Shown here: positions 1 through 64,000 of the stretch, in pieces
Position numbering within the stretch: the stretch's first letter is position 1
Layout: each line of letters opens with the position of its first letter
The notes under the pieces: generated by a model
Told to the model about the DNA's origin: nothing
The model's input: the letters and a program-made list of their open reading frames with translations, nothing else
Databases searched by the model: none
DNA from: Candidatus Minusculum obligatum
GTDB lineage: Bacteria > Patescibacteriota > Minisyncoccia > Phycocordibacterales > Phycocordibacteraceae
Assembly (NCBI GenBank): GCA_045401155.1
Contig: CP174360.1
Location: 419,079 to 483,078, forward strand
Length of the DNA stretch: 64,000 nt
Reading direction: 5' to 3'
Translations under genes and position numbers: made by a program

Positions 1-92
1 TTCCCCAGGAAGGGAAGCTTGCATACATAAATGAAGGACGAGACACCATTCTTATACACCCCTACAAGCAGGGAGTTGCCTGTCTTAACATA

Positions 93-401
93 ATGTATTT
101 CCCCCCAGGAGTTATACAAGAGGAGCATACGCACCCATCATTCAGAGTAGGAATTGTCGTAGATGGAGAAGGTTTATGTGTTGTGCGGGGCAAAAAAATA
201 CCAATAATGAAGGACTCTATTATTTATATGGACAAAGAAACTCCTCATAACTTTTACTCAAAAACAAACTTGACTGTTATTACATACCATCCTGACAGTA
301 ATTTTGGACCAACGGACCATATCCATCCTATGATAAATAAAACTATTGTTCAAAATAAACCTGTACTTGAGTCAAAGCCTGAAATACATACAAAAAATTA
401 G
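93..401 (+). CDS. cupin-fold domain protein (possibly 5' partial)
   Basis: The cupin motif G(x)5HxH(x)n E...G is present (PGVIQEEHTHPSFRVGIVVDGEG), with a second motif around PHNF. The ORF lies near the window edge and may extend upstream. Confidence 0.45.
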   Translation: MYFPPGVIQEEHTHPSFRVGIVVDGEGLCVVRGKKIPIMKDSIIYMDKETPHNFYSKTNLTVITYHPDSNFGPTDHIHPMINKTIVQNKPVLESKPEIHTKN

Positions 402-853
402 GTGTCTAGTTTTTTTAGAAAAGTTTTAAAATTTTTCTCATAACGCAGCTCTTTTTCCTTTCTTGAAAGAGTTTCGTATGGCTGGTCTGGATTTACTTGA
501 GCCCTCATGTTTTCAAGACAATTTAAATTCGAACAAAGATACATTCCGTACTTCTTGTTCTTTTGTGCTGTTTGTACTGAAAATAGAGAAACATTCCTTC
601 CTCTGCCCGTTGTGCGGCACCAAGAACAAGACTTAGCAATATTGGTATCTACTAGAGTTCTATCAAAAATCAAACCAATTAATGAGCCTTTGGATTCAGT
701 TAGAAGGTACCCCATATGACCCGAGGGATGAATCCATGAAAAAAAGGGCTTTGTCTCAAAGCCCTCAAACAATATTTGAGGGACTCTTAGATTCTTTCTA
801 CTCTTCTTGGGGAAAAGCTCTGCGACTTCATTTTTTGACTTAAATTTGTGCAT
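398..853 (-). CDS. small zinc-finger protein (CxxC...Cx4C, treble-clef/zinc-ribbon-like); paralog of 1504..1971
   Basis: CSWC...CSNLNC motif with a conserved C-terminal helix (ETLSRKEKELRYE..FLKKL). It aligns collinearly with the 1504..1971 product (GYLLE, CxxC, SLFSV/SILTF, Cx4C, ET(L/M)S..EK..R(Y/F)E). Any resemblance to the FusB-type EF-G-binding C-terminal zinc finger is tentative only. Confidence 0.45.
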   Translation of the reverse strand: MHKFKSKNEVAELFPKKSRKNLRVPQILFEGFETKPFFSWIHPSGHMGYLLTESKGSLIGLIFDRTLVDTNIAKSCSWCRTTGRGRNVSLFSVQTAQKNKKYGMYLCSNLNCLENMRAQVNPDQPYETLSRKEKELRYEKNFKTFLKKLDT

Positions 854-880
854 ATGTACTAAAAAGAATAAACTTAGACT

Positions 881-1456
881 ATGTCTAAATCAAATACTTT
901 TATTTTCTTGAGGCACGCAGAAACAAAAAAAGATCCCTCTGTGCCAGCAATAGATTGGGAACTTACAAAAGATGGAAAAGTTAAAGTTTTGGAACTTCTT
1001 GATGATCCATCCTTCAAGATAATTGATGGTGTATATTCATCAACAGAACTAAAAGCAAAAAAAACAGCCCGACCATTTGTTGAGAAATACGAGGTTCCCT
1101 TTTTAGAAGTTGATGCACTTAAGGAAGTTAAACGAGGAGAAGCTTACCTAACCGACGAAGAGTTTCAAAAACTTAAGCGAGAAAAGCTTGAGCAACGTGA
1201 CTCGGCAAAAGATGGTGGAGAGACAGCAAATAGTGCTTTGATTCGCTTTTCAAAAGCCATGCAAGAAATTGACTCTAATCACTCTGGGGAAACAATCCTT
1301 GTTGTTTCTCACGGCACAATACTGGCGTTGTATTTTTCTAATCTCAAAAAAGATTTTGAAAACATATACTCTTACTGGAAAAATATGAAGTTTTGTGCTT
1401 TTGGAATAATAAAAGATGGAAAGGTCCAGAAGGATATTTCTAGTATTGACAGTTAA
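881..1456 (+). CDS. histidine phosphatase superfamily protein (phosphoglycerate mutase-like)
   Basis: N-terminal RHG-type motif FIFLRHAET and a downstream catalytic His region (VVSHGTILAL); about 190 aa, typical of the family. Confidence 0.75.
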   Translation: MSKSNTFIFLRHAETKKDPSVPAIDWELTKDGKVKVLELLDDPSFKIIDGVYSSTELKAKKTARPFVEKYEVPFLEVDALKEVKRGEAYLTDEEFQKLKREKLEQRDSAKDGGETANSALIRFSKAMQEIDSNHSGETILVVSHGTILALYFSNLKKDFENIYSYWKNMKFCAFGIIKDGKVQKDISSIDS

Positions 1457-1503
1457 TACAAAAATGTGTCAAAATAAGCATCTTCCTGAGGTGGGAGGCT
1501 TAA

Positions 1504-1971
1504 ATGGAATTGCCCTGGGAAAACTTGCGAAGCCAATTGCCTCGCAAAGAAAAGAAGTTCTTTGAAAGACCTCCGAACTGGAGATCTCCGGAAATGTTAT
1601 CAAGCGGTTACGTTATGTGGCGCACCAAAAACGCCAGACGCGGCTATCTGCTTGAAACTATAACTTCTGACGAAGCTTCGCTTTGGGCTTTTGAACTTGA
1701 GAGAGTTCGTAACACAAGTTCAGGCGCAATCATGTGTGATTTGTGCAAGTACGTCCACAGTGAAGCTGATGTTGGAACAAGCATCTTAACTTTCCGGCCA
1801 ACCAAAACGATTTCACGCAACTTTATTGTCTGCGCTGATCTGCAGTGCTCTAGTCGATACAAAGACATCGGTGTTAACTCGATGAGAGAAACCATGTCAC
1901 CTGCAGAAAAGCTGGAACGGTTTGAGGTCGAACTGGTAAACTTTCTCGAAAAAATTAGAGAAGCGCCGTAA
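1504..1971 (+). CDS. small zinc-finger protein (CxxC...Cx4C); paralog of 398..853
   Basis: CDLC...CADLQC motif. It shares the GYLLE block and the C-terminal ETMSPAEKLERFE..FLEKI helix with the 398..853 product. Confidence 0.45.
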   Translation: MELPWENLRSQLPRKEKKFFERPPNWRSPEMLSSGYVMWRTKNARRGYLLETITSDEASLWAFELERVRNTSSGAIMCDLCKYVHSEADVGTSILTFRPTKTISRNFIVCADLQCSSRYKDIGVNSMRETMSPAEKLERFEVELVNFLEKIREAP

Positions 1972-1990
1972 TGCCATACGGCGTTTTTTC

Positions 1991-3754
1991 TTACTCTTCC
2001 TTAAGAAATCCCCCAGCCTGGTGCTCCCACAAAGATGCGTACACGCCTCCTTTTCCTACCAACTCTTCATGTGACCCATCTTCAACGATATTTCCATCAT
2101 CAAATACAAGAATACGATCCATTTCTCGTAGCGTAGAAAGACGATGTGCAATCGCAAGCACCGTTTTCCCCTCCATTAGATTTGAAAGTGCCTTTTGCAC
2201 TGCCACTTCACTCTCACTATCAAGCGCACTTGTCGCTTCATCAAGAATAAGAATTGGCGCATCTTTTAGAAATGCTCTAGCAATCGCAATACGCTGTCGC
2301 TGACCAACAGAAAGCTTTACCCCTCGCTCTCCCACCATTGATCCATATTTCTCTTTTAGCGCGTCAATAAAGTCATGTGCTTGTGCTCTTTTTGCAACCT
2401 CAATCATTTGCTCCTCTGAAGCATTAATATCTCCGTAAAGAATATTTTCTTTAATTGAACGATGGAAAAGAATTGGCTCTTGCGGAACGATTGCGATATG
2501 TGAGCGAAGACTTTCAAGTGTTACATCTTTTACATTCTGACCATCTAGTGAAATGGATCCGCTTGTAAGGTCATACTGACGAAGCAGAAGCTTCATAAGT
2601 GTTGTCTTCCCTGCTCCTGAACGACCCACAATTCCAACCTTTTGATTTGCAGGAATCACAAGATTCACATCATCAAAAATCTTATCTTTTGCGTCCTTAT
2701 ATTCAAACGAAACATCAGAAAATACAATTTCTCCTTCAGATGCAGATAACTCCTTTGCATCTGGCGCATCAACAACATCATGTGGCACGATAATCTCCTT
2801 CAAACCATCACGCATCTCTCCGTATGACTCCATGATGTTATTTAGCCACTGTCCCACAAATGTAAATGACCACATCAAGTGTCCCAAAATACCAACAACC
2901 AGAATAAATGAACCAAGTGTAATTAACTCTTGCGACCAAAGATTAAATGACCAAAGTGCTGCAGCAATTCCAATACTTGCAGCAATAATATTATTTATAA
3001 GAAGTACAGTTTCTGTATAGTAGTCACTCTTTATCTCTGCATCTCTGTGCTCAAAGATATATTTATCCAACCTCTTAAGCTCGTGATCTCTTCGTGCAAA
3101 TTGCTGTATTGGAATAATGTTTGAAACAGCATCGATAAGCTCTCCACGAAGCTTGGCTCCTGTCTCTACCATTTTCTCTGAAAGATTGATCTGCTTCCTT
3201 GTTAGGAAAAAATTAATTGGAATCAATACAAACAAAGATCCAATCATGAAAAGTCCCAACTTTAGATTTACACTTACAATCAAAGCGAGGTTAATAACAA
3301 TAGTTGAGAAGTTTGAAACAATCATCCAAAGGAATTGCCCCAAAAGCCTCATGCTGCTTTGTGAAATAGTATTTACTCGACTTCCAAGTGACCCTGCGAA
3401 ACGATCACTAAAATACCCGAGGCTATGATCTGATAGATATCCAAAAAGAAACCGGCTAATGTCTGTTCGCGCGTGCACCGTAAGGTAATGCATTATGTAA
3501 TTAGAAACACGAATAAGTAGTGCGTAGAACAAACGCGCAATCGGGATCACCATCAGCCAGAAGAACACAGTGCTTAGAGGCACTTTATCTTCTACGTATA
3601 GATTTGCGCTATCGATAAGACGCTGCAGACCAATAGTTGCAATTCCTCCAAGAATCTCGATTAAGATTACAAATGCCGTTGCAGCAATAAAAAGCCACAA
3701 ATACTTGCGGACTGCAAAAAGCATGAATTTTATTGGATTACTGGAGACTTTCAT
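1991..3754 (-). CDS. ABC transporter, fused permease/ATP-binding subunit (MsbA-like exporter)
   Basis: Six-TM N-terminal domain; Walker A GRSGAGKTT, ABC signature LSVGQRQRIAIARA and Walker B ILILDEATSALD. Confidence 0.9.
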   Translation of the reverse strand: MKVSSNPIKFMLFAVRKYLWLFIAATAFVILIEILGGIATIGLQRLIDSANLYVEDKVPLSTVFFWLMVIPIARLFYALLIRVSNYIMHYLTVHARTDISRFLFGYLSDHSLGYFSDRFAGSLGSRVNTISQSSMRLLGQFLWMIVSNFSTIVINLALIVSVNLKLGLFMIGSLFVLIPINFFLTRKQINLSEKMVETGAKLRGELIDAVSNIIPIQQFARRDHELKRLDKYIFEHRDAEIKSDYYTETVLLINNIIAASIGIAAALWSFNLWSQELITLGSFILVVGILGHLMWSFTFVGQWLNNIMESYGEMRDGLKEIIVPHDVVDAPDAKELSASEGEIVFSDVSFEYKDAKDKIFDDVNLVIPANQKVGIVGRSGAGKTTLMKLLLRQYDLTSGSISLDGQNVKDVTLESLRSHIAIVPQEPILFHRSIKENILYGDINASEEQMIEVAKRAQAHDFIDALKEKYGSMVGERGVKLSVGQRQRIAIARAFLKDAPILILDEATSALDSESEVAVQKALSNLMEGKTVLAIAHRLSTLREMDRILVFDDGNIVEDGSHEELVGKGGVYASLWEHQAGGFLKEE

Positions 3755-3794
3755 TTCACAAAATAGTACCTCGTATCTCCTCAGTACTCAAATA

Positions 3795-5396
3795 TTACGT
3801 ATTTTTAACCGGCAACTCGATAATAAATCGAGACCCCTTCCCTTTTCCTTCTGACTCTACCCACACCCTTCCCTTATGCGCCTCCACCATTTGCTTTGCA
3901 ACATACAGTCCAAGACCTGTTCCTGAGGTATTAATCTTATTTGCTCCACGCGCACGAATAAACTTATTAAATAGATTATCAATATCCTCTTTTGCAATTC
4001 CGATACCAGTATCTGCAACAGTCACTCGTGCCTTTCCTTCAAACATTGTCGCTTTAACCGTCACGCTTCCTTGTGGTGTGTATTTAATAGAGTTATCGAC
4101 AAGGTTTGCGATCACCTGCTTTATCTTTCCAATATCAGCAGTAACTGTGATCTTCTCTGATCCGCTAAATAATAGATTTAGATTTTTATTCTCTGCGACT
4201 GGTAGATATTCATCTACAACCGTCTTTGCAAGATCTCGTAGATTAAAATCACTCATCTCATACTTCATTCGCCCCTGCTCAATACGTGAGATGTTTAGAT
4301 AGTCCTCAACTGACTTAATCATAAGCCGAGAAGACTCATAAATCTTCTGTAGTGGATCTTCAAGCACCTTTGGATATTCTCCAAACTCTTTTTCAAGGAT
4401 AAGAGAAATATATCCGCGAATAGCAGTAATAGGACTTCTAAGCTGGTGTGATGCGATAGATACAAACTCTGACTTCTGTCGATCAAGCTCTTTAAGCCGA
4501 GCATTTGCAACACGTAAATCTTCTGCAAGCTTTTCAATTCTCTCTCGCTGCTTTACCTCCTTATATACACTTTGGATCAAAAGGAATGCTGCAATACTCA
4601 CCAACACTAGTGTTGCGGTGGTAATAATGAGTGCAAGGAATGTCTGCGTAATAAAGAGCTGCGCAAGCAGGATAAGAATAATAAACCCTGCAAAAAGCTC
4701 AGTAACAATAATTTTCACGTCAAAGAGTTTAAAGCGTGCCATCGCCATAAACATCATACTTACCATCACAAGTGTAAATACTGGACCAAGCCACGTGAAC
4801 TGAAAAATACCTAGATATGGAAATAGAAGATTTGAAACAAGTGCGAGCGTTGGGGAAATAATTGCCCCAAGGAATACATAGCGCACCTGCCCCTTCTCAA
4901 GCTCCGTACGTGCAAGCGTGTATTGTCTAAACAAAAGAAAATATCCTAGGAAAAAAGATCCCGTCACAAGAGCCGAGTACCATGAGTACAGTGGACCAAG
5001 GCCATAAGAAATACCTGTTGAAGCACCAATTACTAAATCAGTAGTAAAGATTAGATATAAGAACACTCCTGCAAGTGCAATTACAGGCAACAAAAGACGT
5101 TTTCTCTTTGCAAGAATGTTTTGTGGGAAGAGTGTCGTAAAGATAAGGAAGAACAAAGAGCTTAATAGTGCAAAACTATGCGTATACTCAATCCATTGCA
5201 AAGAAAGATCTTCAAAGAGTGAAAAATAAAACCCTGCTACTGCCCCAGCCCAAAGTGCAGTAGAAAGAGAGAAAAGTGCAAAAAGAATATTCTTAAGCAC
5301 GCGTACACCGCGGGAAAATACGATAAAAGGAAAAATAATATTGATAGTCGCTGTTAGAAACAAGACTATTTGAATAACCGCGTTCGATACACTCAC
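3795..5396 (-). CDS. sensor histidine kinase, polytopic membrane N-terminus
   Basis: About 7-8 predicted TM helices, H-box SHQLRSPITAIRGY, and N/G1/G2 boxes (NLVDNSIKYT, DTGIGI, GTGLGL). No cognate response regulator is adjacent. Confidence 0.85.
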   Translation of the reverse strand: MSVSNAVIQIVLFLTATINIIFPFIVFSRGVRVLKNILFALFSLSTALWAGAVAGFYFSLFEDLSLQWIEYTHSFALLSSLFFLIFTTLFPQNILAKRKRLLLPVIALAGVFLYLIFTTDLVIGASTGISYGLGPLYSWYSALVTGSFFLGYFLLFRQYTLARTELEKGQVRYVFLGAIISPTLALVSNLLFPYLGIFQFTWLGPVFTLVMVSMMFMAMARFKLFDVKIIVTELFAGFIILILLAQLFITQTFLALIITTATLVLVSIAAFLLIQSVYKEVKQRERIEKLAEDLRVANARLKELDRQKSEFVSIASHQLRSPITAIRGYISLILEKEFGEYPKVLEDPLQKIYESSRLMIKSVEDYLNISRIEQGRMKYEMSDFNLRDLAKTVVDEYLPVAENKNLNLLFSGSEKITVTADIGKIKQVIANLVDNSIKYTPQGSVTVKATMFEGKARVTVADTGIGIAKEDIDNLFNKFIRARGANKINTSGTGLGLYVAKQMVEAHKGRVWVESEGKGKGSRFIIELPVKNT

Positions 5397-5420
5397 ACGC
5401 CTAGTATACCTGAGGTTCGC

Positions 5421-6173
5421 TTAGATAATCCGTGCAGCCTTCAGAAAATTTGTGTACAAATTATTTTTTAACTTGTATTCCGTGTCGCTTATACGATCAA
5501 AGAGGAATCGTCCGTGTACTGTTTTATCTAAAAACTTTTGCCCGTCAGTAATAGATACATATGCCGGAATCGCAGGGTCTTCTTCATTATAAAAATATGG
5601 AGCCATAGGACCATCTTCAATATATAGAAGTTTAGAATCTTCTATAAGCGTGTATGGGAAATTTAGTTTATCCAGCTTCTTAAGGAGTCTAGATTTGATA
5701 AATGAATATGAATATACAAGCCCATTCTCTTTTGCGTAATCAAGAAGACAGCTCATCATAAACAACAGCACTACATTTCTTGGAAAGTATGCAGTGTCAC
5801 TATATTTATCAATTACAAGCCGTCCAAGCTCGCACAAATGTTCCTTTGGAATATCAGCAAGTTCTTCTGGTACTTCAAAAGAATAATTATTAAATACAGG
5901 AAGTGTATGATGTTCGGCTTTAATAAGGCGAACAAATCCAATAAGACGATCTCCTACCATTGCACCAAAATATATTGTCCCTTCTTGCTCATCGTATAGG
6001 TCAGATTCTTTTTCCTCCGTATACTGCGTAGTATCAAGATAATTATATTTTGTATAAATCTTATATCGAAGCGCTTCTGCTTTTTCTACCTCCTCTTTAC
6101 TTACAAGCTCTCCAAATGAGATTACTTCATCAATATCCTTTGTTTGTACGTGGAGTGTCTTGTAAGCCTTCAT
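5421..6173 (-). CDS. GNAT-fold N-acyltransferase, N-acyl amino acid synthase-like (OlsB/FeeM/LuxI-like family)
   Basis: About 250 aa with a YFGAMVGDRLIGFVRL...ELGRLVID pattern reminiscent of FeeM/OlsB/autoinducer-synthase type acyl-ACP-dependent N-acyltransferases. Last gene of a tight 3-gene operon. Confidence 0.4.
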   Translation of the reverse strand: MKAYKTLHVQTKDIDEVISFGELVSKEEVEKAEALRYKIYTKYNYLDTTQYTEEKESDLYDEQEGTIYFGAMVGDRLIGFVRLIKAEHHTLPVFNNYSFEVPEELADIPKEHLCELGRLVIDKYSDTAYFPRNVVLLFMMSCLLDYAKENGLVYSYSFIKSRLLKKLDKLNFPYTLIEDSKLLYIEDGPMAPYFYNEEDPAIPAYVSITDGQKFLDKTVHGRFLFDRISDTEYKLKNNLYTNFLKAARII

Positions 6174-6174
6174 A

Positions 6175-6882
6175 CTACTTTGTTGCTTTATGCATCACAG
6201 CTTGATCTCCATAGTGCCGACCGTGAAATTCAACATTCTTGAATCCACCTGATTTTAGAAACGCTTCCTGACTATCTTCATCTAAGAATGCATATGCCCC
6301 ATCTTTATTTTCCATTTTAATACGTGCGTTAAACCAAAAGATTTGAAGCGTAGGGATTACAAACTTAAGGATCTTTGCACACGTACCAAAGAAGCCACTT
6401 TTATCCATTTCCTCCTTTAAGTGTGCGTTGTAAATCTTCATTGGACTGAATCCTGGAGAAATATTTGAAACAGCCACTACCCCACCTGGCTTTAGCACTC
6501 TATAAAACTCTTTAGCCACAGACTCTCGATCTTTTTCAGGAAGCGTATAGATAACATTATTTGAAACAACCTTATCAAACGTCTCATCTTCAAATGGAAG
6601 CTTATCTGTAAGACTTCCAATGTAAGCTTCTGCATCAGGAATCTTCTCAAGAAGTAGTCGTGTACCCGCATCTGAAATATCAAGCGTAACAAGATTAACT
6701 TTTGCGACAGCACAAATCTTTTTAGAAACATTTCCTGTTCCAGACCCAGCATCAAGCACTTTTTCTCCCTCTTTTGGGTCAAGTACTTTTACAAGTGCAC
6801 CCGTTAGATGTTGATATGGGTAGAGCTCATTTAGAACGTCGTACACCTCAAAATATTTATTCCAAAATTTATCTGAAAGCAT
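6175..6882 (-). CDS. class I SAM-dependent methyltransferase
   Basis: Motif I VLDAGSGTGNVS, post-I acidic residue, motif LKPGGVVAV. Lies 1-2 nt from both flanking genes. Confidence 0.8.
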   Translation of the reverse strand: MLSDKFWNKYFEVYDVLNELYPYQHLTGALVKVLDPKEGEKVLDAGSGTGNVSKKICAVAKVNLVTLDISDAGTRLLLEKIPDAEAYIGSLTDKLPFEDETFDKVVSNNVIYTLPEKDRESVAKEFYRVLKPGGVVAVSNISPGFSPMKIYNAHLKEEMDKSGFFGTCAKILKFVIPTLQIFWFNARIKMENKDGAYAFLDEDSQEAFLKSGGFKNVEFHGRHYGDQAVMHKATK

Positions 6883-6884
6883 GT

Positions 6885-7556
6885 TTATACACTATATACT
6901 ACGTCCATCACCTTCGCGGCAACTTCTTTATAATTCTCTTCATCTTTTGAAACGTATATTGGAGGGTGGAAATATACATCAACACGTGTCTTTTTAAAGA
7001 ACACTTTAAACGCATTCATTCCTCGAGTTCCATGAATGGTTGTGGGCACAATAGGTGTACCTGTTTTTGCAGCAAGATATGCTACACCACCGTGTGCTGG
7101 CACATTACGAAGCTCTTCTACAGTCAACTTATCTTTAACCCCCATTGTTCCTTGTGGGAAAATTCCTACAGAGTTTCCATCCTTCAAAATATTTAAATGG
7201 TGCCGAAGAGATTTTCCGTAGTCTTTATGTCCACGATACGCAGGCCATCCACCTCCCGCCTTAAAAAACCAGTCGGAGTATACGAGCTTTCTCCAACCTT
7301 TCCAATGATATTCGTCTTGCTTTCGCGTAACCCAAAATAGAGGTGTGTGCTTCGAGACAATAGGAAGCATTACTCGCTGCGCTACTGGATCAAGTTCATT
7401 TTGATGATTTGAAGCAAAGATCACGTTTTGATCTTTTAATGCTTCCATGTTTTCTTTTCCATGTATTACAAATGTTCCATTCAACTTAAAAAGTGAATGC
7501 AGGAGCGGAAGTGCCAGCCATTGAAGCATTTGCGCTGTAAATACGTAGAATTTCAT
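6885..7556 (-). CDS. lysophospholipid acyltransferase (PlsC/OlsA family)
   Basis: H(x)4D acyltransferase motif NHQNELD and a downstream FPQGT block. Confidence 0.75.
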   Translation of the reverse strand: MKFYVFTAQMLQWLALPLLHSLFKLNGTFVIHGKENMEALKDQNVIFASNHQNELDPVAQRVMLPIVSKHTPLFWVTRKQDEYHWKGWRKLVYSDWFFKAGGGWPAYRGHKDYGKSLRHHLNILKDGNSVGIFPQGTMGVKDKLTVEELRNVPAHGGVAYLAAKTGTPIVPTTIHGTRGMNAFKVFFKKTRVDVYFHPPIYVSKDEENYKEVAAKVMDVVYSV

Positions 7557-7591
7557 GGCTTTTTTATATAATTAAAATGCTTGTTTGTCAA

Positions 7592-8125
7592 TTATTTGGC
7601 CAAGGCAAATAATGCGGCTAACGGGGATATAAACCACCAGAAGAAGAACTCTTTAGGCCCAAACAGTGCATCAAGTGCTGGCGTAAATGCATAAAACTCT
7701 CGTATCGGTACCAGATGATATGCGGCAGAAAGAAGAAGTGCCGTGAGCAAAAATGAAATAATTAAAAGGAAGATAATTCCCGATCTTCCTAAGAAGTCTG
7801 TCACCACCACCCTGTTTAATACGATGTACGGAGGAATCGTAAAGCTTCCAAACATCAAAAGCATCAGTGAGAGTGTCACAAGCGGCTGCCCTTGCCCTGC
7901 CTGCAGTACAACATCTTTAAATGGAAAGAGCGTGTACAGACAAACACCAACATACATCGCCATAGTAAGAGATACTACTCCCCGCCTCCCACTTCTAAAC
8001 ATGAAGAAGGCCATGAGTCCCACAAGGATAATAATGATTAGGAAGTCACTAATAAACGTCCCTGCGGATGCGGTCGTATTTTGGAATATCTCGTTTGCTG
8101 CAGTGAAATCTAGACTAGAGCCCAT
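7592..8125 (-). CDS. hypothetical integral membrane protein
   Basis: About 5 hydrophobic helices; no recognisable catalytic motif. Confidence 0.4.
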
Positions 8126-9170
8126 GCTCCTTTAATTCTCCCACGAGTTTCTTCTGTGTAGAAGACAGCTTCTGTGGAAGCGTTACGGTGATCTTAAGTA
8201 GAATATCTCCCCGATCAGATCCTTGTGGCACTCCATAGCCACGTACACGAAGGATTTCCTCTGCCTTTTTCATGGGAGATATCTTTACTTCAAGCTTCTT
8301 CCCCTCTAGTGTTGTGAGGTTGTGAGTGGTCCCCAGAAGCGCGTCAGTAAGTGTTAGAGGCACTTCTGCTACCAGATTAGCTCCTGAGCGTGTAAATATC
8401 TCATGAGGCGTTACGTGGACTTTGATATACAAATCTCCTGCTTGCCCATTCTTAATAGCTTCTCCATGCCCTGTCATGCGGATCATCTCCCCATTATTAA
8501 TTCCAGCGGGAATAGTGATGGAGATCTCCTCTTCCTGCTTTCTGATTCCTTCTCCCTGACAGTGCGTACATCGCTCTTTTGGAACCTTTCCAGATCCAGC
8601 ACATGCAGAACACTCAGCAACCGTAGAGAACTGTCCAAATACTGAGTTGCGTGTCTCATGCACCTTCCCCTGCCCATTACATGTAGAGCAAGTCTCCATA
8701 TCTGTTCCCTTCTTTGCTCCAGTTCCTTCACACTCATCACACTTAGAAACTTTTGCGATAAGAATCTTTTTTGTAGTTCCAAATACAGATTCTTTAAAAG
8801 AAATCTCTGTGTCCATTGAGATGTCTCGTCCACGACGAGTTCGCGCTCTTCGTCCTCCGAAGATATCTCCAAATCCTCCAAGAATGTCATCTAGATCAAT
8901 GTCAGCTCCCTGGAATCCTGAGAAATCAAATCCGCCTCCATTAAATCCTCCCTGACCTCCTGCAAAGGTACGCCCGTATGAATCGTACTCCTTTCGCTTC
9001 TGCTCATTACCAAGCACGCTATACGCCTCTGACACCTCCTTAAACTTAGCCTCATCTCCCGTCTTCTTGTCTGGATGATACTTTTGAGCTAGCTTACGGA
9101 ATGCTTTTTTAATGTCGTCTTGACTGGCGCTTTTTTCTACCTCAAGAATTTGGTAGTAGTCTTTGTTCAT
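8115..9170 (-). CDS. dnaJ: molecular chaperone DnaJ
   Basis: J-domain with HPD (YHPDK), G/F-rich linker, four CxxCxGxG zinc-finger repeats, C-terminal substrate-binding domain. Confidence 0.95.
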
Positions 9171-9299
9171 GTTGCGAACACTATACAGAATTTGAGTGCG
9201 CTTGTATAGAATCGACCATGTCGCCCTCCATGACTATTTGACCTATTATAAGGCCTCTGAGTAATTCGAAATTTTTTTTATGCTTGGTATATTTATTCT

Positions 9300-9554
9300 A
9301 TGTCTGTAGAAAAGAACTGGTTTTCCAAAAAAGATGGCGTCTTTGGAGACACTTACCTTCTTGAGTATGAGGAACTTCTATCTCGAAGAGTAGAAAGGGA
9401 AGTAAATTTTATCGAAGGAACACTAGATCTAGATCGTGGCGCTAAAATTCTTGATGTCCCATGTGGATATGGGAGGCACAGTGTAGAACTTTCTCGGCGC
9501 GGATATGCAGTCACAGGCGTTGAACTCAATGCAGCGTTCCTCTTAACTGAATAG
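9300..9554 (+). pseudogene. class I SAM methyltransferase, N-terminal fragment only (truncated)
   Basis: ILDVPCGYGRHSVELSRRGYAVTGVELN is a typical motif I/II region, but the ORF stops after 84 aa. It overlaps the 3' end of a convergent truncated decarboxylase fragment. Confidence 0.45.
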
Positions 9555-10075
9555 TGGCCAATTCCTTGAGGCACAATAACCTTGAACAGCTCTGGGTCAC
9601 GAACACCATTTTCAATAGTTCCTGGAGCCTTGCGCTCTCTGGCAAGCATCATGCCAACAGCATTACTTAGTGTCCCTCCAAGAGTAACGATTCCTCCAAC
9701 ATCCCAAACGCTCTGAATCTTTTTTTTATTTTTATACCCAACAGCCTCTCTTAGCCACTGTAAAACCGCAATCTCTACAAACGTAGCAGAAGGTGCACAA
9801 AAAGATTGGTTAATGAGATTCTGCTGTAAAAAATCAGAAATAAGAGCTCCTCCTATACCTGCAACTGAATTGCCTGAATCTGGAAACCCCATAAAACGTT
9901 CAGTTCCAAAATTCCCACAACTTGGAAGAACATCTTCTAGGAACTCTCTTTCTATATCTTTTAGTGAGATGCCCTCGGCAGGAAGATCTTTAACGATTTT
10001 TTCCTTAAGTGTTTCCGAATCTACCTGCTTTTCCCTAAAGTCTATTCCTGTTTTTAACTCAACTCCAGCCTCCAC
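9530..10075 (-). pseudogene. PLP-dependent group II (amino-acid) decarboxylase, N-terminal ~180-aa fragment
   Basis: FMGFPDSGNSVAGIGGALISDF...SPSATFVEIAVLQWLREAV...GGTLSNAVGMMLARE...HYSVKRNAALS match the conserved N-terminal half of GAD/AADC-type decarboxylases. The PLP-Lys region and C-terminal two-thirds are absent, and the reading frame then runs antisense through the methyltransferase fragment. The 3' boundary is approximate. Confidence 0.5.
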
Positions 10076-10147
10076 AAGAGAATTAAAAAACTCTTTCGCA
10101 AGCTCTTTGTTTTTATTAGGTAAGAATTATTTTGTTTTCTTTATCCA

Positions 10148-11827
10148 TTATTTTGATAATTTTTTTAATTGAGCCTCAATTTCTTCATCTTCAACCTTCT
10201 TAAACAACCCTTCTGCGCCAGAAACTTTATAAGTTTTTTGTGGTCGCCTATACTCCCAAGAAATAGAGTCTTTGTTCCCCAACATACCAAATATCTTTTC
10301 AGATGAACTTGGCACAAACGGATAAAAGAGAACTGCCAAGTTTTCAATAATATGAGCCAGTGAAGCTAGGTCTCCTGGAACATCATCACTATCATCTGTC
10401 TTTACCTTCTTCCAAGGGGCTTTACTATCGAGGTATCGATTACTCTCCTCAGCAATAGATAAGGCCTCTCTGAAAGCTTGTCGGAATTTTCCTGCTTCTA
10501 GCAACTCTCCAACAGCACTACAGCCCTCCTGAAGCTTTGAAACAAGGTTGGCGTCTCCACTTTGATATGCAACACCATCAGGATAATTGCGCTCAATAAA
10601 AGTCAGCACTCTGTTCACCAAATTTCCATATGTACCAATAAGCTCTCCATTTACGCGGTTTTGAAATTCTTTCCATGAGAAGTCAGTATCTCCACTTTCA
10701 GGACCATTAGCAATGAGGAAGTAGCGTAACAGTTCTCCATCAAACACCTCAAGAAATTCAGGAAGCCATACTGCCCATCCTCGGCTCTTTGAAAATTGCT
10801 TACCTTCCAGTGTTAGATACTCTGAAGATACGATTTGATTTGGCAAATGAAGTGATCCCTCAGCCTCCAAGATGCCTGGCCAGATAATCGTATGAAATGG
10901 AATGTTATCTTTTCCATGCACATAATAGTGTTTTGCTGTATCATTCTGCCACCAATCCGCAACACGGAGACCACGCTCTCTCGCCCAAATAACCGAGGCA
11001 GAGTAATATCCACACACAGCTTCAAACCACACATAGATCCTTTTATTCTCGTACCCCTCAAGCGGGATTGGCACTCCCCAGTCCGTATCACGGGTAACCG
11101 CACGATCTTGAAGACCTTGCTTTAGAAACGCTTTAGCAAAAGAGCTTGCATTTAGTCTCCACGAATCACTAGTCTCGGAGACCCACTTTGTAAGTTCCTC
11201 CTGAAGACCAGACAACTTTAGAAAAAAATGTTCTGTCTCACGTTCTTCTAACTTTAAGTCTTCTGGGGATACTCCTTCTTTTTGTGGAAGTATTTTTGTA
11301 TTAACACGTGGACCAATGAGTTCAAGAGGATCAAGAAGTTTTCCGCAGTCATCACACTGATCTCCGCGAGCTCCATCATATCCACAATGAGGACACTTTC
11401 CTTCAACAAACCTGTCAGGAAGGAAGCGATTTAAAAATGGAGAAAAAAGCGCCTTCTCTATTTTGGTGTATAGAAATCCTTTCTTATATAACTTCAGAAA
11501 TAATTCCTGCACTACCTCCGCGTGCCCCTTATCAGTTGTTGCGCCATATCTATCATATGAAAAATTAAGACCTTTTATCAAGGTGTTTTTAAACTCTTCA
11601 TGGTACTTTTCTGCAATCTCTTTGGGAGCAACGTTCTTATTTAAAGCTTCTACAGCAATAGGAGTACCATAACAATCACTTCCAGAAACAAAGAGTACAT
11701 CATCCCCCTTAACGCGATGATATCGAGCAAGCACATCTGCGCCAACAAATGCAGCTGCATGCCCAAGGTGAAGAGAGCCATTTGCATACGGCCATGCCAA
11801 CCCAATAAGTATGTTTTTCTTGCTCAT
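10148..11827 (-). CDS. metG: methionine--tRNA ligase
   Basis: HIGH-type motif (NGSLHLGHAAA), CxxC/CxxC zinc knuckles, KMSKS variant KFSKS. Confidence 0.95.
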   Translation of the reverse strand: MSKKNILIGLAWPYANGSLHLGHAAAFVGADVLARYHRVKGDDVLFVSGSDCYGTPIAVEALNKNVAPKEIAEKYHEEFKNTLIKGLNFSYDRYGATTDKGHAEVVQELFLKLYKKGFLYTKIEKALFSPFLNRFLPDRFVEGKCPHCGYDGARGDQCDDCGKLLDPLELIGPRVNTKILPQKEGVSPEDLKLEERETEHFFLKLSGLQEELTKWVSETSDSWRLNASSFAKAFLKQGLQDRAVTRDTDWGVPIPLEGYENKRIYVWFEAVCGYYSASVIWARERGLRVADWWQNDTAKHYYVHGKDNIPFHTIIWPGILEAEGSLHLPNQIVSSEYLTLEGKQFSKSRGWAVWLPEFLEVFDGELLRYFLIANGPESGDTDFSWKEFQNRVNGELIGTYGNLVNRVLTFIERNYPDGVAYQSGDANLVSKLQEGCSAVGELLEAGKFRQAFREALSIAEESNRYLDSKAPWKKVKTDDSDDVPGDLASLAHIIENLAVLFYPFVPSSSEKIFGMLGNKDSISWEYRRPQKTYKVSGAEGLFKKVEDEEIEAQLKKLSK

Positions 11828-11873
11828 ATAAAGCCATTTAACAACACTTGATAAGATAGGGCAAGATTATTTT

Positions 11874-11900
11874 AAAAGTGCCCCACCTGGGGCACTTTTT
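11874..11900. terminator. bidirectional intrinsic terminator downstream of dnaK
   Basis: AAAAGTGCCCC-ACCT-GGGGCACTTTTT: a perfect 11-bp stem flanked by A- and T-runs. Confidence 0.6.
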
Positions 11901-11901
11901 G

Positions 11902-13791
11902 TTACTTTTCTTCTTCTTTATTTTCTTCCTCCTTCACCTCAGCATCCTTTACTTCTTCTCCCTCTGAAGCTTTTTGCTCAGCCTCTGCTGCCTGCTTTTG
12001 AAGAATCTCTCCAATTTTTTGCATGCTTGTTGAAAGCTCTTCATTTGCTTTCTTAATAGCCTCAAGATCATCCTTATCTTTCACTTCATTAAGTGCAGTG
12101 ATCTTTCCTTCAATCTCAGCCTTTACATCAGCAGGAACCTTATCTCCCGCATCCTTTAGAGACTTCTCTGCCATATGGATCATCTGATCTCCCATATTTT
12201 TCGCTTCTACAAGCTCTTTCTTCTTCTTGTCTTCATCTGCATGCGCTTCAGCGTCCGCCTTCATCTTCTCAATATCTTCCTCTGAGAGTCCTGTTGCAGC
12301 TTCAATACGGATAGACTGTTCCTTATTAGTTGCCTTATCAAGTGCTTTTACATTTAGGATTCCGTTTGTATCCACATCAAAGGTAACTTCAATTTGTGGC
12401 ACTCCACGAGGAGCAGGCGCAATTCCATCTAGCACAAACCGTCCAAGAGACTTATTGTCTGCTGCCATGGCTCGCTCTCCCTGTGTAATGTGAATCTCTA
12501 CAGATGGCTGGTTATCTGCTGCAGTAGAAAATACCTGAGATTTTTGGGTTGGAATTGTTGTATTTCGCTCGATAAGCTTTGTTGCAACATTTCCCATGGT
12601 CTCAATTCCAAGAGAAAGAGGAATCACATCCACAAGAAGAATGTCCTTCACATCTCCCTGCATAATTCCTCCTTGGATACCCGCACCAAGAGCCACCACC
12701 TCATCTGGGTTAATTGATCGGTTTGGCTCTTTTCCAAAGAGTGCCTTTACTTCTTCTTGAATCTTAGGCATTCGTGTCTGCCCTCCTACAAGAATCACTT
12801 CATCAATATCAGATCCCTGCATTCCAGCAGCTTCAAGGGCACGCTTTGTAATATCAATTGAGCGTGTCACATACTCATCCGCAAGCTCCTCAAGCTTTCC
12901 TCGAGTAATAGTTAGCAGCAAGTGCTTTGGACCATCAGCATCTGAGGTAATAAATGGAATATTGATCTCAGTCTCTCCATTATTTGAAAGCTCGTGCTTT
13001 GCCTTCTCAGCAGCCTCATCTAGTCGCTGTAGCGCAAGTGGATCTTTACTTACATCAATACCACTTTCTTTCTTAAACTCCTCAGCAATGTGCTTTACAA
13101 GAGCCTGATCGATATCGCGTCCTCCCATGTGTGCATCTCCATCTGTCGCACGTACCTCAATCACATCATCTCCTACCTCTAGAATAGATACGTCAAAAGT
13201 ACCTCCTCCGAAGTCAAATACGGCAATCTTCTCATCCTTCTTTCGGTTAAATCCATATGCCAAAGCAGCTGCAGTTGGCTCATTGATGATTCGCTTTACC
13301 TCAAGACCTGCAATCTTTCCTGCAGCTTTTGTAGCGTTTCGCTGCGCATCGTCAAAGTATGCAGGTACTGTAATGATTGCCTCTGTGATCTTCTCTCCAG
13401 TTTTTGCCTCAGCATCCGCTTTCATCTTAGATAGAATCATTGCTGATACCTCCTCTGGCCGATAATCCTTATCTCCGAGAGTCACAAGCACACCATCATC
13501 TGATCCTTTCTTTAGCTCGTATGCCACGAACTCCTTATCTCGCTGCACAGACTTATCTTCAAAGCGATGCCCCATGAATCGCTTAATTCCATAGATGGTA
13601 TTCTTTGGATTTGTTACCGCTTGTCGCTTTGCGACTGTTCCTACCAAACGCTCTCCATTTTTAGCGATAGCCACTACAGAAGGTGTAGTTCGATTTCCAT
13701 CACTGTTTTCAATGATTGTTGGCTCTCCACCCTCAACAATAGCCATTGCTGAGTTTGTTGTTCCTAGGTCGATTCCGAGAATTTTACTCAT
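11902..13791 (-). CDS. dnaK: molecular chaperone DnaK (Hsp70)
   Basis: [18 protein letters not shown] and [11 protein letters not shown] signatures; acidic C-terminal tail. Confidence 0.97.
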
Positions 13792-13792
13792 A

Positions 13793-14308
13793 TTACTTTT
13801 CGTTAAAGGTTGCTACTTGTACTTTTGCTGGTCTTATAATCTCCTCTCCCTTCTTATATCCCTTTTGTAAAACTTGGGTGATCGTATCGTCTTCTTCTTT
13901 GTTATCAGTTTCTACGGTTCCCATTGGCTCGTGTAGATTTGGATTAAATGGTTCGCCAATTGGATTTACCTCCTCGATACCCATTCCTTCTAGAAGCTGT
14001 CTTTTGATAAGCTTCACTCCTTCATTTTCTTCATGAGCGAGTGCACTTTCAAGAGAGTCTAGTGCGGGAAGAATTTGTTCAATACATGAACGAAATCCAT
14101 ACTCAAATTTCTTCCCACCTTCCTCTTCAAGACGTTTCTTCGTATTGATGAAGTCCGCTTTTGCGCGCTGCCAACCGTCTAGATATTCCTGTCGTTCAGC
14201 CTTACATTTCTTTAGTTCCTCTCCTATCTTCTTGGCATCTTTTGCCTTTAATGAAGAGGTATTTTCCTGCTCTTCTACGAATTCAATGTCTTCGTGTGAA
14301 TCACTCAT
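13793..14308 (-). CDS. grpE: nucleotide exchange factor GrpE
   Basis: Coiled-coil N-terminus and GrpE beta-domain; immediately upstream of dnaK. Confidence 0.88.
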
Positions 14309-14355
14309 GTGTCCCCTAGTATGGGAATTTTTTTGTCTGTGTCAAGGTAATCTCC

Positions 14356-14910
14356 TTGCTGTTTTATTCACAAAGTAATAACATTCAAAATATGGAATGT
14401 AGTAATTGCAAAACTCACATTGAACCGTCAGATAATTTTTGCACGAACTGCGGTACAGAAACTCCTCAGGTTTATTTTTATGGAAAAAATTGGAGAAAAC
14501 AACACTCAATTGTTTTAGTAAAAAGTAACAATTATGACATTTTTATATCTGATAAATCTTTATACATAATAAAATTTAAGGCTGTTATTGGGGCAGGAAT
14601 AGGTTTTCTCTTCGGGCTTATTATTCTATCAATCCTTGGTGCTTTTATTGGAGGTTTAATTGGAAATCGTTTTGATGAAAGAAAAATAAAAAGAACACGC
14701 TCTACTTGGATCACAGATAGCAATCGATTAATTTCTAAAAAATATAAAGAGTTTGTTTATATTCAAATTCCTTTTGAGGAAATTTCTCGTTCTTTAGAAA
14801 TTAAAGATAAGAAAATTCACATTTATACAAATAACAAGAAGTATACATTTTTAAAAAATAAAGAAGAGATTGCCCTTTTAAAGAAAAAGCTAAAAAAATA
14901 TGTTTTGTAA
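14356..14910 (+). CDS. zinc-ribbon (CxxC-x11-CxxC) single-pass membrane protein, hypothetical
   Basis: N-terminal CSNCKTHIEPSDNFCTNCG, one TM helix (GIGFLFGLIILSILGAFIGGLIG). Strongly AT-rich, Lys/Ile/Asn-rich gene. Confidence 0.4.
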   Translation: MLFYSQSNNIQNMECSNCKTHIEPSDNFCTNCGTETPQVYFYGKNWRKQHSIVLVKSNNYDIFISDKSLYIIKFKAVIGAGIGFLFGLIILSILGAFIGGLIGNRFDERKIKRTRSTWITDSNRLISKKYKEFVYIQIPFEEISRSLEIKDKKIHIYTNNKKYTFLKNKEEIALLKKKLKKYVL

Positions 14911-15457
14911 AAAATGCGGAAAGGAAATTTTAGAAAGTAATGTAAACAAAACCTGTCTTTCTTGTGAAAAAAATATACTTGAAGATAAGAAAAAGGATTT
15001 AAGAGAAAAATGGGGCCTTGGAAAATGGACTTTTATTGTAATAGTTATTCTTATTCTTTTGTGCATTAGTATATTTTTTTCAATAATAAGAAGTGAAATT
15101 GAATATCAGAATGAAGTTGACTCTAGTTTTTCATCACAACTTTTTATGGAAAATTTGGCGAAAGATATTCAAAGCGGTTATGGAAAACTCCCCGTAGAAA
15201 TTAATGACTTTACAACACTGGATAAAATTACAGGAGAATCTCAAAAAATTATATATTCATATACTCTTTTTGGTGTTTCCCATATAAACAACGATGAGGC
15301 TTTGGAGATTAAAAAAGAATTGACCCAAAATCTTTGTTCTCTAGAAGATGTTCAGATTTTTATAGATGGAGAAGTTGTTTTTGAATACAATTACTACAAT
15401 GATTCATCTTTTTTATTAAAAACAATATCAGTAAATTTTAAAGATGACTGCACTTAA
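14900..15457 (+). CDS. zinc-ribbon single-pass membrane protein, hypothetical
   Basis: N-terminal CKKCGKEILESNVNKTCLSCEKN, one TM helix. The start overlaps the stop of the upstream gene (coupled). AT-rich. Confidence 0.4.
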   Translation: MFCKKCGKEILESNVNKTCLSCEKNILEDKKKDLREKWGLGKWTFIVIVILILLCISIFFSIIRSEIEYQNEVDSSFSSQLFMENLAKDIQSGYGKLPVEINDFTTLDKITGESQKIIYSYTLFGVSHINNDEALEIKKELTQNLCSLEDVQIFIDGEVVFEYNYYNDSSFLLKTISVNFKDDCT

Positions 15458-15471
15458 CCTCGAGCGATACC

Positions 15472-15499
15472 AAAAAACCGCCTCCCGGCGGTTCTTCTC
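15472..15499. terminator. bidirectional intrinsic terminator between the zinc-ribbon pair and rpsI
   Basis: AAAAAACCGCC-TCCC-GGCGGTT followed by a T-rich run; A-run on the other side. Confidence 0.6.
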
Positions 15500-15500
15500 T

Positions 15501-15899
15501 TTATCGCTTGCTCCACTGTGGAGACTTTCGAGCCTTTCGAAGACCTGGCTTCTTTCGCTCCTTGATTCGAGCATCTCGTGTAAGAAGTCCGTCTGCCTTT
15601 AGAGGACCTCGAAGCTTCTCATCAAGCTTCACAAGAGCACGTGCGATTCCGTGTCGTACGGCGTCCGCCTGTGCGCGCTGTCCTCCTCCTACTACTTTTG
15701 CTGATACGGCAAAATCTTGTGTTACGTCATCATGCTTTAGAGCCTCCTCGATGATCGCAACGTACTCAGGTGAGCTGAAGTAGTCAGCTGCCTTCTTGTC
15801 ATTTACGATAACCTCAACCTTATCTGCAGGAGTAATACGCACCCGTGCATTTGCGGTCTTTCGTCGTCCAATTCCCTCTGTGTATCGTGTATCAGCCAT
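15501..15899 (-). CDS. rpsI: 30S ribosomal protein S9
   Basis: C-terminal RDARIKERKKPGLRKARK...SKR signature. Confidence 0.95.
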   Translation of the reverse strand: MADTRYTEGIGRRKTANARVRITPADKVEVIVNDKKAADYFSSPEYVAIIEEALKHDDVTQDFAVSAKVVGGGQRAQADAVRHGIARALVKLDEKLRGPLKADGLLTRDARIKERKKPGLRKARKSPQWSKR

Positions 15900-15900
15900 A

Positions 15901-16263
15901 TTACTTACTAAATGTTAGTCGCTTCATCATGCGTGGTCGAAGCTTATTACCTGGAAGCATTCCGTAAATTGCTTTACGCATAACCTCTTCGTATCCCTTC
16001 TTATCAATCAGATCCTGAAGTGAAGAAATTCTAAGTCCTCCTGGGTATCCAGTATATTTCTGGTACTCCTTCTGTCCTCGCTTCTTCTCTGAGATCTTTA
16101 GCTTCTCTACGTTCTCGATAGTTACAGAAACAGGCGCAACCTCATGCTTAGTGAAGTCGGGCATATTCTTTCCCATTAGATACGTAGCCGCTTCAGTCGC
16201 TACGCGACCAATCGGACGATCTGTTGCATCAATTGTGTATTCTCGTACCTCCATATTAAACAA
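15901..16263 (-). CDS. rplM: 50S ribosomal protein L13
   Basis: Conserved L13 N-terminus (IDATDRPIGRVAT) and L13-S9 gene order. Confidence 0.93.
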   Translation of the reverse strand: MFNMEVREYTIDATDRPIGRVATEAATYLMGKNMPDFTKHEVAPVSVTIENVEKLKISEKKRGQKEYQKYTGYPGGLRISSLQDLIDKKGYEEVMRKAIYGMLPGNKLRPRMMKRLTFSK

Positions 16264-16609
16264 AGCTAATGTACGCTACCTTGCGACCATCTTCAAGTAC
16301 GCGTGGACTCTTAACAATACGTGTGTACCCTCCTGCCTGATCCTTGTACTTAGGACCAAGAACAGCAAAGAGCTTGTCTGTAGTCTCCTTGTCATTTCCA
16401 AGGCGTGCCATTATTAGGCGACGATTCGCTACAGTATCCTCTTTAGCACGGGTCACGAGCTTCTCTACATATGGGCGAAGGCTCTTTGCCTTTGCCTCTG
16501 TAGTCTCGATAGCTTCCTCAAGCACCAAGGCACGTGCAAGGCTACGCATAAGCCCTGTGCGCACTTTCCGTACTCGTCCAAATGTTCGTCCTGATGCTTG
16601 CTTTTTCAT
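16256..16609 (-). CDS. rplQ: 50S ribosomal protein L17
   Basis: RxxGR basic N-terminus, ETTEAKAKSLRPYVEKLVT, C-terminal GGYTRI. Confidence 0.93.
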   Translation of the reverse strand: MKKQASGRTFGRVRKVRTGLMRSLARALVLEEAIETTEAKAKSLRPYVEKLVTRAKEDTVANRRLIMARLGNDKETTDKLFAVLGPKYKDQAGGYTRIVKSPRVLEDGRKVAYISFV

Positions 16610-16610
16610 A

Positions 16611-17564
16611 TTACTCTTCTTCCTTTAGGGCTACTCCCAATTTCTTAAGAGCTGCCTCGATTTCCTCTACCCCTTTAGCTCCAAGTCCCTCAAGTTCAGT
16701 AAGATCCTTAGCGCTCTTCTTCACAAGTCCTCCAACTGTTCGGATACTTGCTTCATCAAGAGCGTTTGCTACACGTGCTCCAAGATCAAGTGTCTCAACA
16801 CGAGTCTTGTTCACGTCCTCAGGAGCATCTGTAGCTTCCTCTTTTGCAGGAGCCTCCTCCTCTACTGTAGGAACCTCAATCTCCTCCTCCTGGAATCCGA
16901 TCACCGCCTTAAGCTGGTGGATCATGATCTCGATTGCTCGCTCAAGTGCCTCCTTTGCTGAGATCGTACCATTTGTCTCAATAAACATTCGCACACGATT
17001 AAAGTCAGTTCGATCTCCAACTCGCATATTCTCTACCTCGTAGTTTACGCGTCGAATTGGGGTAAATGTTGCATCAAGTGCAATCACTCCAATATCAACC
17101 TTCTCCTTCATAAGAGCCTCCTTTGGAATATATCCAAGTCCCTTCTCAAGTGTTAGCTCAAGCTCAAGCTTCTTCTTTCCAGTTGAAGCAATGTGCTGAT
17201 CTGGATTTACGATAGTTACCTGTCCAGGAACCTTAAGGTCCTTAGCAGTTAGATCTCCTGATCCTGAAAGAGTCACAACTTGTGGCTCATCTGTTGCAAG
17301 ATCAAAGTGCACCTTCTTAAGGTTAAGAAGAATTCCTAGAACATCTTCCTTTACTCCCTCAATAGTTGCAAACTCGTGTGCTACACCATCAATCTTTACT
17401 GAAGTGATAGCTGCTCCTGGTAGAGATGAAAGGATAATTCGTCGAAGAGAGTTTCCAAGAGTGTGTCCGTATCCAGGATACAGATTATCAATCTCGAATA
17501 CTCCAGAGTGTCCTTCCTCTTTAACGATACGTGGCTTACTTGGTAGTGTGATTTGGTACTCCAT
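16611..17564 (-). CDS. rpoA: DNA-directed RNA polymerase subunit alpha
   Basis: N-terminal domain GYGHTLGNSLRRILLSS, C-terminal helix-hairpin-helix (RVANAL...TVGGL). Confidence 0.95.
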   Translation of the reverse strand: MEYQITLPSKPRIVKEEGHSGVFEIDNLYPGYGHTLGNSLRRIILSSLPGAAITSVKIDGVAHEFATIEGVKEDVLGILLNLKKVHFDLATDEPQVVTLSGSGDLTAKDLKVPGQVTIVNPDQHIASTGKKKLELELTLEKGLGYIPKEALMKEKVDIGVIALDATFTPIRRVNYEVENMRVGDRTDFNRVRMFIETNGTISAKEALERAIEIMIHQLKAVIGFQEEEIEVPTVEEEAPAKEEATDAPEDVNKTRVETLDLGARVANALDEASIRTVGGLVKKSAKDLTELEGLGAKGVEEIEAALKKLGVALKEEE

Positions 17565-17576
17565 ATGCGAGGCTTA

Positions 17577-18191
17577 TTAACGACTATAAAATGAAATAAC
17601 TGAGGTTAGATCTCCAGCTGCTTCGGTTTCAACGAAGGTTGGAAGATCAGCTACTTCTACTGAAAGTTCTTTTGGATTTGGCTTTAGCCAACCAACAATA
17701 GTTCCGTTTGTCATTCGCTCAGAAGTATTTGCAAATACGGTTGCATTCTTACTTCCGTCACGAACAGCAACAACATCTCCTACGCGTACCACATGGCTAG
17801 GTACGGTAATCTTCTTTCCGTTCACTGTAATGTGACCGTGAGAAACAATCTGTCGAGCGTGACGACGAGTTGTCGCAAGAAGTGCTCGTGCTACTACGTT
17901 ATCTAGACGACGCTCAAGAGCCTTGTGTAGCTCCTCTGCAGGGTTTGCACCGTGTAGTGCCATAACTGCATTAACATAGTTGCGGAACTGCTTCTCAGTC
18001 ACACCATATGTAATTCGAACCTTTTGCTTCTCTAGAAGCTGCTTACCAAAGTCAGAAACGTTTCCAGGACGTCGTCCTCGTCGCTGCTTACTCTTTCGAG
18101 CTTCAGATAGAGCAAACTTCTGTGTCTGAGTCTTCTCAAATACAGATGCTCCTAGTCGCTTTGCGATTTTATATTTTGGTCCAATTTTCAT
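17577..18191 (-). CDS. rpsD: 30S ribosomal protein S4
   Basis: S4 RNA-binding domain (LDNVVARALLATTRRHARQIVSHGHITVNGKK). Confidence 0.95.
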   Translation of the reverse strand: MKIGPKYKIAKRLGASVFEKTQTQKFALSEARKSKQRRGRRPGNVSDFGKQLLEKQKVRITYGVTEKQFRNYVNAVMALHGANPAEELHKALERRLDNVVARALLATTRRHARQIVSHGHITVNGKKITVPSHVVRVGDVVAVRDGSKNATVFANTSERMTNGTIVGWLKPNPKELSVEVADLPTFVETEAAGDLTSVISFYSR

Positions 18192-18194
18192 AGG

Positions 18195-18629
18195 CTATAC
18201 TCGTCGTGGCTTAGGTGGACGTGGTCCGTTGTGTGGTACCGGAGTCTTATCCTTAATATTCACCACGTTGATTCCCTTTGAAGCGAATCCTCGAAGTGCT
18301 GACTCTCGTCCTGCTCCAACACCGCGAATAACTACAGATGCTTCTTTCATTCCCATCATCTGTGCTTTCTCTCCAAGAAGCTCTCCTACCTTAGCGGCAG
18401 CATATGGAGTACTCTTTCGAGCTCCTCCAAATCCAAGTGCTCCTGAAGTTGACCACATTACAGTGTTTCCCTCAGCATCTGAAAGCGTTAGCTTTGTGTT
18501 ATTGAATGTAGCCTCAATATTAAGTACACCGTTCTCTAGACGCTTACGTGGAACTTTAGAAAGTGATCGGTTCTTGCGACCCTGATCCACTCCTCTTCCA
18601 GACTTCTTTGCAATTCGTTTCTTTCCCAT
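18195..18629 (-). CDS. rpsK: 30S ribosomal protein S11
   Basis: NNTKLTLSDAEGNT...GFGGARKSTPYAAA core. Confidence 0.95.
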   Translation of the reverse strand: MGKKRIAKKSGRGVDQGRKNRSLSKVPRKRLENGVLNIEATFNNTKLTLSDAEGNTVMWSTSGALGFGGARKSTPYAAAKVGELLGEKAQMMGMKEASVVIRGVGAGRESALRGFASKGINVVNIKDKTPVPHNGPRPPKPRRV

Positions 18630-18635
18630 AGTGTA

Positions 18636-19016
18636 TTAAGTCTTCTCTACCTTACGGCGTCCACTTCCCATAGTCTTTCGTACGTTTCCACGTACAGTTC
18701 GTGAATTGGTCTTTGTTCGCTGTCCGCGTGTTGGAAGACGTCGCTCATGTCGAACTCCTCGATATGCGCGAATATCCTTTAGGCGCTTAATGTTTTGTGA
18801 GACTTCTCGACGAAGATCTCCCTCAATAGTATCTCCCTCAATCTTAGCTCGAAGCTTTTGCTCTTCTTCTTGTGTAAGTTCAGTTGGTTTTTTTGTATGT
18901 GGAATACCAAACTCATCAAGAATAGCTTCAGCCTTTTTACGTCCAACACCATACACTTCAGTAAGTGCAATGCTTAGATGTTTGTTATCCGGAATGGTAA
19001 TACCTGAGATTCGCAT
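18636..19016 (-). CDS. rpsM: 30S ribosomal protein S13
   Basis: MRISGITIPDNKH...LTEVYGVGRKKA N-terminus and basic C-terminus. Confidence 0.95.
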   Translation of the reverse strand: MRISGITIPDNKHLSIALTEVYGVGRKKAEAILDEFGIPHTKKPTELTQEEEQKLRAKIEGDTIEGDLRREVSQNIKRLKDIRAYRGVRHERRLPTRGQRTKTNSRTVRGNVRKTMGSGRRKVEKT

Positions 19017-19019
19017 ATA

Positions 19020-19136
19020 CTAACCTTGTCGTGCTTTCCGTCGTGGATTCTGCTTATTAATACGGTAAATTTTCCCTCGTCGTCGTACGAGTTTATCTCC
19101 TGGCTGTTGCTTTTTAATTGATGCTCGAACTTTCAT
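19020..19136 (-). CDS. rpmJ: 50S ribosomal protein L36 (non-zinc-binding variant)
   Basis: A 38-aa ORF not in the supplied track: [38 protein letters not shown], in the canonical position between rpsM and infA. It lacks the C-x2-C-x12-C-x4-H ligands. Confidence 0.8.
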
Positions 19137-19139
19137 ACT

Positions 19140-19352
19140 CTAGCCTCGACGCACAATACGCGCCTTTCCTCCGTAGGGGTCTTTTACAACCTCTACCTCA
19201 TCTCCAACTAACACGCGAATTCGATGAAGTCGCATTTTTCCCGCAAGATACGCAAGGCCCTCCTCGCCATCTTCATAACGGATGCGGAACAGGAGGTTAG
19301 GCAATGCCTCCTCCACTGTCCCGCGGATGGTTTCTTCTTCTTTTTTCGCCAT
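19140..19352 (-). CDS. infA: translation initiation factor IF-1
   Basis: S1-like OB fold GTVEEALPN..FRIRYEDG..LAYLAGKMR...RIRVLVGDEVEV. Confidence 0.95.
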   Translation of the reverse strand: MAKKEEETIRGTVEEALPNLLFRIRYEDGEEGLAYLAGKMRLHRIRVLVGDEVEVVKDPYGGKARIVRRG

Positions 19353-19422
19353 GTGAAGCAGGCCCCATCCTAACAGGCAATGTGTTTTGCGTCAACACCC
19401 TTATACCGCATAGATACTGGGA

Positions 19423-20649
19423 TTATGAGGCATTCACAGAAACAGTGATTTTCTCAGTATCTGTTGGGAAATTACTGCGCCAAAATGGTCGCAAAATAAG
19501 CTCTGCAGTATCAATTCCTGGGATATTGCTTAGCACGGTCTCAGCCGCATCACGGCTTTTTCCTGCAATCTCAGTCTTGATTTGATCTGCTGATACCTTC
19601 CAAACAATGTTTACACTTCCTTCAACACTTACAGTTAACTCATCCGCACTTACAAGCTCTCCTGCAGATGGAAGGTTGCTGACCATAAGTGTATTGGTAG
19701 ATCCAATAGTCACATTATCGTCGTCATAGCTTGCGATTGTCTTCTCTGCAATTGCTTTAGCAAGAAGGTCTGTTGGGAATACAAGGGCTACAGCGGTAGC
19801 CTTCTCTCGAAGTACTGCAGTACTTCCCTCACCTTCTCCATTTGATAGAGACTCTGGAATAAATGCTACAGAGTCACCAAGAAGTGTGAATCCACTTGGG
19901 ATCTGATCTGCAATCGTATCCATAAGATCATCCTTTAGCGCAGCTTGCATAGAGATACGTGTATTTGCTGCCTTTTCTTCACTTACCACTGGTCGATTTC
20001 CAATAAATCCTCCAGACATTGGTGTTTTTGCCTTTGCGTACAAACTTTCAAACTGTGGGGATCCTGCAAGACCTGGGATAGTGAAGTCTACAAGCCCTAC
20101 ATTGTAGTCAGCTCCTGCTTCATCAGCGTAGATAGTTACTTCTACAGTTCCTGGCTTTCCATCCTTCATTCCAGGAATCTCAACTGGCTCTTTTACACGG
20201 AAGATCTTTCCATCTGGAGATTCAAAGCGTGTATTAGTTACCCATCGCTGCGGTGTACTTGAGAACTCGTTGTATACAATCACGGTTCCGCTCGCTCGCT
20301 CGCTCACATTCTCGCTTCCATCTGCTGGTACCGACTGTGTTGCCACCTTTTCAATACGAACAATTTCAAATGGAAGAGGATCAGTTTCTGTACTTGTTGC
20401 AAACAAGTCAGTATTTACTGGCACCTCTCGCTCAAGTGGGTGTACTACAACCTTTGCACCTGCAAACATTGCCGCTACACCAACTCCCACGATAAGAGCT
20501 GCTACGATTATTAAAATTAGAGTGAGTAATGGTCGTCCTTTCTTACCATTATTAGACGGCTCATAGGTATTTACCGCAGGAACCGCTTCATCCTCTACCA
20601 TCCGACGACGTGATGGTGGAATGATATCTTCTACACGTTTTGCGCCCAT
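19423..20649 (-). CDS. hypothetical membrane-anchored protein (cytoplasmic N-tail, 1 TM, large extracytoplasmic domain)
   Basis: TM segment LLTLILIIVAALIVGVGVAAMFAGA; no known motif. Contains a (CGCT)4 tetranucleotide repeat at 20289..20304. Confidence 0.5.
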   Translation of the reverse strand: MGAKRVEDIIPPSRRRMVEDEAVPAVNTYEPSNNGKKGRPLLTLILIIVAALIVGVGVAAMFAGAKVVVHPLEREVPVNTDLFATSTETDPLPFEIVRIEKVATQSVPADGSENVSERASGTVIVYNEFSSTPQRWVTNTRFESPDGKIFRVKEPVEIPGMKDGKPGTVEVTIYADEAGADYNVGLVDFTIPGLAGSPQFESLYAKAKTPMSGGFIGNRPVVSEEKAANTRISMQAALKDDLMDTIADQIPSGFTLLGDSVAFIPESLSNGEGEGSTAVLREKATAVALVFPTDLLAKAIAEKTIASYDDDNVTIGSTNTLMVSNLPSAGELVSADELTVSVEGSVNIVWKVSADQIKTEIAGKSRDAAETVLSNIPGIDTAELILRPFWRSNFPTDTEKITVSVNAS

Positions 20650-20673
20650 ATGGCATGTAGTATATCACGGGTT

Positions 20674-21069
20674 TTATGAAGCAAGACTTTGGTCTAGGAA
20701 ATCCTTAAGAGCTTTTAGATTCCTTGTCTCTTTATCATAGTGATATGTTGGGATTCCTATAGATTTCGCACTTTCCACCGCTTCAGCATTATGCTCAAAA
20801 TACACAACATCGTCTTTTGAAAGATTGAGATAATCTAACATACGAACAAAGTATTCGGGATCAGCTTTTGTTGGGTTTTGATCTAGACTAAATACTTCAT
20901 ACGGCATATTTACTATCCCGAGACTTTCTCTTTGTTCAGGATTTGCATTTGTAAGAATAATTTTTTGATTTTGATATGTTTCGAGTAAGTCATAAAGAGG
21001 TTTGTAAACTCCTTCACCTTTTATAAAAAATGTGTGGACTGCATCTACTAAAATTGTCTTCATACGCAC
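20674..21069 (-). CDS. HAD-like fold protein (degenerate motif I; possibly non-catalytic)
   Basis: ILVDAVHT in place of DxDxT, a downstream ILTNA and acidic motif IV-like region; 131 aa. Confidence 0.35.
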   Translation of the reverse strand: MRMKTILVDAVHTFFIKGEGVYKPLYDLLETYQNQKIILTNANPEQRESLGIVNMPYEVFSLDQNPTKADPEYFVRMLDYLNLSKDDVVYFEHNAEAVESAKSIGIPTYHYDKETRNLKALKDFLDQSLAS

Positions 21070-22232
21070 TTAATCAATATTCTTACTATAGAACAATGCG
21101 AGAAGCCCATGGAACAGGTCTTTTTCACTCTCTCCCGTATACACCACATGGTCTGTAAGGTGTTGAGGTTTAAGGGTAATTACCGTAAATGGCTGATCCC
21201 CAAGTCTAAGCGAGTGCACGTCCTGTCGTTTAAGAATTTCAGCAAAAATATCTCGACATGAGAAGTCTGCAAGAATAAAGAATGTCTGCGGAAGCGCATA
21301 CTTTCTTGAAAGGTCCGCCAGCGCTGAAACGATAGATCTAGCCCAATCATCTTTTGCAGTACGTTCTGCACTTTTTACTTCTTCAACAGTCTTTGGATGT
21401 AGTGCTCCTGCACTTACTAAATCATTAATCTCTTCTGCAGGTACCGAAGAGCATGCCCTACCAATTGCCCTTGTTACTGAGTGCACACCCTCTAGTGCAG
21501 TTGCAACTCCCGTGAGCACCCCTTTCTTCACCAAAAGCAGATCTGTTGCCTCTCCAGTTACTACACCCGCCAAGAAATCTGGCTCATGTGGGAATAAATC
21601 GCGAAGCACTACATAATTTAATGCAGGAGAGCTCCACACCTTCATTGATTTCTTATTAAATGTCTTTCCAAGATGTGTTGTTATCTTGTCATATACAGAA
21701 ATAGGCACTGCACTTCCAAGACCGAGCACACTCATACGCTGCGCGCGCTTCCCAATTGGACTTTGTGTCTGATATCCATTAATAAGCACCTCAATAATAG
21801 AATGGTCTACAAGTACGGTGGTTGCAGGATCAATACCAAGCGCTCCCTCTATTTTCTTTTGTGCCTCTTCAAGATCTCCTTGGGTAATACGCTTACCTTT
21901 TTCAAATTTCTGCGTATGAGAGCGCAAGATAGTGCGCTGCCATGGAGAACCAATAGAAACCACCACATCATCTACATGACGGACACCACAAGATCTTGCA
22001 AGTGCTGCGGATCCCTCTGATTCAAATTTAGCGGTTAGCTCTTGAAGTCCTTTGTCTAAAAGACGAAGAAGTGTCTTGGGAGAGGCGTCCTCATGCACCG
22101 GAATTGGAATGCGGGTACTGTAGCAAATATACGGCGCTCTCTTTTTTGAAATACCGCATACGCTCCTCCAATTGAGTAACTCCCGACATCAATAAGAGCT
22201 ACGGTTGTGATATTACTTCGGCCAAATGGCAT
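21070..22232 (-). pseudogene. actin-like (ASKHA) ATPase, FtsA/PilM-like, disrupted by a 1-nt frameshift in an A6/T6 tract
   Basis: The main frame (21070..22098) has the phosphate-2/adenosine motif VVTGEATDLLLV plus STRIPIP..ASPKTLLRLLDKGLQEL. The phosphate-1 motif (MPFGRSNITTVALIDVGSYSIGGAYAVFQK) lies upstream in another frame, 22232..22059. The two frames join across the homopolymer at 22142..22147. Confidence 0.5.
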
Positions 22233-22259
22233 GATGTCTCTATTGTAGTATAGGTTCGC

Positions 22260-24098
22260 CTATTCTAGAACCGCTTTTATACGACGAATACCTGCAGAAC
22301 TTGCCTCTTCTTTTTTAATACGAAAATGTCCAAGCTCACTTGTATTTTCTACGTGTGGTCCACCACAAAATTCTAGAGAATAATCTCCAACTGAATATAC
22401 GCGCACCACATCCCCATACTTTTCTTCAAATAGACCGATAGCTCCACGCTTCTTAGCATCCTCAAGAGAAATATCTTCGTGTGTTACGGGCAGATTCTTA
22501 GCAATTTGCTCATTTACAATCTTTTCCACTTCAGCTTTTTCCTCATCCGTCATCTTCCGATCAAATGAGAAATCAAAACGAAGTCGCTCAGGAGTAATGT
22601 TACTTCCCTTTTGCATCACATCTTCTCCAAGTACGTCTTTGAGCGCTCGATGCAGCAGGTGTGTAGCAGTATGATACTTCACACTCATCTCACTGTTATC
22701 TGCCAGTCCTCCCTTAAATTTCTTCTCAGCTCCTTCACGAGACTTTGCCTGATGCTCTTCAAAGGCTTTTTTATATCCTTCTACATCCACATTCTTTCCT
22801 TCCTCTTGCGCAAGCTCAAGCGTAAGCTCAAGTGGGAACCCGTATGATGTAAAGAGTACAAATGCATCCTCTCCAGATATATCTCCCTCAATCTTAGAGA
22901 ACTGCTTCATTCCACCCTTAAGTGTCTTCCTAAACTTCTCTTCCTCTTCTTTAATTGCATTTAAAATTACATCCTCTTTATCCCCAAGGTTTGTGTAGTG
23001 ATCTTTATATACATCGATATATGGCTTAGCTAGCTCATGTAGGCTCCCTTCTGTAATAGAGAGTTTGTCTGCGTGTCGCACCGCTCGACGAATAAGACGT
23101 CGAAGAATATATCCCGCTTCTGTATTACTTGGCATCACGCCATCTCCGATCATAAATGTAGCTCCACGAAGATGATCCATAATCACACGATACGAAACCT
23201 CATTTCCTTCATAGGAAGTGCCTGAAAGCTCAGCAATCTTCTCCCGAGTTGGTGTAAATACATCAATCTTAAATACGTCAGGATCCCCAAGCGTTGCAGC
23301 AGTAATACGCTCAAGTCCTCCTCCAAAATCTACGTTCTTGCGAGGAAGTTTTCCAAAACCACCCTCTTCCTTAATGAATTCCATAAATACAGAGTTTCCA
23401 ATCTCAATGAAGCGACCTGAGTCACTATTTGGATGCTCCTCCATATCTTTATATGCAGGATCTGCAAACTCTTCTCCAAAATCATAAAACACCTCTGAAT
23501 CTGGCCCTCCCGGCTCGCCAACAGGCATGTTGTTTGGTGCTCCTGAACGACTCCACCAATTCTTCTTTGCATCGTAATAGAAGATACGTCCTCCCTGCAT
23601 GCCTTTTTTATATCCATCTTCCTCAGATCCAATATGGATATCTTTTGCTTCAATTCCTTTTGATGCAAAAAGCTCTTTCCAAATAGCTACAGACTCCTCA
23701 TCTTTATCAATACCATCTCCTCCCTCATATACCGTTACGTAAATACGATTTGGATCAAGTCCAAGCTCATCAGTCAAAAATGCAAAAAACCATGGCAGCT
23801 GCTCTTTCTTGAAGTAACTACCTAGAGACCAATTTCCAAGCATTTCAAAGAATGTGGTGTGTCGATTATCTCCAACCTCTTCGATATCATCCGCACGAAA
23901 ACACTTCTGCGAATCAGTTAGACGGTCCCCTTGTGGATGCTCTTTCCCAAGCAGATATGGCACAAGCGGCTGCATACCAGAACTTGTGAAGAGTGTTGTT
24001 GGATCATTTTCTGGAGTAATAGAAGCAGATGGAATAACCACATGATCTCTCTCACGTAAAAATTGTAGGTATTTTTCTCGTACTTCTTTTACTGTCAT
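22260..24098 (-). CDS. alaS: alanine--tRNA ligase, short form (catalytic + tRNA-recognition + editing domains, no C-Ala domain)
   Basis: Class II core (FTSSGMQP, GNWSLGSYFK), editing-domain HxxxH (HTATHLLH) and CGGPHV; 612 aa versus about 870 for canonical AlaRS. Confidence 0.93.
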   Translation of the reverse strand: MTVKEVREKYLQFLRERDHVVIPSASITPENDPTTLFTSSGMQPLVPYLLGKEHPQGDRLTDSQKCFRADDIEEVGDNRHTTFFEMLGNWSLGSYFKKEQLPWFFAFLTDELGLDPNRIYVTVYEGGDGIDKDEESVAIWKELFASKGIEAKDIHIGSEEDGYKKGMQGGRIFYYDAKKNWWSRSGAPNNMPVGEPGGPDSEVFYDFGEEFADPAYKDMEEHPNSDSGRFIEIGNSVFMEFIKEEGGFGKLPRKNVDFGGGLERITAATLGDPDVFKIDVFTPTREKIAELSGTSYEGNEVSYRVIMDHLRGATFMIGDGVMPSNTEAGYILRRLIRRAVRHADKLSITEGSLHELAKPYIDVYKDHYTNLGDKEDVILNAIKEEEEKFRKTLKGGMKQFSKIEGDISGEDAFVLFTSYGFPLELTLELAQEEGKNVDVEGYKKAFEEHQAKSREGAEKKFKGGLADNSEMSVKYHTATHLLHRALKDVLGEDVMQKGSNITPERLRFDFSFDRKMTDEEKAEVEKIVNEQIAKNLPVTHEDISLEDAKKRGAIGLFEEKYGDVVRVYSVGDYSLEFCGGPHVENTSELGHFRIKKEEASSAGIRRIKAVLE

Positions 24099-24099
24099 A

Positions 24100-24363
24100 T
24101 TAGAAAATAAGTAGTTCTAGTGCCCAAACCTCTAGAATATAGCCTATGATAATGAGCGCAAGTCCAAGGAAAATAACATATTTCTCTCGTCCGTACTCTT
24201 TAACCACTACAGAGTCAATTTGCTTCTCTTGAATCATTTTACTGTGCATCAAGAGTCCAGCAACAATCACAACAACCTTTCCAAGAAGTGAGAGTGTCAT
24301 TCCGATAAAAAGCAGTGAGGCCATTAGTGCCATTATGCACTGGTTGTCTGTTTCTTCAACCAC
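24100..24363 (-). CDS. small hypothetical membrane protein (2 TM)
   Basis: Two hydrophobic helices. The 5' end overlaps the pepF 3' end by 31 nt, so the true start may be an internal Met. Confidence 0.3.
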
Positions 24364-26153
24364 TTTGCATACTTTTGCGCCATGTCCTCAAATGATTTTT
24401 TATTTGTTGCGATAGTTTCCTTGCCGTGCACTAGCTTGATTGAGGCATTAAGTTTTACAGGTCCCGCATGCTTTTTCACTTTCTCTAGTGTTTCTATGCG
24501 CTTCTTTGCTCGACGAATAACAGCAGGGGTTGTCATGGTAGAACCTTTAATAAAAGCTTTCGGTGAAAGTTTCTTTCCTGTTGCCATTTTTACAAATTCT
24601 GGGAATGTCTTTGATGCACCGAACTTCCAAACCTCAGCCATTTCTTTTCCAACATTTGGATTGTCTACAATATATCCATACTTTTTATAGAAATACTCTC
24701 GCCATTGCGTGAGCGCTAACTCAGCAAGCCCATATCCATGATACGCGCAGGCTGATTCAAATGAGTATATATGAGGAACGTTTAGCAAATGAAGTATCCC
24801 TCGATCTCGAGCTGAATAGTCTTTGGAAACATCTTTTGCAATTTTCTTTACCTTTGCTTCAGTTAGTTTTTTTGCTTCATACACTCTTTTTTCAAAAGTC
24901 ATTACAGATGAAATTCCCATCATGCCGAGAGGACGAAGCGGACTGAGCTTCTTCACAATACGCTCAAAGAGTTCTAGAGGATATGTTTCCCCTTTTTCAT
25001 TTTTTGCATATCGGGCGCTCCATTCAATAGAACTAAACATACTATCTAAAAACATACTCTGCGTTTCTGCCCAAGCAGTTGATTGTGGTGGGTACTCATG
25101 ATTTACACCCGCCTCAGTAATTTCACTATTTAATAGGTGCGCAGCATGCCCTCCTTCATGGAAAAGAGTGTTCATTCCTTCAGATCCGGCACCAATAGTT
25201 CCAGGAACTACATTACATGTAAAATTTGCAGTTCCATTTTTACGAACTCCGTTTTTATACCAAACAAGATCTGGCCAGTGGCAAAAACCATTACTATACT
25301 TACCTTTCCGATCTACAAGATCAAGCGTGAGCTTCCCCTTTTTATAATCAATACCAAGTGCCGCAAACGATTTACCCCACCATGTAAGCGCGTTTTCAAA
25401 CTGGTAGTACGGGTCTTCTTCTTTTGTGAAATCTCCAGAAAGTAAATAGCCTGTATTCCAAGGCTTCAAAAGGCCTGGAATGTCCTTTTCCATTTTTCGC
25501 AAATCTTCAAAAGCAAACTTAGTCTTTTCATATATTTCATCAAAAATGGCAAAGAGCTCTTCTTTTGTCATACCCTCTTCAGACATCACTTTGTATGCAT
25601 AAAAATCCTCATATCCTAACTTTTGCGCATACTGATTACGCAAATCAACAAGCTTCACATAATCTTCAAGTACTGACTCCGCCAGTTTTTCTTTTGCTTC
25701 AAAACAGGCTTTTCGTATGCTCTCCTCTGGACTTGTATGTATTAAATGACCCAACTTTGAAATTGATGCTTGAATAAACTTATTTGTTTTTGGGTCTATA
25801 TACCCCTCTTTTCTTGTTGCAAGTTTTTTATGGATTTTTGCCTCAAGTGCATCTATTCTCTTCTTTATAGAAAGAACCTCTTTAGGAGTTTGATACTTTT
25901 CAAAAAACCGAACCCAAAGCTTAAGGCGTTCTTTTTCAGACACATCTGCAACCTCTATCATTTCTTTTATTTTCTCAAGATGTTCTGGGTTTGAACGAAA
26001 AGCATCACGAACCTCAAGTGCTTTCTGCATCTTTTTGTTCACAGAATGATCACCCATATATGAGATCCAGAAGAGATCTTCATATTCTTTATGTAGCTTT
26101 GCGTATGTTTCGTTTAGATTATCTAGAAACGCTGTAATCTCCTTTGTATTCAT
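24333..26153 (-). CDS. pepF: M3 family oligoendopeptidase (PepF-like)
   Basis: Zinc site HEGGH ([10 protein letters not shown]); about 600 aa, helical M3B architecture. Confidence 0.85.
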
Positions 26154-26158
26154 GATTT

Positions 26159-26722
26159 CTATGATTGTAATAGTTCTTTCTCTTTTTTGAAAGTTTCTTC
26201 GTACAGCGCTATAAGCGCAGTATCTTCAAGCTTTCTTTTAAGAATATCTAGAACTTCCCCGTGATACCACAAATACTTCTCATGTAATAATCCAAGCTTT
26301 TCTACAAAGTCTCTTCCGTGTGTCTGATAAATACGATACTTAGACTGCATGTTGTGCACCTTGTCACAGGCTGCTATTAAAAGACCATACTGAGTGCCTT
26401 CTTCAAGCCTCTGCAAGTACGCATCTTTACGTCCTTTCCATGAAAAAATACTTTTTGGCTCACTTACATTCTCTACAAGAGTGCGCACATTCTCTCCAAA
26501 TAAATCCTCAAGCTCTTCATACGTCATATTTGTATCTTCTACGGTATCGTGCAAAAGAGCAGCAATAATGACATCTTCATCATCAATAAAATTAGAAACG
26601 AGGGCTGCAACAGAAAACACATGAGACACGTATGGAAGCCGATCGTGTTCCTTTCTGCGCTGTCCATCATGGTATTGCGATGCAATGCGAATTGCATTTT
26701 CTAAACGTAATGAATATGTCAT
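26159..26722 (-). CDS. HD-domain (p)ppGpp hydrolase, small alarmone hydrolase-like
   Basis: RelA/SpoT-type HD motifs: [13 protein letters not shown] and [13 protein letters not shown]. Confidence 0.7.
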
Positions 26723-27321
26723 ATAAACTGTTTTAGGACTTTGAAATCTTGTTTTAGCGTCTTTATAAGTTTCTGATTATAAATGGATGCAGCTGGATGG
26801 TATAGCGCCACTATGTTTATTTCATAATTTCCTGTATTTGCGACATGAACAGTGCCATGCAGATTAGATATTCCTTTTATATCTGTCTGTACACCATATC
26901 GTTTAAATAAATACTCCATTGCAAACCTGCCGAGTGTCACGATTACTTTTGGCTCTATTATCTCTATCTGACGATCTAAATACGGCGCATACCACGCAAT
27001 TTCTTCAGGAGTTGGGTCTCGGTTCTCTTGCGGACGATCTTTTACGATATTTGTAATGTATACAGACTCTCTTCTAAGAGAGATACCCCCTAGTAACTCA
27101 TCTAAAATCTTGCCTGCTCTACCGCAAAATGGACGCCCTGTTTCTGCCTCATTTTTCCCAGGAGCCTCCCCAACAATTACAATATCTGCATCTACGTCCC
27201 CCTCTCCAATAACAGGCACATATTCATTTTCTGTTCGATACTGATACAGCGGCGCATCTTGTGCACACAGGAGCTCATCTCGAATATTTTTTATCTTTCG
27301 TGTTTTTTCTTCGAGCGTCAT
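26719..27321 (-). CDS. udg: uracil-DNA glycosylase, family 4
   Basis: GEGDVDADIVIVGEAPGKNEAETGRPFCGRAGKILD is the family-4 signature. The start is placed at the MTLEEK Met, because the longer track ORF (to 27552) overlaps the upstream gene. Confidence 0.85.
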   Translation of the reverse strand: MTLEEKTRKIKNIRDELLCAQDAPLYQYRTENEYVPVIGEGDVDADIVIVGEAPGKNEAETGRPFCGRAGKILDELLGGISLRRESVYITNIVKDRPQENRDPTPEEIAWYAPYLDRQIEIIEPKVIVTLGRFAMEYLFKRYGVQTDIKGISNLHGTVHVANTGNYEINIVALYHPAASIYNQKLIKTLKQDFKVLKQFI

Positions 27322-27377
27322 GCATCTGAGTATACCAAAGAGAAAAGCTCTCCGAAGAGAGCTCTCAGTTCCAGCAA

Positions 27378-27869
27378 TTACGCTGGTGAAGGCACTTTTT
27401 TCTTGAACGTTGGTGGATTGTTTCTGCAGACAAGGAAGCCGTAGAGGGCCCAGACCGAGATGAAGCCAATTGGATCCATAAAGTCCGAAACACTTCTGTC
27501 TGAAGATATAAAAATTCTTATTGTCTCCAGCAAAATAAACACGGGATAGCAAAGACGTACGAAACGATCTATCTCGCTTGCTCTACTCTTCGGCGCAAAA
27601 CCTCCCTTTTCTTCTCTTTCAGATCTGCTCACTATGTGATTGATGAGGTTTGGTCCCCATATCACAAAAAGTGCACACACAATAAAAGAAACAATTGGGA
27701 TGCCTCCTTCTCGCAAAATGAGATATGTGTGGAACATTAACCCTGCGCCAAGAAGGCAGAAGGAAGCGACCAAGAAAAAAGTCTTGGTCACATCCATATA
27801 CTTATTTCCCCAGTCAACGATGCGCTGGAAAAAGTTGTCGATGATCCAATGATCAATTTTTTCAAACAT
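27378..27869 (-). CDS. hypothetical integral membrane protein (4 TM)
   Basis: Hydrophobic helices; no known motif. Confidence 0.4.
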   Translation of the reverse strand: MFEKIDHWIIDNFFQRIVDWGNKYMDVTKTFFLVASFCLLGAGLMFHTYLILREGGIPIVSFIVCALFVIWGPNLINHIVSRSEREEKGGFAPKSRASEIDRFVRLCYPVFILLETIRIFISSDRSVSDFMDPIGFISVWALYGFLVCRNNPPTFKKKVPSPA

Positions 27870-27921
27870 TTACTTCTCCAGTTCTGTTCTAGGAAAAACA
27901 TGCCTGAGAAAATACCTAATG

Positions 27922-28188
27922 TCAAATCGCACCCTCTTCTTCTAAAAGCTTTCGTTTCATTTCAGGACCTCCTCTGTTATATGCACCAATTTTCCCACCT
28001 GCATTAATTACTCGATGACAAGGAATAGTGGGATCATAATTATTTTTCATAATAGTCCCTACTGCTCGAGCTGCTCCTGGAGACCCTGCAACTTTTGCCA
28101 CCTCACCATATGAAAGTGTCTTTCCCTTTTTAATATTACGCACTACGTCTTGTACACGTTTCGTAAAATTACTTTTTGATTTTTCCAT
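27922..28188 (-). CDS. ogt: methylated-DNA--protein-cysteine methyltransferase (C-terminal DNA-binding/active-site domain only)
   Basis: Active-site PCHRVI and YGEVA helix-turn-helix region. The start is placed at the MEKSKSN Met; the longer track ORF overlaps the upstream nuclease gene. Confidence 0.8.
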   Translation of the reverse strand: MEKSKSNFTKRVQDVVRNIKKGKTLSYGEVAKVAGSPGAARAVGTIMKNNYDPTIPCHRVINAGGKIGAYNRGGPEMKRKLLEEEGAI

Positions 28189-28945
28189 CTTTATGTTTTT
28201 GAAGAAGTAATTTCCCTGCCTCCTCTCGATATGGGCAGTACTCACATAAAGGTCCTGGCTTTGGCACCTCATCACTATCTAATGTCTCTTTGATGTCCAG
28301 AAGCCTTTGCTCAATCCAATCTGTATTTCCTTCATACGTGATGATATCTACATCAAACTCAAGCTTTGCATCAAATGCCTCAAGATCTTTTTTTCCATTT
28401 ACATATACGAAGTATCCTGTATCTGAAACCTTGTGGCCATTTTGTCGAAGCAACCATTGGTATACGTCCATCTGTCGCTGGTACTGCTCACCCCACCGCC
28501 CCTCAAGCGTGGGCTTCTCTGCCTTTGAGGTAGCCTTGTAATCGACCACATGGAGCTCTCCGTCTTTGTTTACCCAAATATCATCAACTGCACCAAAAAT
28601 CTCAAATCCAGTTGGTTCATGGAAGTGCGTTACTCCGGTAAAATTCTCCCGCCAAACCTCCATGTCTTTATGTTGAAACGGAACCGCATCAATCCCGTAC
28701 TCCTTCATGAGCGGGTGTGTGGTCTCTTTTGCACGATGTAGATCAAACTCCTTCTTTAAAAGCGCATCGACAGCGATATTAAGCGTAAACCCTGGCATAG
28801 AAGGACGCGCTATCCCGTGGCGCTGATCTATATAAAAACAACGAGGGCATTCTCCGAAAAAATCTATCTTTGATCGAGAGATTCGATGTGTCTTTTTCTG
28901 CCCTGGAGTGTAGTTCCAATTCTTATGTCGTACTTTATATGCCAT
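28169..28945 (-). CDS. PD-(D/E)xK nuclease, Cas4/RecB-like, with CxxC...CxxC metal cluster
   Basis: RecB motifs I (FGAVDDIWV), II (HVVDYKAT) and III (QMDVYQWL), flanked by CPRC (N-terminal) and CEYC (C-terminal). Confidence 0.7.
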   Translation of the reverse strand: MAYKVRHKNWNYTPGQKKTHRISRSKIDFFGECPRCFYIDQRHGIARPSMPGFTLNIAVDALLKKEFDLHRAKETTHPLMKEYGIDAVPFQHKDMEVWRENFTGVTHFHEPTGFEIFGAVDDIWVNKDGELHVVDYKATSKAEKPTLEGRWGEQYQRQMDVYQWLLRQNGHKVSDTGYFVYVNGKKDLEAFDAKLEFDVDIITYEGNTDWIEQRLLDIKETLDSDEVPKPGPLCEYCPYREEAGKLLLQKHKDGKIKK

Positions 28946-28947
28946 AT

Positions 28948-29787
28948 CTATATAGGCATAGTACTAAGACCTTTCGCTTCCTGCAAAATTTCACTTACAT
29001 GATCCCTTGAAAGCCCTAAATCTATAAGTGCCTCCTTATTCCTCTCAAGTTCTTCACAGAGAATGATTCCTTTTGTAATAAGAGATTGTTTTTGAGACCG
29101 AGAAAGTGTTGTAAGTGCTGTGATTGGATAGACATCATACTCTGTAATTAGATCCAGCAGTGAGTCTTTTTCTGGGTATCGCCATCCGAGCATATCAAGC
29201 CCCACACACGAAGCATATTCAACCGCATTTTTTGTAAATTTTGTATTTGTAAGAAGAAGAGGCCTGTTTACTGGGCAAGACTTTGGGTCTTCATCCCGCT
29301 TTGCAAAAATATCTTCCATACGCGCCTGCACATACAGTGCCGTACGTACATTTGTCTTAAATCCTGGAGAGTTATGGAACTTAACCTCAATTGCCACACA
29401 TTCACCATCTTTTGTAGCAACAACATCAAGCTCATGATTTATACACTTACCTGGCACCACCTGACGAAGTCGCACTTTGTACCCCATTTTCTTAAAGAGT
29501 GCTGCAACAAAATCTTCAAACGGAAATCCTGTAGGACCCAAATCAAAAAGAGCCCTCCGCAAAGAATACCTTGCAGCAGTAGGACGATGCTCTCGACGAA
29601 GCTCTCTAAATGCAGTTTTGTAAATCTCACTTGTAGAGACACCAGAGACAGCGGTTTCAATCACATCAGTGGTAATTTGCTCTGCGATTTCCCTCTTAGC
29701 TCCTGCCCGAACAAGAGAATCTATAAGTTTTTCCTCACGAAAGATTTCGCTTGTACCATCAGCTTTTGTTACGTAGAAATTTTGCAT
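28948..29787 (-). CDS. ATP-cone domain fused to an Mrr-like restriction endonuclease (PD-(D/E)xK) domain
   Basis: N-terminal ATP-cone (VTKADGTSEIFREEKLIDSL...), central ELDVVATKDGECVAIEVK catalytic core, C-terminal helical domain. Confidence 0.7.
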   Translation of the reverse strand: MQNFYVTKADGTSEIFREEKLIDSLVRAGAKREIAEQITTDVIETAVSGVSTSEIYKTAFRELRREHRPTAARYSLRRALFDLGPTGFPFEDFVAALFKKMGYKVRLRQVVPGKCINHELDVVATKDGECVAIEVKFHNSPGFKTNVRTALYVQARMEDIFAKRDEDPKSCPVNRPLLLTNTKFTKNAVEYASCVGLDMLGWRYPEKDSLLDLITEYDVYPITALTTLSRSQKQSLITKGIILCEELERNKEALIDLGLSRDHVSEILQEAKGLSTMPI

Positions 29788-29792
29788 GCCTG

Positions 29793-30209
29793 CTATTCAA
29801 CAGCAAGAGCAGGTACAAGAACCTTTGTGTCATTTATAGAAAGAGAGAACGTAGCTTTTTCATCCACCTCCACATCAATACTGAATTCTCTTGGATCTAT
29901 AACTTGAATACAAATACCTCCCGTATCAACAGTAGTTAGTGTAATAGAAACTTGTTCTGGGAAACTCTCTGCAACCACAACATCCTCACGTAATTCATGA
30001 CATGGAGTTGGAAGCTGCACAATTCCAGAAATAGTATGCACCCCATCCTCAAATGTGTGCTCAAGTGCAAACTCTTCTTCTATAACTTCTGTACCATCAA
30101 CTTTTACAAGTTGATTTTCTTCCATGTTTTTCCCGGTCGGCCAAAACAGATATGCTGCCAATACAATAACGGCAATTACTACAATCACTATTGCTGCTCG
30201 TGTGTTCAT
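29793..30209 (-). CDS. hypothetical secreted/membrane-anchored protein
   Basis: N-terminal TM/signal (AAIVIVVIAVIVLAAYLF), acidic beta-rich body. Sits 6 nt upstream of the nuclease gene. Confidence 0.4.
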   Translation of the reverse strand: MNTRAAIVIVVIAVIVLAAYLFWPTGKNMEENQLVKVDGTEVIEEEFALEHTFEDGVHTISGIVQLPTPCHELREDVVVAESFPEQVSITLTTVDTGGICIQVIDPREFSIDVEVDEKATFSLSINDTKVLVPALAVE

Positions 30210-30215
30210 ACCTAC

Positions 30216-31256
30216 TTAGTATACGATAGTTCCACCACCAAGACATTCTTCTCCCCTATAAAATACAAGCGCTTGGCCCTCTGCAGGTATTTCAGGAAGC
30301 GCCTCTTTAAAGACAACCACTCCGCTCTCATCAATAGAGACAACATCTACCTCAGGACCATGGTATCTATATTGTGCAGTGATACCTGAACCTTCTGGAA
30401 ATGCATGTGTCCACGTCTGATTTGCAATCTTTACTTCTTTTGGAGCTTTTTCTTGCTGCTCCTTTTTAGAACCAACTGTGATGGTGTTTTTTTCAACATC
30501 TTTTGCAATCACATACATAGGCTCATCTGTATTTGCACTAAACCCATGACGCTGCCCGAGCGTATACAGTATTGCACCCTCATGCGTTCCGATCATATCT
30601 CCAGACTCATTTAATACATCTCCCTCTTGTGTACTTACATACCGCCCAAGGAACTCCTCCATGTCTACATGCCCAATAAAACAAAGACCTTGACTGTCTC
30701 TCTTTTGTGCAACTGGAAGATTGTACTCTTTTGCCTTTTTACGTGTCTGCGCTTTTTCTTTTACTCCTCCAATTGGGAAAAGAATATACGGCAACTCATT
30801 TTGTGTAAGTGTGTATAGGAAATAGCTTTGATCTTTCTTTAGATCAACACCTCGCAAGAGTTTAAATACTCCAGTCTCTTCCTTCACCTGCGCATAATGC
30901 CCTGTCGCAACCTTATCTACCCCTTTTGTCTTTGCCCAAGATAAAAAAGCGCCAAATTTAATATCTCTGTTACAAAGCACATCTGGATTTGGAGTTCTTC
31001 CTGCTTTGTACTCAGAAATCAAATAATCAATTACAGACTCTTTATACTCTTTTGTAAGATCAAGTGTTGTAAACGGAATAGAAAGATGCGCCGCAACACG
31101 CATTGCATCTTGCCGATCTTCTTTCCAAGCACATGGAATTCCCTCTGGGTACCAACCACGCAAGAAAACTCCGGCGACATCATGTCCCTGTTTTTTAAGC
31201 TCTGCCGCGGTTACAGAAGAATCTACTCCTCCACTTAATCCCACAAATACTTTCAT
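30216..31256 (-). CDS. mnmA: tRNA-specific 2-thiouridylase
   Basis: PP-loop SGGVDSS plus catalytic cysteines. Confidence 0.95.
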   Translation of the reverse strand: MKVFVGLSGGVDSSVTAAELKKQGHDVAGVFLRGWYPEGIPCAWKEDRQDAMRVAAHLSIPFTTLDLTKEYKESVIDYLISEYKAGRTPNPDVLCNRDIKFGAFLSWAKTKGVDKVATGHYAQVKEETGVFKLLRGVDLKKDQSYFLYTLTQNELPYILFPIGGVKEKAQTRKKAKEYNLPVAQKRDSQGLCFIGHVDMEEFLGRYVSTQEGDVLNESGDMIGTHEGAILYTLGQRHGFSANTDEPMYVIAKDVEKNTITVGSKKEQQEKAPKEVKIANQTWTHAFPEGSGITAQYRYHGPEVDVVSIDESGVVVFKEALPEIPAEGQALVFYRGEECLGGGTIVY

Positions 31257-31276
31257 GGGATGAAAATAGCATATAT

Positions 31277-32251
31277 TTAATCTAAATACAGGGCCCTATT
31301 CCTCCTGTGCCCATCAAATGTCTCGGCATAGTACATGTTTCCATCTCTTCCTGTTAGATAAAACAAGTACGGAGTCTTAATTGGATCTGCCGCTGCACGT
31401 ATGGATTCAATACCAGGATTGCTAATAGCTCCTGGCGGCAATCCTCTATTCTTATACGTGTTGTACGGAGAATCTATCTCCAAATCCTCAAGAGATGGAT
31501 GGAATGTGTCTGTGTCATATATGTATCCAAATACCGCATCTACCTGAAGCGCCATTCCTATTTCTATACGATCCCAAAGAATACCTGCCACCCTTTGTTT
31601 TGTTTCAAACTGTCGCGCCTCTTTCTCAAGAATAGACGCCATGATAATCACATCTGAAAGTGGTCGATCAATACGAATCTCTTGCTCGAGAAGATCAATC
31701 TGATCTGTGAACTCTTGATACATCGTCTGCACAATTCTTTTTGCAGAAATGTTTGGCTCAAAGTAGTACGTCTCTGGGAATAAATATCCCTCAAGACCAT
31801 CTGCTTCTTTTTTAAATTCCTCTTCTGAAATATGTGGGAACCTCTCATGCACACGTGCTGCAATCTCACGAATGGTTATACCCTCTGGGAAAACTATACT
31901 TACCGGCTCTACGCCATAGACTCCATTTGCAATACGGTACGCAACAATAAGTGGCCCAACTTCCTTTCCAAAATAATAATCGCCAGCTTTTACATTTGCT
32001 GAGTTAAAGAACAATCGAGTAAGTAATATATATGTGCTCTTTGATTCAATTACACGCTCCTCAAGCAAAATATCCGCAATTTCATTTGCATTTACACCTT
32101 GTGGAATTGTAATTGTGTCATCTACAGGAAAATATTTAGGTCCGTTAAAAAACAGTCCCCACATAAATACAAGCACCGTAATAGCTGATAAGCCAACGAT
32201 GATGTACACGCGCTTAATGCGTAGCAGGTACTCAATTATATTTTGGATCAT
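31277..32251 (-). CDS. mltG: endolytic murein transglycosylase MltG (YceG family)
   Basis: N-terminal TM, YceG-like domain with YNTYKNRGLPPGAISNPG and a C-terminal YLFY motif. Confidence 0.85.
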   Translation of the reverse strand: MIQNIIEYLLRIKRVYIIVGLSAITVLVFMWGLFFNGPKYFPVDDTITIPQGVNANEIADILLEERVIESKSTYILLTRLFFNSANVKAGDYYFGKEVGPLIVAYRIANGVYGVEPVSIVFPEGITIREIAARVHERFPHISEEEFKKEADGLEGYLFPETYYFEPNISAKRIVQTMYQEFTDQIDLLEQEIRIDRPLSDVIIMASILEKEARQFETKQRVAGILWDRIEIGMALQVDAVFGYIYDTDTFHPSLEDLEIDSPYNTYKNRGLPPGAISNPGIESIRAAADPIKTPYLFYLTGRDGNMYYAETFDGHRRNRALYLD

Positions 32252-33522
32252 GTTGGAAGATTTGAAGGAGGTGCACTTGTTGCAGATTGAATACGTGGAA
32301 GCGTAGGAACTTCAACAACCTTTGAAGGAAGTCTGTAAATTGAAGCGAGCTCCTCGGTAGAAAGAGAAAATGTATGATCTTCATCTGGTGCCCTAAAGAA
32401 ACCACGACGCTTATACTTGGCGAGAAGATTCTTTCGAACCTCGTCTTTCATGCGATTACTCTCCCAAGGGTAGTCGTCAAACTGGGTCATTCCCCCTTTA
32501 GGCTTAAATCCATTTAGACTCTCTGAACTAAACTGCTTAAAGATTGCAATAAGACCAGGGATCATTGTTCCGTTAAATTTATCTTCTTCGGCAATATAAA
32601 TACCTCGGATACCAACATCAAACGCCTGCTTACTTGTATTGCGATCAATTGCATCAATCTGACGCTTTTGCTCCTCTGAAAGCGGCGGCACTGGCTGACC
32701 TTCTCCCGCTTCTTTTTTATTTTCCTCTTTAATCTTTTTAATTTCAGCCAAACCATCCTTACGCCAATCTTTTGAAGTCACCTGCACCACCATCTGAATC
32801 CACATCTGCTGCCCCTTTCCAACAGAACCTAAAAATTCAATAACGTTTGCAAACGGGTCTACCTTGTATTCCTCCTTTGGATCTCTCTCAAGACCATAAT
32901 CTATGTATGTCTTAATTGGATATACATCATCTTTAGTGAGTGCAAACTGCATACCCCACACTCCATACTTATCTAAATCAATAGGAAATCGGAGCGCATA
33001 ATCATCTACTTCTACAATCTGAATTTCAGGAAACTGTCCATAGAAACTTGTTTCAAGTGCATTTTTCATTCCCTTTCGAAGCCATACAAAAAATCGAACC
33101 TGTCCCTCAAATGAAACCATCTCTAGAGAAAAAGATGGTCTAAACTTTCCTAAAATACTCCGATCCCAAAAAGTTCCTTCCCCGCTCTTTCGGTGCATAC
33201 CAGAGAGCACTGCCTCCATCGCAAGTGGAGACTTCTGAATTTCCCGAGGAATCCTGATTTCAAAAAGCGCTGTTTCTTGTCCTTGCCACCATTTGGCTTG
33301 CCGAAACTCCATCCACACGCCCCATGTAAGAATAGCTAATAGTGGTGGCACCCAAATAGGCCAAAGATGCCCTGCCAAAAGAAGTCCAACGTATGTACTG
33401 TCTGGGAAAAATACCCAAAATACTGCAATGAACATAAGCACCAAAAGCGGTGCGTAATACATTGGCACGGGTACTCCAACAATAGTTGTTACTGGTTCTT
33501 TGAATGAAGCAAAAACACTCAC
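32248..33522 (-). CDS. hypothetical membrane protein (2-3 N-terminal TM, large soluble domain)
   Basis: No recognisable catalytic motif; conserved-looking W/F-rich core. The start overlaps the mltG stop. Confidence 0.45.
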   Translation of the reverse strand: MSVFASFKEPVTTIVGVPVPMYYAPLLVLMFIAVFWVFFPDSTYVGLLLAGHLWPIWVPPLLAILTWGVWMEFRQAKWWQGQETALFEIRIPREIQKSPLAMEAVLSGMHRKSGEGTFWDRSILGKFRPSFSLEMVSFEGQVRFFVWLRKGMKNALETSFYGQFPEIQIVEVDDYALRFPIDLDKYGVWGMQFALTKDDVYPIKTYIDYGLERDPKEEYKVDPFANVIEFLGSVGKGQQMWIQMVVQVTSKDWRKDGLAEIKKIKEENKKEAGEGQPVPPLSEEQKRQIDAIDRNTSKQAFDVGIRGIYIAEEDKFNGTMIPGLIAIFKQFSSESLNGFKPKGGMTQFDDYPWESNRMKDEVRKNLLAKYKRRGFFRAPDEDHTFSLSTEELASIYRLPSKVVEVPTLPRIQSATSAPPSNLPT

Positions 33523-33571
33523 GTTGGCTCTATGATAGCACCAACGTGAGTGTTTTTGTTAAGAGAAATTA

Positions 33572-34609
33572 TTAAACTAGTGAATAGGTATTGTCACTAT
33601 TTCGCTTGAATACCTTTCGGTCATTTAGATTTACAAGAATTGTATTGTCTTTTACGTATCGCTCCTTCTTTACGCGATCAATAATTTCTTCTCGAGTAAG
33701 AGGGCCCTCTTTCTCAATAAGCTCCTTAATCACATCCCGTACAACTCCTGTCTTGTATCCCCACTCCTTAAGCGCATATAGTCCACGTCCAACAAGTACA
33801 AATCGCTTATCCTTAATAAGTTCGTTGTGACATGTTGCAACGTGCGCTCGCTTTCCAAATAGCTCAGCGATAGAATCCGCAACCTCGCTAAAGTGCATAG
33901 GTGATCCATGTCGTTTCATTGCAAGGTATGCAAAGTCTCGAATTCCCTTAGCACGAATAGATGAAGAACTCACACGTCCCCACTCTCCAAGAGGATTTCG
34001 ATCTAGGTTCTTAAACATAGAAAGCCATCGTCGAAGCATTTCCTCCTTCTTGTACTCCTCATTTAGATCCTGAAGATTCTCCAAGAACCGATCAATAAGA
34101 TCTGCTTCAGAAAGAATCTCCTCATCTGGAATTGCTTTATACAGAGTCTTAAGCGCTCCTTCAATAGTTCCTGCAACATTTTCATCTACAGACCATCGAG
34201 CTTTAAACTCTGGAGTTTCTTTTGACTGTACAAAAAACTCTCCAAGTACAAGTAGAAAATGTACATGGTTTTGGATACTTGCTGTTGATCCTACAGCATC
34301 TAGGAGATCATTCTCAGACACGATGCATCCCATATCTCGGATAACACCCTCAAGCTCAGTAAATACTGCTTCCTGTTTCTTAATCTCTTCTCCCTTTCGG
34401 ATTGCATCAAGACTATGGTTCTCAATCTGACGTACACGTTCTCGTGTAATCCCATACTCTTGTCCAATAGCCTCAAGCGTCGCTTGCTTAGTGCTCTTTC
34501 CTAATCCAAAACGAAGCGTCAAAACTTCTTTTGAGCGCTCTGGAAGCCCAGACAGAAGTTGGCGAACCACCTTCTTTGGGTCGTGTGCAAGCTGTACCTT
34601 ACTTGTCAT
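33572..34609 (-). CDS. sigma-70 region-4 (HTH) domain protein with C-terminal winged-helix; transcription factor-like
   Basis: LSGLPERSKEVLTLRFGL...TLEAIGQEYGITRERVRQIENHSL is a sigma-70 region 4.2 signature at the N-terminus. No region 2 is present. Confidence 0.55.
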   Translation of the reverse strand: MTSKVQLAHDPKKVVRQLLSGLPERSKEVLTLRFGLGKSTKQATLEAIGQEYGITRERVRQIENHSLDAIRKGEEIKKQEAVFTELEGVIRDMGCIVSENDLLDAVGSTASIQNHVHFLLVLGEFFVQSKETPEFKARWSVDENVAGTIEGALKTLYKAIPDEEILSEADLIDRFLENLQDLNEEYKKEEMLRRWLSMFKNLDRNPLGEWGRVSSSSIRAKGIRDFAYLAMKRHGSPMHFSEVADSIAELFGKRAHVATCHNELIKDKRFVLVGRGLYALKEWGYKTGVVRDVIKELIEKEGPLTREEIIDRVKKERYVKDNTILVNLNDRKVFKRNSDNTYSLV

Positions 34610-34643
34610 AATGAACTATTTGTACAGGATACTTGACGTTCTG

Positions 34644-37022
34644 TCAAGTAATCAGGATGTTCATAACACGATCTGGTACGAAAATTACCTTTGAAATAGC
34701 AGAATCTCCCAAATGAGCGGCTATTTTTTCATCTTCCTTAGCGAGAGTAAGAACTTCTTCTTCACTTGCTCCTTGCGCAACCTCGAGCACGCCTCGAGCC
34801 TTCCCATTTACTTGAATGGCCACTTTAATGGTTGCTGAACTTAATATATCTTCATCTGCAACAGGCCAAGAAACGGAATGGATGAATCCTTCTTCCCCAA
34901 GAATTTCCCAAATCTCTTGTGTCATGTGCGGAGCAAATGGCGCAAGCAGCAATACAAATGTTTTATACACTTCCCTGTCTACTACTCCTTCTTTTTCTAG
35001 AGCATTAAGCAGACTCATAAGTGCGGCAAGAGATGTGTGGAACTTTGCCTCTGGAAGATCTGTACTTACTTTTTTAATTGTCTTGTGTAGTTCAAGTGTA
35101 ATGTCTTTATTATCACTTTCTCCAAGTTTCTTTTGTAGCAGGAACACTCGCTCCAAGAATCTGCGAATTCCAGCAATTGAATCCATGCTCCACGGATAAA
35201 ACCCAGTCTCGTTATACGGCCCAATAAATGCCAAGTAGCTCTTTACTGTATCTGCGCCATACTTTTCTACAAATTCATCTGGATTAATTACATTACCCTT
35301 ACTCTTGCTCATCTTATTGCCATCCGGACCAAGAATAAGTCCACGATTCATACGCACCTTAAACGGCTCATCTGTGGGGACGATCTTTAGTGAGTGAAGC
35401 GCTTTATTAATAAAACGAGAATACAGCACGTGAAGTGTCGTGTGCTCACTTCCTCCAGAGTACCGATCAATTGGCATCCAGTTTTTTAGAACATCTTTAT
35501 CTGCAAAGACGTTTTCATTCTTCGGATCAAGATATCGATAGAAATACCAAGAAGAATCCATAAATGTATCGAGTGTCTCAACTTCTGGAGTCCACCCTTC
35601 TCCAAAAATCTTTTCTGTTCGCTCTTTAAGCTCCTTGCTTGTTGCAAGCGGCGGCTCACCAGTTGGTGTGAAATCTACATCTGTTGGAAGCTCCCATGGC
35701 AAATGCTCCTCTGGAATAGCGTGAGCCACTCCTTCAGGATCATATACAACAGGAATAGGACACCCCCAGTATCGCTGTCGTCCAATAGACCAATCTCGTA
35801 GACGATACGTAATCTTTTTCTCTCCTCCTGCCGCTTTTGTTATTTTTTCTTTTGCTTCTTCTACAGAAAGTCCATCAAATTCTCCAGAATTAATAAGCTC
35901 GGCACCATTACTAAATGGAAGCCCTTCATCTCCTTTTAGAACCTGAGTAATAGGAAGATTATATTTTGTCGCAAATTCAAAATCTCGCTCATCGTGCGCC
36001 GGCACCCCCATCACAAATCCAGTTCCATATCCACCAAGCACGTAATCTGCTACGTACACGGGAATTTCTTCTTTTGTAATAGGATGTATTGCTTTTACCC
36101 CCGTATCTACACCAGTTTTTTCTTTACTTGCCTCACGATCTCGAGCAAGCTTCCGAAGACTTTTTGCCTCATACTCTTCTACCTCTTCACTAAAACTAAA
36201 TCCTTCTTTTCTAAGTAGATCTATTTTCTCTGGAGCGACACTTAGAAATGTCACACCCATCAGCGTATCTGGGCGTGTCGTGAACACACTTGTATCAAAA
36301 CTCTTCCCATCTTTAGTAAGCGTAAATGGAATTTCAGATCCGTATGATCGCCCAATCCAGTTTCGCTGCGCATCTTTAATTTCTTCCGGCCACTCAAGAT
36401 CGTCTAAATCATCAATAAGCTCATCTGCAAACTCAGTAATCTTAAAGAACCACTGATTCATAAGCTTCTGTTCCACAAGTGCTCCTGAGCGCTCTGCAGT
36501 TCCATCTGGAAGCACCTGCTCATTCGCAAGCACGGTCTTATCCACTGGATCCCAGTTAACCGTTGCTTCTTTTTTATATGCAAGATTTGCTTCAAGAAGC
36601 TTTGTGAAAATCCATTGCGTCCACTTGTAGTACTCAGGTGTTGCTGTAATTACTTCCCGATCCCAATCAAAACTATTTCCCATTGAACGAAGCTGCGTAC
36701 GCATCCTCTCAATATTTTCAAAAGTCCAGTCTTTTGGATCTACATTGTGTTTAATTGCTGCATTTTCTGCAGGTAGCCCAAAGGCGTCAAATCCAATAGG
36801 AAAGAGAACGTTTTTCCCTTGCATGCGTAGATACCGGGCATAGATATCAGGTACCGCAAACGCAAACCAGTGGCCAATATGTAGATCTCCTGAAGGATAT
36901 GGAAACTCTACAAGAAGATATGACTTATCTTTACTCTCATCTGTATCTACAGCATAGACACCAGCTTCTTCCCAAGCTTTCTGCCACTTCTTTTCTACTC
37001 CTGTATGGTTGTAGCGCTCCAT
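34644..37022 (-). CDS. leuS: leucine--tRNA ligase
   Basis: HIGH (PYPSGDLHIGHW), CP1 editing domain, KMSKS. Confidence 0.97.
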   Translation of the reverse strand: MERYNHTGVEKKWQKAWEEAGVYAVDTDESKDKSYLLVEFPYPSGDLHIGHWFAFAVPDIYARYLRMQGKNVLFPIGFDAFGLPAENAAIKHNVDPKDWTFENIERMRTQLRSMGNSFDWDREVITATPEYYKWTQWIFTKLLEANLAYKKEATVNWDPVDKTVLANEQVLPDGTAERSGALVEQKLMNQWFFKITEFADELIDDLDDLEWPEEIKDAQRNWIGRSYGSEIPFTLTKDGKSFDTSVFTTRPDTLMGVTFLSVAPEKIDLLRKEGFSFSEEVEEYEAKSLRKLARDREASKEKTGVDTGVKAIHPITKEEIPVYVADYVLGGYGTGFVMGVPAHDERDFEFATKYNLPITQVLKGDEGLPFSNGAELINSGEFDGLSVEEAKEKITKAAGGEKKITYRLRDWSIGRQRYWGCPIPVVYDPEGVAHAIPEEHLPWELPTDVDFTPTGEPPLATSKELKERTEKIFGEGWTPEVETLDTFMDSSWYFYRYLDPKNENVFADKDVLKNWMPIDRYSGGSEHTTLHVLYSRFINKALHSLKIVPTDEPFKVRMNRGLILGPDGNKMSKSKGNVINPDEFVEKYGADTVKSYLAFIGPYNETGFYPWSMDSIAGIRRFLERVFLLQKKLGESDNKDITLELHKTIKKVSTDLPEAKFHTSLAALMSLLNALEKEGVVDREVYKTFVLLLAPFAPHMTQEIWEILGEEGFIHSVSWPVADEDILSSATIKVAIQVNGKARGVLEVAQGASEEEVLTLAKEDEKIAAHLGDSAISKVIFVPDRVMNILIT

Positions 37023-37618
37023 TAGTCCTTAAACTTTCGATATGCAATAGCAAGCACCAAGATAAGTGCTGCACCTACCGCAAGAATTTGTACAAGCTGA
37101 TCAAGATCTCCAAGGTACCGTGTACCAGAAGCAATAAGCAGAACCACACCACCATATGAAAGTCCTGCTGCAACAATACTTGATCCCTTTAGGAACATTC
37201 CAAGAATAATAGCTACTGCACCTGCCACAAGAAGAGATAGAAACGCGGTTTGCGAGTTGTTTACACGCGCATCATCATACGCCATAGAACACTCATAGTT
37301 TAGATCGCAATATCCAGAAGGAGCATCATCTGCTTTAGGAACTCCTTGATATGCATTCCATTTTCCATCATTTGTCACACACTGTTCCTCTGTCTCAATT
37401 ACACCCACATTTCTTTGCTCACAAAAATCTGAATACTCAGGTGCTGGAAGTACGTATGAGACGCTAATAAATGAGAATACGTTGATAAGCACTACGATAC
37501 CAATAAGCACTGCCCATCGAACAAATTTTGGTGGTTGATTTTCCATATATTTATATAGTACCTGCTCTCTATAAAATGAAAAGGCCCGGTACGTTTCTAC
37601 GTCCGGCCTTTCGTCCAC
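37022..37618 (-). CDS. hypothetical membrane protein with Cys-rich extracytoplasmic loop
   Basis: TM helices at both ends; central segment carries 5 Cys. Confidence 0.4.
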   Translation of the reverse strand: MDERPDVETYRAFSFYREQVLYKYMENQPPKFVRWAVLIGIVVLINVFSFISVSYVLPAPEYSDFCEQRNVGVIETEEQCVTNDGKWNAYQGVPKADDAPSGYCDLNYECSMAYDDARVNNSQTAFLSLLVAGAVAIILGMFLKGSSIVAAGLSYGGVVLLIASGTRYLGDLDQLVQILAVGAALILVLAIAYRKFKD

Positions 37619-37647
37619 AAATTTCTTTTGTGGCAGTATTTTTATAG

Positions 37648-38124
37648 TTAAAGTTGCCTCAGCGCACTGAGGTACGCTCCCCGATCATTACTAAGTTCGA
37701 TCATGATTGAAGGTTCGCCCAAAGCGCACTCTACGGTGCTGCTTTTGTCGTACTCCACGGAATCATCGAAGAGGATCCGTGCACGAATATACGAACTTCC
37801 TCGCACACTGCATTCGTGATTGGTTTCGCGCCTGTAAAAAAGAGTGGCAACATACGTTGCACGACCTCTTTCATGAACAATTTCATATCCAGCTGCTTGC
37901 AGCACCTCGATATAAAACCGGTTCACAGCAGGATTGTCGCTTTCTACGACATATACCCGCTGAGGCGGCTGAAGACTGAATGAGTCCGGAAAAAGCGTGC
38001 ATCCAGCCAAAGTCACTAGAATCAACGCTGCAAGAGCGCGATTTAGCCAAACACTGACCGTATCCACGAAATTATGGACCCCACTTACAACTCTACTAAC
38101 AAAGGACATTGCCTCTCTCCCCAA
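37648..38124 (-). CDS. hypothetical lipoprotein-like protein
   Basis: Signal/lipobox-like LAALILVTLAGC near the N-terminus. Confidence 0.4.
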   Translation of the reverse strand: MGREAMSFVSRVVSGVHNFVDTVSVWLNRALAALILVTLAGCTLFPDSFSLQPPQRVYVVESDNPAVNRFYIEVLQAAGYEIVHERGRATYVATLFYRRETNHECSVRGSSYIRARILFDDSVEYDKSSTVECALGEPSIMIELSNDRGAYLSALRQL

Positions 38125-38169
38125 GGCTTTACTACACTAAAAACTATTATACAACCATTACAAAATGCG

Positions 38170-39270
38170 TCAAGAATGGAGAAATACCATTACATCTCCA
38201 TCCTGAACAATATATTCCTTACCTTCCGTACGAACTTTTCCTAGCTCTCGAGCCTTTCCGTAGCTTCCTGCCTCAAGTAAATCCTGCGTGTTAATAACCT
38301 CAGCACGAATAAACTTATCTTTAAAATCCGTATGAATTGCAGATCCTGCAACAGGTGCCGTACTATTCTTTTTAATAGTCCATGCTCGTGTCTCTTTATC
38401 TCCTGTTGTAAAAAATGTAATAAGACCAAGAATCTGATAACTCTTTTGAATAAGTTCAGCTAATCCATCTCCCTGAGCACCAAGCTCTTGCCTAAATGAC
38501 TCTTTATCTTCTTCTGCAACATCATTTAAATCACGCTCAGTCTGTGCGTCCATAATAATGTACTCTCCTCCCTGTTCCTTTATATAATCAAACGCAGCAT
38601 CAGCCCGACCATCATTCAATTCATGTAGATTATGCCCTCCTGTCTTTGTATTAAGCGCATAAAGCATTGGCTTGTATGTAAGAAAGGCCATTTGCTTTAC
38701 AAATGGAAGCTCCTCTTCCTTAAACTCAAGTGCGCGCACCGGAATACTCTCTCGAAGTGCATGCAGCACTTTACGCAATACCTCATCTTCTAGCTTTGCC
38801 TCTTTATCTCCACGCTTCACATCTCGCTCAAGCTTTTGTAACCGCTGATTAACACGCTCAAGATCTGAAAGCATTAATTCAAGATTGATAACCTCCATAT
38901 CCTTAATTGGTTCAATCTCTCCTGATACGTGCGTAATATCTGAGTCATCAAAGAAACGCACTGTATGCAAGATCGCATCTACTTCACGAATATTAGAAAG
39001 GAACTGATTTCCAAGCCCCTCTCCCTCTGAAGCTCCTTTTACAAGTCCTGCAATATCTACAAACTCTACTACTGCTGGAATCTTCTTCTCTGATTTTGAA
39101 AACGAAGCAAGTGCATCAATACGAGGATCCGGAACAGGAACTACACCGACTGATGGATCAATAGTACAAAATGGGTAATTCTCTACCGCAACCTCGTGTT
39201 TTGTGAGTGCACAAAAGAGCGTGGACTTCCCCACGTTCGGCAGACCTACAATTCCCATCTTTAGCGACAT
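38170..39270 (-). CDS. ychF: redox-regulated ribosome-binding ATPase YchF
   Basis: G1 GLPNVGKST, Obg-family architecture with C-terminal TGS domain. Confidence 0.95.
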   Translation of the reverse strand: MSLKMGIVGLPNVGKSTLFCALTKHEVAVENYPFCTIDPSVGVVPVPDPRIDALASFSKSEKKIPAVVEFVDIAGLVKGASEGEGLGNQFLSNIREVDAILHTVRFFDDSDITHVSGEIEPIKDMEVINLELMLSDLERVNQRLQKLERDVKRGDKEAKLEDEVLRKVLHALRESIPVRALEFKEEELPFVKQMAFLTYKPMLYALNTKTGGHNLHELNDGRADAAFDYIKEQGGEYIIMDAQTERDLNDVAEEDKESFRQELGAQGDGLAELIQKSYQILGLITFFTTGDKETRAWTIKKNSTAPVAGSAIHTDFKDKFIRAEVINTQDLLEAGSYGKARELGKVRTEGKEYIVQDGDVMVFLHS

Positions 39271-39271
39271 A

Positions 39272-39499
39272 CTATTTCATTAGCTCTTGAAGCTCTGCTT
39301 GATATTTCTTCATCACTTCAATACTTGCCTTCATTTGATCTTCTCCACCCTTTTTTACTCGGTGATCGATCTCTTCTCCAATTTTTTTAAACAAATCAGG
39401 ATTTTTTTCGATCATTGCGATCATTTTCTCCTGCTGATCTTGTGGCACATTCTTCATTTGGTGTTTTAGAAGCTGCCGTGTGAAAAAATTCTTTAACAT
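39272..39499 (-). CDS. small hypothetical protein
   Basis: 75-aa charged helical ORF, 1 nt downstream of ychF; no motif. Confidence 0.3.
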   Translation of the reverse strand: MLKNFFTRQLLKHQMKNVPQDQQEKMIAMIEKNPDLFKKIGEEIDHRVKKGGEDQMKASIEVMKKYQAELQELMK

Positions 39500-39587
39500 G
39501 CGCGGAGTATAGCATGAAGCGCATACTCTTAAATTATTGACCTTAAATAATAAATATTGTATTATTTTCAGGTTATTTTAAGGAATT

Positions 39588-41177
39588 TTGAGCTCAAAAA
39601 TGAAAATTGTATCAAAAGCGCTTGCGCTACTTACAAAGCCAGTTACTTGGTTTAAAAACTTACGAAAGCGAATGAAATTGCTTGTGCTTGCAGTGCTTGC
39701 GTTCCTTTTCATTGGAATTATTGCGAGTGTGCTTTTTGGACCAAAGACTACAGATGAAGATCTACAAGATACATCATCGGTAGTTGAACTTAAGTCTCCG
39801 CGAGAGATTGCAACAACACTAGATCCCCTACCTCTTGTAGGTAACGTACGATCTGCAACAGAGGCAACAATTTTAACTGAAGCATCAGGGCGAGTTACTC
39901 GTGTATACCGATCTCTTGGAGATTATGTAAGCGCTGGATCTGTTATCGCAGAAATCGAGAACAGCTCTGAGTATGCTGCTGTACTACAAGCAGAAGCAAA
40001 CCTTGCACGTGTTGAAGACTCTTCAGAAGATGAGCAGCTAAGTTCTGCAATAACCGGACTACAAACAGCAAAAGAGTCTTCTCTTGCGACAATCTTAAGC
40101 GCATACGCAACAGTACAAGATGCAATTCGTCAAAAAGCAGATGCAACATTTTCAAACCCAACAACCGCAAGTGCCGAGTATGAAATAAGCACAAGTGATT
40201 CTGCACTTGAAAATCAAATTGAAAGTAGGCGTGTAAGTATGCAACGCATTCTTTCTCGACAACAGGCAACCGGCGCAATTCTTACTACAGAAAGCAATCT
40301 TGATGTTGAGCTAAAGACTGCACTAGATGAATTAAAAGAGGTTCGCACATATCTAGATCTTGTTGTTGAGTCTCTAAACAAAGCTATTCCAAATAATGAT
40401 TTCTCTACAAGTGACATCTCAAGCTTTAGCACGAGTGTAAGTACTGGCCGAACCGCAGTTACTACGTCTATCTCATCTATTGCTGCAAGCATTGAAAACC
40501 TTGCTGCAAAACGTGCAGCAAAAGAGATTGCTGAAAACTCTCTTGAAAATAGCACCACAGGCGTAAAGCGACAGGATGTATTACAAGCAGAAGCATCTCT
40601 TGCTGCCGCACGTGCTGCATTTGAAAAGAAAGTTATTCGTGCACCATTCTCCGGAACGGTAAACGCTCTAAATATTGAGCTTGGACAGTTTGTGAGCGCA
40701 TTTGAACCTGCTGCAACGATTGCAAACAATGGGATTCTTGAAATTCGTGCATATATCACGGAGCGTGATAAAGAGTACGTATTCCCCGGACTTTCCGTTT
40801 CATCTCTTGATGGAATTAAAGGAACTATTACAGAGGTGGCGCCCGCACTTGATCCAATTACAAAGCGTATTGAAGTGCGCATTGCCCTAAGTGATACAGG
40901 ATCTATTACAAACGGACAGTCTATTCGACTTCTTGTGGAACGCACAAAAGAAAATGTAGAAGTAGTAACTCCTATTGTGCCCCTAACTGCAATTACCTTT
41001 AAAGGAAACGATCCTTTTGTCTTCACTGTAGATCAAGAAAATACTCTTGTTGCAGTACCCGTAACGCTTGGTGTGATCCTTGGAGATCGAATTGAGATCG
41101 AAGGAATTGATGTGGATACACAAGTGGTAGTTGATGCACGAGGATTTCTAGAAGGTGAAGTAGTAACAACCAACTAA
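39588..41177 (+). CDS. efflux RND transporter periplasmic adaptor subunit (membrane fusion protein)
   Basis: N-terminal TM anchor, biotinyl/lipoyl-like half-motifs (VRSATEATILTEASGRVTRV...SVIAEIEN), unusually long Ala/Ser-rich coiled-coil, beta-barrel C-terminus. Confidence 0.8.
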   Translation: MSSKMKIVSKALALLTKPVTWFKNLRKRMKLLVLAVLAFLFIGIIASVLFGPKTTDEDLQDTSSVVELKSPREIATTLDPLPLVGNVRSATEATILTEASGRVTRVYRSLGDYVSAGSVIAEIENSSEYAAVLQAEANLARVEDSSEDEQLSSAITGLQTAKESSLATILSAYATVQDAIRQKADATFSNPTTASAEYEISTSDSALENQIESRRVSMQRILSRQQATGAILTTESNLDVELKTALDELKEVRTYLDLVVESLNKAIPNNDFSTSDISSFSTSVSTGRTAVTTSISSIAASIENLAAKRAAKEIAENSLENSTTGVKRQDVLQAEASLAAARAAFEKKVIRAPFSGTVNALNIELGQFVSAFEPAATIANNGILEIRAYITERDKEYVFPGLSVSSLDGIKGTITEVAPALDPITKRIEVRIALSDTGSITNGQSIRLLVERTKENVEVVTPIVPLTAITFKGNDPFVFTVDQENTLVAVPVTLGVILGDRIEIEGIDVDTQVVVDARGFLEGEVVTTN

Positions 41178-41178
41178 T

Positions 41179-44100
41179 ATGTTTCATTTCTGGAATTTCT
41201 TTCTATCTAAACGACCTTTTAGCTATCTGCTAATTGGAGCGTTCATTTTCTTTGGGCTTGTTTCAATTATTGCAATTCCTAAAGAATCAGCACCCGAGGT
41301 GAAGGTGCCTATTGGTGTTGTCTCATCTGGGCTTCCAAATGCTTCAGCTGAAGATATTGAGACCCTTATCACAAATAAACTTGAGCAGGAGTTTAAATCT
41401 TCTCTTGAGGGTGTAAAAAATATCACTTCTACAACACGAGAAGGATCTGTTGGAGTGGTTGTAGAGTTTGAAGCCTCTGCTGATCTTGAGGACTCTATCC
41501 GCAAACTACGTGACGCTGCAGATAATGCACGAAGCGAACTTCCTGATGATGCATTTGATCCAGTTGTATCTGAAATCAACTTTGCAGATCAGCCAATCAT
41601 GACCATTTCTGTGCTTGGTCCAGTTGCAATTGAAGAGCTCACAAGTATCGCAAACTTTGTAGAGGAAGAGCTTGAGAAAGTTTCTGGTGTATCAAAAGTA
41701 GATACTGGAGGAGTTCGAGATAAGGAGGTGCAAGTAATTGTCTCTCAAGAGTCTCTAAAAACATATGGGATTAACTTAAGTGATGTTGTGGGAGCACTGT
41801 CTCGTACAAACGCGTCACTTCCTGCCGGAGATATCACTATTGGAAATGCAAAGTACGCGATTAAATTTGAAGGAGACATCGATACACCTGAGGAAGTTGC
41901 GGATCTTGCAATTTTAAGTGTTGGTGGCCAGCCTGTTTATGTACGAGACATTGCCGATGTACGCGTGGGACTTGAAGAGACACGAACCATCTCTCGCGTA
42001 TCACTTGAAGGAGCAAATCCACAAAACGCTATTTCATTTTCTGTATATAAGCGAAGTGGTGGAGACATTACTCGCATCGCTCGATCAGTACACGAAAAGC
42101 TTGATGAGCTACGCAGCACAGATCAACTACAAGGACTACAAACACTTGTAACGTATGACATGGGTGAAGAAGTTGAGAAAGATCTCGTAAACCTTACGCG
42201 CACAGGACTGCAGACCGTATTCCTTGTAACTATCATTCTCTTTATTGCACTTGGATGGCGCGAAGCGCTTATTGCGGGTCTTGCAATACCTCTTTCATTT
42301 ATTATTGGGTTCATTGGCCTGTATAACTCAGGCAATACCCTTAACTTCGTATCACTCTTCTCTCTTATTCTTGCGGTTGGAATTCTTGTGGACTCAGCAA
42401 TTGTGATTGTTGAAGGAATCCATACACGAATGAAAAACTGGGAGGGCAAGTTACAAAGTGCTCGAGAAGCAATTAAGGAGTACAACTACCCTATTACTGC
42501 TGGTACGTTTACTACCATTGCAGTATTTGCGCCCTTATTCCTTGTATCAGGAGTGACCGGAGAGTTTATTGCATCTATTCCATTTACGATTATCTTCGTG
42601 TTGCTTGCATCACTATTTGTGGCGCTTGGTCTTATTCCTCTTATTGCGTCTTCATTTATGAAGCGACGAAGCACTTCTAAGATGGAAGAGATTCAGGAAA
42701 AGTACACTCATAAACTACAAGACTGGTACAAAGAAAAAGTACAGATCATTCTTGGAAAGAAGCGTCGAGAAACATTCTTTATTTGGGGAATTATTGGACT
42801 ATTTATTCTTTCATTTTTCCTTCCTGCACTTGGACTTGTAAAAGTTACATTCTTTGAACAAGGAGACGTGGAAAACTTGTTTGTAGACATTGAGCTACCG
42901 CAAGGAACAACACTTGCCCGATCTAACCTAGAAGCACAAAAGATTGAAGAGATTCTTTTACAAGATAGTCGCATCGCTGACTTCACCACCACTATTGGAC
43001 AAGCAAGTCCATTTAATGGAGAAGGAACTACAGACTCTAAATTTGCAAACATGCAAATTACCCTTGTTGAGGATCGAAAGGAAACAAGTACTGAAATTCT
43101 AAAAGATCTTCGAAAGAAGGTGGCACACATCACCACATCAGATATTCGTATCGATGAGCCAAGCGATGGACCTCCTACAGGAGATGCTATTTCTGTAGAA
43201 CTTCTTGGAAATAACCAGGATGAGCTTCTAATTGCTGGAGCGCAGGTAAAAGCACTCTTTGAAGATATTGAGGGTACCGCCAATATCCAGACAAGCGCTC
43301 GGGACAATGCTGCACAGTTTGTACTTTCTATCGACCGAGCTAAGGCTGTGGAGCTTGGACTCTCTCCTCTTGATGTAGCGCAGGTACTACGTACCTCAAT
43401 CTCAGGAGTAGATGCAACTTCAATCCCTCAGTCTGATACGGACGTAGATATTGTTGTAAAAACAAATCTTGCAACTGAGTATTCTGACCCACACGAGACA
43501 AATCGAGCGACACTTGATGAAGTACGGCAGCTAACCATCAACGGGCCACAAGGACCAGTGCTGCTCGGGTCTCTTATTACAGAGAGTTACGAGGTATCAA
43601 ATGCAGTAATCCGCCACAAGGATGGGAAACGTGTACTTACTGTTTCTGGAGATAAAACACCTGAAGCAAATACCTTCGCTATTGTTGCTGAGTTTATGCA
43701 GCGACAAGGTGAGCTTGACCTCCCATCTAGTGTAACTCTAAGCATTGGCGGAGAGTCTGATGAATCAAACCAGGCATTTGCTGAGATGCTTCTCTCACTT
43801 ATTGTAGGACTTCTCGCAATGCTCGCAATTCTTGTACTGCAGTTTAACTCATTTAGATATGCAGGATACGTGCTCTCAATCGTACCGTTCTCACTTATTG
43901 GAATCTTTGCAGGACTTGCGGTCTCAGGACAGCCACTATCGTTCCCTTCTGTGATGGGATTCATCGCCCTTACAGGAATTGTGGTGAATAACTCAATTAT
44001 TCTTATTGATGTGATGAACAATATTCGTCGCGAGAATCCAGATAAGAGTATTGAAGATGTGGTGCTTGAAGGAACAACAAGCCGTCTACGGCCAATCCTC

Positions 44101-44316
44101 CTTACAACACTTACAACTGTGATTGGAGTTATGCCACTTCTATTCTCTTCAGCACTATGGGCACCACTTGCCTGGGCAATCATCTTTGGACTTACATTTT
44201 CAGTAGTCCTTACACTTATCCTCATTCCTATCATCTACCGACGATGGCCAGGAGTTCTTCCTGAAGAAAAAGAAAAGCTAAAACTACAAGCTGAAGAAGC
44301 TGTAGCAAAACAATAA
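41179..44316 (+). CDS. RND efflux transporter permease (AcrB/HAE family)
   Basis: 1045 aa with 12 TM and two large periplasmic loops; start is 2 nt after the adaptor stop. Confidence 0.95.
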   Translation: MFHFWNFFLSKRPFSYLLIGAFIFFGLVSIIAIPKESAPEVKVPIGVVSSGLPNASAEDIETLITNKLEQEFKSSLEGVKNITSTTREGSVGVVVEFEASADLEDSIRKLRDAADNARSELPDDAFDPVVSEINFADQPIMTISVLGPVAIEELTSIANFVEEELEKVSGVSKVDTGGVRDKEVQVIVSQESLKTYGINLSDVVGALSRTNASLPAGDITIGNAKYAIKFEGDIDTPEEVADLAILSVGGQPVYVRDIADVRVGLEETRTISRVSLEGANPQNAISFSVYKRSGGDITRIARSVHEKLDELRSTDQLQGLQTLVTYDMGEEVEKDLVNLTRTGLQTVFLVTIILFIALGWREALIAGLAIPLSFIIGFIGLYNSGNTLNFVSLFSLILAVGILVDSAIVIVEGIHTRMKNWEGKLQSAREAIKEYNYPITAGTFTTIAVFAPLFLVSGVTGEFIASIPFTIIFVLLASLFVALGLIPLIASSFMKRRSTSKMEEIQEKYTHKLQDWYKEKVQIILGKKRRETFFIWGIIGLFILSFFLPALGLVKVTFFEQGDVENLFVDIELPQGTTLARSNLEAQKIEEILLQDSRIADFTTTIGQASPFNGEGTTDSKFANMQITLVEDRKETSTEILKDLRKKVAHITTSDIRIDEPSDGPPTGDAISVELLGNNQDELLIAGAQVKALFEDIEGTANIQTSARDNAAQFVLSIDRAKAVELGLSPLDVAQVLRTSISGVDATSIPQSDTDVDIVVKTNLATEYSDPHETNRATLDEVRQLTINGPQGPVLLGSLITESYEVSNAVIRHKDGKRVLTVSGDKTPEANTFAIVAEFMQRQGELDLPSSVTLSIGGESDESNQAFAEMLLSLIVGLLAMLAILVLQFNSFRYAGYVLSIVPFSLIGIFAGLAVSGQPLSFPSVMGFIALTGIVVNNSIILIDVMNNIRRENPDKSIEDVVLEGTTSRLRPILLTTLTTVIGVMPLLFSSALWAPLAWAIIFGLTFSVVLTLILIPIIYRRWPGVLPEEKEKLKLQAEEAVAKQ

Positions 44317-44321
44317 AGAAA

Positions 44322-44355
44322 GGCCCCGGATTATTAGTCCGGGGTTTTTCCTTTT
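44322..44355 (+). terminator. intrinsic terminator after the RND operon
   Basis: GGCCCCGGA-TTATTAG-TCCGGGGTTTTTCCTTTT. Confidence 0.5.
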
Positions 44356-44840
44356 CCTTCTATGTACGCAAAGAGCAGATTTCCGAGCATGTCTCCTAGA
44401 ACATGCCGCAGAGGACGCATGCGATCAATGCGAGTTCGAATCTTTTTCGTATTCGCTTGAATCATGCGACTAAATCGATTCATGCTCGCATGACAATCTC
44501 GATTTTCATTTGAGCTTCTGCTTAATCGGCGGGTAAACTCCTCTTCTTCTCGGTATTTAACAATGAAGCGCTTTCGATCGTCAACGAGATCAATAAAATC
44601 TCTGAGAACAGGATACCTATCCTCCATTTGCTGAAGGATTTTATAATCGATACCGAGAAGCACAGGTGCTTCCCAGCGCTTTTTTTGATTCTCAATCCTC
44701 CGAAAGATTTGATTCCCGTAAAGCGCGGCGCATGCATGGCATGCATCGAAAAGATCTCCGTCGTTCCAAAGCGGAACTTCCGAAGAAAGTTTCTCCAGAA
44801 ACCCAAGAGTATCTGAAGAAAGTCTATGCATCTTTCCCAT
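44334..44840 (-). CDS. hypothetical protein
   Basis: 168-aa ORF with coding-like composition; no motif. Confidence 0.35.
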   Translation of the reverse strand: MGKMHRLSSDTLGFLEKLSSEVPLWNDGDLFDACHACAALYGNQIFRRIENQKKRWEAPVLLGIDYKILQQMEDRYPVLRDFIDLVDDRKRFIVKYREEEEFTRRLSRSSNENRDCHASMNRFSRMIQANTKKIRTRIDRMRPLRHVLGDMLGNLLFAYIEGKGKTPD

Positions 44841-44898
44841 TAGATCCTCCCAAGTTGTGATCTGCAGACAAGATACGTTAAACCTTTGCCAAAATCAA

Positions 44899-45144
44899 TT
44901 AGAGAATAACCGTCGCCTGATTGTTAGAAACCTCAAGCACTCCAGCATCTCCTATTTCAATATCATGTCGATGCTCTTTTTCATCGTAGATAATTGCCTT
45001 ACACGGCACTACAGGAGCCACGTACGGCTCATGGTCCGCAAGAATAGTCACTTCTCCATCTCCACATGTGATGGTAAGGGAGTGAGCCTCTCTTTCATAG
45101 AGACTCTCTCCAACCTTTGCCAATGTAAGATGAAAAGTTTTCAT
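44899..45144 (-). CDS. atpC: F0F1 ATP synthase subunit epsilon (short, beta-sandwich only)
   Basis: Operon position after atpD; beta-sandwich-like 81 aa without the C-terminal helical hairpin. Confidence 0.8.
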   Translation of the reverse strand: MKTFHLTLAKVGESLYEREAHSLTITCGDGEVTILADHEPYVAPVVPCKAIIYDEKEHRHDIEIGDAGVLEVSNNQATVIL

Positions 45145-45145
45145 A

Positions 45146-47433
<2,288 letters not shown>

Positions 47434-47434
47434 G

Positions 47435-48979
47435 TTATGAACGTGACTTAAATGCCTCTACAAGCTTGTCTAGCTTTTCTTTACTCTCATCGCTTACTTC
47501 CTTTGAATTCTTGATTGCCTCAAGTACGACAGCACCTTCTCGGGCCAAGAAGCTTCGGAAATCTTTTTCAAGATTTCGTACTGCTGCAGGATCAACATTG
47601 TCTAGAAGACCAGCTCCTGCTGCATATAGCACGGCAGCAATCTCCTCAAATGCCATAGGTGCCCCCTTGTCCTGATTCATAAGCTCTGTCATACGACGTC
47701 CTGAATCAATACGTGCCTTTGTGTCTTTATCAAGATCAGATGCAAACTGCGCAAAGGCCTCAAGCTCTCTAAACTGTGCAAGCTCAAGTCGTACTGTTCC
47801 TGACACCTTTTTAACGGCCTTTGTCTGCGCAGCAGATCCCACACGAGACACTGAAAGTCCTACGTTGATCGCTGGACGAAGTCCCTTGTTAAAGAGATCT
47901 GACTCAAGATAAATCTGTCCATCTGTAATAGAAATTACGTTTGTTGGAATGTATGCAGATACATCGTTCTCTTGTGTCTCAATAATTGGAAGTGCGGTAA
48001 GAGATCCTCCTCCCTTATCTTTTGAAAGCTTTGCAGCTCGCTCAAGAAGTCGTGAGTGTAGGTAGAAAATATCTCCAGGATAGGCCTCTCGCCCAGGAGG
48101 ACGTCGAAGAAGCAGCGACATCTGTCGATACGCTACCGCCTGCTTTGAAAGGTCGTCATACACTACAAGTGCATCTTGCCCTCGATCCATAAAGTACTCT
48201 CCGATTGCAGCTCCTGCATATGGAGCAAGGTATTGAAGCGCTGCAGGCTGGGCTGCTGAAGCTGTAACTACAATGGTGTAGTCCATTGCACCCTTCTCTG
48301 TAAGCTCAGCTACGATACGTGCAGTCTTAGACTCCTTCTGCCCAATCGCTACATAAATACAAATTGGACGATTCTTTGCTGGCTCATTCTTCTGATTAAG
48401 AATGGTGTCGATCGCAATTGTTGTCTTTCCTGTATATCGATCTCCAATAATAAGCTCTCGCTGTCCTCGTCCGATTGGAATCATGGCATCAACCGCCTTA
48501 ATCCCTGTGTGAAGTGGCGTATCAACTGGAGATCGCTCAATCACACCGTATGCATCTCGCTCAATTGGCACATATGTCTTTGCGTTTGTTTTTCCTTTTC
48601 CATCTACCGCTTCAGCAAGTGGGTTTAGTACTCGTCCGATAAGCTCATCTCCCACAGGGATAGACAGAAGTCGTCCTGTACGCCGTACAAGCATTCCCTC
48701 ATACACAGCATTAGCTTCTCCCAAAATAGCAGCCTTAATTCCTTCTTCTTCTAAGTTTAGAATGAGTCCGTATGTAAGTGAGTCATCTTTAAGTGCAGCT
48801 TCAAGTGAGCGGTCATGTGTGGTGTCGAAAATCACCATCTCCATCATCATGGCATCAGTTAGTCCTTCAATCTCAACAATACCGTCTCCAGTAGCGCGAA
48901 CATGACCAACTTCTTCCTGATGCTTCACGGGCGTGAAGGTTTCAATTTCTTTTTGAATTCTTTTGATTATTGCATCCAT
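47435..48979 (-). CDS. atpA: F0F1 ATP synthase subunit alpha
   Basis: Walker A GDRYTGKT and alpha-specific C-terminal domain. Confidence 0.98.
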
Positions 48980-48980
48980 A

Positions 48981-49337
48981 CTATTTCGTAATATTTCGAT
49001 AGAGCTCTACGAGCGACCGCTTATAACTTGTATCTGTTAAGATCCCATCTTTGTAGTGCTGCCACCCACCGATAAGATCTTTATTTATCACCGCACCTAC
49101 TTTTGTTCCTGCTTCTTTCCTTGCACGCGCAACATCCTTTCTTTTCCCTACCACAAGCAATTCTTTTCCTTTATTCCCATCTCCTTTCTCAAGTTGAGAG
49201 AGAATTGCAGGAAGCAGTTTCGCATGCCGCATTCTTTTAATACGACTTAGAAACTGCGCAAGCACTTTCTTTTGCTCTGCCGGAGTCTTATCCTGCAGCG
49301 CTTCTTTTAACGCCTTACTGTAATAGTGCGCGTGCAT
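48981..49337 (-). CDS. atpH: F0F1 ATP synthase subunit delta (short OSCP)
   Basis: Position between atpF and atpA; C-terminal OSCP-like block. Confidence 0.75.
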
Positions 49338-49338
49338 A

Positions 49339-49782
49339 TTATTTCTTCTCTAACACCTTTTCTGCTGCAAGAATTGCAAGGCGTGCCACATCCTTTTCTG
49401 CATCCTTCTTTGCTTTTTCTTTCACCTCTTTTGCGCGAAGTTTTGCATCTTCTTCAAGCTTTGCAGCTCGAAGATTTGCTTCGTCCACAATTTTCTTCTG
49501 CTCATCTTTTCCGTGTTGCTTTGCACCCTCTACAATGTCATGCGCTTCGTGCTCTGCACCTTTTAGAATCTCATCTTTTGATGACTCGATTTCTTCACGC
49601 GCCTTCTCTGCAGCTTGCGCATCCTCAACACCCTTTGCCACCATACTCTCTCGATCCTTCAGCATCTTTAGAACTGGCTTATATAGGAAAAACCATAGTG
49701 CTCCCACCAAAATTCCAAAGTTTATGATCTGGAATACAAGAAGTTTCCAATCAATTCCGAAAGCGTGAAAGAGTTCAGACAT
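49339..49782 (-). CDS. atpF: F0F1 ATP synthase subunit b
   Basis: Single N-terminal TM followed by a long charged Ala/Lys/Glu helix. Confidence 0.85.
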   Translation of the reverse strand: MSELFHAFGIDWKLLVFQIINFGILVGALWFFLYKPVLKMLKDRESMVAKGVEDAQAAEKAREEIESSKDEILKGAEHEAHDIVEGAKQHGKDEQKKIVDEANLRAAKLEEDAKLRAKEVKEKAKKDAEKDVARLAILAAEKVLEKK

Positions 49783-49784
49783 GG

Positions 49785-50030
<246 letters not shown>

Positions 50031-50094
50031 CTAATAATGGCTCATGTAAAGCCACGCATCGAACCACCTTAATGGGCCGATGCGTACCTTCACA

Positions 50095-50880
50095 CTAATG
50101 TGGCTCTGCCACGGCTATCTTTATGAAAAATAGCGTCAGCAATGCAAAGATTGCTGCCTGAATGAATCCCACAAAGAGCTCAAATCCCAGAAGTGGAACG
50201 GGAACCAAAAGTGGAATAAATGAAAATACCACCAAAATAAGTACCTTCCCTGCAAAAATGTTTCCGAATAGACGGAATGAGAAGGACACAAGTCGTGCTA
50301 ATTCACTAAAAAGTTCAATGATGCCGACCGCAAATGCTAGCGGCGACTTAAAATTAACAAATTTTCCAGCATATCTCAAAGCACCAAGGGTGATAATTCC
50401 TGCAATCTCAATTGCAAAAAGTGCAATTACAGAAAGTGCCAGCGTTACATTTAAATCTGTATTAACTGGATAGAAAAATGGCAGGAAGTGATCATGATCC
50501 ATAATTCCAATTGCACCAATGATTGGAAGGAGTCCAAACCAATTTGCGGTAAGTACAAAAAGAAAAATGGTCATCACTAGTGGAAAGACCCACTTAATCA
50601 ACTTTTCGTTGTACTCAAGTGTCTCTCGTACAAATGAATACGGAAACTCAATCATTGCCTCAACAGCAGCCTGCGTCTTGCCCGGGACAAGCTTTAGATT
50701 CCGCCCAAGAAAGTACGCTCCGATAATAAGAAGAAGACTAACCACCACGGTGGTGATCAATGTATTAGTGATCGGCAAACCAAAAAGGTGCGTGAGCACC
50801 GTTGGTTCAAGGTGAATACTAATTCCCTCTTTCATGTTGGTGGCAGTGTAGCATGTGAGAGGCATATGAGAAGTGGACAA
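50095..50880 (-). CDS. atpB: F0F1 ATP synthase subunit a
   Basis: Five TM helices with the conserved Arg in the penultimate helix (SFSFRLFGNIFAG). The annotated start abuts a terminator hairpin, so the true start may be an internal Met. Confidence 0.88.
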   Translation of the reverse strand: MSTSHMPLTCYTATNMKEGISIHLEPTVLTHLFGLPITNTLITTVVVSLLLIIGAYFLGRNLKLVPGKTQAAVEAMIEFPYSFVRETLEYNEKLIKWVFPLVMTIFLFVLTANWFGLLPIIGAIGIMDHDHFLPFFYPVNTDLNVTLALSVIALFAIEIAGIITLGALRYAGKFVNFKSPLAFAVGIIELFSELARLVSFSFRLFGNIFAGKVLILVVFSFIPLLVPVPLLGFELFVGFIQAAIFALLTLFFIKIAVAEPH

Positions 50881-50886
50881 AGTATG

Positions 50887-50915
50887 AAAAAACCTCGGTA
50901 ATTCCGAGGTTTTTT
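50887..50915. terminator. bidirectional intrinsic terminator between the small DUF378-like gene and atpB
   Basis: AAAAAACCTCGG-TAAT-TCCGAGGTTTTTT: perfect stem with A- and T-runs. Confidence 0.6.
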
Positions 50916-50937
50916 CTAGGAAATATAGTGAGAATCA

Positions 50938-51132
50938 CTACTTCTTCATAAACATATTGAAGAGCATATATAGTGCTGATATACCTACCAAAATGTAGAT
51001 AATATTTGCAATATTTCCTGCACCAAAGATAGCTTGTACTAAATCAAGCTGTGCAATACCAACCAGTCCCCAATTAATTCCTCCGACAAATACAAGGATA
51101 TATGCAATCCAATCAAGTGCATTCATTCGCAT
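50938..51132 (-). CDS. small two-TM membrane protein (DUF378-like)
   Basis: 64 aa, GINWGLVG...ILVGISALY pattern. Occupies the position often held by atpI/atpZ. Confidence 0.45.
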   Translation of the reverse strand: MRMNALDWIAYILVFVGGINWGLVGIAQLDLVQAIFGAGNIANIIYILVGISALYMLFNMFMKK

Positions 51133-51224
51133 AATGATTGTTCTGATTTGCTGGTAAAACGACCACTTTTATTTTACCACGCCACATATACCTCTTTTTT
51201 GTAAAGAAAAAAGAGGTGCATAAC

Positions 51225-51698
51225 TTAATTTAAGAAGAAAAAGCCAGTATTTAGGTACGTTGCAAATAGTGCCCAGAGTAGATACGGCACCAAAAGATAT
51301 GCTGTTGTCCTCGAAATCTTATAAAAGCGCAATATGACTACTACAATCAAGATATCAAGAAGTACGATGACCCCAAGTGCCATTGCTACATTCTGCTCCC
51401 CAAAGAAAATAAGTGACCAGGCAGTATTAACCACAAGGTGCGCAAGATAAATTCCCAAAGCACGAACGCGCCCCTTCTTTCCACTTTTGTACACAAGGTA
51501 CGAAGCAATACCCATAAGCGTGTACAGAAGTAGCCATACTGGACCAAAAATAAAATCTGGAGGCGTGAGTGGAGGACTCACAAGTGTCTTATACCAAGAA
51601 TCAACACTTGAGATCGTTCCTAGACTTCCAATTAATCCTGCAGACTGCGCAATTGCGACCGCAACAAGAATATAAAGAAATTCTTTTATTTTATTCAT
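51225..51698 (-). CDS. tspO: TspO/MBR family tryptophan-rich sensory protein
   Basis: Five TM helices, W/Y-rich; a PLTPPDFIFGPVWLLLY-type motif is typical of TspO. Confidence 0.85.
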   Translation of the reverse strand: MNKIKEFLYILVAVAIAQSAGLIGSLGTISSVDSWYKTLVSPPLTPPDFIFGPVWLLLYTLMGIASYLVYKSGKKGRVRALGIYLAHLVVNTAWSLIFFGEQNVAMALGVIVLLDILIVVVILRFYKISRTTAYLLVPYLLWALFATYLNTGFFFLN

Positions 51699-51702
51699 AT
51701 AT

Positions 51703-52293
51703 TTATTGTAAACCCTTTACCTCTTTGTATCGAAAACAATCTACAGCATGGTCATTTACCATTCCTGATGCCTGCATGTGCGCATACACCGTTGTTGGTC
51801 CCAAAAATTTAAATCCTCTCTTTTTTAAATCTTTTGCAAATGCTTCTGATTCTTTTGTCACTGCAGGATAGTCTTTACTTGTTTTAATTTTACTTTGCAT
51901 CGGCTTTCCACCAACAAAGCTCCACATATACACATCAAAAGACCCGAATTCTTTTTGAACCTCTAAAAATCTTTTTGCATTATTGATTGTGGCCTCTATT
52001 TTTTTTCTATTTCGAATAATAGACGAATCTTGAAGCATCTTTTTAATATCCACCTCTGTAAGCTTTGCAACCTTCTTTGGATCAAAATTTTTAAAGTTTT
52101 TTCTATACCCTTCTCGTTTTTTAAGGATCGTCTCCCAAGAAAGACCAGCCTGTGCACTTTCAAGTGTTAGAAACTCAAAAATCTTTTGATCATCATGCAT
52201 AGGCACACCCCACTCTTCATCGTGATACCTAATGTAGAAATCTTTATCTTCTGGAACCCATGGGCAGCGTGTTTTATTTTTCATCTTTTTCAA
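51703..52293 (-). CDS. tag: DNA-3-methyladenine glycosylase I
   Basis: RCPWV..D..Y..YHD.EWG (Tag zinc-snap motif), TLESAQAGLSW. Confidence 0.9.
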   Translation of the reverse strand: MKKMKNKTRCPWVPEDKDFYIRYHDEEWGVPMHDDQKIFEFLTLESAQAGLSWETILKKREGYRKNFKNFDPKKVAKLTEVDIKKMLQDSSIIRNRKKIEATINNAKRFLEVQKEFGSFDVYMWSFVGGKPMQSKIKTSKDYPAVTKESEAFAKDLKKRGFKFLGPTTVYAHMQASGMVNDHAVDCFRYKEVKGLQ

Positions 52294-52639
52294 ACTCTAG
52301 ACACATAGAGTTTACACAATGCCGGACATTTTTATCTGTCATCCCCTCTCCTTTAAATACATGTCCTAAGTGAGCACCACAATTTGCACACACAATCTCT
52401 GTGCGAATACCATCTGTATCTAAAACTTCCTCCACCGCACCATCTATCGCATCATCAAAACTTGGCCAACCGGTTCCTGAATCAAACTTTGCACCTGAAT
52501 CAAAGAGCTTTGCACCACAGCGCTTACACGTATACATTCCCTCCTCCTTGTGATCTATAAACTCACCAGTAAAAGGCATTTCCGTACCTTTATCTTCGAT
52601 AATACGTTTTTCTTCTGGAGTTAGTTCTTTCATTACCAC
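52274..52639 (-). CDS. msrB: peptide-methionine (R)-S-oxide reductase
   Basis: Two CxxC zinc pairs, GTGWPSF, RTEIVCANCGAHLGHVF. Confidence 0.95.
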   Translation of the reverse strand: MVMKELTPEEKRIIEDKGTEMPFTGEFIDHKEEGMYTCKRCGAKLFDSGAKFDSGTGWPSFDDAIDGAVEEVLDTDGIRTEIVCANCGAHLGHVFKGEGMTDKNVRHCVNSMCLEFEKDEK

Positions 52640-52660
52640 AAGTATATCAAAGAAAAATAC

Positions 52661-53602
52661 TTAGAGAGTCATGAAAAGAGCACCTTTGCTTCCATCTAAA
52701 TTAATTTCATAAATATTAAATTGTTCTTTTGCTCCAGGCATGCCTGGAGAACCGCTTGGCATACCTGCCATGCCAATACCTTTTATAGGCGGCCTTTCCG
52801 CAAGAAGCTTTTGTACAGCCTCTTCAGGAACATGTCCTTCAACCACGTACCCTCCAATCGTCATAGTATGACAGCTTCCAAGTTCACTTGGAACACCAAA
52901 CTGCTCTTTTATAGCAATGAGCTCATCTGTATTTTCTGCAACCACATCGTATCCCTTACCTTGAAGGTGTGCGACATATCCTGAACAACATCCACATGTA
53001 GGTGACTTATATACGGTTGCGATAATATCTTTTGCTTCAATCATTGCGACTTCGCTAGAACTGATCTCTCGATAAATATCACGCATGAGATTTATTTCTT
53101 CTGACTGATTTACAATGATTGCATTAGCAAGAGCTGTTATTTCTTCATGCTCTGCAATTGGAAGCACTGTTTGAGCCATCATGATTGCACCCATGTGATG
53201 CATAGTCATATCATGAAGGAATACTCGATCAAGATTTTCTCCTGAAAGAGATTCGAGCTCCCTCATCATGGGCACGTACACGCCCTGATCTATGTACTCT
53301 TCTTCATACCACTTCTTATAATTTTCCTTCATTTGAGCGACTTCTTTTGTCTGTGTTGAGATAATGTTTTCTGAGAGAGAAACCATACGCTCTACTGTTC
53401 CGCCACGCCCAAGAACTTCTTGTGCTGTAGAAATAGCCTCTTCGTGGTGTGGAATCATGTGCTCTAAAAATTCACGCTCATTAGAGAAGTTTGGAACCAT
53501 CGCATGTTGTACCGGTTGCTTTTCCATAAATGAATTGTTTAAAAACAAAACTGCCACAGCAACCACAACCCCTCCCAAAAGAATTAATCCTGCATTTTTC
53601 AT
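52661..53602 (-). CDS. DUF305 (ferritin-like, HH-motif) fused to CopG/DUF411-like CxCC metal-binding domain; putative periplasmic copper-homeostasis protein
   Basis: Signal/TM N-terminus; twin HH motifs (MIPHHEEAI, MTMHHMGAIMMAQ); C-terminal TCGCCSG...SCHTM, a CopG-type CxCC motif. Confidence 0.65.
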   Translation of the reverse strand: MKNAGLILLGGVVVAVAVLFLNNSFMEKQPVQHAMVPNFSNEREFLEHMIPHHEEAISTAQEVLGRGGTVERMVSLSENIISTQTKEVAQMKENYKKWYEEEYIDQGVYVPMMRELESLSGENLDRVFLHDMTMHHMGAIMMAQTVLPIAEHEEITALANAIIVNQSEEINLMRDIYREISSSEVAMIEAKDIIATVYKSPTCGCCSGYVAHLQGKGYDVVAENTDELIAIKEQFGVPSELGSCHTMTIGGYVVEGHVPEEAVQKLLAERPPIKGIGMAGMPSGSPGMPGAKEQFNIYEINLDGSKGALFMTL

Positions 53603-53662
53603 AGTTTTCCAATTCTACACTAGTAAACAAAAGACGTTAAATTCATTTGCTACACTGTATGC

Positions 53663-54115
53663 ATGAACCACTATAAAAATCTTTTTCTTTCAATTGCAAC
53701 AAGCTTTTTAGTAATGTACGCGCTTACGTATATTGCTGTATACGCATGGGGTGACATCTATTTATTTAGCACCCGAAGTTTATACATGGCTATGATCATG
53801 ATTGCGCCAATGATCTTGATTATGCTCATTTTTATGGGAAACATGTATAAAAACAAAAAACTAAATACTGCATTGTACGTATTTAGTATTGGCTTATTTT
53901 TTCTCTCTTTCCTCTTTATACGAAAGCAAGTGTTTGTAGACGATACACAATTTTTACGCTCTATGATTCCCCACCACTCAAGCGCAATTACCATGTGTAA
54001 AGAAAGTTCCCTATCTGACTCAGAAGTTATTGAGCTTTGCGAGAACATCATTACTGCTCAACAAAAAGAAATAGACCAGATGAACTCTATTTTAGAACGA
54101 CTAAAAAATAACTAG
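53663..54115 (+). CDS. membrane-anchored DUF305-like protein (single HH repeat)
   Basis: Three TM helices, then MIPHHSSAITM...CENIITAQQKEIDQM. Paralogous to the N-terminal half of the divergent 52661..53602 product. Confidence 0.5.
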   Translation: MNHYKNLFLSIATSFLVMYALTYIAVYAWGDIYLFSTRSLYMAMIMIAPMILIMLIFMGNMYKNKKLNTALYVFSIGLFFLSFLFIRKQVFVDDTQFLRSMIPHHSSAITMCKESSLSDSEVIELCENIITAQQKEIDQMNSILERLKNN

Positions 54116-54131
54116 AGCTAAAGAAAGTTAA

Positions 54132-54189
54132 GTTAAAAAGAAAAACCAGCAGTCGCTGGAATTTCTTTTTTTGGATTTATCCAAAATTG
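54132..54189. repeat. 58-bp direct repeat copy 1 (bidirectional terminator hairpin + TTTGGAT-NN-ATCCAAA palindrome)
   Basis: gttaaaaagaaaaaCCAGCagtcGCTGGaatttctttttttGGATttATCCaaaattg. Identical to 55032..55089 except for 3 nt; the two copies are exactly 900 bp apart. Confidence 0.85.
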
Positions 54190-54219
54190 AAGCGATTAGG
54201 AGCTGGTTGGAATCTTTAC

Positions 54220-54819
54220 TTAACTAAGACTCTTAAGATCTTCAATAATCTCTGAAAACTCATTCTCATTGAAGTGTCCTCTGTCTTTAAATGCTCGTAT
54301 ACGAGCATTTGGTAACAACTCTTGATATCTTGATAAGTGAGAGAACGGAACAACCTGATCATCCTCGCTATGATACAGATAAATATCTGACACCTGTTCA
54401 CGAAGCAATGAAAGGTCATTCTCAATATTAAAGTCCACATATGGATCTTTTTCTATTGAATTAAATGGTGCAGCAACTAAAAACAGTGCTTTAATTTCTT
54501 TTTGATATTTTTCTTCAGAAAGATACTTTGCAAGAAATATTGCACCTAGAGAATGCCCAATACACACCACCTTCTCATCAAGAAGTGGAACTATCTTTTC
54601 AAACATTATCTTCCACTCAGAATATTTTGCATTATCTCTGCAAGGCATTGATGGCATGAGAATATCGTAACCATCTCCTAAAACAGATTGCAGATGCATC
54701 TTCCAACCACCGGGCCGTAATCTAGTCAGTGTTATTTCTTTCTCTTTGAGTGCTTGGAGGTATCCATCATGAGTTTCGTATGCACTTCCTCCACTAATAA
54801 CAACAATTTGTTTTTTCAT
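54220..54819 (-). CDS. alpha/beta hydrolase, YdeN/RBBP9-like serine hydrolase
   Basis: Nucleophile elbow GHSLGA with downstream Asp/His. The start is placed at MKKQIVVISGG, because the longer track ORF (to 54885) would read through a GC-rich terminator hairpin. Confidence 0.7.
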   Translation of the reverse strand: MKKQIVVISGGSAYETHDGYLQALKEKEITLTRLRPGGWKMHLQSVLGDGYDILMPSMPCRDNAKYSEWKIMFEKIVPLLDEKVVCIGHSLGAIFLAKYLSEEKYQKEIKALFLVAAPFNSIEKDPYVDFNIENDLSLLREQVSDIYLYHSEDDQVVPFSHLSRYQELLPNARIRAFKDRGHFNENEFSEIIEDLKSLS

Positions 54820-54832
54820 ATTAAAAGTATAA

Positions 54833-55005
54833 CAAAAAAGGAAAAGCCCCTCCTGAGCACCATGAAGGCGGGAGGGGCTGACCATAGCCAGACATTGTCT
54901 GACCGTATTTGCCCCTGGGTCTCTAGAGCTCTTGCTCTTTGTAGGCGTGCACTTACGCCTCGTTGTTCGGTCGAAGACCTACTCCCAGGGAAGAAAACTG
55001 ATCCA
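54833..55005 (-). ncRNA. candidate structured 5' leader (riboswitch/attenuator) or small RNA ending in an intrinsic terminator
   Basis: A roughly 170-nt GC-rich island in an AT-rich intergenic region. Predicted hairpins: GGUC-UUCG-GACC, GGCGU-AAGUGC-ACGCC, CAGAC-AAU-GUCUG, a CCCUGGG...CCCAGGG closing helix, then GCCCCUCC-N15-GGAGGGGC plus UUUUCCUUUUUU 13 nt before the hydrolase ATG. A perfect TATAAT lies just upstream at 55012..55017. Confidence 0.35.
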
Positions 55006-55031
55006 AAATAAATTATATTGAATAATAATTT

Positions 55032-55089
55032 TTTGTCAAAAAGAAAAACCAGCAGTCGCTGGAATTTCTTTTTTTGGATAAATCCAAAA
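55032..55089. repeat. 58-bp direct repeat copy 2 (terminator for tRNA-Ala)
   Basis: Same sequence as 54132..54189 with tt to aa in the palindrome loop and t to c at the 5' edge. Immediately 3' of tRNA-Ala. Confidence 0.85.
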
Positions 55090-55092
55090 TTG

Positions 55093-55166
55093 TGGACTCG
55101 AGAGGAATCGAACCCCCGACCTCCTCAGTGCAAATGAGGCGCTCTAGCCAACTGAGCTACGAGCCC
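55093..55166 (-). tRNA. tRNA-Ala (anticodon UGC)
   Basis: Manual fold: acceptor GGGCUCG/CGAGUCC with the G3:U70 Ala identity pair, D-arm GCUC-AGUUGGCUA-GAGC, anticodon stem CCUCA/UGAGG with loop UUUGCAC, T-loop GGUUCGAUUCC, discriminator A. CCA is not encoded. Confidence 0.9.
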
Positions 55167-55336
55167 ATAAATGCGCATACGCGCAAAATGAGCAGCGGGA
55201 GGCGGAGCAAGGACGAACGTCCTACCTGAACGCTCCGCCTCCCCGTTCGCTGGAGTACGGCTCATGAACGAACCAATGGGGACGGTGCCCACTGCCTGCT
55301 CGGAACTAAGCGAACGTAAGTAGGAGAATACAAGAC

Positions 55337-56260
55337 TTATCGCTTTAGCGCAAGGTCTTTTACATGTGCAATAAACTCTTCTGTATTTGAGCCAACTGCA
55401 GAAAGCGCCTTAGAAAATAGTGATCCCTCATGGAATTTTGGAAGTGCGTTTGCCTCAAGGAAGTACACCTTTCGTGGAGTCACCAAGAAATCCACCTTTG
55501 CATAATGCCGAAGATCAAGGGCTTTAAACACTTCCTTCGTAGACGCTTCAATAATCTCTTTTTGTTCTCTACTAAAACTTCCTGGGCACCGGTCTCTCCA
55601 CTCTCCATTTATCTTCTCAATCTCAACAGGAGGAATAAGATACAAGGGTGTATCTCTATACCCTTCAATAATGTAGACGCTTGCCTCCTTTCCTCGAATA
55701 AACTCCTCAAACACAATTGGACCGTGCTCAATTAGCTCATGAGATGCGTCATAGAGCTCCTCTGGTGTCGTTGCAATACGTACCCAATGACTTCCCTCGC
55801 CAAACACTGACTTAACTACAATCGGAAGACCTAAGTTACGAACTGCAAGCGCACCCCTTGCCTCTATATCTTCTGTCTTCTCACATAAAACATACCGTGG
55901 AATATCAATGCCTCGTTCTTTCACGGTCTCCTTTGAAAGCACTTTGTGTGAACAAATAAATGATGGGAGCGCTGTAGATCCTGTAAATGGAACCTTGTGT
56001 TGATTTAGAATCTTCTGCACTTTCCCGTCCTCTCCATATGGCCCATGTAGTGCATTAAACACAAGATCAACCATCGTCAAAACCTTGTGAGGATCCACTG
56101 GACGCCCTCTGTCATGCCATACGCCATCTTTATCTATAAAGACATCTCTATGCGTCCCCGGAGACGAATAGAGATGATCTAATACGAGCTGACCACTTTT
56201 AAGAGAAGCTTTGTGATCTAGAGAGGGCCCACCACGAAGTACAGCTACAACATTACTCAT
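55337..56260 (-). CDS. ddl: D-alanine--D-alanine ligase
   Basis: ATP-grasp fold; N-terminal VAVLRGGPSLDH and FNALHGPYGEDGKVQ, C-terminal LEANALP. Confidence 0.9.
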   Translation of the reverse strand: MSNVVAVLRGGPSLDHKASLKSGQLVLDHLYSSPGTHRDVFIDKDGVWHDRGRPVDPHKVLTMVDLVFNALHGPYGEDGKVQKILNQHKVPFTGSTALPSFICSHKVLSKETVKERGIDIPRYVLCEKTEDIEARGALAVRNLGLPIVVKSVFGEGSHWVRIATTPEELYDASHELIEHGPIVFEEFIRGKEASVYIIEGYRDTPLYLIPPVEIEKINGEWRDRCPGSFSREQKEIIEASTKEVFKALDLRHYAKVDFLVTPRKVYFLEANALPKFHEGSLFSKALSAVGSNTEEFIAHVKDLALKR

Positions 56261-56299
56261 AACGTTATTTTAGCACCTCTTTAAATATTCTTCTAAAAG

Positions 56300-57001
56300 T
56301 TAGTTTGGTTGCCCTCCATCCTCTGAGTTATCTTGCGCATTATCACAGTTGAAGTCCTGCAAATCAATTAGTCCGTCTCCATCATTATCGATTCCATCAC
56401 TACATTGCGGAGCAGCTGGACCTGCGTATAGTCCCGCAGACTGTGCTTGAGAGATTGTGTATGTTGCATTTGTACTTGGGATAAAGTTTCCGTCACATAC
56501 AAAGCGCCCTAGATAACACGCGGTTCCGTCAGTTGTACAATCATTTCTGTCTTCTGAACAAGAATCAGAACCTAACACAACCCACCCTTGTGCCTTTGCA
56601 CTTGCTGAGAGCCTGGTAGTGCAATAATCTTGATACCCTTCTTTGTTTGGACCATCTGTTGTTGCAGCAGGAAATACTCCTACACGCTCAAACGTACACA
56701 CTTCATTAAATCCTGGAACACTTACTGCAGGCCAGTCTGTAATGCAGTTGTTTGAACCCCCAAGACAAAAAGAATTTGAGGCAAGCACATTTACTCCCGC
56801 AAGTGCTCCTGCAACAAGGTCACCAGACTTTGATTGAGCGGAACTCCCAACATTTATTGGAGCTTCCACGTTTCCATTTGGAAAACTTTCACTTGGTTGC
56901 GTAAAATTAGCAGCATATACGATACCTCCCGCAAGCAAGAATACAAAAAGTGCTCCTGGAATTGCATGTACTATTTTTTTTGTCATAATCTCTTTTTTCA
57001 T
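56300..57001 (-). CDS. secreted cysteine-rich hypothetical protein (paralog A)
   Basis: Signal peptide (...GGIVYA/ANF), 12 Cys, C-terminal D/G/N-rich tail. Collinear homology with the 57017..57628 product. Confidence 0.5.
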   Translation of the reverse strand: MKKEIMTKKIVHAIPGALFVFLLAGGIVYAANFTQPSESFPNGNVEAPINVGSSAQSKSGDLVAGALAGVNVLASNSFCLGGSNNCITDWPAVSVPGFNEVCTFERVGVFPAATTDGPNKEGYQDYCTTRLSASAKAQGWVVLGSDSCSEDRNDCTTDGTACYLGRFVCDGNFIPSTNATYTISQAQSAGLYAGPAAPQCSDGIDNDGDGLIDLQDFNCDNAQDNSEDGGQPN

Positions 57002-57016
57002 AAAACGAATAATATC

Positions 57017-57628
57017 TTATCTTTCTTCTGAATTATTATCTCCGCCCCCACTTCCACCTCCATACAACGCCTCAAACACAGCTTGACCTTGGTCAATTTT
57101 TCTAATACTTGTTGCTGCCGTCTGATCATCACATGAAAGACGAATGAACATACACGCGACACCATCTGTCGTACAGTTGCCACGATCTTCTGAACAAGCA
57201 TCTGAACTTACAGGTACCCAGCCATCTGCACGAGCAGCACTTGTAAGCTGCCCATTACAGTAATCTTGATACCCTTCCATGTTTGGACTATTTGTATTTG
57301 CTGGAGGGAACACACCAACACGTTCAAGCAAACAAACTTGTGCGTAATCAAGTGTACCGGACTCCCACCAATCACTAATACAGTTGTCAGCTCCTAGACA
57401 AAAAAGATTTGATGCGCTAACCGTTCCTGCACCAAGAGATGCCGCTGCAAGATTTCCTGATTTTTCCTGAGAAAAACTACTCTTATTTACTGGTGCAGCA
57501 ATATTCCCTCCTGTAGGATCTGTCGTTGGGTTTGTAAAAGATGCAACAGAAACAGCACCGATAAGAAGAACTCCCAAAAGCGCTCCTGCCCGCAGATACT
57601 TAGACCAATACTGTAGTGTGTTTTTCAT
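57017..57628 (-). CDS. secreted cysteine-rich hypothetical protein (paralog B)
   Basis: Signal peptide; shares FT(N/Q)P..P.GN(I/V)(E/A)AP(I/V)N..S..Q.KSG(D/N)L.A..LGAG.V.ASN.FCLG..NCI(S/T)DW and later ERVGVFP..T..PN.EGYQDYC with paralog A. Confidence 0.5.
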   Translation of the reverse strand: MKNTLQYWSKYLRAGALLGVLLIGAVSVASFTNPTTDPTGGNIAAPVNKSSFSQEKSGNLAAASLGAGTVSASNLFCLGADNCISDWWESGTLDYAQVCLLERVGVFPPANTNSPNMEGYQDYCNGQLTSAARADGWVPVSSDACSEDRGNCTTDGVACMFIRLSCDDQTAATSIRKIDQGQAVFEALYGGGSGGGDNNSEER

Positions 57629-57629
57629 A

Positions 57630-57926
57630 TTAATTACTCTCTATATTACCACCAGGAATCTGGTCTAGCATGTTAATAAGATCCTCTCCTGAGACTCTCT
57701 TTTCTTCTGGAGTATCAATCTTTTCCAATTCAGAAAAGATGCGTTCTTCCTGTGTTGGAAATAGATTCATAAACGCATTTCGTAGTGCCGGTACAAAATA
57801 TGCCGATACCCCAAGTAGAATTATGAATAATACTACTCCAATTAACATTGCTTTTTTATTATCTCCTCCATTATTTTGAGAAGACATTTGTGACTGCATT
57901 TCAGGCTGTGTGTTTTGTGTTTCCAT
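57630..57926 (-). CDS. small single-TM protein, hypothetical
   Basis: 98 aa; central TM AMLIGVVLFIILLGVSAYFV. Confidence 0.4.
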   Translation of the reverse strand: METQNTQPEMQSQMSSQNNGGDNKKAMLIGVVLFIILLGVSAYFVPALRNAFMNLFPTQEERIFSELEKIDTPEEKRVSGEDLINMLDQIPGGNIESN

Positions 57927-57934
57927 ATGCTTTT

Positions 57935-59638
57935 TTAGAACTCCTCAAAGTCCGGAGGAATATTAACGGTTACTGATTCTGTGAATGTCTCAGATGAAGC
58001 ATCACATGTGATGGTGTACACGCTTCTGCTTGTAATAGTCACGTCTGCATCTCCATTAAGCGGATCATCTGTTGCATTATTTACAAGAATTCCTGGGCCA
58101 ACCACATCACAACTTGTAATGTCTTCAGCAGACCACTCAATGGTTACAACCTCTTGATTAGGCACACGTACAGAACCGCTCTCTCCATCTGCAGTAATGC
58201 TTATGTTTGGAAGCAGCACTTCTACACTCGCATTGTCACTTGCAGATCCACACTGTACCTGGTAGATGGCATCACTTGTTGGTGTAACAACAGCAGTTCC
58301 GCTTGTTGCGTTGCCGGTATTAAATCCAACACCAGTACATGAGCTTGCATTTGTTGAAGACCATGTAAGCGTAGCGCTTTCTCCAAGAAGAATTTCATTT
58401 GGTGATGCTGAAAGCGCTGCAGTTGCAGGGTCTCCACCTCCACCTCCTTGGGTAATACTTACTGTACATGTATCGCTAACCGTTCCATTTTCTGCTTCTA
58501 CAGTAATGGTTGCACTCTTTGTACCTTGAGAGTTGTATCGTTTAGAAACACTTGTTCCTGAACCTGAAAGACCTTGATCGCCACTCCAGGTATATGTAAC
58601 TTGACCAAAGGTATTATCTACATCAGCAGTCCAGTTAATAAGTGCTCCTGTACCGGCTGAGGTTGGGTCTGCTGAACAGGAAACAGCAAGCCCTAGGCGA
58701 TCTACCTGAATGGTACTTCGTGGACCACAGTTATTGTCCTCATTACTTTCTGCAATTTCGTTATTCTGATCAACACAGACACGCACATCGTGTGTTCCGC
58801 TTGGTGGGTTATTCCAAACGTATGATGCGGTCTTGAAGTTGCCTGCTGTTAGGTTAGTAATAGCATCATTTTCATCAAGATTTAGGTCAAACTCCTGGCT
58901 ATATGTTGAGTTGATAGCGATCTGCACCCTAATATCAATTCCTCCGGTAACATCATCGCCCCCATTGTTTGTAATTGGAACCTCAATAAGCATCTCGCTT
59001 CCATTATTTTGCGGAGTTGCAACAACGCTACCAGCAGTAAGATCAACACCATCGTTACCCGCACACGCTGCACCACTTCCTGTCACAGAATACCCAGGAC
59101 CTCCAAATGAAAGCCACCCAATTACTCCACTATTTGAATCTGCTCCACCACCCCATGCCTTTCCACTCCAAGTACAACCTGACACATTAACTCCAACACG
59201 AGGAGTTTGTCCTAAATAAATCCACCCGTCCCATCCTCCAGACTGTGCAGAACCTCCTGCGAGCGCCTTTGCCCAACCACTTACTTGGCCTGTAGCGTCA
59301 TTTAGTGTCGCCTGACATGAACCAAACGGACATCCGTTTGTATCTGAACCATTAAAACTAATCCATCCTATATTTGAAGACCATGCGTACCCTTCAATAT
59401 TTCCATTATTTTTTACACCAACCCAATAGTCAGAAGTAGCACATGTTCCTGTATTTTCACATGTAAGACTTACCCACCCGATAGTTGAAGACCATGCGTA
59501 ACCAGTTAGATTCTTAGGCACCGAAGAAGATGTTTGTGCGTGCGCAAACATCGGAAGCGCAAAGACAATGATGACTCCCGCAAGTAGTACATTTGTAAAA
59601 ATATTTTTCATAATAGGTATAGCTATACAAGCACGCAT
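57935..59638 (-). CDS. secreted cell-surface protein with N-terminal Trp-rich repeats, CARDB-like domain and Ig/PKD-like beta domains
   Basis: Signal peptide; repeated GYAWSS(T/N)IGW(V/I)S(L/F) motif (at least 2 clear and 2 degenerate copies); CARDB-like segment ending ...VDQNNEIAESNEDNNCG; Ser/Thr/Gly-rich beta repeats. Confidence 0.55.
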   Translation of the reverse strand: MRACIAIPIMKNIFTNVLLAGVIIVFALPMFAHAQTSSSVPKNLTGYAWSSTIGWVSLTCENTGTCATSDYWVGVKNNGNIEGYAWSSNIGWISFNGSDTNGCPFGSCQATLNDATGQVSGWAKALAGGSAQSGGWDGWIYLGQTPRVGVNVSGCTWSGKAWGGGADSNSGVIGWLSFGGPGYSVTGSGAACAGNDGVDLTAGSVVATPQNNGSEMLIEVPITNNGGDDVTGGIDIRVQIAINSTYSQEFDLNLDENDAITNLTAGNFKTASYVWNNPPSGTHDVRVCVDQNNEIAESNEDNNCGPRSTIQVDRLGLAVSCSADPTSAGTGALINWTADVDNTFGQVTYTWSGDQGLSGSGTSVSKRYNSQGTKSATITVEAENGTVSDTCTVSITQGGGGGDPATAALSASPNEILLGESATLTWSSTNASSCTGVGFNTGNATSGTAVVTPTSDAIYQVQCGSASDNASVEVLLPNISITADGESGSVRVPNQEVVTIEWSAEDITSCDVVGPGILVNNATDDPLNGDADVTITSRSVYTITCDASSETFTESVTVNIPPDFEEF

Positions 59639-59676
59639 TAAGAAATTCTTAATTTGCTCTATGTATAAAGTATAGC

Positions 59677-60888
59677 CTACCTTCTTAGGTTATCTCTTCG
59701 TGATCTGTGGAAAGATAGTGCGTACCTATGCGCTTCTGCATTTACTAAAATAATATCTGTCTCTGGAATAGAAATTTGTGGCATGGGAGATATTTTTTTA
59801 GGTCGATGATACTCATCTTTGGTAACCGCAACCACAGGAATTTGAAGTCCCATCATATCAAGAGTCTTGAGCGCTACATTTTTCTGTGCAATACCACCAT
59901 CTACCACAATCACCTTTGGGTACTCCCATTCAGAGTGTGAGAATCTTCGCTCAAGCAACTCCTTAAGTCCTGCAACATCATTATTCTCCTGACTCTTTAA
60001 AATAAATTTGCGGTACTCTTTTTTCTCAAGCTCACCATCTACCACCACTGTCATCACGCCCACAACCTCCCTCCCGCTTGTGTGCGCCACGTCATACCCC
60101 TCAATGCGCACTCCGTGCGTTCTACGCAAATCATCTTTAATAAGTGCCACATCTTGAATATGTGTAAGAGAAAATAACTGCCGTTTAATAGTCTCTGCAT
60201 CCTCAAACCGCTCCTCCTTTGCAGCGATTTTCATCTCCTTCTCAAGCTCTTTTAAAATCTGCTTTTTCTTACCAGAAAGAAAAAGTTGGATATGACGAAT
60301 ATTACGCAGATATTCATCATGCGAGATACCACGTGGATACCTTCCAATCTGACGATTAAACTCAAGGTTTGCTTTTAGATGTTTACTATCTTCAGTAACT
60401 TTTGCTTTCGTATCATAAAATGGAAAAATCTTTCGAATAATCTCAAGTGCTTTACGAAGTGAAGGACCGCTTGTAAACGGACCAAACTTATACTTAATTA
60501 AATCTGTATCAAAACTAACTCCCAAATCCTTCCCGCGCACAAAAAGCACTCGAGGCCACTCTTCATTTGTAATAACAGCATACAAATAACTCTTATCGTC
60601 TTTTTCTTTTACGTTATAAAGCGGTTGATGCTTTTTAATCTCGAGCGACTCAAGAATAAGTGCTTCAAGTACTGAGTCTGTTTCCTCAAAAGAAACGCTA
60701 TCTGATTTTGTGACCATATCTACAATACGCGGCCCACGAGAAGCAATAACATCATCATTAAAATAACTTCGTACACGATCACGAAGTGATGTTGCCTTCC
60801 CTATGTACAAGATGTTCTCCCCCTCTAAAAAACGATAGACACCTGGTGCATCAGGCAGCTTAAATTTATGTAGATCCTTTTTTTGCAT
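59677..60888 (-). CDS. uvrC: excinuclease ABC subunit C, short form (GIY-YIG + UVR + RNase H-like endonuclease; no C-terminal HhH)
   Basis: GIY-YIG (GVYRF...ILYIGKA), UVR motif (FEDAETIKRQL); 403 aa versus about 600 canonical. Overlaps uvrA by 23 nt. Confidence 0.88.
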   Translation of the reverse strand: MQKKDLHKFKLPDAPGVYRFLEGENILYIGKATSLRDRVRSYFNDDVIASRGPRIVDMVTKSDSVSFEETDSVLEALILESLEIKKHQPLYNVKEKDDKSYLYAVITNEEWPRVLFVRGKDLGVSFDTDLIKYKFGPFTSGPSLRKALEIIRKIFPFYDTKAKVTEDSKHLKANLEFNRQIGRYPRGISHDEYLRNIRHIQLFLSGKKKQILKELEKEMKIAAKEERFEDAETIKRQLFSLTHIQDVALIKDDLRRTHGVRIEGYDVAHTSGREVVGVMTVVVDGELEKKEYRKFILKSQENNDVAGLKELLERRFSHSEWEYPKVIVVDGGIAQKNVALKTLDMMGLQIPVVAVTKDEYHRPKKISPMPQISIPETDIILVNAEAHRYALSFHRSRRDNLRR

Positions 60889-63490
60889 GCTTTTTTAGCA
60901 TCTTAGCAAGATATGTGCCGGTATGTGACGCCTTTACCTTTGCAACTTCTTCTGGAGTTCCTTTAGCAACTACAGTTCCACCACCTTCTCCTCCCTCGGG
61001 TCCAAAATCAATCAAATAATCTGCTGACTTAACCACATCAAGATTGTGTTCAATAACAATCACTGAGTTACCACGATTTACAAGCTCCTGAAGAATCGTA
61101 ATAAGCTTTGCCACATCATCGTAGTGAAGCCCTACCGTTGGCTCATCTAGAAGGTATACCGTTTTTGTCTGAAGAGGCCGGAAGAGCTCTGAAGCAATCT
61201 TCACACGCTGTGCTTCTCCTCCTGAGAGTGTTGTTGCAGATTGTCCAAGCTCAAGGTACCCAAGGCCCACATCCATAAGTGCCTTAAGACGATCATAAAT
61301 TGCAGGGATATCCTTATAAAATTCAAACGCCTCTTCAACAGTCATGTGAAGTACCTCGTGAATATTCTTTCCACGGTACGTCACATCAAGTGTTTCCTTC
61401 ATAAACCGTGTCCCGTCACATACATCACACTTCACATATACTGTCGGCAAAAAGTGCATCTCAACGGCCACAACTCCATTTCCTTGGCACGCCTCACACC
61501 GTCCACCCTTTACGTTGAAAGAAAATCGTCCGGGCTTCCATCCGCGAGCACGCGCCTCACTTGTTGCAGCAAAAAGATCACGAATATGTGTGAACGCTCC
61601 TGTATATGTCGCCGGATTAGAGCGGGGCGTTCGCCCAATTGGAGACTGATCAATAAGCACGGCACGATTTACATACTCGCTTCCTAAGAATTTAGAACAG
61701 TTGTGACTTGCGGGCTGTTTTGTTTTTCGATCAAATCGAGATACAAGATTTCTGTGAACCACGTCATATAGGAAGGTGGACTTTCCAGATCCAGAAACAC
61801 CCGTAATACACACAAGACGACCAAGAGGGATATCTACATTCTGATTATCAATATTATGCTTCTTAGCACCAATTACCTGAAGCTTCCCCTTCTCACTTGT
61901 GCGACGATTCTCTGGTACAGAAATTTCTTCCTCCTCCCGAAGGTATGCGAGCGTACGAGACTTACTTGGATTTGTTTTTGCGGTCAAAAGATCGTCTAAA
62001 TATCCTGAAACTACGATCTCTCCACCGTGCACTCCTGCTCCTGGCCCCACATCAATCAAATAATCTGCAGCATAGATAGTGTCTTCATCATGCTCCACTA
62101 CAATAATAGTGTTCCCAAGATCACGAAGCTGCGTTAGCGTCTGAATCAAACGATCGTTATCTCGCTGATGCAGTCCAATGGTTGGCTCATCAAGCACATA
62201 AAGTGCCCCCACAAGACCTGATCCAAGCTGCGATGCCAGGCGGATGCGCTGTGCCTCTCCTCCTGAGAGTGTATTTGCCTTTCGATCAAGTGTTAGGTAC
62301 TCAAGACCAACATCAAGCAAGAACTGAAGTCGACTTCGAACCTCTCGCAAAATAGGGGCCGCAATCTCCTCTTGCTGCTTTGTAAGATTCAAATCATTAA
62401 AAAATGCTACCGCATCTGCAATAGACATATTTGCAGCCTCTACAATATTCTTTCCAAGATCTTTTCCCTTACCTCCTAGATATACGCGGAGCGCTTCGGG
62501 CCGAAGTCGCTTCCCTTCACATGTAGGACAAACATCATCTGCAAAGAATCCGATAGTTCCAAGACCATTACACTCAGGACACGCTCCATATGGAGAGTTA
62601 AATGAGAAAAGGCGAGGTTCAACCTCAGGAAATGATGCTCCATCTACAGGACAAATAAACTTAGCTGACAGTGTCTCAAAACTCTCATCTGCATGGCCAA
62701 TCTTTACAAGACCCTCTGCCTCTTTAAGTGCAATCTCAAGCGCTTCAGAAAGTCGCTCTTTAGCACCACTTGGATCTTTTTGAAACTCTGTTACAAAAAT
62801 TTCATCAACAAGTGCGTCAATATCGTGTCGTTTTGTTTTCGTAAGCGTAATTTTTTCTCGAAGAGACTGGATCTTTCCATCTACCATCACGCGCTCAAAT
62901 CCTTTTCCAAGAAGATCATACAGAAGCTGATAGTACTCGCCCTTTCTTCCAACCACCACAGGAGCAAAGATCTGAATCTTCTGCTTATTTAGTGCAACTC
63001 CCATTACCTCTTCTGCCTTTTCTGGATCTGGAACGATCTTCTTTGTAACCAAAGAAATCATTTCATCTTTTGAAAGTTTCTCGATCTTTACGTCATCATC
63101 AAGACAGTATGGCTGGCCCACGCGGGCATACAGTACTCGAAGATAGTCATAAATCTCTGTAATAGTTGCAACAGTAGAGCGTGGATTATTTGAACGACTC
63201 TTTTGATCAATTGAAATAGCAGGAGAAAGTCCTGTAATCTCATCGACCTCTGGCTTTTGCATCTGATGCAGAAACTGCCGCGCATATGCTGAGAGAGACT
63301 CAACATATCGTCTTTGCCCTTCTGCGAAGATCGTATCAAAGGCAAGCGAAGACTTCCCAGAACCAGAGAGTCCTGAGATCACGACCATTTTTCCTCGAGG
63401 CATTGAAACTGTTACGTTCTTAAGGTTGTGCGTTTTTGCGCCCTTAACAACAATCTCATCGCTCATTTCATGTTTTTTATGATTTGCCAT
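60866..63490 (-). CDS. uvrA: excinuclease ABC subunit A
   Basis: Two ABC ATPase modules ([18 protein letters not shown]), zinc-finger CxxC pairs, two LSGGE signatures. Confidence 0.97.
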
Positions 63491-63498
63491 GACATTTG

Positions 63499-63520
63499 CC
63501 CCACAACGTTATCTGTGGGG
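63499..63520. promoter_or_regulatory. inverted repeat CCCCACA-N8-TGTGGGG, 8 nt upstream of the uvrA start codon (operator-like or RBS-occluding hairpin)
   Basis: A perfect 7-bp inverted repeat with an 8-nt AT-containing spacer (GATAACGT on the uvrA strand) in the 5' UTR of a canonical DNA-damage-inducible gene. Confidence 0.25.
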
Positions 63521-63592
63521 TTGGTATAGGAGCACTATACACAAAAGTTCCCTTTTCGGGAACTTTGTTGTCAACAGTGTAAAGAGTGTTAA

Positions 63593-63976
63593 TTATCCTT
63601 GAAAAAATTGATCAATCTTTGAGGTAATCTCCTCAATTGCAACCTCAGCTTTCACCATATAGTCATTTGCACCAAGCTGCTTTGCTTTCTCTTGATCAGA
63701 CTCTTGAGATAGGTTTGATACCACAATCACCGGCACGTCTTTTAACTCATCTTCTCGTGCGCGAATCTGCTCAAGCACCTCAAACCCTCCCATCTCGGGA
63801 AGCATCAGATCCAAAAGGATGATGTCTGGCTTATATTCTTCTACATACTGTAGTGCTTCATTTCCTGTTCCTGCATACATTGCAGTGTAACGACCAGAAA
63901 AGGTATTTCCCAAAAGGTTTTTAAGAATTGGGTCATCCTCTACTACAAGCACCATCTTTTTATCTTCATCTGCCAT
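63593..63976 (-). CDS. stand-alone response regulator receiver (CheY-like)
   Basis: Acidic pocket (VVEDD), phospho-acceptor Asp in ILLDLMLP, conserved Lys region (GANDYMVK). No output domain. Confidence 0.85.
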   Translation of the reverse strand: MADEDKKMVLVVEDDPILKNLLGNTFSGRYTAMYAGTGNEALQYVEEYKPDIILLDLMLPEMGGFEVLEQIRAREDELKDVPVIVVSNLSQESDQEKAKQLGANDYMVKAEVAIEEITSKIDQFFQG

Positions 63977-64000
63977 AGTGAGTTTATCTTAGCACAGCTT

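Follow-up and report, generated by a model that had tools for sequence, protein, structure and literature searches.

A probably ancestral neighbourhood of putative DNA-maintenance genes between mnmA and alaS in Paceibacteria, including an ATP-cone nuclease

The window analysed here is a 64-kb stretch of a Paceibacteria (Patescibacteria/CPR) chromosome, and positions 26159-30209 within it hold seven genes, all on the minus strand. The initial annotation described their content, coordinates and domain assignments correctly in all seven cases. It also took their tight same-strand spacing to mean an operon. Spacing and orientation stand as described, but the operon argument built on them is weak because nearly all ORFs in the window lie on the minus strand (60 of 71) and are closely packed, with a median same-strand gap of 5.5 nt over the window and a single co-directional run extending from 15501 to 39499. 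The cluster itself contains two wider gaps of 52 and 59 nt. A terminator-like hairpin detected by a consensus scan (27343-27366, minus strand) is located inside the 59-nt gap between the genes for a four-transmembrane (4-TM) protein and a uracil-DNA glycosylase and could conceivably form a transcript boundary there, although the scan finds seven such hairpins in the region against 7.0 expected in shuffled sequence. The GC content of the cluster is unremarkable relative to its flanks, and no tandem or CRISPR-like repeat array is present across the whole 64 kb.

The ATP-cone nuclease (28948-29787, minus strand) is a 279 aa protein composed of an N-terminal ATP-cone (PF03477, 1.5e-8), a PD-(D/E)xK nuclease domain of the Mrr/AF1548 type (Mrr_cat, 1.8e-6) and an AF1548-like C-terminal domain (AF1548-like_C, 1.8e-6). 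Residues 93-273 match PDB 1Y88 (1e-31), which is also the top fold match of the AlphaFold model (pLDDT 93), and the ATP-cones of NrdR and ribonucleotide reductases (RNR) are matched too. The same three-domain architecture characterises the AF1548 family, and the model superposes onto 1Y88 with a target-normalised TM-score of 0.77. The predicted catalytic D/E/K residues of AF1548 (PMC1821046) correspond to D121, E134 and K136, which, like K8, G11 and E14 of the cone, are invariant in the aligned CPR and archaeal sequences. Unlike AF1548, the protein belongs to a bacterial (Paceibacteria) branch with another genomic context, and the likeness supplies a fold rather than a function, as no measured activity exists for any AF1548-family protein. 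The archaeal homologues, about 265 aa at full length, likewise include the ATP-cone and share approximately 35-40% identity with the Paceibacteria proteins; the nuclease is absent from 2.9 million viral contigs.

The N-terminal 80 residues match the cones of NrdR and RNR both by Pfam and by fold (NrdR 9FVR/7P37 and RNR alpha subunits) and contain the conserved VxK(R/A)DGxxExF...K motif. Nucleotide binding by the cone is predicted, and its output domain is a nuclease instead of a zinc-ribbon repressor or a reductase. The type III CRISPR proteins Can2, Card1 and Cdn1 (CARF plus PD-(D/E)xK) also join a small-ligand sensor to a nuclease of the restriction-endonuclease fold, and Cdn1 and Can2 are among the fold matches. 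This resemblance is one of shared design and not of family; the sensor is an ATP-cone rather than a CARF domain and the gene is a fixed component of the backbone, without a cyclic-oligoadenylate synthase or a CRISPR context. The sensor-plus-nuclease layout does recall the defence effectors Can2 and Cdn1, which sits uneasily with a housekeeping role. Mrr-type (Type IV) restriction endonucleases are similar through the Mrr_cat match and the fold matches to AspBHI and MspJI, but the ATP-cone nuclease lacks their N-terminal modified-DNA-binding winged-helix domain, and its gene belongs to the conserved, vertically inherited backbone instead of having the patchy distribution of an accessory gene.

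The adjoining gene (28169-28945, minus strand) encodes a 258 aa RecB/Cas4-like PD-(D/E)xK nuclease (PF12705) recognised by Pfam, NCBIfam and PADLOC domain models. Its PDDEXK_1 match is clear (8e-15), the Cas_Cas4 score of 23.5 bits lies barely above the cutoff of 22.7, and TIGR00372 (cas4), with 37.7 bits against a cutoff of 65, does not reach its own. Four invariant cysteines, C33, C36, C234 and C237, are arranged as CxxC...CxxC, which differs from the canonical C...CxxCx5C pattern of Cas4 and AddB, and D121/D122, D135-Y-K137 and Q158..Y162 are invariant as well. The PD-(D/E)xK core with its DxK and QxxxY motifs, and a four-Cys cluster that bridges the N and C termini, are shared with the solo Cas4/PF12705 RecB family (Cas4 SSO0001, the AddB/AdnAB nuclease domains, RecE and human EXO5); the best fold matches come from this family (Cas4 7MI4 and 4IC1, AdnAB, RecE, EXO5), albeit with TM-scores of only about 0.4. 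As the initial annotation proposed, the gene is a solo nuclease, the window containing neither cas1, cas2 nor a CRISPR-like array. Solo Cas4 genes with vertical inheritance and ordinary purifying selection have already been described in CPR bacteria (PMC5704561). More than 8000 homologues exist, the best 120 of which are each at least 59% identical. Twelve IMG/VR viral-collection contigs carry the gene in the absence of its partners, and since at least one of them is phage-like (terminase), the family is not purely cellular. Such close viral-collection homologues are a further observation that fits a housekeeping role less comfortably.

The MGMT gene (27922-28188, minus strand) encodes a stand-alone C-terminal, active-site domain of the MGMT/Ogt type (PF01035, 8e-29; TIGR00589, 79 bits) whose alignment with Ogt chains of known structure extends to the PCHR motif (IPCHRV). 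Its true start is likely the Met at about 28188, giving 88 aa and an overlap of about 20 nt with the stop of the Cas4-like gene. The two genes are adjacent in 31 of 36 distant loci and their reading frames overlap in 12 of the 23 loci with both genes in the ORF set. This frequent overlap makes them the only pair in the cluster whose arrangement suggests genuine co-expression.

Family-4 uracil-DNA glycosylase (UDG4; 26719-27321, minus strand) is assigned by TIGR00758 (190.8 bits, cutoff 125.3) and PF03167 (1e-33) and contains only two cysteines; judging from the translation, it likely starts at the Met at about 27321 and not at the ORF start at 27552. UDG4 overlaps by 4 nt at its stop with the gene for a 187 aa single-domain HD protein of the RelA/SpoT type (26159-26722, minus strand; HD_4, 4.6e-16; spoT_relA N-terminal region, 75 bits). 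The closest solved relative of the HD protein is the small alarmone hydrolase 7QOC (1e-28, residues 2-165), Mesh1 is matched too, and with its single domain and LLHDTVEDT motif it resembles the small alarmone hydrolases (7QOC/7QOE, Mesh1), from which its substrate is predicted. The two remaining genes are lineage-specific and have no family match in Pfam, NCBIfam or PADLOC. One encodes a 138 aa membrane-anchored protein (29793-30209, minus strand) with a single N-terminal hydrophobic segment at residues 1-27 that would serve as an anchor or signal, and the other a 163 aa membrane protein (27378-27869, minus strand) that has about four hydrophobic segments by hydropathy and occurs elsewhere only in one close relative, L001.

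Gene order was compared across 80 species-level genomes, with 77 distant Paceibacteria loci and counts taken over 51-52 distant loci; the loci were gathered through the ATP-cone nuclease with peptide patterns favouring relatives of the query, and the sample is confined to genomes that carry this gene. The conserved order is leuS, a sigma-r4/HARE protein, g32248, mltG, mnmA, ATP-cone nuclease, Cas4-like nuclease, MGMT, HD hydrolase, a peptidase and alaS. The expectation that the cluster would be linked in related genomes is borne out for only four of its seven genes: the ATP-cone nuclease, the Cas4-like gene (44/52), MGMT (37/52) and the HD hydrolase (30/52) recur in order between mnmA and alaS and are thus not scattered. 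UDG4 (6/52), the membrane-anchored protein, previously described as secreted (2/51), and the 4-TM protein (0/52) do not recur and are lineage-specific extras. In four loci the UDG slot is occupied by a family-1 UNG, consistent with selection keeping a repair function at this position. The flanking leuS, mltG, mnmA and alaS keep their order in 49-51 of the 51-52 loci. Sequence divergence follows the same backbone, as the identities of both nucleases (medians of 44% and 54%) co-vary with those of mnmA (49%) and alaS (55%), with r of 0.80-0.87, and the medians themselves are of similar size.

It is considered probable, at roughly 70%, that this region belongs to the vertically inherited housekeeping backbone of the Paceibacteria chromosome and serves ordinary DNA maintenance rather than defence, given that its genes sit among conserved housekeeping genes, read in one direction, of a Patescibacteria bacterium with a tiny genome. 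The ATP-cone nuclease would cleave DNA via its intact D-E-K site, and by analogy with NrdR and ribonucleotide reductases the N-terminal cone may bind ATP or dATP and thereby set nuclease activity or oligomeric state. The Cas4-like nuclease, with its four-Cys metal cluster, is expected to trim DNA ends or single-stranded flaps in repair or recombination. The MGMT domain would move O6-alkyl groups off guanine to the PCHR cysteine, UDG4 would cut out uracil and the HD protein would hydrolyse (p)ppGpp-type alarmones. For the ATP-cone nuclease, which has no characterised relative, a repair role is guessed from its fold and its genomic context.

It is rather unlikely that MGMT and the two nucleases form a functional module whose linkage was selected rather than merely inherited, for example one that makes a nucleotide-gated incision at damaged or broken DNA and then resects the ends, offsetting the limited complement of recombination and repair genes in CPR bacteria. 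The retention of gene order over many species at about 45-55% protein identity, the overlapping Cas4-like and MGMT frames and the alternation of UDG4 with family-1 UNG are consistent with such a pathway, as is the presence of base-excision or end-repair genes beside the archaeal nuclease in two of eight loci (HhH-GPD and LigD_N in L100; Pur_DNA_glyco in L084). The functionally unrelated mnmA is linked more strongly, however, adjoining the ATP-cone nuclease in 47 of 51 loci, whereas just 10 of 52 loci have the two nucleases immediately next to each other, and the intervening genes usually encode an unrelated membrane-anchored protein or MgtC, among others. In addition, the Cas4-like gene is missing within 8 kb in 8 of 52 loci, and the linkage is absent both from the 12 viral-collection contigs and from the eight archaeal loci, where among neighbours with Pfam calls the nuclease never lies beside Cas4, MGMT, UDG or a methylase.

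In one Bathyarchaeia locus, the ATP-cone nuclease gene comes after a gene of the IF-2B family (ribose-1,5-bisphosphate isomerase type) and overlaps one for an AMP-phosphorylase-like protein; both neighbours belong to the archaeal nucleotide salvage pathway. The nuclease, possibly with the Cas4-like exonuclease, could break DNA down to nucleotides whenever the state of the ATP/dATP pool indicates that they are scarce, an activity that would suit CPR cells, which are generally considered unable to make nucleotides de novo. ATP-cones are recognised sensors of ATP/dATP, and the motif is intact here, but such a context occurs in just one of the eight archaeal lineages examined, no salvage genes adjoin the nuclease in the 80 Paceibacteria loci and the family is also found in Archaeoglobi, Korarchaeota and Bathyarchaeia, free-living lineages that are not known to depend on a host. 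This role is considered very unlikely.

The defence or surveillance module advanced in the initial annotation, in which the ATP-cone nuclease would sense an infection-driven change in the nucleotide pool and degrade DNA with the assistance of the Cas4-like exonuclease and alarmone turnover, is very unlikely and is not supported: against the layout analogous to Can2/Cdn1, the fold matches to the modification-dependent AspBHI and MspJI, weak PADLOC hits on Cas4 models and on the nuclease domain of ZorD, and the location of some DPANN solo-Cas4 genes beside R-M systems (PMC5704561) stand a PADLOC search of the cluster and flanks that returned domain-level matches and no system, a chromosomal position fixed across the class, nucleases that are seldom adjacent and less tightly linked than the housekeeping flanks, divergence parallel to that of aminoacyl-tRNA synthetase genes and mnmA, the lack of a variable-island signature or compositional shift, the lack of a methylase partner in all eight archaeal loci and the lack of the ATP-cone nuclease from the viral contigs.

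Under the housekeeping reading, the genes of the mnmA-alaS interval are best regarded as a loosely linked DNA-maintenance neighbourhood of ancestral origin, each most likely acting in the standard role of its family. The main point of interest is the ATP-cone nuclease, for which no biochemical study was found in the searchable literature and whose family is both ancient and strictly conserved.

The cluster of seven minus-strand genes at 26159-30209, downstream of mnmA (30216-31256), is best read, with a probability of about 70%, as a housekeeping segment of the Paceibacteria backbone, inherited vertically, with DNA-maintenance genes that each perform the standard job of their family. Reading from mnmA, it encodes a 138-aa secreted protein, an ATP-cone nuclease, a Cas4-like nuclease, an MGMT-domain protein, a protein with about four transmembrane segments (4-TM), a family-4 uracil-DNA glycosylase (UDG4) and a small alarmone hydrolase of the HD type. 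The seven products and the gene content proposed in the initial annotation were verified in every domain call. The source is labelled as a Patescibacteria group bacterium, and the genomes closest to it carry the labels Wolfebacteria, Kaiserbacteria or Paceibacteria.

The tight same-strand spacing, from which co-transcription had been proposed, is that of the window as a whole. The minus strand carries 60 of the 71 non-overlapping ORFs, gaps between same-strand neighbours have a median of 5.5 nt (no more than 60 nt in 43 of 52), and the cluster falls within an uninterrupted co-directional run from 15501 to 39499. It is spaced like the surrounding genes for leuS, a sigma-r4/HARE-HTH protein, mltG, mnmA, an M3 peptidase and alaS. 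The largest gaps within it, 52 and 59 nt, lie either side of the 4-TM gene, the second containing a terminator-like hairpin (27366-27343) that is a weak signal, since hairpins of this kind are not commoner here than in shuffled sequence. The promoter and terminator scan returned 15 promoter-like sites where 27 were expected, and seven terminator-like sites where seven were expected, with no distinctive promoter-like site at the cluster. An operon of seven genes is not distinguishable from the background. Because Patescibacteria genes are nearly all co-oriented and abutting, with long collinear blocks across the whole class, neither tight same-strand spacing nor conserved adjacency is evidence of a functional operon or a defence island, and the locus serves as a cautionary case. 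Elsewhere in the window, the only sizeable plus-strand block (39588-44316) carries the genes for a membrane-fusion protein of the HlyD type and an RND transporter of the AcrB type, the Rfam scan found tRNA-Ala alone, and two 54-nt direct repeats at 59339-59503, 76% identical and 111 nt apart within a minus-strand ORF, are probably a repeated protein segment.

Synteny was assessed in 80 species-level genome loci collected via the ATP-cone nuclease, onto which 20 window proteins were mapped before the ORFs between mnmA and alaS were clustered; order was counted with three close relatives left out. In these distant loci the order of the housekeeping flanks is kept almost perfectly (leuS 50/51, the sigma-like protein 51/51, the intervening gene g32248 50/51, mltG 51/51, mnmA 50/51 and alaS 49/52) and the cluster genes are less constant (Cas4-like 44/52, MGMT 37/52, HD 30/52). 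The linkage implied by the initial annotation thus holds for four genes and breaks down for UDG4 (6/52), the secreted protein (2/51) and the 4-TM protein (0/52). The sigma-70 region 4 plus HARE-HTH protein (345 aa, 33572-34609, minus strand), kept upstream in all 51 distant loci, has a domain-level PADLOC match to MzaA.

Only 10 of 52 loci have the two nucleases side by side; in 34 they are separated. Most often an unrelated acidic protein of 183 aa with a membrane anchor lies between them (32 of the 56 loci with both mnmA and alaS); a comparison with the 138-aa secreted protein, to see whether the two are the same gene, detected no similarity (E = 0.11). In four Paceibacteria loci (L006, L007, L024 and L027) the gene between the nucleases is of the MgtC family. 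The gene most tightly linked to the ATP-cone nuclease is mnmA, its neighbour in 47 of 51 loci. The Cas4-like and MGMT genes lie next to each other in 31 of 36 loci, and in the ORF set with both genes their frames overlap in 12 of 23 loci and lie within 8 nt in six more, counts that use longest-ORF starts and so may overestimate overlap. Protein identity of the two nucleases is correlated with that of mnmA and of alaS (r 0.80-0.87), with medians of 44% and 54% for the nucleases, 49% for mnmA and 55% for alaS. Four of the seven genes therefore form a real and old neighbourhood inside a larger collinear block, with a cohesion that is not above that of the block. A dedicated repair module could be accommodated by such a neighbourhood; it is not required by the data and is considered unlikely beside the housekeeping reading.

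The ATP-cone nuclease is a 279-aa protein (28948-29787, minus strand) with three Pfam domains, ATP-cone, Mrr_cat and AF1548-like_C, all above their cutoffs, and an intact D-E-K site, which together constitute an AF1548-like architecture. Its match to AF1548, a structural-genomics protein (PDB 1Y88), covers residues 93-273 with E = 1e-31. In 20 CPR and archaeal sequences, cone residues K8, G11 and E14 are invariant (K20 nearly so), as are D121/E134/K136, the counterparts of the residues predicted to be catalytic in AF1548 (PMC1821046). The structural model (pLDDT 93, pTM 0.88) matches 1Y88 first and then the ATP-cones of NrdR and RNR, and the nuclease domain also matches Cdn1/Can2, AspBHI, MspJI and EndoMS. 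The conserved cone motif (K8, G11, E14 and K20) is the one feature seen here of a putative binding of ATP or dATP that would regulate the nuclease activity.

When 1.84 billion representative proteins were searched exhaustively, 439 clusters (50% identity) fell within the ATP-cone plus AF1548 family at E <= 1e-30; among the 150 clusters listed, nearly all are of about 265-300 aa with a match spanning most of the query. The architecture is common to Archaeoglobi, Korarchaeota, Bathyarchaeia, Aenigmarchaeota, Nanoarchaeota and Altiarchaeales, and it is ancient, because the full-length archaeal AF1548 relatives of about 265 aa also carry the ATP-cone. No relatives were found in 2.9 million viral contigs. 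A crystal structure of a family member has been available since 2004. The deposited AF1548 chain (1Y88, 199 residues) does not include the ATP-cone, so the presumed regulatory domain is missing from the solved structure; a 265-aa protein that is 99% identical (P0241 comparison) has it, as do nearly all homologues. The definition of the ATP-cone domain in 2000 reportedly came with the observation that it is fused to a predicted endonuclease. In the searchable literature the sole relevant result is the 2007 GOS work, which predicted AF1548 to be a restriction endonuclease, and no functional or biochemical study of AF1548 or the ATP-cone nuclease was found.

In eight archaeal loci, neither Cas4, MGMT, UDG nor a DNA methylase adjoins the ATP-cone nuclease gene, and the neighbours vary: the gene immediately before it can be CorA, MscS or an amino-acid permease, and in Altiarchaeales HhH-GPD and LigD_N are found nearby. 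In the Archaeoglobi-type loci with a channel or transporter upstream (L081 6001-6786, L098 4001-4807 and L099 4001-4840), the gene starts at, or no more than 4 nt from, the stop codon of CorA, an amino-acid permease with a Usp domain, or MscS. A link of the channel and MgtC neighbours to Mg2+/ATP homeostasis is possible. In a Bathyarchaeia locus (L083 4467-6873) the nuclease gene overlaps an AMP-phosphorylase-like gene (Glycos_transf_3/PYNP_C) by 11 nt, and this is preceded by an IF-2B-family gene of the ribose-1,5-bisphosphate isomerase type, an archaeal nucleotide-salvage context.

In a further reading, considered decidedly unlikely, the protein would be an ancient DNase with a fixed place in the chromosome, gated by the nucleotide pool in many archaea and Paceibacteria. 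Its reading of ATP or dATP would license DNA cleavage, and in Paceibacteria it would act before the Cas4-like exonuclease, the two forming either a minimal system for processing breaks or damage or a built-in immune or salvage effector that fires upon collapse of the nucleotide pool. A role in nucleotide salvage as such, with which the neighbourhood in one of the eight archaeal loci, that of Bathyarchaeia, would be in keeping, is very unlikely.

The Cas4-like protein (258 aa, 28169-28945, minus strand) is a RecB-family PD-(D/E)xK nuclease by its PF12705 score (55.8 bits against a cutoff of 22). It barely passes PF01930 (23.5 against 22.7 bits) and falls short of the TIGR00372 cas4 equivalog (37.7 against 65 bits). 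Eighteen sequences share invariant D121/D122, D135-Y-K137, Q158..Y162, C33, C36, C234 and C237, a pattern that combines D...(D/E)xK and QxxxY with cysteines of a putative metal cluster bridging the N and C termini. The model (pLDDT 86) matches the folds of Cas4 (7MI4, 4IC1), AdnAB, RecE, EXO5 and AddB at a TM of about 0.4. More than 8000 homologues were retrieved, the best 120 being at least 59% identical, and by this measure of sequence the nuclease is very strongly conserved. Unlike CRISPR-associated Cas4, which adjoins cas1/cas2 and a CRISPR array, it has mnmA, MGMT, UDG and aaRS genes as neighbours; tandem and direct repeat scans found no CRISPR-like array in the 64 kb, and with cas1/cas2 considered across about 20 flanking genes its earlier description as a solo nuclease stands. 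Solo Cas4 in CPR bacteria, vertically inherited and with a putative 'repair or defence' role, has already been described (PMC5704561).

About a quarter of the Cas4-like homologues, surveyed in the Cas4-like alignment (A2) and the ORFs of L004, L005, L008-L011, L014, L015, L018, L019, L037 and L042, have a Lys-rich C-terminal tail ending in ...(S/T/K/P/G)LF (one in ...TIF), sometimes with one residue more, which is reminiscent of the terminal peptides that bind the sliding clamp. A second subgroup has ...LKKKY(A/G/S/Q) at its end, with variants such as IKSKYAK and LKNKYQ; the window protein has no tail. Homologues also occur in 12 contigs of viral collections (25-57% identity), always without the other cluster genes. 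On one phage-like contig (L087 75-10664) the Cas4-like gene is 55% identical, is followed immediately by a PIF1/RecD-type helicase and is flanked by DNA methylases, a ResIII/TnsA-like protein and a terminase.

The MGMT domain protein most likely begins at the Met near 28188, which makes it 88 aa long and lets its frame overlap the Cas4-like stop by 20 nt. It scores 99.7 bits with PF01035 and 79.3 bits with TIGR00589 (cutoff 46.4), its IPCHRV aligns to the PCHRV of a solved Ogt, and this DNA_binding_1 domain and PCHR acceptor cysteine mark it as an O6-alkylguanine-DNA alkyltransferase, although it is devoid of the N-terminal domain of full-length Ogt. UDG4 (26719-27321, minus strand), which from its translation probably starts at the Met near 27321, belongs to family 4 by TIGR00758 (190.8 bits against a cutoff of 125.3). 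Family-4 UDGs usually have four Cys ligands for a [4Fe-4S] cluster. The window protein has two Cys and the homologues in related loci (L001-L003, L042, L044, L050, L061 and L079) one to three, and these members probably do without the usual four-Cys cluster. In four loci the slot of UDG4 is occupied by a family-1-type UNG with GQDPYH and HPSPFS motifs and a UDG superfamily match (L004 3025-3780, L005 12862-13530, L012 12906-13577 and L071 13495-14160), so that one uracil glycosylase has apparently been exchanged on the spot for a non-orthologous one. The HD protein (26159-26722) is a single-domain RelA/SpoT-type hydrolase, and thus a small alarmone hydrolase, with 59.4 bits to HD_4, an aligned LLHDTVEDT motif (HD...ED) and 7QOC as its closest structure (1e-28), besides Mesh1 and Rel hydrolase domains. 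The 138-aa protein has one hydrophobic segment and the 4-TM protein, of 163 aa, about four; neither has a family match.

The suggestion that the genes form a DNA surveillance or defence module is not supported. Searches of PADLOC-DB v2 with the seven cluster and ten flanking proteins returned no system and no partner genes, the matches being at domain level only (Cas4 models at 8.8e-13 or weaker, the ZorD nuclease domain at 1.3e-5 and PDC-S02 at 6.9e-5). Anti-phage defence systems are generally accessory, patchy and located in variable islands, whereas the mnmA-alaS position is fixed in the 80 species-level genomes, divergence follows that of the aaRS and other housekeeping genes, and there is no GC shift or other island signature. 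A defence role of the ATP-cone nuclease, for which these domain-level matches might speak, is very unlikely. A horizontally acquired island was rejected on composition, fixed position and correlated divergence. Mrr and Type IV restriction enzymes have an N-terminal domain that recognises modified DNA, the place of which is taken here by the ATP-cone; classical restriction-modification and Type IV restriction were rejected because there is no methylase neighbour in the eight archaeal loci, no Mrr_N match in Pfam and a backbone-like distribution.

The genes are new members of known families in a compact, collinear genome of a known kind. What interest remains lies in the Cas4-like/MGMT gene pair and the ATP-cone nuclease family. 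The former joins a very highly conserved solo Cas4-like nuclease, often by translational overlap, to a mini-MGMT, and the role of such a nuclease in bacteria with reduced genomes has been asked about since 2017. The latter extends from Archaeoglobi to CPR bacteria at a fixed length of about 280 aa with invariant cone and active-site residues, and control of a nuclease by nucleotides, if true, would introduce a new principle into the regulation of DNA metabolism.

Follow-up and report, generated by a model that had tools for sequence, protein, structure and literature searches.

The window, that is the whole 64-kb stretch of DNA analysed, contains a variable slot that extends from the 3' end of tRNA-Ala(UGC) to tag (Table 1). 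The flanks of this slot are syntenic with those of relatives, with uvrC ... CARDB-ddl-tRNA-Ala on one side and tag-tspO-DUF378-atp operon on the other. Next to the tRNA, a short segment with a serine hydrolase gene is bracketed by two copies of a 58-bp repeat. The repeat reported in the initial annotation is real, the copies being identical at 55 of 58 positions, and copy 1 lies where it was placed originally, between the convergent DUF305 and hydrolase genes. Copy 2 directly adjoins the 3' end of tRNA-Ala, as had been described, but it spans 55035–55092 and not 55032–55089; the start-to-start distance is thus 903 bp instead of exactly 900, and the unique sequence between the copies amounts to 845 bp rather than 842. 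The CCA end of the tRNA is not encoded; the nucleotides CAA come next.

Table 1. Features of the tRNA-Ala locus, with positions in the window.
Feature	Position	Strand	Remarks
Variable slot, tRNA-Ala 3' end to tag	52294..55092	-	Hydrolase cassette, DUF305, DUF305-DUF411, msrB
DUF305 gene, convergent with the hydrolase gene	53663..54115	+	3' end is the conserved neighbour of the terminator module
Copy 1 (T1), far end of cassette	54132..54189	-	Palindrome 54169-54186; predicted terminator hairpin 54146-54159
Cassette-end motif, 21 nt, AGATTCCAACCAGCTCCTAAT	54195..54215	-	4 nt past hydrolase stop; 5 nt before copy 1
Alpha/beta serine hydrolase gene, 199 aa	54220..54819	-	Pfam Ser_hydrolase PF06821; GHSLG nucleophile elbow
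Extended -10-like TGTTATACT	54826..54834	-	6 nt upstream of hydrolase ATG; read from sequence
Orphan GC-rich structured RNA, ~175 nt	54826..55005 (both ends approximate)	-	MFE -69.9 kcal/mol, z -3.6
Sigma-70-type promoter, TTGACA-16 nt-TATAAT	55012..55039	-	12/12 match
Copy 2 (T2), native position at tRNA 3' end	55035..55092	-	Palindrome 55072-55089; predicted terminator hairpin 55049-55062
tRNA-Ala(UGC)	55093..55166	-	ARAGORN and Rfam, 66.2 bits
GC-rich structured RNA-like insert, 149 nt	55167..55315	-	z -4.3

The repeat starts at the first base past the tRNA (55092) and contains no tRNA sequence. It consists of a palindrome, TTTGGAT-WW-ATCCAAA, and, after this, an intrinsic terminator predicted to act in both directions. 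Three positions differ between the two 58-mers: the third base (T/C) and the two bases of the palindrome centre, which is TT in one copy and AA in the other, as noticed earlier. Because the arms form a perfect palindrome, the palindrome of copy 1 is the exact reverse complement of that of copy 2. The flanks of the two copies have nothing in common beyond the 58 nt, and copy 1 is preceded by 5 nt (CGCTT) that do not match the end of the tRNA. A 42-nt core of the repeat occurs exactly twice in the window (0.00 occurrences expected from shuffled sequences).

Both copies fold as two adjacent, independent hairpins (ΔG of −18.5 to −21 kcal/mol; z of −3.4 to −5.7). A CCAGC/GCTGG hairpin lies between an A-tract and a U-tract; its stem of 5 bp, four of them G-C pairs, is lengthened by pairing of the two tracts, and a terminator is scored on both strands of both copies. 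The predicted folds thus agree with the bidirectional terminator originally read here, and the 58-mer has the sequence and the position expected of an intrinsic terminator, at which transcription would end. Bidirectional Rho-independent terminators share with the 58-mer the GC stem, the A- and U-tracts and the location between convergent genes and after a tRNA; the 58-mer differs from them in being fused to an invariant upstream palindrome. None of the 14 columns of the palindrome arms varies, compared with 16 of 44 elsewhere in the module (p=0.006), a conservation at the sequence level that termination does not require. In the present arrangement, the tRNA transcript would end at copy 2, which would also give the cassette promoter its −35 element, and copy 1 would serve as terminator for the hydrolase transcript and for the DUF305 transcript that converges on it.

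The 845-bp interior comprises a promoter, an orphan structured RNA with its own predicted terminator, the hydrolase gene and a 21-nt end motif. The promoter is the single perfect sigma-70 site in the window (0.03 expected), and its −35 hexamer overlaps the end of copy 2 (distal TTGAC); copy 1 reads TTAAC at the equivalent place. The orphan RNA has a GC content of 54%, versus 42% for the window. Its predicted fold has a P1 stem (54982–54990 with 54912–54921) around three hairpins, then another hairpin, and closes with a strong intrinsic terminator (54834–54880). A 200-nt query returned no Rfam family even at E<10, which rules out SRP, 6S, RNase P, T-box and ribozyme RNAs. A riboswitch or leader common to the hydrolase family is ruled out as well, since the four closest homologues have upstream spacers of 0–45 nt without such an RNA. 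Nothing similar to it was found in the loci of relatives or among phage and plasmid sequences. The other peaks of GC content in the window correspond to ribosomal-protein genes and not to RNAs.

The hydrolase gene is the cargo of the cassette. The −10-like element directly upstream of it may be a second promoter, which would make a leaderless hydrolase mRNA. The protein is identical to NCBI XKT75061.1 (Patescibacteria group bacterium UBA2103); its closest other homologues in a set of 5.8 billion proteins share 60% identity and lie in unrelated neighbourhoods. Exact-protein look-ups with the hydrolase and ddl of the window returned no record. That no integrase is present, as was said of the segment at the outset, holds for the cassette. 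It also holds for the ORFs examined in the window, namely the genes of the locus and 30 ORFs that lie between 881 and 41177 and encode 170 aa or more: no recombinase or transposase, including Phage_integrase, resolvase and invertase, was found among them.

The tRNA-Ala locus was compared with that of related genomes, a comparison put forward in the initial annotation, and relatives with a single 58-mer copy were found to lack the hydrolase. In three contigs from two lineages (L018/L019 and L020) the one copy directly follows the tRNA, with the same stems as in the window and with different loops in both hairpins. In L022/L023 (one lineage, two contigs) the single complete copy comes after the stop codon of the DUF305 orthologue, and different inserted elements lie between this copy and the tRNA. 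Window positions 52670–54188, including copy 1, are colinear with L022 9008–10517 at 84%. The terminator is thus orthologous in position after tRNA-Ala in the window, L018/L019 and L020, and after DUF305 in the window and L022; its stem is conserved and its loop variable among the orthologues. The nearest relative (L013, whose ddl is 91% identical and whose tRNA-Ala is 100% identical) has other DNA after the tRNA, and its contig stops 0.7 kb later. A scan of representative genomes based on ddl yielded no relative.

Identity between copies 1 and 2 is 94.8%, versus 78–90% between them and the orthologous trailers. As they are closer to each other than to the orthologues, the duplication postdates the split from those lineages. 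The 845-bp interior has no counterpart in any of the relatives' loci compared. On its sequence and position, the 58-mer appears to be the host's own conserved tRNA-Ala(UGC) 3' trailer and terminator; it is neither an att sequence specific to an element nor a mobile repeat. We consider it probable that this native trailer is present twice because the hydrolase cassette was inserted beside tRNA-Ala. An unlikely alternative is that both copies are old, in which case gene conversion would have homogenized an ancestral arrangement tRNA-terminator-hydrolase-terminator-DUF305, and the relatives would have lost the hydrolase in separate events. Homogenization is indeed possible between short repeats at a distance of 0.9 kb, and deletion between direct repeats would remove the cassette cleanly and leave one copy, as in the relatives. 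Independent losses would, however, be required in at least three lineages (L018/L019, L020 and L022), and neither promoter nor RNA nor hydrolase has left a trace in any relative. Moreover, the hydrolase has no homologue above 60% identity, its homologues are located elsewhere in their genomes, and the slot demonstrably acquires different DNA in each lineage.

It had also been considered whether the 58-mer is a dispersed terminator element of the REP or MITE type, of which two copies lie here by happenstance. Its compact double palindrome would fit such an element, and the palindrome half is present at three sites in L022. Copies were looked for in the 64-kb window of the 579-kb genome and in about 59 kb of distinct loci of relatives; the window has just two, both at this locus, and those of the relatives all fall within the slot between tRNA-Ala and tag. 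The 58-mer is therefore confined to the tRNA-Ala locus in the DNA covered. It also has no terminal inverted repeats and no target-site duplication, its palindromes being internal only. Searches for the cores of the repeat gave no true match: a 23-mer found none in a collection of genome contigs, and a 20-mer found seven in metagenome contigs, all by chance and inside GC-rich coding sequence. Four scans of viral contigs with DNA patterns gave nothing, or chance matches in coding DNA and in a giant-virus MAG. The whole 961-bp unit had no match in phage or plasmid collections. For the DNA covered, a dispersed element seems very unlikely.

The slot from tRNA-Ala to tag is an insertion hotspot, with a content that differs in every relative examined. 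In six lineages the sequences all diverge immediately past the ...TCCAC of the tRNA, and the cargo found beyond this point includes a 308-aa protein, an HD protein, foreign GC-rich DNA, an element with a large serine recombinase (L014–L017 only) and, in L022, a tandem pair of GC-rich single-gene elements whose ends are identical. Neither the serine recombinase of the relative nor the 539-aa protein gave anything useful when scanned against viral contigs. The insertion beside tRNA-Ala that was proposed at the outset is thus upheld by the single copies without hydrolase in relatives and by the varying cargo of the slot; calling it site-specific goes further than these data. Similarly, the location at a tRNA gene and the absence from relatives agree with the classic footprint of a tRNA att site that had been invoked, but the repeats lack the 3' part of the tRNA. 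The cassette also encodes neither a tyrosine nor a serine integrase, such as a tRNA-targeting integrative element would carry.

The end motif of the cassette (AGATTCCAACCAGCTCCTAAY) occurs once in the window. L022/L023 has three copies (20/21 match), all of them located where a gene or cassette has its 3' end; two of the three in L022 are followed by the same palindrome and delimit a 495-bp NUDIX unit and a 380-bp unit with a small ORF. L020 has a diverged copy upstream of tag. The motif gave no partial-tRNA match, and it resembled neither the 3' end of tRNA-Ala nor the terminator arm to a significant degree (p of about 0.04–0.06); with the tRNA it shares just the GATTCC...TCCAC-like edges.

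For the insertion the following course is proposed. The ancestor would have had a single trailer copy between tRNA-Ala and the convergent DUF305 gene, and in the UBA2103 lineage the 845-bp cassette would have entered at the 3' boundary of the tRNA. The most likely route would be a single crossover between the chromosomal trailer and the same trailer borne by the cassette in a circular or donor form, the product of which would carry one trailer copy on each side, like attL and attR. The agent would more likely be a recombinase whose gene lies elsewhere in the genome and which acts at the junction of ...TCCAC, 4 nt and the palindrome (in full, ...TCCAC-N4-TTTGGATWWATCCAAA), the alternative being exchange through short homology with a related strain. 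The latter is a variant of the insertion reading and does not contradict it. Here, ordinary homologous or short-homology exchange after uptake of DNA would suffice without a dedicated recombinase, the hydrolase cassette of the donor having followed its tRNA trailer and ended in the motif-palindrome boundary. In L018 and L020 the cargo gene does begin right after the trailer, with a promoter overlapping the trailer end; the cassette boundaries of L022 end in the same palindrome, which would offer 18–25 bp of homology for the second crossover, and the missing integrase would not be needed. The reuse of one precise junction by unrelated cargo and the invariance of the palindrome are, however, more typical of a site recognized by a protein, and we regard such exchange as possible but doubtful.

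The palindromes might also be read as oppositely polarized sites of a serine invertase (hix- or gix-like), with the 0.9-kb promoter segment as an invertible switch. The perfect, invariant arms and the non-palindromic 2-bp centre that is inverted between the copies suit this idea; likewise, the NUDIX cassette of L022 lies between AA and TT centres, a serine recombinase occurs at this tRNA in one relative, and a strong promoter lies near one end of the segment. Yet the 40 bp flanking the palindrome are direct and not inverted, so that only the 2-bp centre is in opposite orientation, and no invertase or resolvase gene is found in or near the segment. The centre is a hairpin loop, which reads AT in L018, and flipping or drift of the loop explains the difference; opposition of TT and AA in two cassettes is expected about 1 in 4 times by chance. 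An invertible switch is therefore extremely unlikely.

Several described systems resemble the insertion of the hydrolase cassette in part. The tycheposons of Prochlorococcus have partial-tRNA att repeats, tandem elements and degraded remnants (bioRxiv 10.1101/2020.12.28.424599). As with tycheposons, the hotspot lies by a tRNA gene in a streamlined, marine-type genome and the cargo is lineage-specific; tandem insertions apparently push older ones inward (the two elements with identical ends in L022), att-like repeats lie between units, and an element with a large serine recombinase occupies the same tRNA in a relative. Unlike in tycheposons, the repeat is a tRNA trailer and terminator without tRNA sequence, the end motif does not reproduce the 3' end of tRNA-Ala, and the unit measures 0.9 kb and has one gene, with no integrase or replication gene.

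Integron cassettes and CALINs are comparable in their single-gene units of 0.4–0.9 kb in one orientation, with no integrase nearby and with palindrome-containing repeats of about 55 nt separating the units. The array described here differs in the lack of IntI and in being anchored at a tRNA instead of attI, and the hydrolase cassette has its own strong promoter, unlike integron cassettes. Where attC forms one imperfect R''-L''/L'-R' hairpin, the present sites have two hairpins, or a motif and a hairpin. An attC architecture was ruled out by the two independent hairpins and by the ends of the 58-mer (CAATTTT ... TTTTRAC on the tRNA-sense strand), which are not inverse repeats and do not match RYYYAAC/GTTRRRY. 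CIMEs, known from ICESt1/CIME of Streptococcus thermophilus, are cis-mobilizable, att-flanked DNA without recombination genes of their own. The hydrolase cassette is like them in that cargo lies between direct att-like repeats, without an integrase, at a site used by integrase-bearing elements of relatives; it differs in its far smaller size and in that no cognate integrative element with matching att sites was identified. Overall, the event is of a known kind, and what is unusual is the miniature, integrase-less cassette architecture.

The genomes of Patescibacteria (CPR) are tiny and syntenic, and gene gain in this group is little understood. The 3' end of tRNA-Ala is a precise and repeatedly used entry point, with cargo that differs in each lineage examined, and some of the units are very small, have no integrase and are edged by conserved sequence motifs. 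If these boundaries are true recombination sites, they would constitute a miniature cassette system and provide a searchable signature for flexible genes in the phylum. Tentatively, the marine Patescibacteria of this clade could have an undescribed, tRNA-Ala-anchored array of integrase-less mini-cassettes; the hydrolase unit would be one of these, with the 58-bp duplication as its attL and attR. Single genes of 0.4–0.9 kb would be shuffled in and out via a composite site of about 55 nt, made up of a pseudo-tRNA-end motif (GATTCC...TCCAC), 4 nt and the invariant palindrome TTTGGAT-WW-ATCCAAA. The recombinase would be encoded elsewhere in the genome and might be a serine recombinase that cuts at the central WW. 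Such an array, if true, would give an ultra-small genome a functional counterpart of integrons or tycheposons. For annotation, the 58-mer is better treated as a terminator that was doubled as a by-product of insertion than as a new family of repeats.

The same variable tRNA locus has a further insert of 149 nt, which is not part of the repeat. It is bounded exactly by the conserved 21-nt ddl-tRNA spacer on one side and by the first base of the tRNA on the other. Homologues are present in L013 and L014–L017 and absent from L018–L020 and L022, and in its stem the pairing is kept through changes on both sides.

The 58-bp sequence GT(T/C)AAAAAGAAAAACCAGCAGTCGCTGGAATTTCTTTTTTTGGAT(TT/AA)ATCCAAAATTG is present twice in the window, with 55 of 58 positions identical and a 42-nt core that is exact in both copies, for which the chance expectation is nil. 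The initial annotation had placed copy 1 correctly, but its position for copy 2 was 3 nt too low, and the spacing is therefore 903 bp (not exactly 900 bp) and the unique interior 845 bp. The neighbours it had assigned, a convergent DUF305/hydrolase gene pair for copy 1 and the 3' end of tRNA-Ala for copy 2, were confirmed. Fold prediction yielded two adjacent hairpins in each copy, and both had been proposed from the sequence: (i) CCAGC-NNNN-GCTGG, which lies between an A-tract and a U-tract and thus scored as an intrinsic terminator on both strands; and (ii) a perfect 18-bp palindrome; as its two central bases are TT in one of the copies and AA in its partner, each palindrome is the exact reverse complement of the second. 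Where the copies differ (three positions), copy 2 has the bases found in the locus of a relative (L022); one change in copy 1 converts a -35-like TTGAC into TTAAC.

Positions of the features of the cassette locus in the window.
Feature	Position	Strand	Remarks
ddl	56260..55337	minus	
ddl-tRNA spacer	170 nt	minus	contains GC-rich structured insert
GC-rich structured insert	55167-55315	minus	
tRNA-Ala(UGC)	55093-55166	minus	
Copy 2	55035-55092		abuts 3' end of tRNA-Ala(UGC)
Promoter TTGACA-16-TATAAT	55039..55012	minus	perfect consensus; -35 overlaps copy 2 end
Structured RNA, ~175 nt	54826-55005	minus	GC-rich, multi-stem fold, own strong terminator
Extended -10-like TGTTATACT	within 54817-54834	minus	6 nt upstream of hydrolase ATG
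Ser_hydrolase gene, 199 aa	54819..54220	minus	
21-nt end motif AGATTCCAACCAGCTCCTAAT	between hydrolase stop and copy 1	minus	
Copy 1	54132-54189		between convergent DUF305 and hydrolase genes
DUF305 paralogues and msrB	52661-54115		

Read along the minus strand, the features follow each other in the order ddl, spacer, tRNA-Ala, copy 2, promoter, structured RNA, -10-like sequence, hydrolase, 21-nt motif and copy 1, beyond which lies the 3' end of a DUF305 gene on the opposite strand. The locus was compared with those of relatives whose ddl is 91% or 76–79% identical. Their flanks are conserved (uvrC ... CARDB-ddl-tRNA-Ala; tag-tspO-DUF378-atp operon), and the content between tRNA-Ala and tag is different in each: a 308-aa protein (L018/L019), an HD protein (L020), a 520-aa large serine recombinase, an AAA_15/21 ATPase and other genes (L014–L017), foreign GC-rich DNA (L013), or two tandem GC-rich single-gene elements followed by DUF305, DUF305-DUF411, NUDIX and a small ORF (L022/L023). 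In L018/L019 and L020 a single module of palindrome and terminator is found directly 3' of the tRNA, CCAGG-TTTGGAT(AT/AA)ATCCAAAA-...-CCAGC(ACAT/GTAT)GCTGG-TTTTTCTTTT. The sole full module of L022 comes after the stop codon of the DUF305 orthologue, and positions 52670-54188 of the window, including copy 1, are colinear with this DUF305 block (84%). Copy 2 thus corresponds to the tRNA-side site and copy 1 to the DUF305-side site; among the genomes compared, both positions are filled only in that of the window, Patescibacteria group bacterium UBA2103, with a contig of 578,798 bp.

The 845-bp interior had no match in any relative's locus. Its hydrolase lacks a close relative (identity of the best match, 60%), and its four nearest homologues reside in unrelated gene neighbourhoods. 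Identity is 94.8% between the two copies and only 78–90% to the orthologous trailers; judged by these identities, the duplication is younger than the split from the lineages compared. If the cassette were ancestral and had been lost repeatedly in the relatives, several independent deletions would be required, each of them traceless. The best-supported account is that the ancestor had one trailer with terminator between tRNA-Ala and DUF305, and that a cassette with its own trailer copy would have recombined with the chromosomal one, leaving the cassette with a trailer on either side, in the manner of attL and attR. The analysis identifies the repeat as a host sequence, namely the trailer and terminator of the tRNA. 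At present the tRNA transcript would end at copy 2, which would also supply the -35 of the cassette promoter, and copy 1 would terminate both converging transcripts. The insertion footprint suggested by the initial annotation is thus supported by comparative genomics. Its alternative, a dispersed REP/MITE element, is unlikely: all copies are confined to this one slot (64-kb window and ~59 kb of distinct relative loci), and database scans gave no true match.

The agent of insertion could be either a dedicated recombinase or short-homology exchange; as the initial annotation had remarked for integrases, no recombinase was present among the scanned window ORFs. Events of this kind are known; the miniature integrase-less architecture of the cassette is unusual. 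There are parallels to tRNA-anchored islands (tycheposons) in that the slot behaves as a hotspot, elements occur in tandem and a relative carries a serine recombinase element. Unlike in classic islands of this type, no tRNA sequence is included in the repeat, the unit is as small as 0.9 kb and a recombinase is missing from the ORFs scanned.

Alignment of seven junctions showed an invariant TTTGGAT-WW-ATCCAAAA in all of them. The palindrome is preceded by 4 nt, and before these by the tRNA end (...GTCCAC), a ...CCCCAC sequence or the 21-nt motif (...GCTCCAC). Across four lineages, 0 of 14 columns vary in the palindrome arms versus 16 of 44 in the remainder of the module (p=0.006), and both hairpin loops are variable. 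This invariance exceeds the need of an RNA hairpin and suggests a protein-recognised site. The inverted 2-bp centre is the sole hint of a hix-like invertible switch, a reading contradicted by the direct repetition of the flanks and the missing invertase. The 21-nt motif recurs three times in L022/L023 (20/21 identity), where it delimits two units, one with NUDIX (495 bp) and one with a small ORF (380 bp); a diverged version is present in L020, just upstream of tag. In L022 (8100-9000, minus) these form a mini-array: DUF305-DUF411 stop, motif and palindrome, NUDIX, motif and palindrome, small ORF (opposite strand), motif, terminator, tag; the palindrome centres alternate AA/TT.

Two orphan structured RNAs lie at this locus. 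The ~175-nt RNA (fold z -3.6) would be transcribed from the one perfect sigma-70 consensus promoter of the 64-kb window (0.03 expected), and its terminator ends just before the hydrolase start. It matched no Rfam family, and none of the fetched loci has a homologue. If the 3' arm of the terminator is omitted from the fold prediction, the 3' strand of P1 (GGGGC) can alternatively pair with the terminator 5' arm (GCCCC), so a switch-like fold is possible. A conserved leader of the hydrolase family was rejected, since the four nearest homologues, in their unrelated neighbourhoods, have upstream spacers of 0–45 nt. No Shine-Dalgarno sequence precedes the hydrolase ATG (54817-54834, minus); the mRNA for the enzyme may be leaderless and start within the U-tail of the terminator that lies upstream. 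The second RNA, an insert of 107–149 nt without Rfam match, is present in the window, L013 (2920-3044) and L014–L017 (L014 6945-7052) and absent from L018–L020 and L022. The insert is bordered exactly by the conserved 21-nt ddl-tRNA spacer, whose last bases are TTAC or GTAC, and by the first base of tRNA-Ala, and pairing in its long stem is kept despite two-sided changes (5–6 pairs, three sequences). Possible identities are a leader RNA co-transcribed with the tRNA and a small mobile element targeting the tRNA 5' boundary.

The tRNA-Ala gene encodes no CCA in the window (CAA follows, 55090-55093) and L013 (CAC follows, 3119-3122), where this difference coincides with the start of inserted DNA; CCA is encoded in L014, L018, L020 and L022. 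The two DUF305 paralogues of the window, one fused to DUF411 and the other short with predicted N-terminal membrane segments, are divergently transcribed and followed by msrB, in place of which L022 has a NUDIX cassette; the slot seems enriched in small stress- or metal-related genes. The recombinase of L014–L017 (Resolvase and Zn_ribbon_recom) overlaps the 3' part of tRNA-Ala with its own 3' end and is followed by small ORFs and the ATPase (603–615 aa). This DNA (in L014, 7053-12924) resembles an integrated element that spans at least 5.8 kb and extends past the fetched flank, possibly carrying a defence gene. The tandem elements of L022 (10519-13620, ~50% GC), between terminator module and tRNA-Ala, encode proteins of 539 and 280 aa without Pfam domain and share identical ends, (C/T)AACGTCAAGGCTTGGAAATTTGCACACGAG... 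and ...GTTCGACCTAACTTCCGATCAACCCCAC; they look like successive integrations at ...CCAC, with a shared core of almost nil.

What the first reader, a model, noticed from the sequence alone, without database searches (positions are those of the whole stretch)
54833..55005. GC-rich, multi-hairpin leader ending in an intrinsic terminator 13 nt before an alpha/beta hydrolase gene: riboswitch/attenuator or sRNA candidate
On the minus strand, a perfect TATAAT is followed by about 170 nt of strikingly GC-rich sequence in an otherwise AT-rich intergenic space. It folds into several stable hairpins (GGUC-UUCG-GACC tetraloop; GGCGU-AAGUGC-ACGCC; CAGAC-AAU-GUCUG; an enclosing CCCUGGG...CCCAGGG helix), then an 8-bp GC stem plus U-tract terminator, and then the hydrolase ATG. 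This is the canonical architecture of a transcription-attenuating riboswitch or a leader-encoded sRNA. I could not match it to a known riboswitch class by eye; glycine, yybP-ykoY and SRP-RNA similarities were considered and judged unconvincing. It may be a novel cis-regulatory RNA.
Basis: seen in the sequence. Interest (0 to 1): 0.6.

Follow-up and report, generated by a model that had tools for sequence, protein, structure and literature searches.

The report
Undescribed four-way-junction small RNA gene
The flagged GC-rich stretch is a real, independently transcribed small RNA whose four-helix core belongs to a strongly conserved RNA family, absent from Rfam, that is shared by candidate-phyla-radiation bacteria and uncultivated phages; it is not a riboswitch for the neighbouring hydrolase gene, and its function is unknown.

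Summary
In detail: a perfect TTGACA-16-TATAAT promoter, about 170 nt of structured GC-rich RNA and an intrinsic terminator lie on the minus strand at 55039..54834. The riboswitch/attenuator reading does not hold. Five loci with the closest hydrolase homologs have no such leader. The nearest RNA homolog (UBA3533) has no hydrolase downstream. The hydrolase also has its own extended -10 box ending 6 nt before its ATG, in a genome where leaderless genes are common. The 5' 82 nt (54992..54911) form a four-way junction: P1 / NGUA / P2 / GAACAACGA / P3 (GGCG..CGCC) / UACAA / P4 / AGAGA / P1'. I found about 80 instances. In Patescibacteria it occurs as promoter-RNA-terminator units next to unrelated genes. 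In uncultivated phages it starts 1-2 nt after tRNA-like genes inside tRNA arrays. P1, P2 and P4 covary heavily (97% of cells paired, against 32-48% in slid controls), while the junction is invariant. Rfam 15 has no match, and neither did my literature searches. The RNA is sporadic: none of 80 rpsI-syntenic relatives carries it. Here it lies in a 903-bp insert flanked by 55-bp repeats at the 3' end of tRNA-Ala. Best reading: a mobile, trans-acting structured small RNA of a new class. Its function is unknown.

The parts
55012..55039 (-). Sigma-70-type promoter of the small RNA: TTGACA (55039..55034), 16-nt spacer, TATAAT (55017..55012). Predicted transcription start about 55005..55003.
   Evidence: 12/12 match. 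The promoter is conserved in the UBA3533 homolog.
54911..54992 (-). Four-way-junction core, the conserved family motif. P1 54990..54984 pairs with 54919..54913. J1/2 AGUA is 54983..54980. P2 hairpin is 54979..54969. J2/3 GAACAACGA is 54968..54960. P3 hairpin is 54959..54944. J3/4 UACAA is 54943..54939. P4 hairpin is 54938..54925. J4/1 AGAGA is 54924..54920.
   Evidence: Model R1 hit of 83.3 bits, E = 6e-21. Covariation in P1, P2 and P4. RNAalifold predicts the same helices independently.
54886..54904 (-). P5 hairpin GGUCAGAC-AAU-GUCUGGCU. This 3' extension is seen only in the window and in UBA3533.
   Evidence: fold. UBA3533 has GGUCAGG-UUCG-CCUGGCU, so the pairing is preserved by changes on both sides.
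54834..54878 (-). Intrinsic terminator. Outer stem GCCCCUCC/GGAGGGGC, inner stem CGCC/GGUG, then UUUUCCUUUUUU.
   Evidence: The inner stem changes from G.U to G-C in UBA3533.
54826..54834 (-). Context: extended -10 box TGTTATACT, ending 6 nt before the hydrolase ATG. This is the likely promoter of a leaderless hydrolase mRNA and it overlaps the end of the sRNA terminator tract.
   Evidence: Read from the sequence. Genome-wide peak of -10 boxes 6-10 nt before start codons (12 of 59 genes) and few Shine-Dalgarno sites. Inferred, not shown.
54220..54819 (-). Context: alpha/beta hydrolase gene (199 aa, PF06821 Ser_hydrolase). A neighbour of the RNA, not part of it.
   Evidence: identical to the protein of Patescibacteria group bacterium UBA2103.
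55038..55092 (-). Context: direct repeat, copy A (small hairpin plus bidirectional terminator). It starts at the last base of tRNA-Ala, and its last two T's supply the first two bases of the sRNA -35 box.
54135..54189 (-). Context: direct repeat, copy B, 903 bp from copy A. It closes the [sRNA + hydrolase] insert.
   Evidence: 34 nt identical; none expected by chance.
54179..54214 (-). Context: cassette-boundary repeat GATTCCAACCAGCTCCTAATCGCTTCAATTTTGGAT. Four related copies separate successive cassettes in UBA3533.
55092..55166 (-). Context: tRNA-Ala(UGC). Its 3' flank differs between relatives, which marks it as an integration hot spot.

Best explanation
The element is an independently transcribed small RNA gene of about 170 nt: consensus promoter, 14-nt leader, four-way junction, P5 hairpin and intrinsic terminator.

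Its 82-nt junction domain belongs to a conserved RNA family that is not in Rfam 15. The family occurs in two settings:
- Promoter-RNA-terminator units scattered among unrelated genes in Patescibacteria.
- Units fused 1-2 nt behind tRNA-like genes in the tRNA arrays of uncultivated phages. Those phages share the host-like leaderless-promoter signature.

Helices P1, P2 and P4 change freely but stay paired. The four junction strands and the base of P3 (about 35 nt) do not change at all. Inferred: the junction is the working part, either a binding pocket or a catalytic core. Also inferred: the RNA acts in trans as a free, compact molecule whose 5' end is set at P1. In most bacterial copies the transcription start does this. 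In phages, tRNA 3'-end processing would do it.

It does not regulate the hydrolase. Here the RNA and the hydrolase together form a 903-bp insertion bounded by 55-bp direct repeats at the 3' end of tRNA-Ala. That fits the family's sporadic, horizontally moved distribution.

Shown: the structure, its conservation, its distribution, and its independence from the hydrolase family. Inferred: the transcript ends, action in trans, and mobility. Unknown: the molecular partner or reaction.
For: Promoter, terminator and fold statistics.

Family size:
- The pattern GAACAACGAGGCG-N8-CGCCTAC hits 63 IMG/VR contigs.
- It hits 41 GTDB species genomes. About 21 of these carry the full motif and the rest are coding coincidences.
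- Model R1 finds 83 copies in the fetched loci, most at 65-93 bits.

Covariation:
- 97.0% of cells are paired, against 32-48% when partners are slid.
- 14 of 19 pairs show changes on both sides.
- All 7 pairs of P1 covary, with 3-6 pair types each.
- No shuffle out of 500 reaches the observed covariation score.
- RNAalifold gives the same four helices.

Invariant core: releasing P3 in a second viral scan added no true member.

Independence from the hydrolase.

Placement of ends: the bacterial copies have a -10 box placed so that transcription starts at P1 or 1-3 nt before it, and a terminator follows 5-10 nt after P1. In phages, P1 starts 2 nt after the tRNA acceptor end.

Sporadic distribution: 0 of 80 rpsI-syntenic loci carry it, including three with 91% S9 identity to a carrier. 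It is absent from ddl-tRNA-Ala loci of relatives.

Insert repeats.

Not in Rfam. No literature match.
Against: - There are no expression data. The transcript ends are predicted only.
- The invariance of J2/3, J3/4 and P3 is partly built in, because every member was found with a pattern that fixes them. Only P3 was tested independently.
- In the window, AGGGGC (54916..54911, the P1 3' strand) could pair with GCCCCU (54878..54873, the terminator 5' arm), as in a riboswitch. Read-through into the hydrolase cannot be excluded.
- No partner protein or ligand emerges from gene neighbourhoods.
- My literature search covers open-access papers only, so the motif might be described elsewhere.
Confidence: 0.72

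Rival explanations
1. Riboswitch or attenuator. The junction binds a ligand, the terminator at 54878..54834 then stops or allows transcription, and the hydrolase is expressed by read-through.
For: - An aptamer-like invariant junction is followed by a terminator directly before a gene on the same strand.
- A possible alternative pairing exists between AGGGGC and GCCCCU (read from the sequence).
- No -35 box is evident for the hydrolase.
Against: - Hydrolase homologs lack the leader.
- The UBA3533 homolog keeps an almost identical RNA and terminator with no gene behind it.
- In other members the terminator is followed by a fresh promoter or by a convergent gene.
- The hydrolase has an extended -10 box placed for a leaderless start, as do 12 of 59 genes here.
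- A 19-nt P5 hairpin sits between P1 and the terminator.
Confidence: 0.07
2. A new class of self-cleaving ribozyme that cuts at its own 5' edge. In phages this would trim the 3' trailer of the upstream tRNA, as HDV-like theta ribozymes do.
For: - The distance from the tRNA end to P1 is a fixed 1-2 nt in dozens of diverged phage copies.
- The junction is invariant, as in a ribozyme core.
- The distribution is patchy and phage-linked.
- A RAGATH-1 hammerhead lies 1 kb away in L024.
Against: - In most bacterial copies transcription would begin at P1, which leaves nothing to cleave.
- A 3' terminator is unusual for self-cleaving ribozymes, an argument made for comparable motifs in PMC5737381.
- The fold is a nested junction, unlike the HDV double pseudoknot.
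- Host RNase Z would release the RNA just as well.
Confidence: 0.13
3. A diverged copy of a known RNA (SRP, 6S, the yybP-ykoY Mn2+ riboswitch, tRNA-like RNA, or T4-type stable RNA) that the Rfam models miss.
For: - P1 flanked by GGAGUAG and AGAGACC recalls the L1 loop of yybP-ykoY (from memory, not tested).
- P1 is 7 bp, P3 is 5 bp and J3/4 is 5 nt, which resembles the dimensions of a tRNA.
Against: - No Rfam hit, even at E<=10.
- The RNA is absent from close relatives, which a housekeeping RNA would not be.
- The junction strands of 4, 9, 5 and 5 nt and the tetraloop-capped P2 and P4 do not fit a tRNA.
- T4 rnaC and rnaD score below 9 bits.
Confidence: 0.03
4. The conservation serves DNA rather than RNA: an attachment or recombination site of integrative elements that target tRNA 3' ends.
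For: - The motif lies next to tRNA genes in phages and in the window.
- Direct repeats and cassette-boundary repeats surround it.
- A serine recombinase occupies the same site in relatives.
Against: - Compensatory changes that include G.U pairs on one strand only, a dedicated promoter and a dedicated terminator all point to an RNA.
- The repeats lie outside the motif.
- Many bacterial copies have no tRNA nearby.
Confidence: 0.04

Closest known systems
[quoted passage not shown] 2017 (drum, DUF3800-I, FuFi-1, skipping-rope; PMC5737381)
   Same: These are stand-alone RNAs with a multistem junction and many invariant nucleotides, followed by a Rho-independent terminator. They are rarely in 5' UTRs, so they are neither plausible riboswitches nor plausible self-cleavers, and their function is unknown.
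   Different: There is no sequence or structure match to any Rfam model. No associated protein family was found, whereas three of those motifs have one. This family also has a tRNA-fused phage form and is centred on Patescibacteria.
HDV-like theta ribozymes next to phage tRNAs (PMC10879173)
   Same: A small structured RNA directly abuts the 3' end of phage tRNA genes in uncultivated phages.
   Different: Theta ribozymes have a nested double pseudoknot (stated from my own knowledge). This RNA is an ordinary four-way junction. Cleavage was not tested. This family also has free-standing bacterial copies with their own promoter and terminator.
Phage T4 stable RNAs rnaC and rnaD (species 1 and 2) in the tRNA cluster
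   Same: They are small stable RNAs co-located with phage tRNA genes and released by tRNA-processing enzymes. Their function is still unknown (annotation; the rest is from my own knowledge).
   Different: They are not homologous: the best model score in the T4 tRNA region is 8.5 bits.
yybP-ykoY Mn2+ riboswitch
   Same: It has a four-helix architecture, and a closing helix flanked by GGAGUAG and AGACC-like strands (recalled from memory).
   Different: The Rfam model gives no hit. There are no docking internal loops in the arms. The RNA is not upstream of Mn2+ transporters, and it is stand-alone.
GOLLD and ROOL RNAs
   Same: [quoted passage not shown]
   Different: They are 500-800 nt long and ornate. 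This RNA has an 82-nt core. There is no model match.

Membership tests
Four-way-junction family defined here (model R1) | A 7-bp P1 closing a junction with strands NGUA, GAACAACGA, UACAA and AGAGA, and a P3 that starts GGCG and ends CGCC. | tested here: met
   The window copy has every element. It scores 83.3 bits, E = 6e-21, over the full model length.
Four-way-junction family defined here (model R1) | Helices maintained by compensatory changes across members. | tested here: met
   97% paired and 14 of 19 pairs with two-sided changes; every helix substitution between the window and UBA3533 preserves pairing.
Transcription-attenuating riboswitch | The aptamer is conserved upstream of homologous or functionally related genes. 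| tested here: not met
   It is absent upstream of 5 hydrolase homolog loci. Downstream genes in 16 bacterial loci are unrelated, and three are convergent.
Transcription-attenuating riboswitch | Mutually exclusive terminator and antiterminator pairing linked to P1. | tested here: inconclusive
   A 6-bp alternative (AGGGGC with GCCCCU) exists in the window and in UBA3533, but those sequences are identical, so covariation cannot test it. It is not evident in other members.
Transcription-attenuating riboswitch | Ligand binding that changes termination. | not testable with these tools
   This needs in-line probing and transcription assays.
Any Rfam 15 family (including SRP, 6S, glycine, yybP-ykoY, hatchet, twister-sister, HDV-like, drum, skipping-rope) | A score at or near the family's gathering threshold. 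| tested here: not met
   The only window hit at gathering threshold is tRNA-Ala. Nothing relevant appears at E<=10 in 54780-55080, at E<=0.1 in 14 phage loci, or at E<=0.01 in L101.
Self-cleaving ribozyme | Site-specific self-scission. | not testable with these tools
   Only context is available. The 1-2 nt spacing from the tRNA end argues for it. A transcription start at P1 and a 3' terminator in bacterial copies argue against it.
Housekeeping RNA of Patescibacteria | Present in close relatives at the syntenic position. | tested here: not met
   0 of 80 rpsI-linked loci carry it. It is absent downstream of ddl-tRNA-Ala in 9 related loci.
tRNA or tRNA-like RNA | A cloverleaf with 2-, 1- and 0-nt connectors, a 7-nt anticodon loop and a T-loop. 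| tested here: not met
   ARAGORN and the Rfam tRNA model call only the true tRNA. The connectors are 4, 9, 5 and 5 nt. P2 and P4 end in variable tetraloops.

The most novel reading that the evidence does not exclude
The junction is the active site of a new functional RNA class shared by Patescibacteria and their phages. It could be a new self-cleaving or otherwise catalytic RNA tied to tRNA maturation. It could instead be a free-standing aptamer or decoy that binds a conserved host factor or signalling molecule, for example in phage-host conflict. Phages would express it through the tRNA-processing pathway, and it would spread into bacterial genomes as an RNA-only moron.
Probability: 0.3. Interest if true: 0.85.

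Novelty: categorically new. Interest (0 to 1): 0.7.

Why it matters
New bacterial RNA classes that combine a multi-helix junction, dozens of invariant nucleotides and a distribution across distant lineages are rare. Historically such classes have turned out to be riboswitches, ribozymes or RNP cores (the argument made in PMC5737381).

This one is centred on the candidate phyla radiation, a large and poorly understood part of bacterial diversity with almost no described regulatory RNAs, and on phages that probably infect it. The tRNA-fused form suggests that phages use tRNA processing to produce a non-tRNA effector RNA.

Some members come from Saccharibacteria (L086, L090), a group with cultivated representatives, so the RNA could be studied experimentally. 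The work also supplies a working covariance model and a 20-nt signature for finding further copies.

"Categorically new" refers to the RNA class. The mechanism is unknown, and an earlier description outside the searched sources cannot be excluded.

Tried and rejected
- Rfam at gathering and at permissive thresholds: no family.
- Hydrolase-based synteny (5 loci) and ddl-based synteny (9 loci): no RNA homolog by nhmmer or by the model.
- blastn against cultured phages and plasmids, with both the window RNA and a phage consensus: only AT-rich or chance matches.
- First viral pattern, ACCCAGGGGCAAATACGG: 0 hits.
- rpsI synteny: three carriers have the RNA between rpsI and grpE, but 80 related metagenome loci have none, so a core-gene reading was rejected.
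- Releasing P3 in the search pattern: 36 new loci, all chance or coding matches.
- T4 rnaC/rnaD homology: rejected.
- Recurrent protein partner: the clusters only reflect one related phage lineage, and PHROGs gives unknown-function families, an exonuclease and nothing RNA-related.
- Literature searches by sequence string and by keywords: nothing.
- Considered by inspection and dropped: 6S (no rod with a central bubble), SRP (no domain IV motif), T-box, k-turn at P3 (AA where GA is required), HDV-like fold (wrong strand order).
- Half of the 41 genome hits to the pattern were coding-sequence coincidences in high-GC genomes (for example Halomonas, Streptomyces, Rokubacteria). They were excluded.

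Full report
**What is in the window**

On the minus strand, tRNA-Ala(UGC) at 55166..55092 is followed by a 55-nt segment with two hairpins. Next comes a perfect sigma-70-type promoter, TTGACA-16-TATAAT, at 55039..55012. About 170 nt of G+C-rich sequence follow, ending in a strong hairpin and the tract UUUUCCUUUUUU at 54878..54834. The ATG of a 199-aa PF06821 serine hydrolase lies at 54819.

The 185-nt stretch folds at -69.9 kcal/mol, against -54.9 for shuffles (z = -3.46, 0 of 200 shuffles as good). The hydrolase is identical to a protein of Patescibacteria group bacterium UBA2103, so the window comes from a candidate-phyla-radiation (CPR) bacterium.

**It is not a leader of the hydrolase**

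- The four closest hydrolase homologs (55-60% identity; five loci, L001-L005) sit directly behind another gene, with gaps from -58 to +19 nt.
- Neither nhmmer nor the covariance model finds the RNA in those loci.
- The nearest RNA homolog, in Patescibacteria bacterium UBA3533 (L101), is about 93% identical over promoter, junction, P5 and terminator. It is followed by a repeat and another cassette, not by a hydrolase.
- The window genome rarely uses Shine-Dalgarno sites: 15 of 59 genes even by a loose rule.
- Strong -10 boxes pile up 6-10 nt before start codons, in 12 of 59 genes against about 0.4 per position elsewhere. This is the signature of leaderless mRNAs.
- The hydrolase fits that pattern: TGTTATACT, an extended -10 box, ends 6 nt before its ATG.

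The hydrolase therefore most likely has its own start, overlapping the tail of the RNA's terminator. This last step is inferred from sequence and has not been shown.

**A conserved family**

Rfam 15 gave only the tRNA at gathering threshold, and nothing meaningful at E<=10 over the element. Synteny through ddl also gave nothing. In relatives with 76-91% identical Ddl, the tRNA-Ala 3' flank carries different cargo, including a large serine recombinase.

A pattern taken from the junction, GAACAACGAGGCG-N8-CGCCTAC, hit 63 IMG/VR viral contigs and 41 GTDB species genomes. About half of the genome hits are coding coincidences in high-GC organisms. The others carry the full motif.

All true members share this order of elements:
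- P1 (7 bp)
- NGUA
- P2 hairpin, closed by an invariant G paired with C or U
- GAACAACGA
- P3 (GGCG, one covarying pair, a 6-nt loop, CGCC)
- UACAA
- P4 hairpin
- AGAGA
- the 3' strand of P1

**Covariation**

I aligned 34 distinct sequences with MAFFT, so the alignment was not fitted to the structure.
- 97.0% of cells form standard pairs, against 32-48% when the 3' partners are slid by 1-3 columns.
- 14 of 19 pairs show changes on both sides.
- All seven P1 pairs take three to six pair types.
- No shuffle out of 500 reaches the observed covariation score.
- RNAalifold independently returns the same four helices.

A covariance model built from this alignment scores the window copy at 83.3 bits (E = 6e-21). 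It finds 83 copies in the fetched loci, one per locus.

The invariance of the junction strands is partly built in by the search pattern. However, a second viral scan that freed all of P3 except its outer pair produced no additional true member. GGCG/CGCC therefore appears to be genuinely fixed.

**Two genomic settings**

In Patescibacteria (Paceibacterota, Kaiserbacteria, Uhrbacteria, Minisyncoccia, Saccharibacteria and unclassified), the RNA is a self-contained unit.
- A -35/-10 promoter is placed so that transcription would begin at P1 or 1-3 nt before it.
- The junction follows, then a 5-10 nt linker and an intrinsic terminator.
- The next gene has its own promoter, is unrelated from genome to genome, and is convergent in L086, L104 and L113.
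- The window and UBA3533 are a sub-type with a 14-15 nt leader and an extra P5 hairpin.

In the viral contigs, P1 begins 2 nt after the acceptor end of a tRNA or tRNA-like gene, inside tRNA arrays.
- Many of these tRNAs carry 35-73 nt inserts in the anticodon loop.
- The contigs are real phages: PHROG families, an exonuclease, and a protein I read as a DnaB-type helicase.
- The motif is absent from cultured phage genomes at blastn sensitivity.
- Genes in these contigs show the same pile-up of -10 boxes just before start codons as the CPR loci. High-GC bacterial control loci do not. This suggests, but does not prove, that the phages infect Patescibacteria.

**Sporadic and probably mobile**

Three carriers have the RNA between rpsI and grpE. 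Yet none of 80 metagenomic loci with 60-91% identical S9 has it. A 91% relative has a protein gene directly after the rpsI terminator instead. The RNA is therefore not a housekeeping RNA.

In the window, the promoter, RNA and hydrolase form a 903-bp unit bounded by 55-nt direct repeats (55092..55038 and 54189..54135). The first repeat begins at the last base of tRNA-Ala.

A further repeat, GATTCCAACCAGCTCCTAA..., follows the hydrolase. It occurs four times in UBA3533, where it separates successive small cassettes. After the last copy, UBA3533 continues with sequence homologous to the flank that follows tRNA-Ala in L006.

I read this as serial insertion of small cassettes at a tRNA-linked hot spot. 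This is an inference.

**How it most likely works**

The pattern of freely covarying arms capped by interchangeable tetraloops, together with about 35 invariant junction nucleotides across many diverged sequences, points to the junction itself as the functional site.

The two expression routes converge on the same product: a compact RNA whose 5' end lies at P1. In bacteria a precisely placed transcription start would produce it. In phages the tRNA 3'-processing machinery would (the RNase Z rule is established knowledge; its application here is an inference). This argues for a free, trans-acting RNA.

What it binds or catalyses cannot be decided by computation. No protein family recurs across lineages.

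A self-cleaving role would explain the fixed 1-2 nt spacing behind phage tRNAs. It is hard to reconcile with bacterial copies that start at P1 and end in terminators. [quoted passage not shown]

**Comparison with known systems**

[quoted passage not shown] It matches none of them, and no other Rfam 15 model.
- It shares genomic context with theta ribozymes (PMC10879173) and with T4 rnaC and rnaD. It does not share their fold or sequence.
- Open-access literature searches by sequence and by keyword found no description.

I therefore classify it as a new RNA class. Two caveats apply: subscription-only literature and unpublished motif collections were not searched, and novelty at the level of mechanism is unproven.

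**Verdict**

- Observation: confirmed.
- Riboswitch/attenuator interpretation: not supported.
- sRNA and "novel RNA" interpretation: supported.
- Interest: 0.7.

Noticed in passing
window 55038-55092 and 54135-54189; L007-L010 about 5072-6634: A 55-nt direct repeat brackets the sRNA plus hydrolase, starting right at the 3' end of tRNA-Ala. In relatives the same flank holds different cargo, including a 520-aa large serine recombinase. This looks like an integration hot spot.
   Followed up: partly
window, whole (59 gene starts); also phage loci L015-L077 and CPR loci L079-L113: Shine-Dalgarno sites are rare, and strong -10 boxes cluster 6-10 nt before start codons, which implies widespread leaderless mRNAs. 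The motif-bearing phage contigs show the same signature. High-GC control loci do not.
   Followed up: partly
window 55167-55336 (minus strand): The ddl to tRNA-Ala spacer is 60% G+C and strongly structured (MFE -69.9, z = -4.3), with a 13-bp hairpin GGGAGGCGGAGCG...UGCUCCGCCUCCC. It may be the ddl terminator or a tRNA leader. It is not conserved in L006.
   Followed up: partly
L016-L077, about 120-150 nt upstream of each motif (for example L030 549-694, L022 2204-2322): The phage tRNAs that precede the motif carry 35-73 nt inserts in the anticodon loop, too short for group I introns. The inserts have recurring hairpins whose loops hold palindromes (ACUAGU, UCUAGA, UGAUCA). Some inserts begin CCUCCUUCA, which resembles the anti-Shine-Dalgarno sequence.
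   Followed up: partly
L101 2600-2860: The cassette after the sRNA in UBA3533 holds a second promoter, a GC-rich stretch of about 230 nt and a terminator. It has no Rfam match and may be another undescribed RNA.
   Followed up: no
L101 1434, 2267, 2534, 2886; window 54179-54214: The repeat GATTCCAACCA..TCCTAACTGCTCCACAA marks the end of each small cassette. Its last bases resemble the 3' end of tRNA-Ala plus its flank (TCCACAATTTGG).
   Followed up: partly
L103 6621-6696 (minus strand): A tRNA that ARAGORN calls with a 4-nt anticodon 'atca' lies 20 nt upstream of the motif in a Patescibacteria genome. It may be an unusual or suppressor tRNA.
   Followed up: no
L024 3342-3412: A RAGATH-1 hammerhead ribozyme (59.7 bits, above its gathering score) lies about 1 kb downstream of the motif in one viral contig.
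   Followed up: no
window 24038-24102 (minus strand): A weak model hit (17.3 bits, E = 0.025) that lacks P2 and P3. I judged it a chance match.
   Followed up: yes
window 52274-54115: Just beyond the insert lie two DUF305 genes (one fused to DUF411) and a short ORF that looks like MsrB by eye, which I did not check against a family library. I read the set as a metal or oxidative-stress group in the variable region downstream of tRNA-Ala.
   Followed up: no
L080 (Methanobacteriota MAG), L085, L092, L093, L109: The tRNA-fused, phage-type copies occur on contigs binned to non-CPR organisms, including an archaeon. These are probably phage or prophage contigs that were mis-binned.
   Followed up: no

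Follow-up and report, generated by a model that had tools for sequence, protein, structure and literature searches.

A sizable part of bacterial diversity belongs to the Patescibacteria (Candidate Phyla Radiation), and most of them are thought to be attached to other cells. To our knowledge, almost nothing is known about the molecules of attachment and specificity in this group beyond type IV pili, above all in the uncultivated Paceibacteria. Type IV pili have already been implicated in host attachment of Patescibacteria, and arrays of pilin and signal-peptide genes were linked to parasitism in Paceibacteria (PMC9763046). That article also cites small signal-peptide gene arrays from patescibacterial genomes (McLean et al., 2020; Kuroda et al., 2022, as cited in PMC9763046). 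As presented there, the arrays resemble the cassette of four genes, A to D, analyzed here in that small exported proteins are clustered in reduced episymbiont genomes and a role in parasitism is proposed, but they involve pilin-type signals, type IV pilus clusters or arrays of Saccharibacteria.

Further likenesses are found in phage tail fibers and tailspikes that end in an intramolecular chaperone (Peptidase_S74, T4 gp34/gp36 type), since longer relatives of C and D share with them S74, Gp34_trimer, gp36 and collar domains as well as VGIGTxxP-type repeats, and also follow the logic of receptor-binding fibers, in that the N-terminal end, which serves for attachment, is conserved and the distal end varies. 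C and D themselves, however, have neither shaft nor S74 domain, and their N-terminal module (N-module) was not found in PHROGs or in the viral contigs searched. Because of their predicted Sec signal peptides and chromosomal housekeeping neighbors, any such fiber would be attached to the cell and not to a virion. In the exosporium nap of Bacillus, the collagen-like trimeric BclA has a variable globular head, and its cleaved, conserved N-terminus docks on BxpB/ExsFA. This resembles the arrangement proposed below for the N-module and A/B, and four of 55 scanned neighbors are collagen-like; however, there is no sequence relationship, envelope and organism differ, and docking in the cassette is hypothetical. 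Prokaryotic surface proteins rich in CARDB and PKD domains (PF07705; PDB 3idu, 2l0d) contain CARDB, PKD-like and Ig domains like A, but not its Trp-repeat N-domain and PxFxEF tail. Finally, aromatic wall-binding repeats (choline-binding/CW_binding_1, clostridial CROPs, GW modules) are, like those of A, short tandem repeats of surface proteins with conserved Gly, Trp and aromatic residues and predicted β-hairpins, whereas those of A are unmatched at E ≤ 1, number only four and lie inside a compact, Cys-bonded domain.

Organization of the Locus

The four minus-strand ORFs named in a preliminary description of the 64-kb stretch of DNA under analysis (the window) are real, co-directional and located where it had placed them. 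Gene A (57935-59638; 567 aa from the first ATG) encodes a predicted exported multidomain protein, gene B (57630-57926; 98 aa) a membrane protein that is bitopic by hydropathy, and genes C (57017-57628; 203 aa) and D (56300-57001; 233 aa) encode paralogs of each other that are predicted to be exported. The gaps A/B, B/C and C/D measure 8, 1 and 15 nt, respectively, which corrects the 2-16 nt given previously. The genes had also been called an operon, of which the shared direction and close spacing stand, but no promoter- or terminator-like site marks either edge of the cassette, and uvrA-uvrC-A-B-C-D-ddl forms a single co-directional string that runs on into uvrC and ddl, with gaps of 38-39 nt flanking the cassette on both sides. 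Within the window, A-type and C/D-type modules occur in the cassette only, and a search of the large ORFs gave no pil gene.

All four products look exported, as had been proposed, judging by hand-assigned signal peptides or a transmembrane (TM) helix, even Cys counts and Ig-type domains; no cytoplasmic-type domain was seen in A-D. The predicted signal peptides of A, C and D each consist of a positive n-region and a hydrophobic core (KD19 2.0-2.4) followed by an AxA-type site, with cleavage putatively at AHA↓Q, SVA↓S and VYA↓A, and the mature proteins would contain 14, 8 and 10 Cys, all even numbers that pair by domain. A regular-expression search detected neither LPx[TSA]G nor a lipobox in A-D, and A ends in IPPDFEEF without a TM segment, so that they do not classify as sortase substrates or lipoproteins. 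Likewise, no N_methyl match or class III signal of type IV pilins or pseudopilins was obtained for A-D, and in the alignment of the C/D family (A1) the hydrophobic segment is followed by the AxA site and then by a conserved (W/F)TxP motif, unlike in prepilins. Profiles of phage tail fibers or tailspikes (Pfam; PHROGs) match only longer N-module relatives and none of A-D.

Protein A Combines an Uncatalogued Trp-Repeat Domain With Ig-Type Domains

Since both the NCBI annotation and the orthologs begin there, A probably starts at the second ATG (M10, nt 59611), which gives 558 aa; it is identical to a 558-aa "CARDB domain-containing protein" at NCBI from Patescibacteria group bacterium UBA2103, the marine MAG to which the window belongs, and its orthologs (45-64% identity) occupy the same chromosomal slot. 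The predicted Sec signal peptide (residues 10-34, 59537-59611, minus strand; MKNIFTNVLLAGVIIVFALPMFAHA, with QTSS after the cleavage site) was assigned by hand from hydropathy and the -3/-1 rule. It is followed by the Trp-repeat N-domain (residues 40-195, 59054-59521, minus strand), which has three Cys pairs and four G(Y/W/K)AW...GW(I/V/L)S(F/L) repeats at residues 46-58, 83-95, 121-142 and 159-178; repeats 1 and 2 are 76% identical in DNA over 54 nt. The Trp repeats of the preliminary description are genuine and present in four copies, but they are better described as an N-terminal domain in its own right, which is uncatalogued and common across the Patescibacteria. The family is defined here (A5) by four G-x-A-W...G-W-x-S-F repeats and conserved Cys pairs in N-terminal position after a signal peptide; A5 has 40 invariant columns, and A matches its profile with E 4e-75. 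The structure model of the N-domain is all-β (pLDDT ~90). No match to it was found in Pfam or NCBIfam, in Pfam also for 89 homologs, and no relative among PDB sequences at E ≤ 10. Choline_bind, SLH, LysM and SH3b have no Pfam match in A at E ≤ 1, and choline- or cell-wall-binding repeats (PF01473, PF19127) were detected neither in A at E ≤ 1 nor in the 89 homologs at E ≤ 1e-3. Ig domains dominated the results of three fold searches with A, which did not yield the fold class of the N-domain.

The remainder of A consists of Ig-type domains. The CARDB domain suspected earlier (residues 199-304, 58727-59044, minus strand; ending ...NEIAESNEDNNCG) is now a formal match to Pfam PF07705 (E 9.8e-12; score 45.4 bits, cutoff 22.7), and it precedes a PKD-like Ig domain (residues 318-396, 58451-58687, minus strand) and two more Ig-like β-sandwich domains with one Cys pair each (residues 406-475 and 478-560, 57959-58423, minus strand; AlphaFold2 pLDDT 94-98). 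The last Ig domain is 68-80% identical in close relatives and 45% in genome L005, and it is shared with CARDB proteins without Trp domain in L007 and L009. The C-terminal tail, IPPDFEEF-COOH (57938-57961, minus strand), is an instance of P-x-[FWY]-x-E-[FILV] and conserved in homologs: among 120 of these, E566 is ≥90% conserved and P.[FWVYIL].[ED][FY] forms the C-terminal end in 58. The motif is found again throughout the phylum, at the C-terminus or close to it, and also on other CARDB proteins of the same loci. The CARDB and other Ig-type domains are generic spacers, and it is the Trp-repeat N-domain and the PxFxEF tail that define A.

Protein B and the Tandem Paralogs C and D

B has a polar N-terminus, one TM helix assigned by hydropathy (residues ~27-45, 57792-57848, minus strand; KK just before the segment) and an acidic tail with the motifs FSELEKIDTP and LINMLDQIPG. 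Orthologs of 82-112 aa are present in every related cassette, and in 31 of 78 loci the partner genes are accompanied by an analogous one-TM ORF; the tails of these B-like ORFs are significantly enriched in tandem LxxL-type motifs, as LxxL[STDEN][ASP] was observed 40 times, compared with 11.9 ± 3.3 in shuffles.

The duplication that gave C and D had been described as two long collinear blocks; it is confirmed, but the alignment is a single collinear block of 47% identity over 179 aa (E 1e-52), and an 82-nt stretch of the DNA is 78% identical. C comprises a predicted signal (residues 1-29), the N-module (30-100, nt 57329-57541) and a Cys-rich head (101-170, nt 57119-57328), and D correspondingly a predicted signal (1-30), the N-module (31-103, nt 56693-56911) and a Cys-rich head (104-175, nt 56477-56692), all on the minus strand. 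The N-module family is defined here (A1/A2) by a signal peptide, (W/F)TxPxxxPPxGNVxAPINxxxxxQxKxGxL and CxGxxCxxxW(P). In alignment A1, the residues P, Q, K, W, D and six Cys are invariant; C and D match the A1 profile with E 6e-66 and 6e-75, respectively, and both have P, Q, K, C, C and W at the invariant positions. Thus, of the view that they are Cys-rich secreted proteins without assignable function, the Cys-richness and the predicted export hold, but both belong, as short representatives, to a very large family in which the N-module heads collagen-like and phage-tail-fiber-like proteins.

D, which is identical to the NCBI hypothetical protein ACJKSS_02765, additionally contains a single acidic double-disulfide repeat (residues 199-227, 56321-56407, minus strand; QCSDGIDNDGDGLIDLQDFNCDNAQDNSE), to which all partial database matches of D are confined. 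Residues 199-221 match NCBIfam NF033662 with 25.4 bits, below the whole-protein cutoff of 41. By its sequence, D has one NF033662-type repeat, clearly homologous to the repeats in P0003-P0009, but falls outside the multi-repeat family. The repeat is also found in the orthologous middle paralog of L001, L003 and L006. The monomer model of D has a pLDDT of 45. Neither C nor D contains a shaft, S74 or collagen segment.

The Cassette in Related Genomes

The uvrC-ddl slot holds the cassette in seven related genomes, with one to three C/D-type paralogs and in two gene orders: uvrA-uvrC-[cassette]-ddl is kept in L001/L002, L003, L004, L005, L006 and L010 and can be seen in part in L090 and L091. In the slot of the relatives, the small TM protein is followed by the paralogs and the big protein; the order big protein, TM protein and two paralogs is that of the window and of L090, its closest relative. 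Distant Paceibacteria (L007, L009, L012, L015, L078) have the same triad in another chromosomal neighborhood. Homologs are therefore not dispersed singly in unrelated contexts, given the seven shared slots and an adjacency that extends across the phylum.

Compared with the relatives, identity is ~90% for uvrA, 76-81% for uvrC and ddl, 63-77% for the N-domain of A and ~30% for C and D, and B is undetectable by tblastn. Against L090, dN/dS amounts to 0.018 for ddl, 0.11 for the C-terminal part of A, 0.17 for D, 0.22 for B and 0.34 for C. The flanking genes evolve far more slowly than B, C and D, which are nevertheless under purifying selection; with dN/dS < 1 throughout, diversifying selection is not demonstrated. 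This rate pattern appears typical of exposed binding proteins.

Phylum-Wide Distribution and Linkage

The Trp-repeat domain occurs in at least 558 species genomes, nearly all of them Patescibacteria, and is N-terminal in 101 of 112 homologs. For the N-module, an exhaustive HMMER search returned 3,492 representative protein clusters; most matches cover only the N-terminal ~90 positions of proteins of 100-3,500 aa, and the module is N-terminal in 151 of 158 proteins. An N-module gene lies within 400 nt of a Trp-domain gene on the same strand in 43 of 78 loci (28 of 47 with full flanks). When 874 ORFs were clustered without bias, the C/D family was found in 47 loci and the next commonest family in nine. 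A-type and C/D-type genes are immediately adjacent in 29 of 75 loci, as against 11.3 expected, and none of 5,000 permutations reached 29. The link is frequent but not obligatory, because about 40% of the Trp-domain loci have no adjacent N-module gene. No Rosetta-stone fusion of the two was seen among 285 proteins.

Thirteen of 119 N-module representatives carry Peptidase_S74, while others match Gp34_trimer, T4 gp36, Collar or the fiber-like part of Shufflon_N, and the 55 neighbors of Trp-domain genes include seven with S74, four with a collagen triple helix and one with fibrinogen_C. Pretoxin domains (PT-HINT/Hint) are found in 3/119 and 1/55 of these sets. DsbA-type genes accompany the pair in six loci, and co-directional type IV pilus neighbors are found in ~14 of 80, namely a PilB-type ATPase (8) or an N_methyl pilin trio (6). 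PHROGs contains no match for A-D or for proteins of the N-module alone, and no relatives of the Trp domain or the N-module were found in IMG/VR with the patterns used. The searchable literature yielded neither the triad of Trp-domain, N-module and small TM protein nor its motifs.

Alternative Explanations

The genes could encode independent wall-associated exoproteins, with A resembling S-layer proteins or bound to the wall, its Trp repeats binding peptidoglycan or a secondary wall polymer, C and D acting separately, and all of them belonging to a co-regulated secretome without forming a complex. A fits the classic layout of wall-anchored surface-layer proteins, in which variable Ig domains come after a conserved N-terminal repeat domain, and it shares an abundance of Trp, Tyr and Gly in its repeats with known binders of carbohydrate or choline; the unpaired Trp-domain genes and the lack of fusions point the same way. 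We nevertheless consider this unlikely, as the wall-binding families searched in Pfam gave no match, adjacency to the C/D family is far above that of any other family, the pairing outlasts relocation and changes in gene order, and the small TM protein travels along as a third partner. It is decidedly improbable that the Trp-domain and N-module proteins are accessories of type IV pili, such as non-pilin adhesins or tip factors, although some loci adjoin pilus genes, Shufflon_N (PilV) matches some N-module family members and pilin and signal-peptide gene arrays have been tied to parasitism in Paceibacteria (PMC9763046). The proteins lack a class III (prepilin) signal and have their conserved motif after the hydrophobic segment, the Shufflon_N matches comprise only profile positions 223-290, a fiber-like stretch and not the pilin N-terminus, and pil genes are missing among the large ORFs of the window and beside most loci.

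That C and D are effectors or toxins with, for example, lytic or inhibitory action on host cells, with the N-module in the role of the trafficking domain of polymorphic toxins and with A and B aiding export or delivery, would agree with small, Cys-rich, fast-evolving proteins of varying copy number and with the few pretoxin-bearing family members. However, Pfam, NCBIfam and PHROGs revealed no pretoxin, toxin or enzymatic domain in C or D, the next gene downstream is ddl and not an immunity-type gene, and structural fiber domains are the dominant C-terminal partners of the N-module, which makes this reading very unlikely. A remnant of a prophage or tailocin tail-fiber cassette, suggested by the S74, gp34, gp36 and collar domains common to the longer relatives and phage tail fibers, is scarcely conceivable in view of the negative searches of PHROGs and, with the patterns used, of IMG/VR, the absence of further phage genes nearby, the predicted Sec signal peptides and the stable position between housekeeping genes with flanks of 76-90% identity.

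Proposed Mechanism and Significance

We give an even chance to the reading that the cassette is the form taken in this lineage by a three-component, Sec-exported and disulfide-stabilized surface module that displays variable binding heads and recurs among the Patescibacteria in hundreds of genomes. The kind of system is known, while its building blocks are undescribed and in no domain catalogue searched. The proteins would be exported by Sec, cleaved by signal peptidase I, folded oxidatively and assembled on the cell surface. A would form a stalk, with the four-repeat Trp-rich N-domain, four disulfide-bearing Ig-type domains and the C-terminal PxFxEF tail, and B would be inserted N-in/C-out, exposing its acidic tail with short LxxL..P motifs. 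In the longer relatives, the N-module may be the cell-proximal end of collagen-like or phage-tail-fiber-like, presumably trimeric fibers with variable distal heads. In C and D, it would instead bear the compact, fast-evolving Cys-rich head directly, with an extra acidic disulfide repeat of the Ca-binding type in D; a trimeric fiber nature of C and D is extrapolated from these relatives, because the two have no shaft, S74 or collagen segment of their own. The conserved parts (Trp domain and tail of A, repeats of B, N-module of C/D) would hold the assembly together and to the envelope, and the variable heads would be turned outward, to a host cell or substrate on which they bind a ligand. The analysis establishes the architecture of the genes, the domains and families of their products, co-conservation, the adjacency figures and the rates of evolution; export and cleavage, trimer formation, the docking contacts between the parts, outward orientation and an adhesive role are what we infer. 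The preliminary description had seen a surface/adhesion or secreted-effector system possibly relevant to host attachment; that the genes belong together and look exported stands, and adhesion, host attachment or an effector role are to be put more conditionally.

Three families, namely an uncatalogued Trp-repeat domain, an uncatalogued fiber N-module and a small repeat-bearing membrane protein, are hereby tied into one linked module, and the profiles A1, A2 and A5 would annotate thousands of "hypothetical proteins". The module is a good candidate for the attachment of these tiny bacteria to other cells, and offers concrete, testable candidates for an attachment apparatus together with its determinants of host specificity. 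A more far-reaching proposal, advanced only tentatively and rather doubtful, is that the Trp-repeat domain is a universal Patescibacteria docking socket for the highly conserved N-termini, processed by signal peptidase, of a large set of interchangeable tail-fiber-like, collagen-like and knob-like proteins, possibly together with the LxxL-repeat membrane protein. If true, the whole arrangement would be a cell-borne counterpart of the baseplate-and-fiber system of phages, the fast-evolving heads (here C and D) would set the host range, and swapping or duplicating a head gene, of which one to three copies and two orders exist in one clade, would retarget the episymbiont.

Gene Layout and Borders of the Cassette

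The cassette consists of four minus-strand ORFs in tandem, with spacers of 8, 1, and 15 nt (A-B, B-C, and C-D). Gene A (59638..57935, 567 aa for the ORF as read) encodes a putative stalk protein with Trp repeats and Ig-type domains, gene B (57926..57630, 98 aa) a small protein with a single transmembrane (TM) helix, and genes C (57628..57017, 203 aa) and D (57001..56300, 233 aa) two Cys-rich proteins predicted to be exported. The first ATG of A (window 59611-59638) gives nine extra residues, MRACIAIPI, which are missing in the NCBI annotation and in the orthologs; as both start at the second ATG (M10, nt 59611), this is likely the real start, yielding a protein of 558 aa. The cassette is part of a longer same-strand run, with uvrA (63490..60866) followed by a uvrC-like gene (60888..59677) directly upstream, and the D-Ala-D-Ala-ligase gene ddl (56260..55337) next after D; the gaps to the uvrC-like gene and ddl are 38-39 nt. 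The preliminary description proposed a four-gene operon, of which the co-directional, closely spaced cassette stands, whereas operon borders are not defined, because the run continues from uvrA to ddl and neither cassette edge is marked by a promoter-like or terminator-like site.

Beyond ddl come a tRNA-Ala(TGC) gene (55092-55166, minus strand), a bidirectional hairpin terminator after it (55049-55062), and then a promoter that fully matches the sigma-70 consensus (TTGACA-16 nt-TATAAT, 55039-55012, minus strand) and is directed at a serine-hydrolase gene (54885..54220). At 39588-44316, on the plus strand and opposite to nearly all else in the window, lie genes for a membrane-fusion protein of the HlyD type (529 aa) and for an AcrB/RND transporter of full length (1045 aa; ACR_tran, E 2e-180); they form a tripartite-pump-type pair although the organism is expected to be without an outer membrane.

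Architecture of the Four Proteins

Protein A has a classical signal peptide (...FALPMFAHA|QTSS, judged by hand), and the repeated Trp motif described previously was counted as four copies of G(Y/K/W)AW...GW(I/V/L)S(F/L) within a 156-residue domain (residues 40-195), the Trp domain. The CARDB-like domain was likewise borne out by a formal match (E 9.8e-12) and is followed by a PKD-like domain, scoring just under the Pfam cutoffs, and two further beta-sandwich domains. An AlphaFold2 model from 120 homologs is all-beta with a mean pLDDT of 89.3, and the 14 Cys of mature A fall in pairs inside each sub-domain. In three fold searches with this model, every match was to a generic Ig, CARDB or PKD chain and none to the Trp domain, whose fold was not picked out because the Ig domains dominated the searches. 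The C-terminus of A reads IPPDFEEF, and the pattern P-x-[FWY]-x-E-[FILV] recurs at or near the C-terminus of Trp-domain proteins (PDFEEF, PEFKEI, PAWREI, PKWREVAPF, and others) and also on other CARDB proteins of the same loci that have no Trp domain; this tail has the look of a second conserved element, for interaction or sorting. The idea that A might polymerize head to tail, with the C-terminal tail entering the next N-domain, was considered but not adopted. Distant versions of the module have additional large CARDB proteins without a Trp domain, which end in ...VNV(I/V)PxFxEF (locus L007, 1491-4918; L009, 3488-4990; upstream genes of L012 and L078) and in L007 and L009 adjoin an SLT_2 lytic transglycosylase.

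Protein B starts with a polar N-terminus and a KK pair, continues with a single hydrophobic helix (residues ~27-45), and ends in an acidic tail of 50 residues with the motifs FSELEKIDTP and LINMLDQIPG. Its recognizable orthologs are confined to the sub-clade whose C/D heads are full-length. A small one-TM ORF (78-128 aa) is found beside the Trp-domain gene and its C/D-type partner in 31 of 78 loci, with short motifs in tandem along its tail, for example ILESLTAP, LKKLTP, and KLRILNSL. The pattern LxxL[STDEN][ASP] occurs 40 times in these tails, compared with 11.9 +/- 3.3 in shuffled sequences (maximum 21 in 500 shuffles). Short linear motifs strung in tandem on a membrane-tethered protein make it a candidate docking scaffold.

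C and D were confirmed as tandem paralogs (47% identity over 179 residues, E 1e-52), and an 82-nt stretch of their genes is still 78% identical at the DNA level. Both carry signal peptides with AxA-type sites, SVA|S in C and VYA|A in D, as judged by hand. In C and D, the conserved N-terminal module (N-module) reads FTxPxxxxxxGNxxAPxNxxxxxQxKSGxL, then CLGxxxNCIxDW, and is followed by a head of ~70 residues with more conserved Cys. D ends in a single acidic double-disulfide repeat, QCSDGIDNDGDGLIDLQDFNCDNAQDNSE, which corresponds to NF033662 and is sub-threshold as one copy; a database search with D alone returned D itself, one 82% relative, and otherwise matches to this repeat. A structure model of D from a 9-sequence alignment (pLDDT 45) was unusable for the head. 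A C-type-lectin-like reading of the head is not claimed, as it has motif resemblance alone and no test supports it. The head also occurs fused to a Hint/intein-like domain (P0152, 325 aa), with a long C-terminal extension (P0158, 629 aa), and C-terminal to unrelated N-terminal regions (P0176, P0200, and P0260), and by these sequences it is a mobile module by itself.

Conservation of the Cassette in Relatives

Close relatives of the window come from marine metagenomes. Orthologs of A occupy the same slot between uvrA-uvrC and ddl in the loci L001/L002, L003, L004, L005, and L006 and in the GTDB representative L010, where a small TM protein of 82-112 aa comes first, followed by one to three paralogs of the C/D type (183-239 aa) and last by the big protein (562-938 aa). 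In the window the order is big protein, TM protein, and two paralogs, as in the closest relative L090 (ddl 98% identical), and L091 keeps the other order; by this comparison, cassette membership is constant, and copy number and gene order vary in one clade. The distant Paceibacteria loci L007 and L009 have another neighborhood (lytic transglycosylase ... L31, RF1), yet keep the triad of small TM protein, N-module protein of ~200 aa, and then Trp-domain protein, which is also present in L012, L015, and L078. Hence, the comparative-genomics check for co-conservation came out positive, both in the uvrC-ddl slot and in relocated contexts.

Otherwise syntenic relatives (L001 and L003-L006) differ in the segment that runs from ddl to the TspO/ATP-synthase block (window 52661-54115). 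DUF305 and DUF305+DUF411 proteins are encoded downstream of ddl in the window and L001, with MsrB also in the window, and a serine recombinase and an AAA protein in L006, so that this segment looks like an insertion hot spot.

Two Uncatalogued Families That Travel Together

In A, the Trp domain matches neither Pfam nor NCBIfam; in 89 homologs it is likewise without a Pfam match, Ig-type domains alone being recognized there. A profile search of the PDB (alignment A5) found no sequence relative at E<=10. PDB searches with A5 and with the C/D-family alignment A2 gave nothing significant, and weak matches to botrocetin and PsaL (E 0.16-2) were set aside as chance. A pattern scan with one genome per species found Trp-domain relatives in at least 558 species, nearly all from lineages labelled Patescibacteria, Parcubacteria or Paceibacteria. 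Of 112 homologs, 101 have the domain at the N-terminus. Typical Trp-domain and N-module pairs were also seen on contigs labelled Pirellulales (L036, 6.7 kb) and Hyphomicrobium (L063, 3.5 kb), which are probably mis-binned Patescibacteria contigs.

A word-indexed search with a 16-sequence paralog alignment recovered 11 proteins only, because acidic-repeat words swamped the candidates, and the family was therefore collected by exhaustive HMMER with A2, an alignment without the acidic repeat. This gave 3,492 representative clusters, of which 221 reach E<=1e-10 and 15 reach E<=1e-30. About 45 match over the full length including the head and the remainder over the first ~90 positions alone, in proteins of 100-3,500 aa.

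The linkage of the two families was assessed in 12-kb slices around the loci. An N-module gene lies within 400 nt of the Trp-domain gene on the same strand in 43 of 78 species-level loci (28 of 47 with complete flanks), and the 78 loci contain 70 N-module genes in total, 46 of them within this distance. In an all-against-all clustering of 874 ORFs, the N-module family was present in 47 loci and the runner-up in 9. The two genes are immediate neighbors in 29 of 75 loci, compared with 11.3 expected, and 5,000 permutations never reached this count. In the 64-kb window, the three family profiles match the cassette alone. The Trp domain and the N-module are thus two large uncatalogued families that travel together.

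Evolutionary Rates

Identities between window proteins and their counterparts in L001 and L003-L006 are ~90% for UvrA, 76-81% for UvrC and Ddl, 45-64% for A overall (63-77% for its N-domain and 68-78% for its last Ig domain, with 45% in L005), and ~30% for C and D; B is undetectable by tblastn in these loci. Compared with L090, dN/dS is 0.018 for ddl, 0.11 for the C-terminal part of A, 0.17 for D, 0.22 for B, and 0.34 for C. A-D are real genes under purifying selection, freer by 6-19 times in dN/dS than ddl, the flanking gene compared. In the pairwise comparison with L090, dN/dS stays below 1 in every gene and sub-region, so the claim is limited to relaxed or fast evolution and does not extend to positive selection. 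Change is fastest in the heads and B and slowest in the docking-type modules, as is expected of exposed proteins that combine a conserved base with a variable end for binding.

Proposed Fiber Character and Possible Functions

Among 119 C/D-family representatives, 13 carry Peptidase_S74, the intramolecular chaperone of tail fibers, and others carry Gp34_trimer, T4 gp36, Gp53-like_C, Collar, and Gp10_C domains. Shufflon_N matches in 5 of the 119 cover, in the three checked closely, profile positions 223-290 only, which is a fiber-like stretch and not the pilin end. The 55 N-module genes of Trp-domain loci include seven with S74, four with collagen triple-helix, three with glycine-rich, and one with fibrinogen_C domains. 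Phage fibers have their attachment end at the N-terminus and their receptor-binding end at the C-terminus. The N-module stands at the N-terminus in 151 of 158 proteins. By analogy, it may be the end nearest to the cell in surface fibers that are presumably trimeric, and C and D could be minimal members in which the module bears a Cys-rich knob directly. In how it would work, the module resembles a phage tail fiber with its adaptor, and the BclA-BxpB nap of Bacillus is the other working analogy.

We give an even chance to a Sec-exported, disulfide-stabilized, three-component surface module with variable heads for ligand or host binding. By the membership tests, A-D do not belong among tail-fiber, pilin, sortase-substrate, polymorphic-toxin, or choline-binding proteins, and CARDB is the sole formal family membership; LPXTG, lipobox, and prepilin signals are absent from all four proteins. 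That A-D are independent wall-bound or S-layer-like exoproteins is unlikely. Less likely again is a role as accessory adhesins of type IV pili. In ~20 of 80 loci the pair is co-directional with genes for the PilB ATPase (8: L016, L052, L062, L064, L074, L080, L082, and L087), a pilin trio (6: L014, L032, L036, L050, L075, and L085), or DsbA and a pyridine-nucleotide disulfide oxidoreductase (6: L024, L025, L027, L028, L039, and L079). The DsbA neighbors fit disulfide-rich exported proteins, and the pilus-gene neighbors may keep the accessory role alive; against it, the large ORFs of the 64-kb window yielded no pil gene, and A-D have no prepilin signal. Secreted effectors or toxins are very improbable, and a phage remnant is scarcely credible: neither A-D nor module-only proteins have a PHROGs match, and IMG/VR viral contigs yielded no relatives of either module with the short exact patterns used, an absence that is weak evidence. 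The N-module itself appears cellular rather than viral.

Small signal-peptide gene arrays in Patescibacteria are noted in an earlier study (PMC9763046). Searchable literature, queried for CARDB or tail fibers in Patescibacteria, UBA2103, and motif strings, returned no description of these modules, the triad of Trp domain, N-module, and small TM protein, or its motifs. The module would belong to a known kind of system, the surface fibers or adhesins, and is composed here of two undescribed domain families. In the proposed three-component surface module, the conserved elements, namely the Trp domain and tail of A, the repeats of B, and the C/D N-module, would keep the assembled parts together at the envelope, with the variable heads presented for ligand or host binding.
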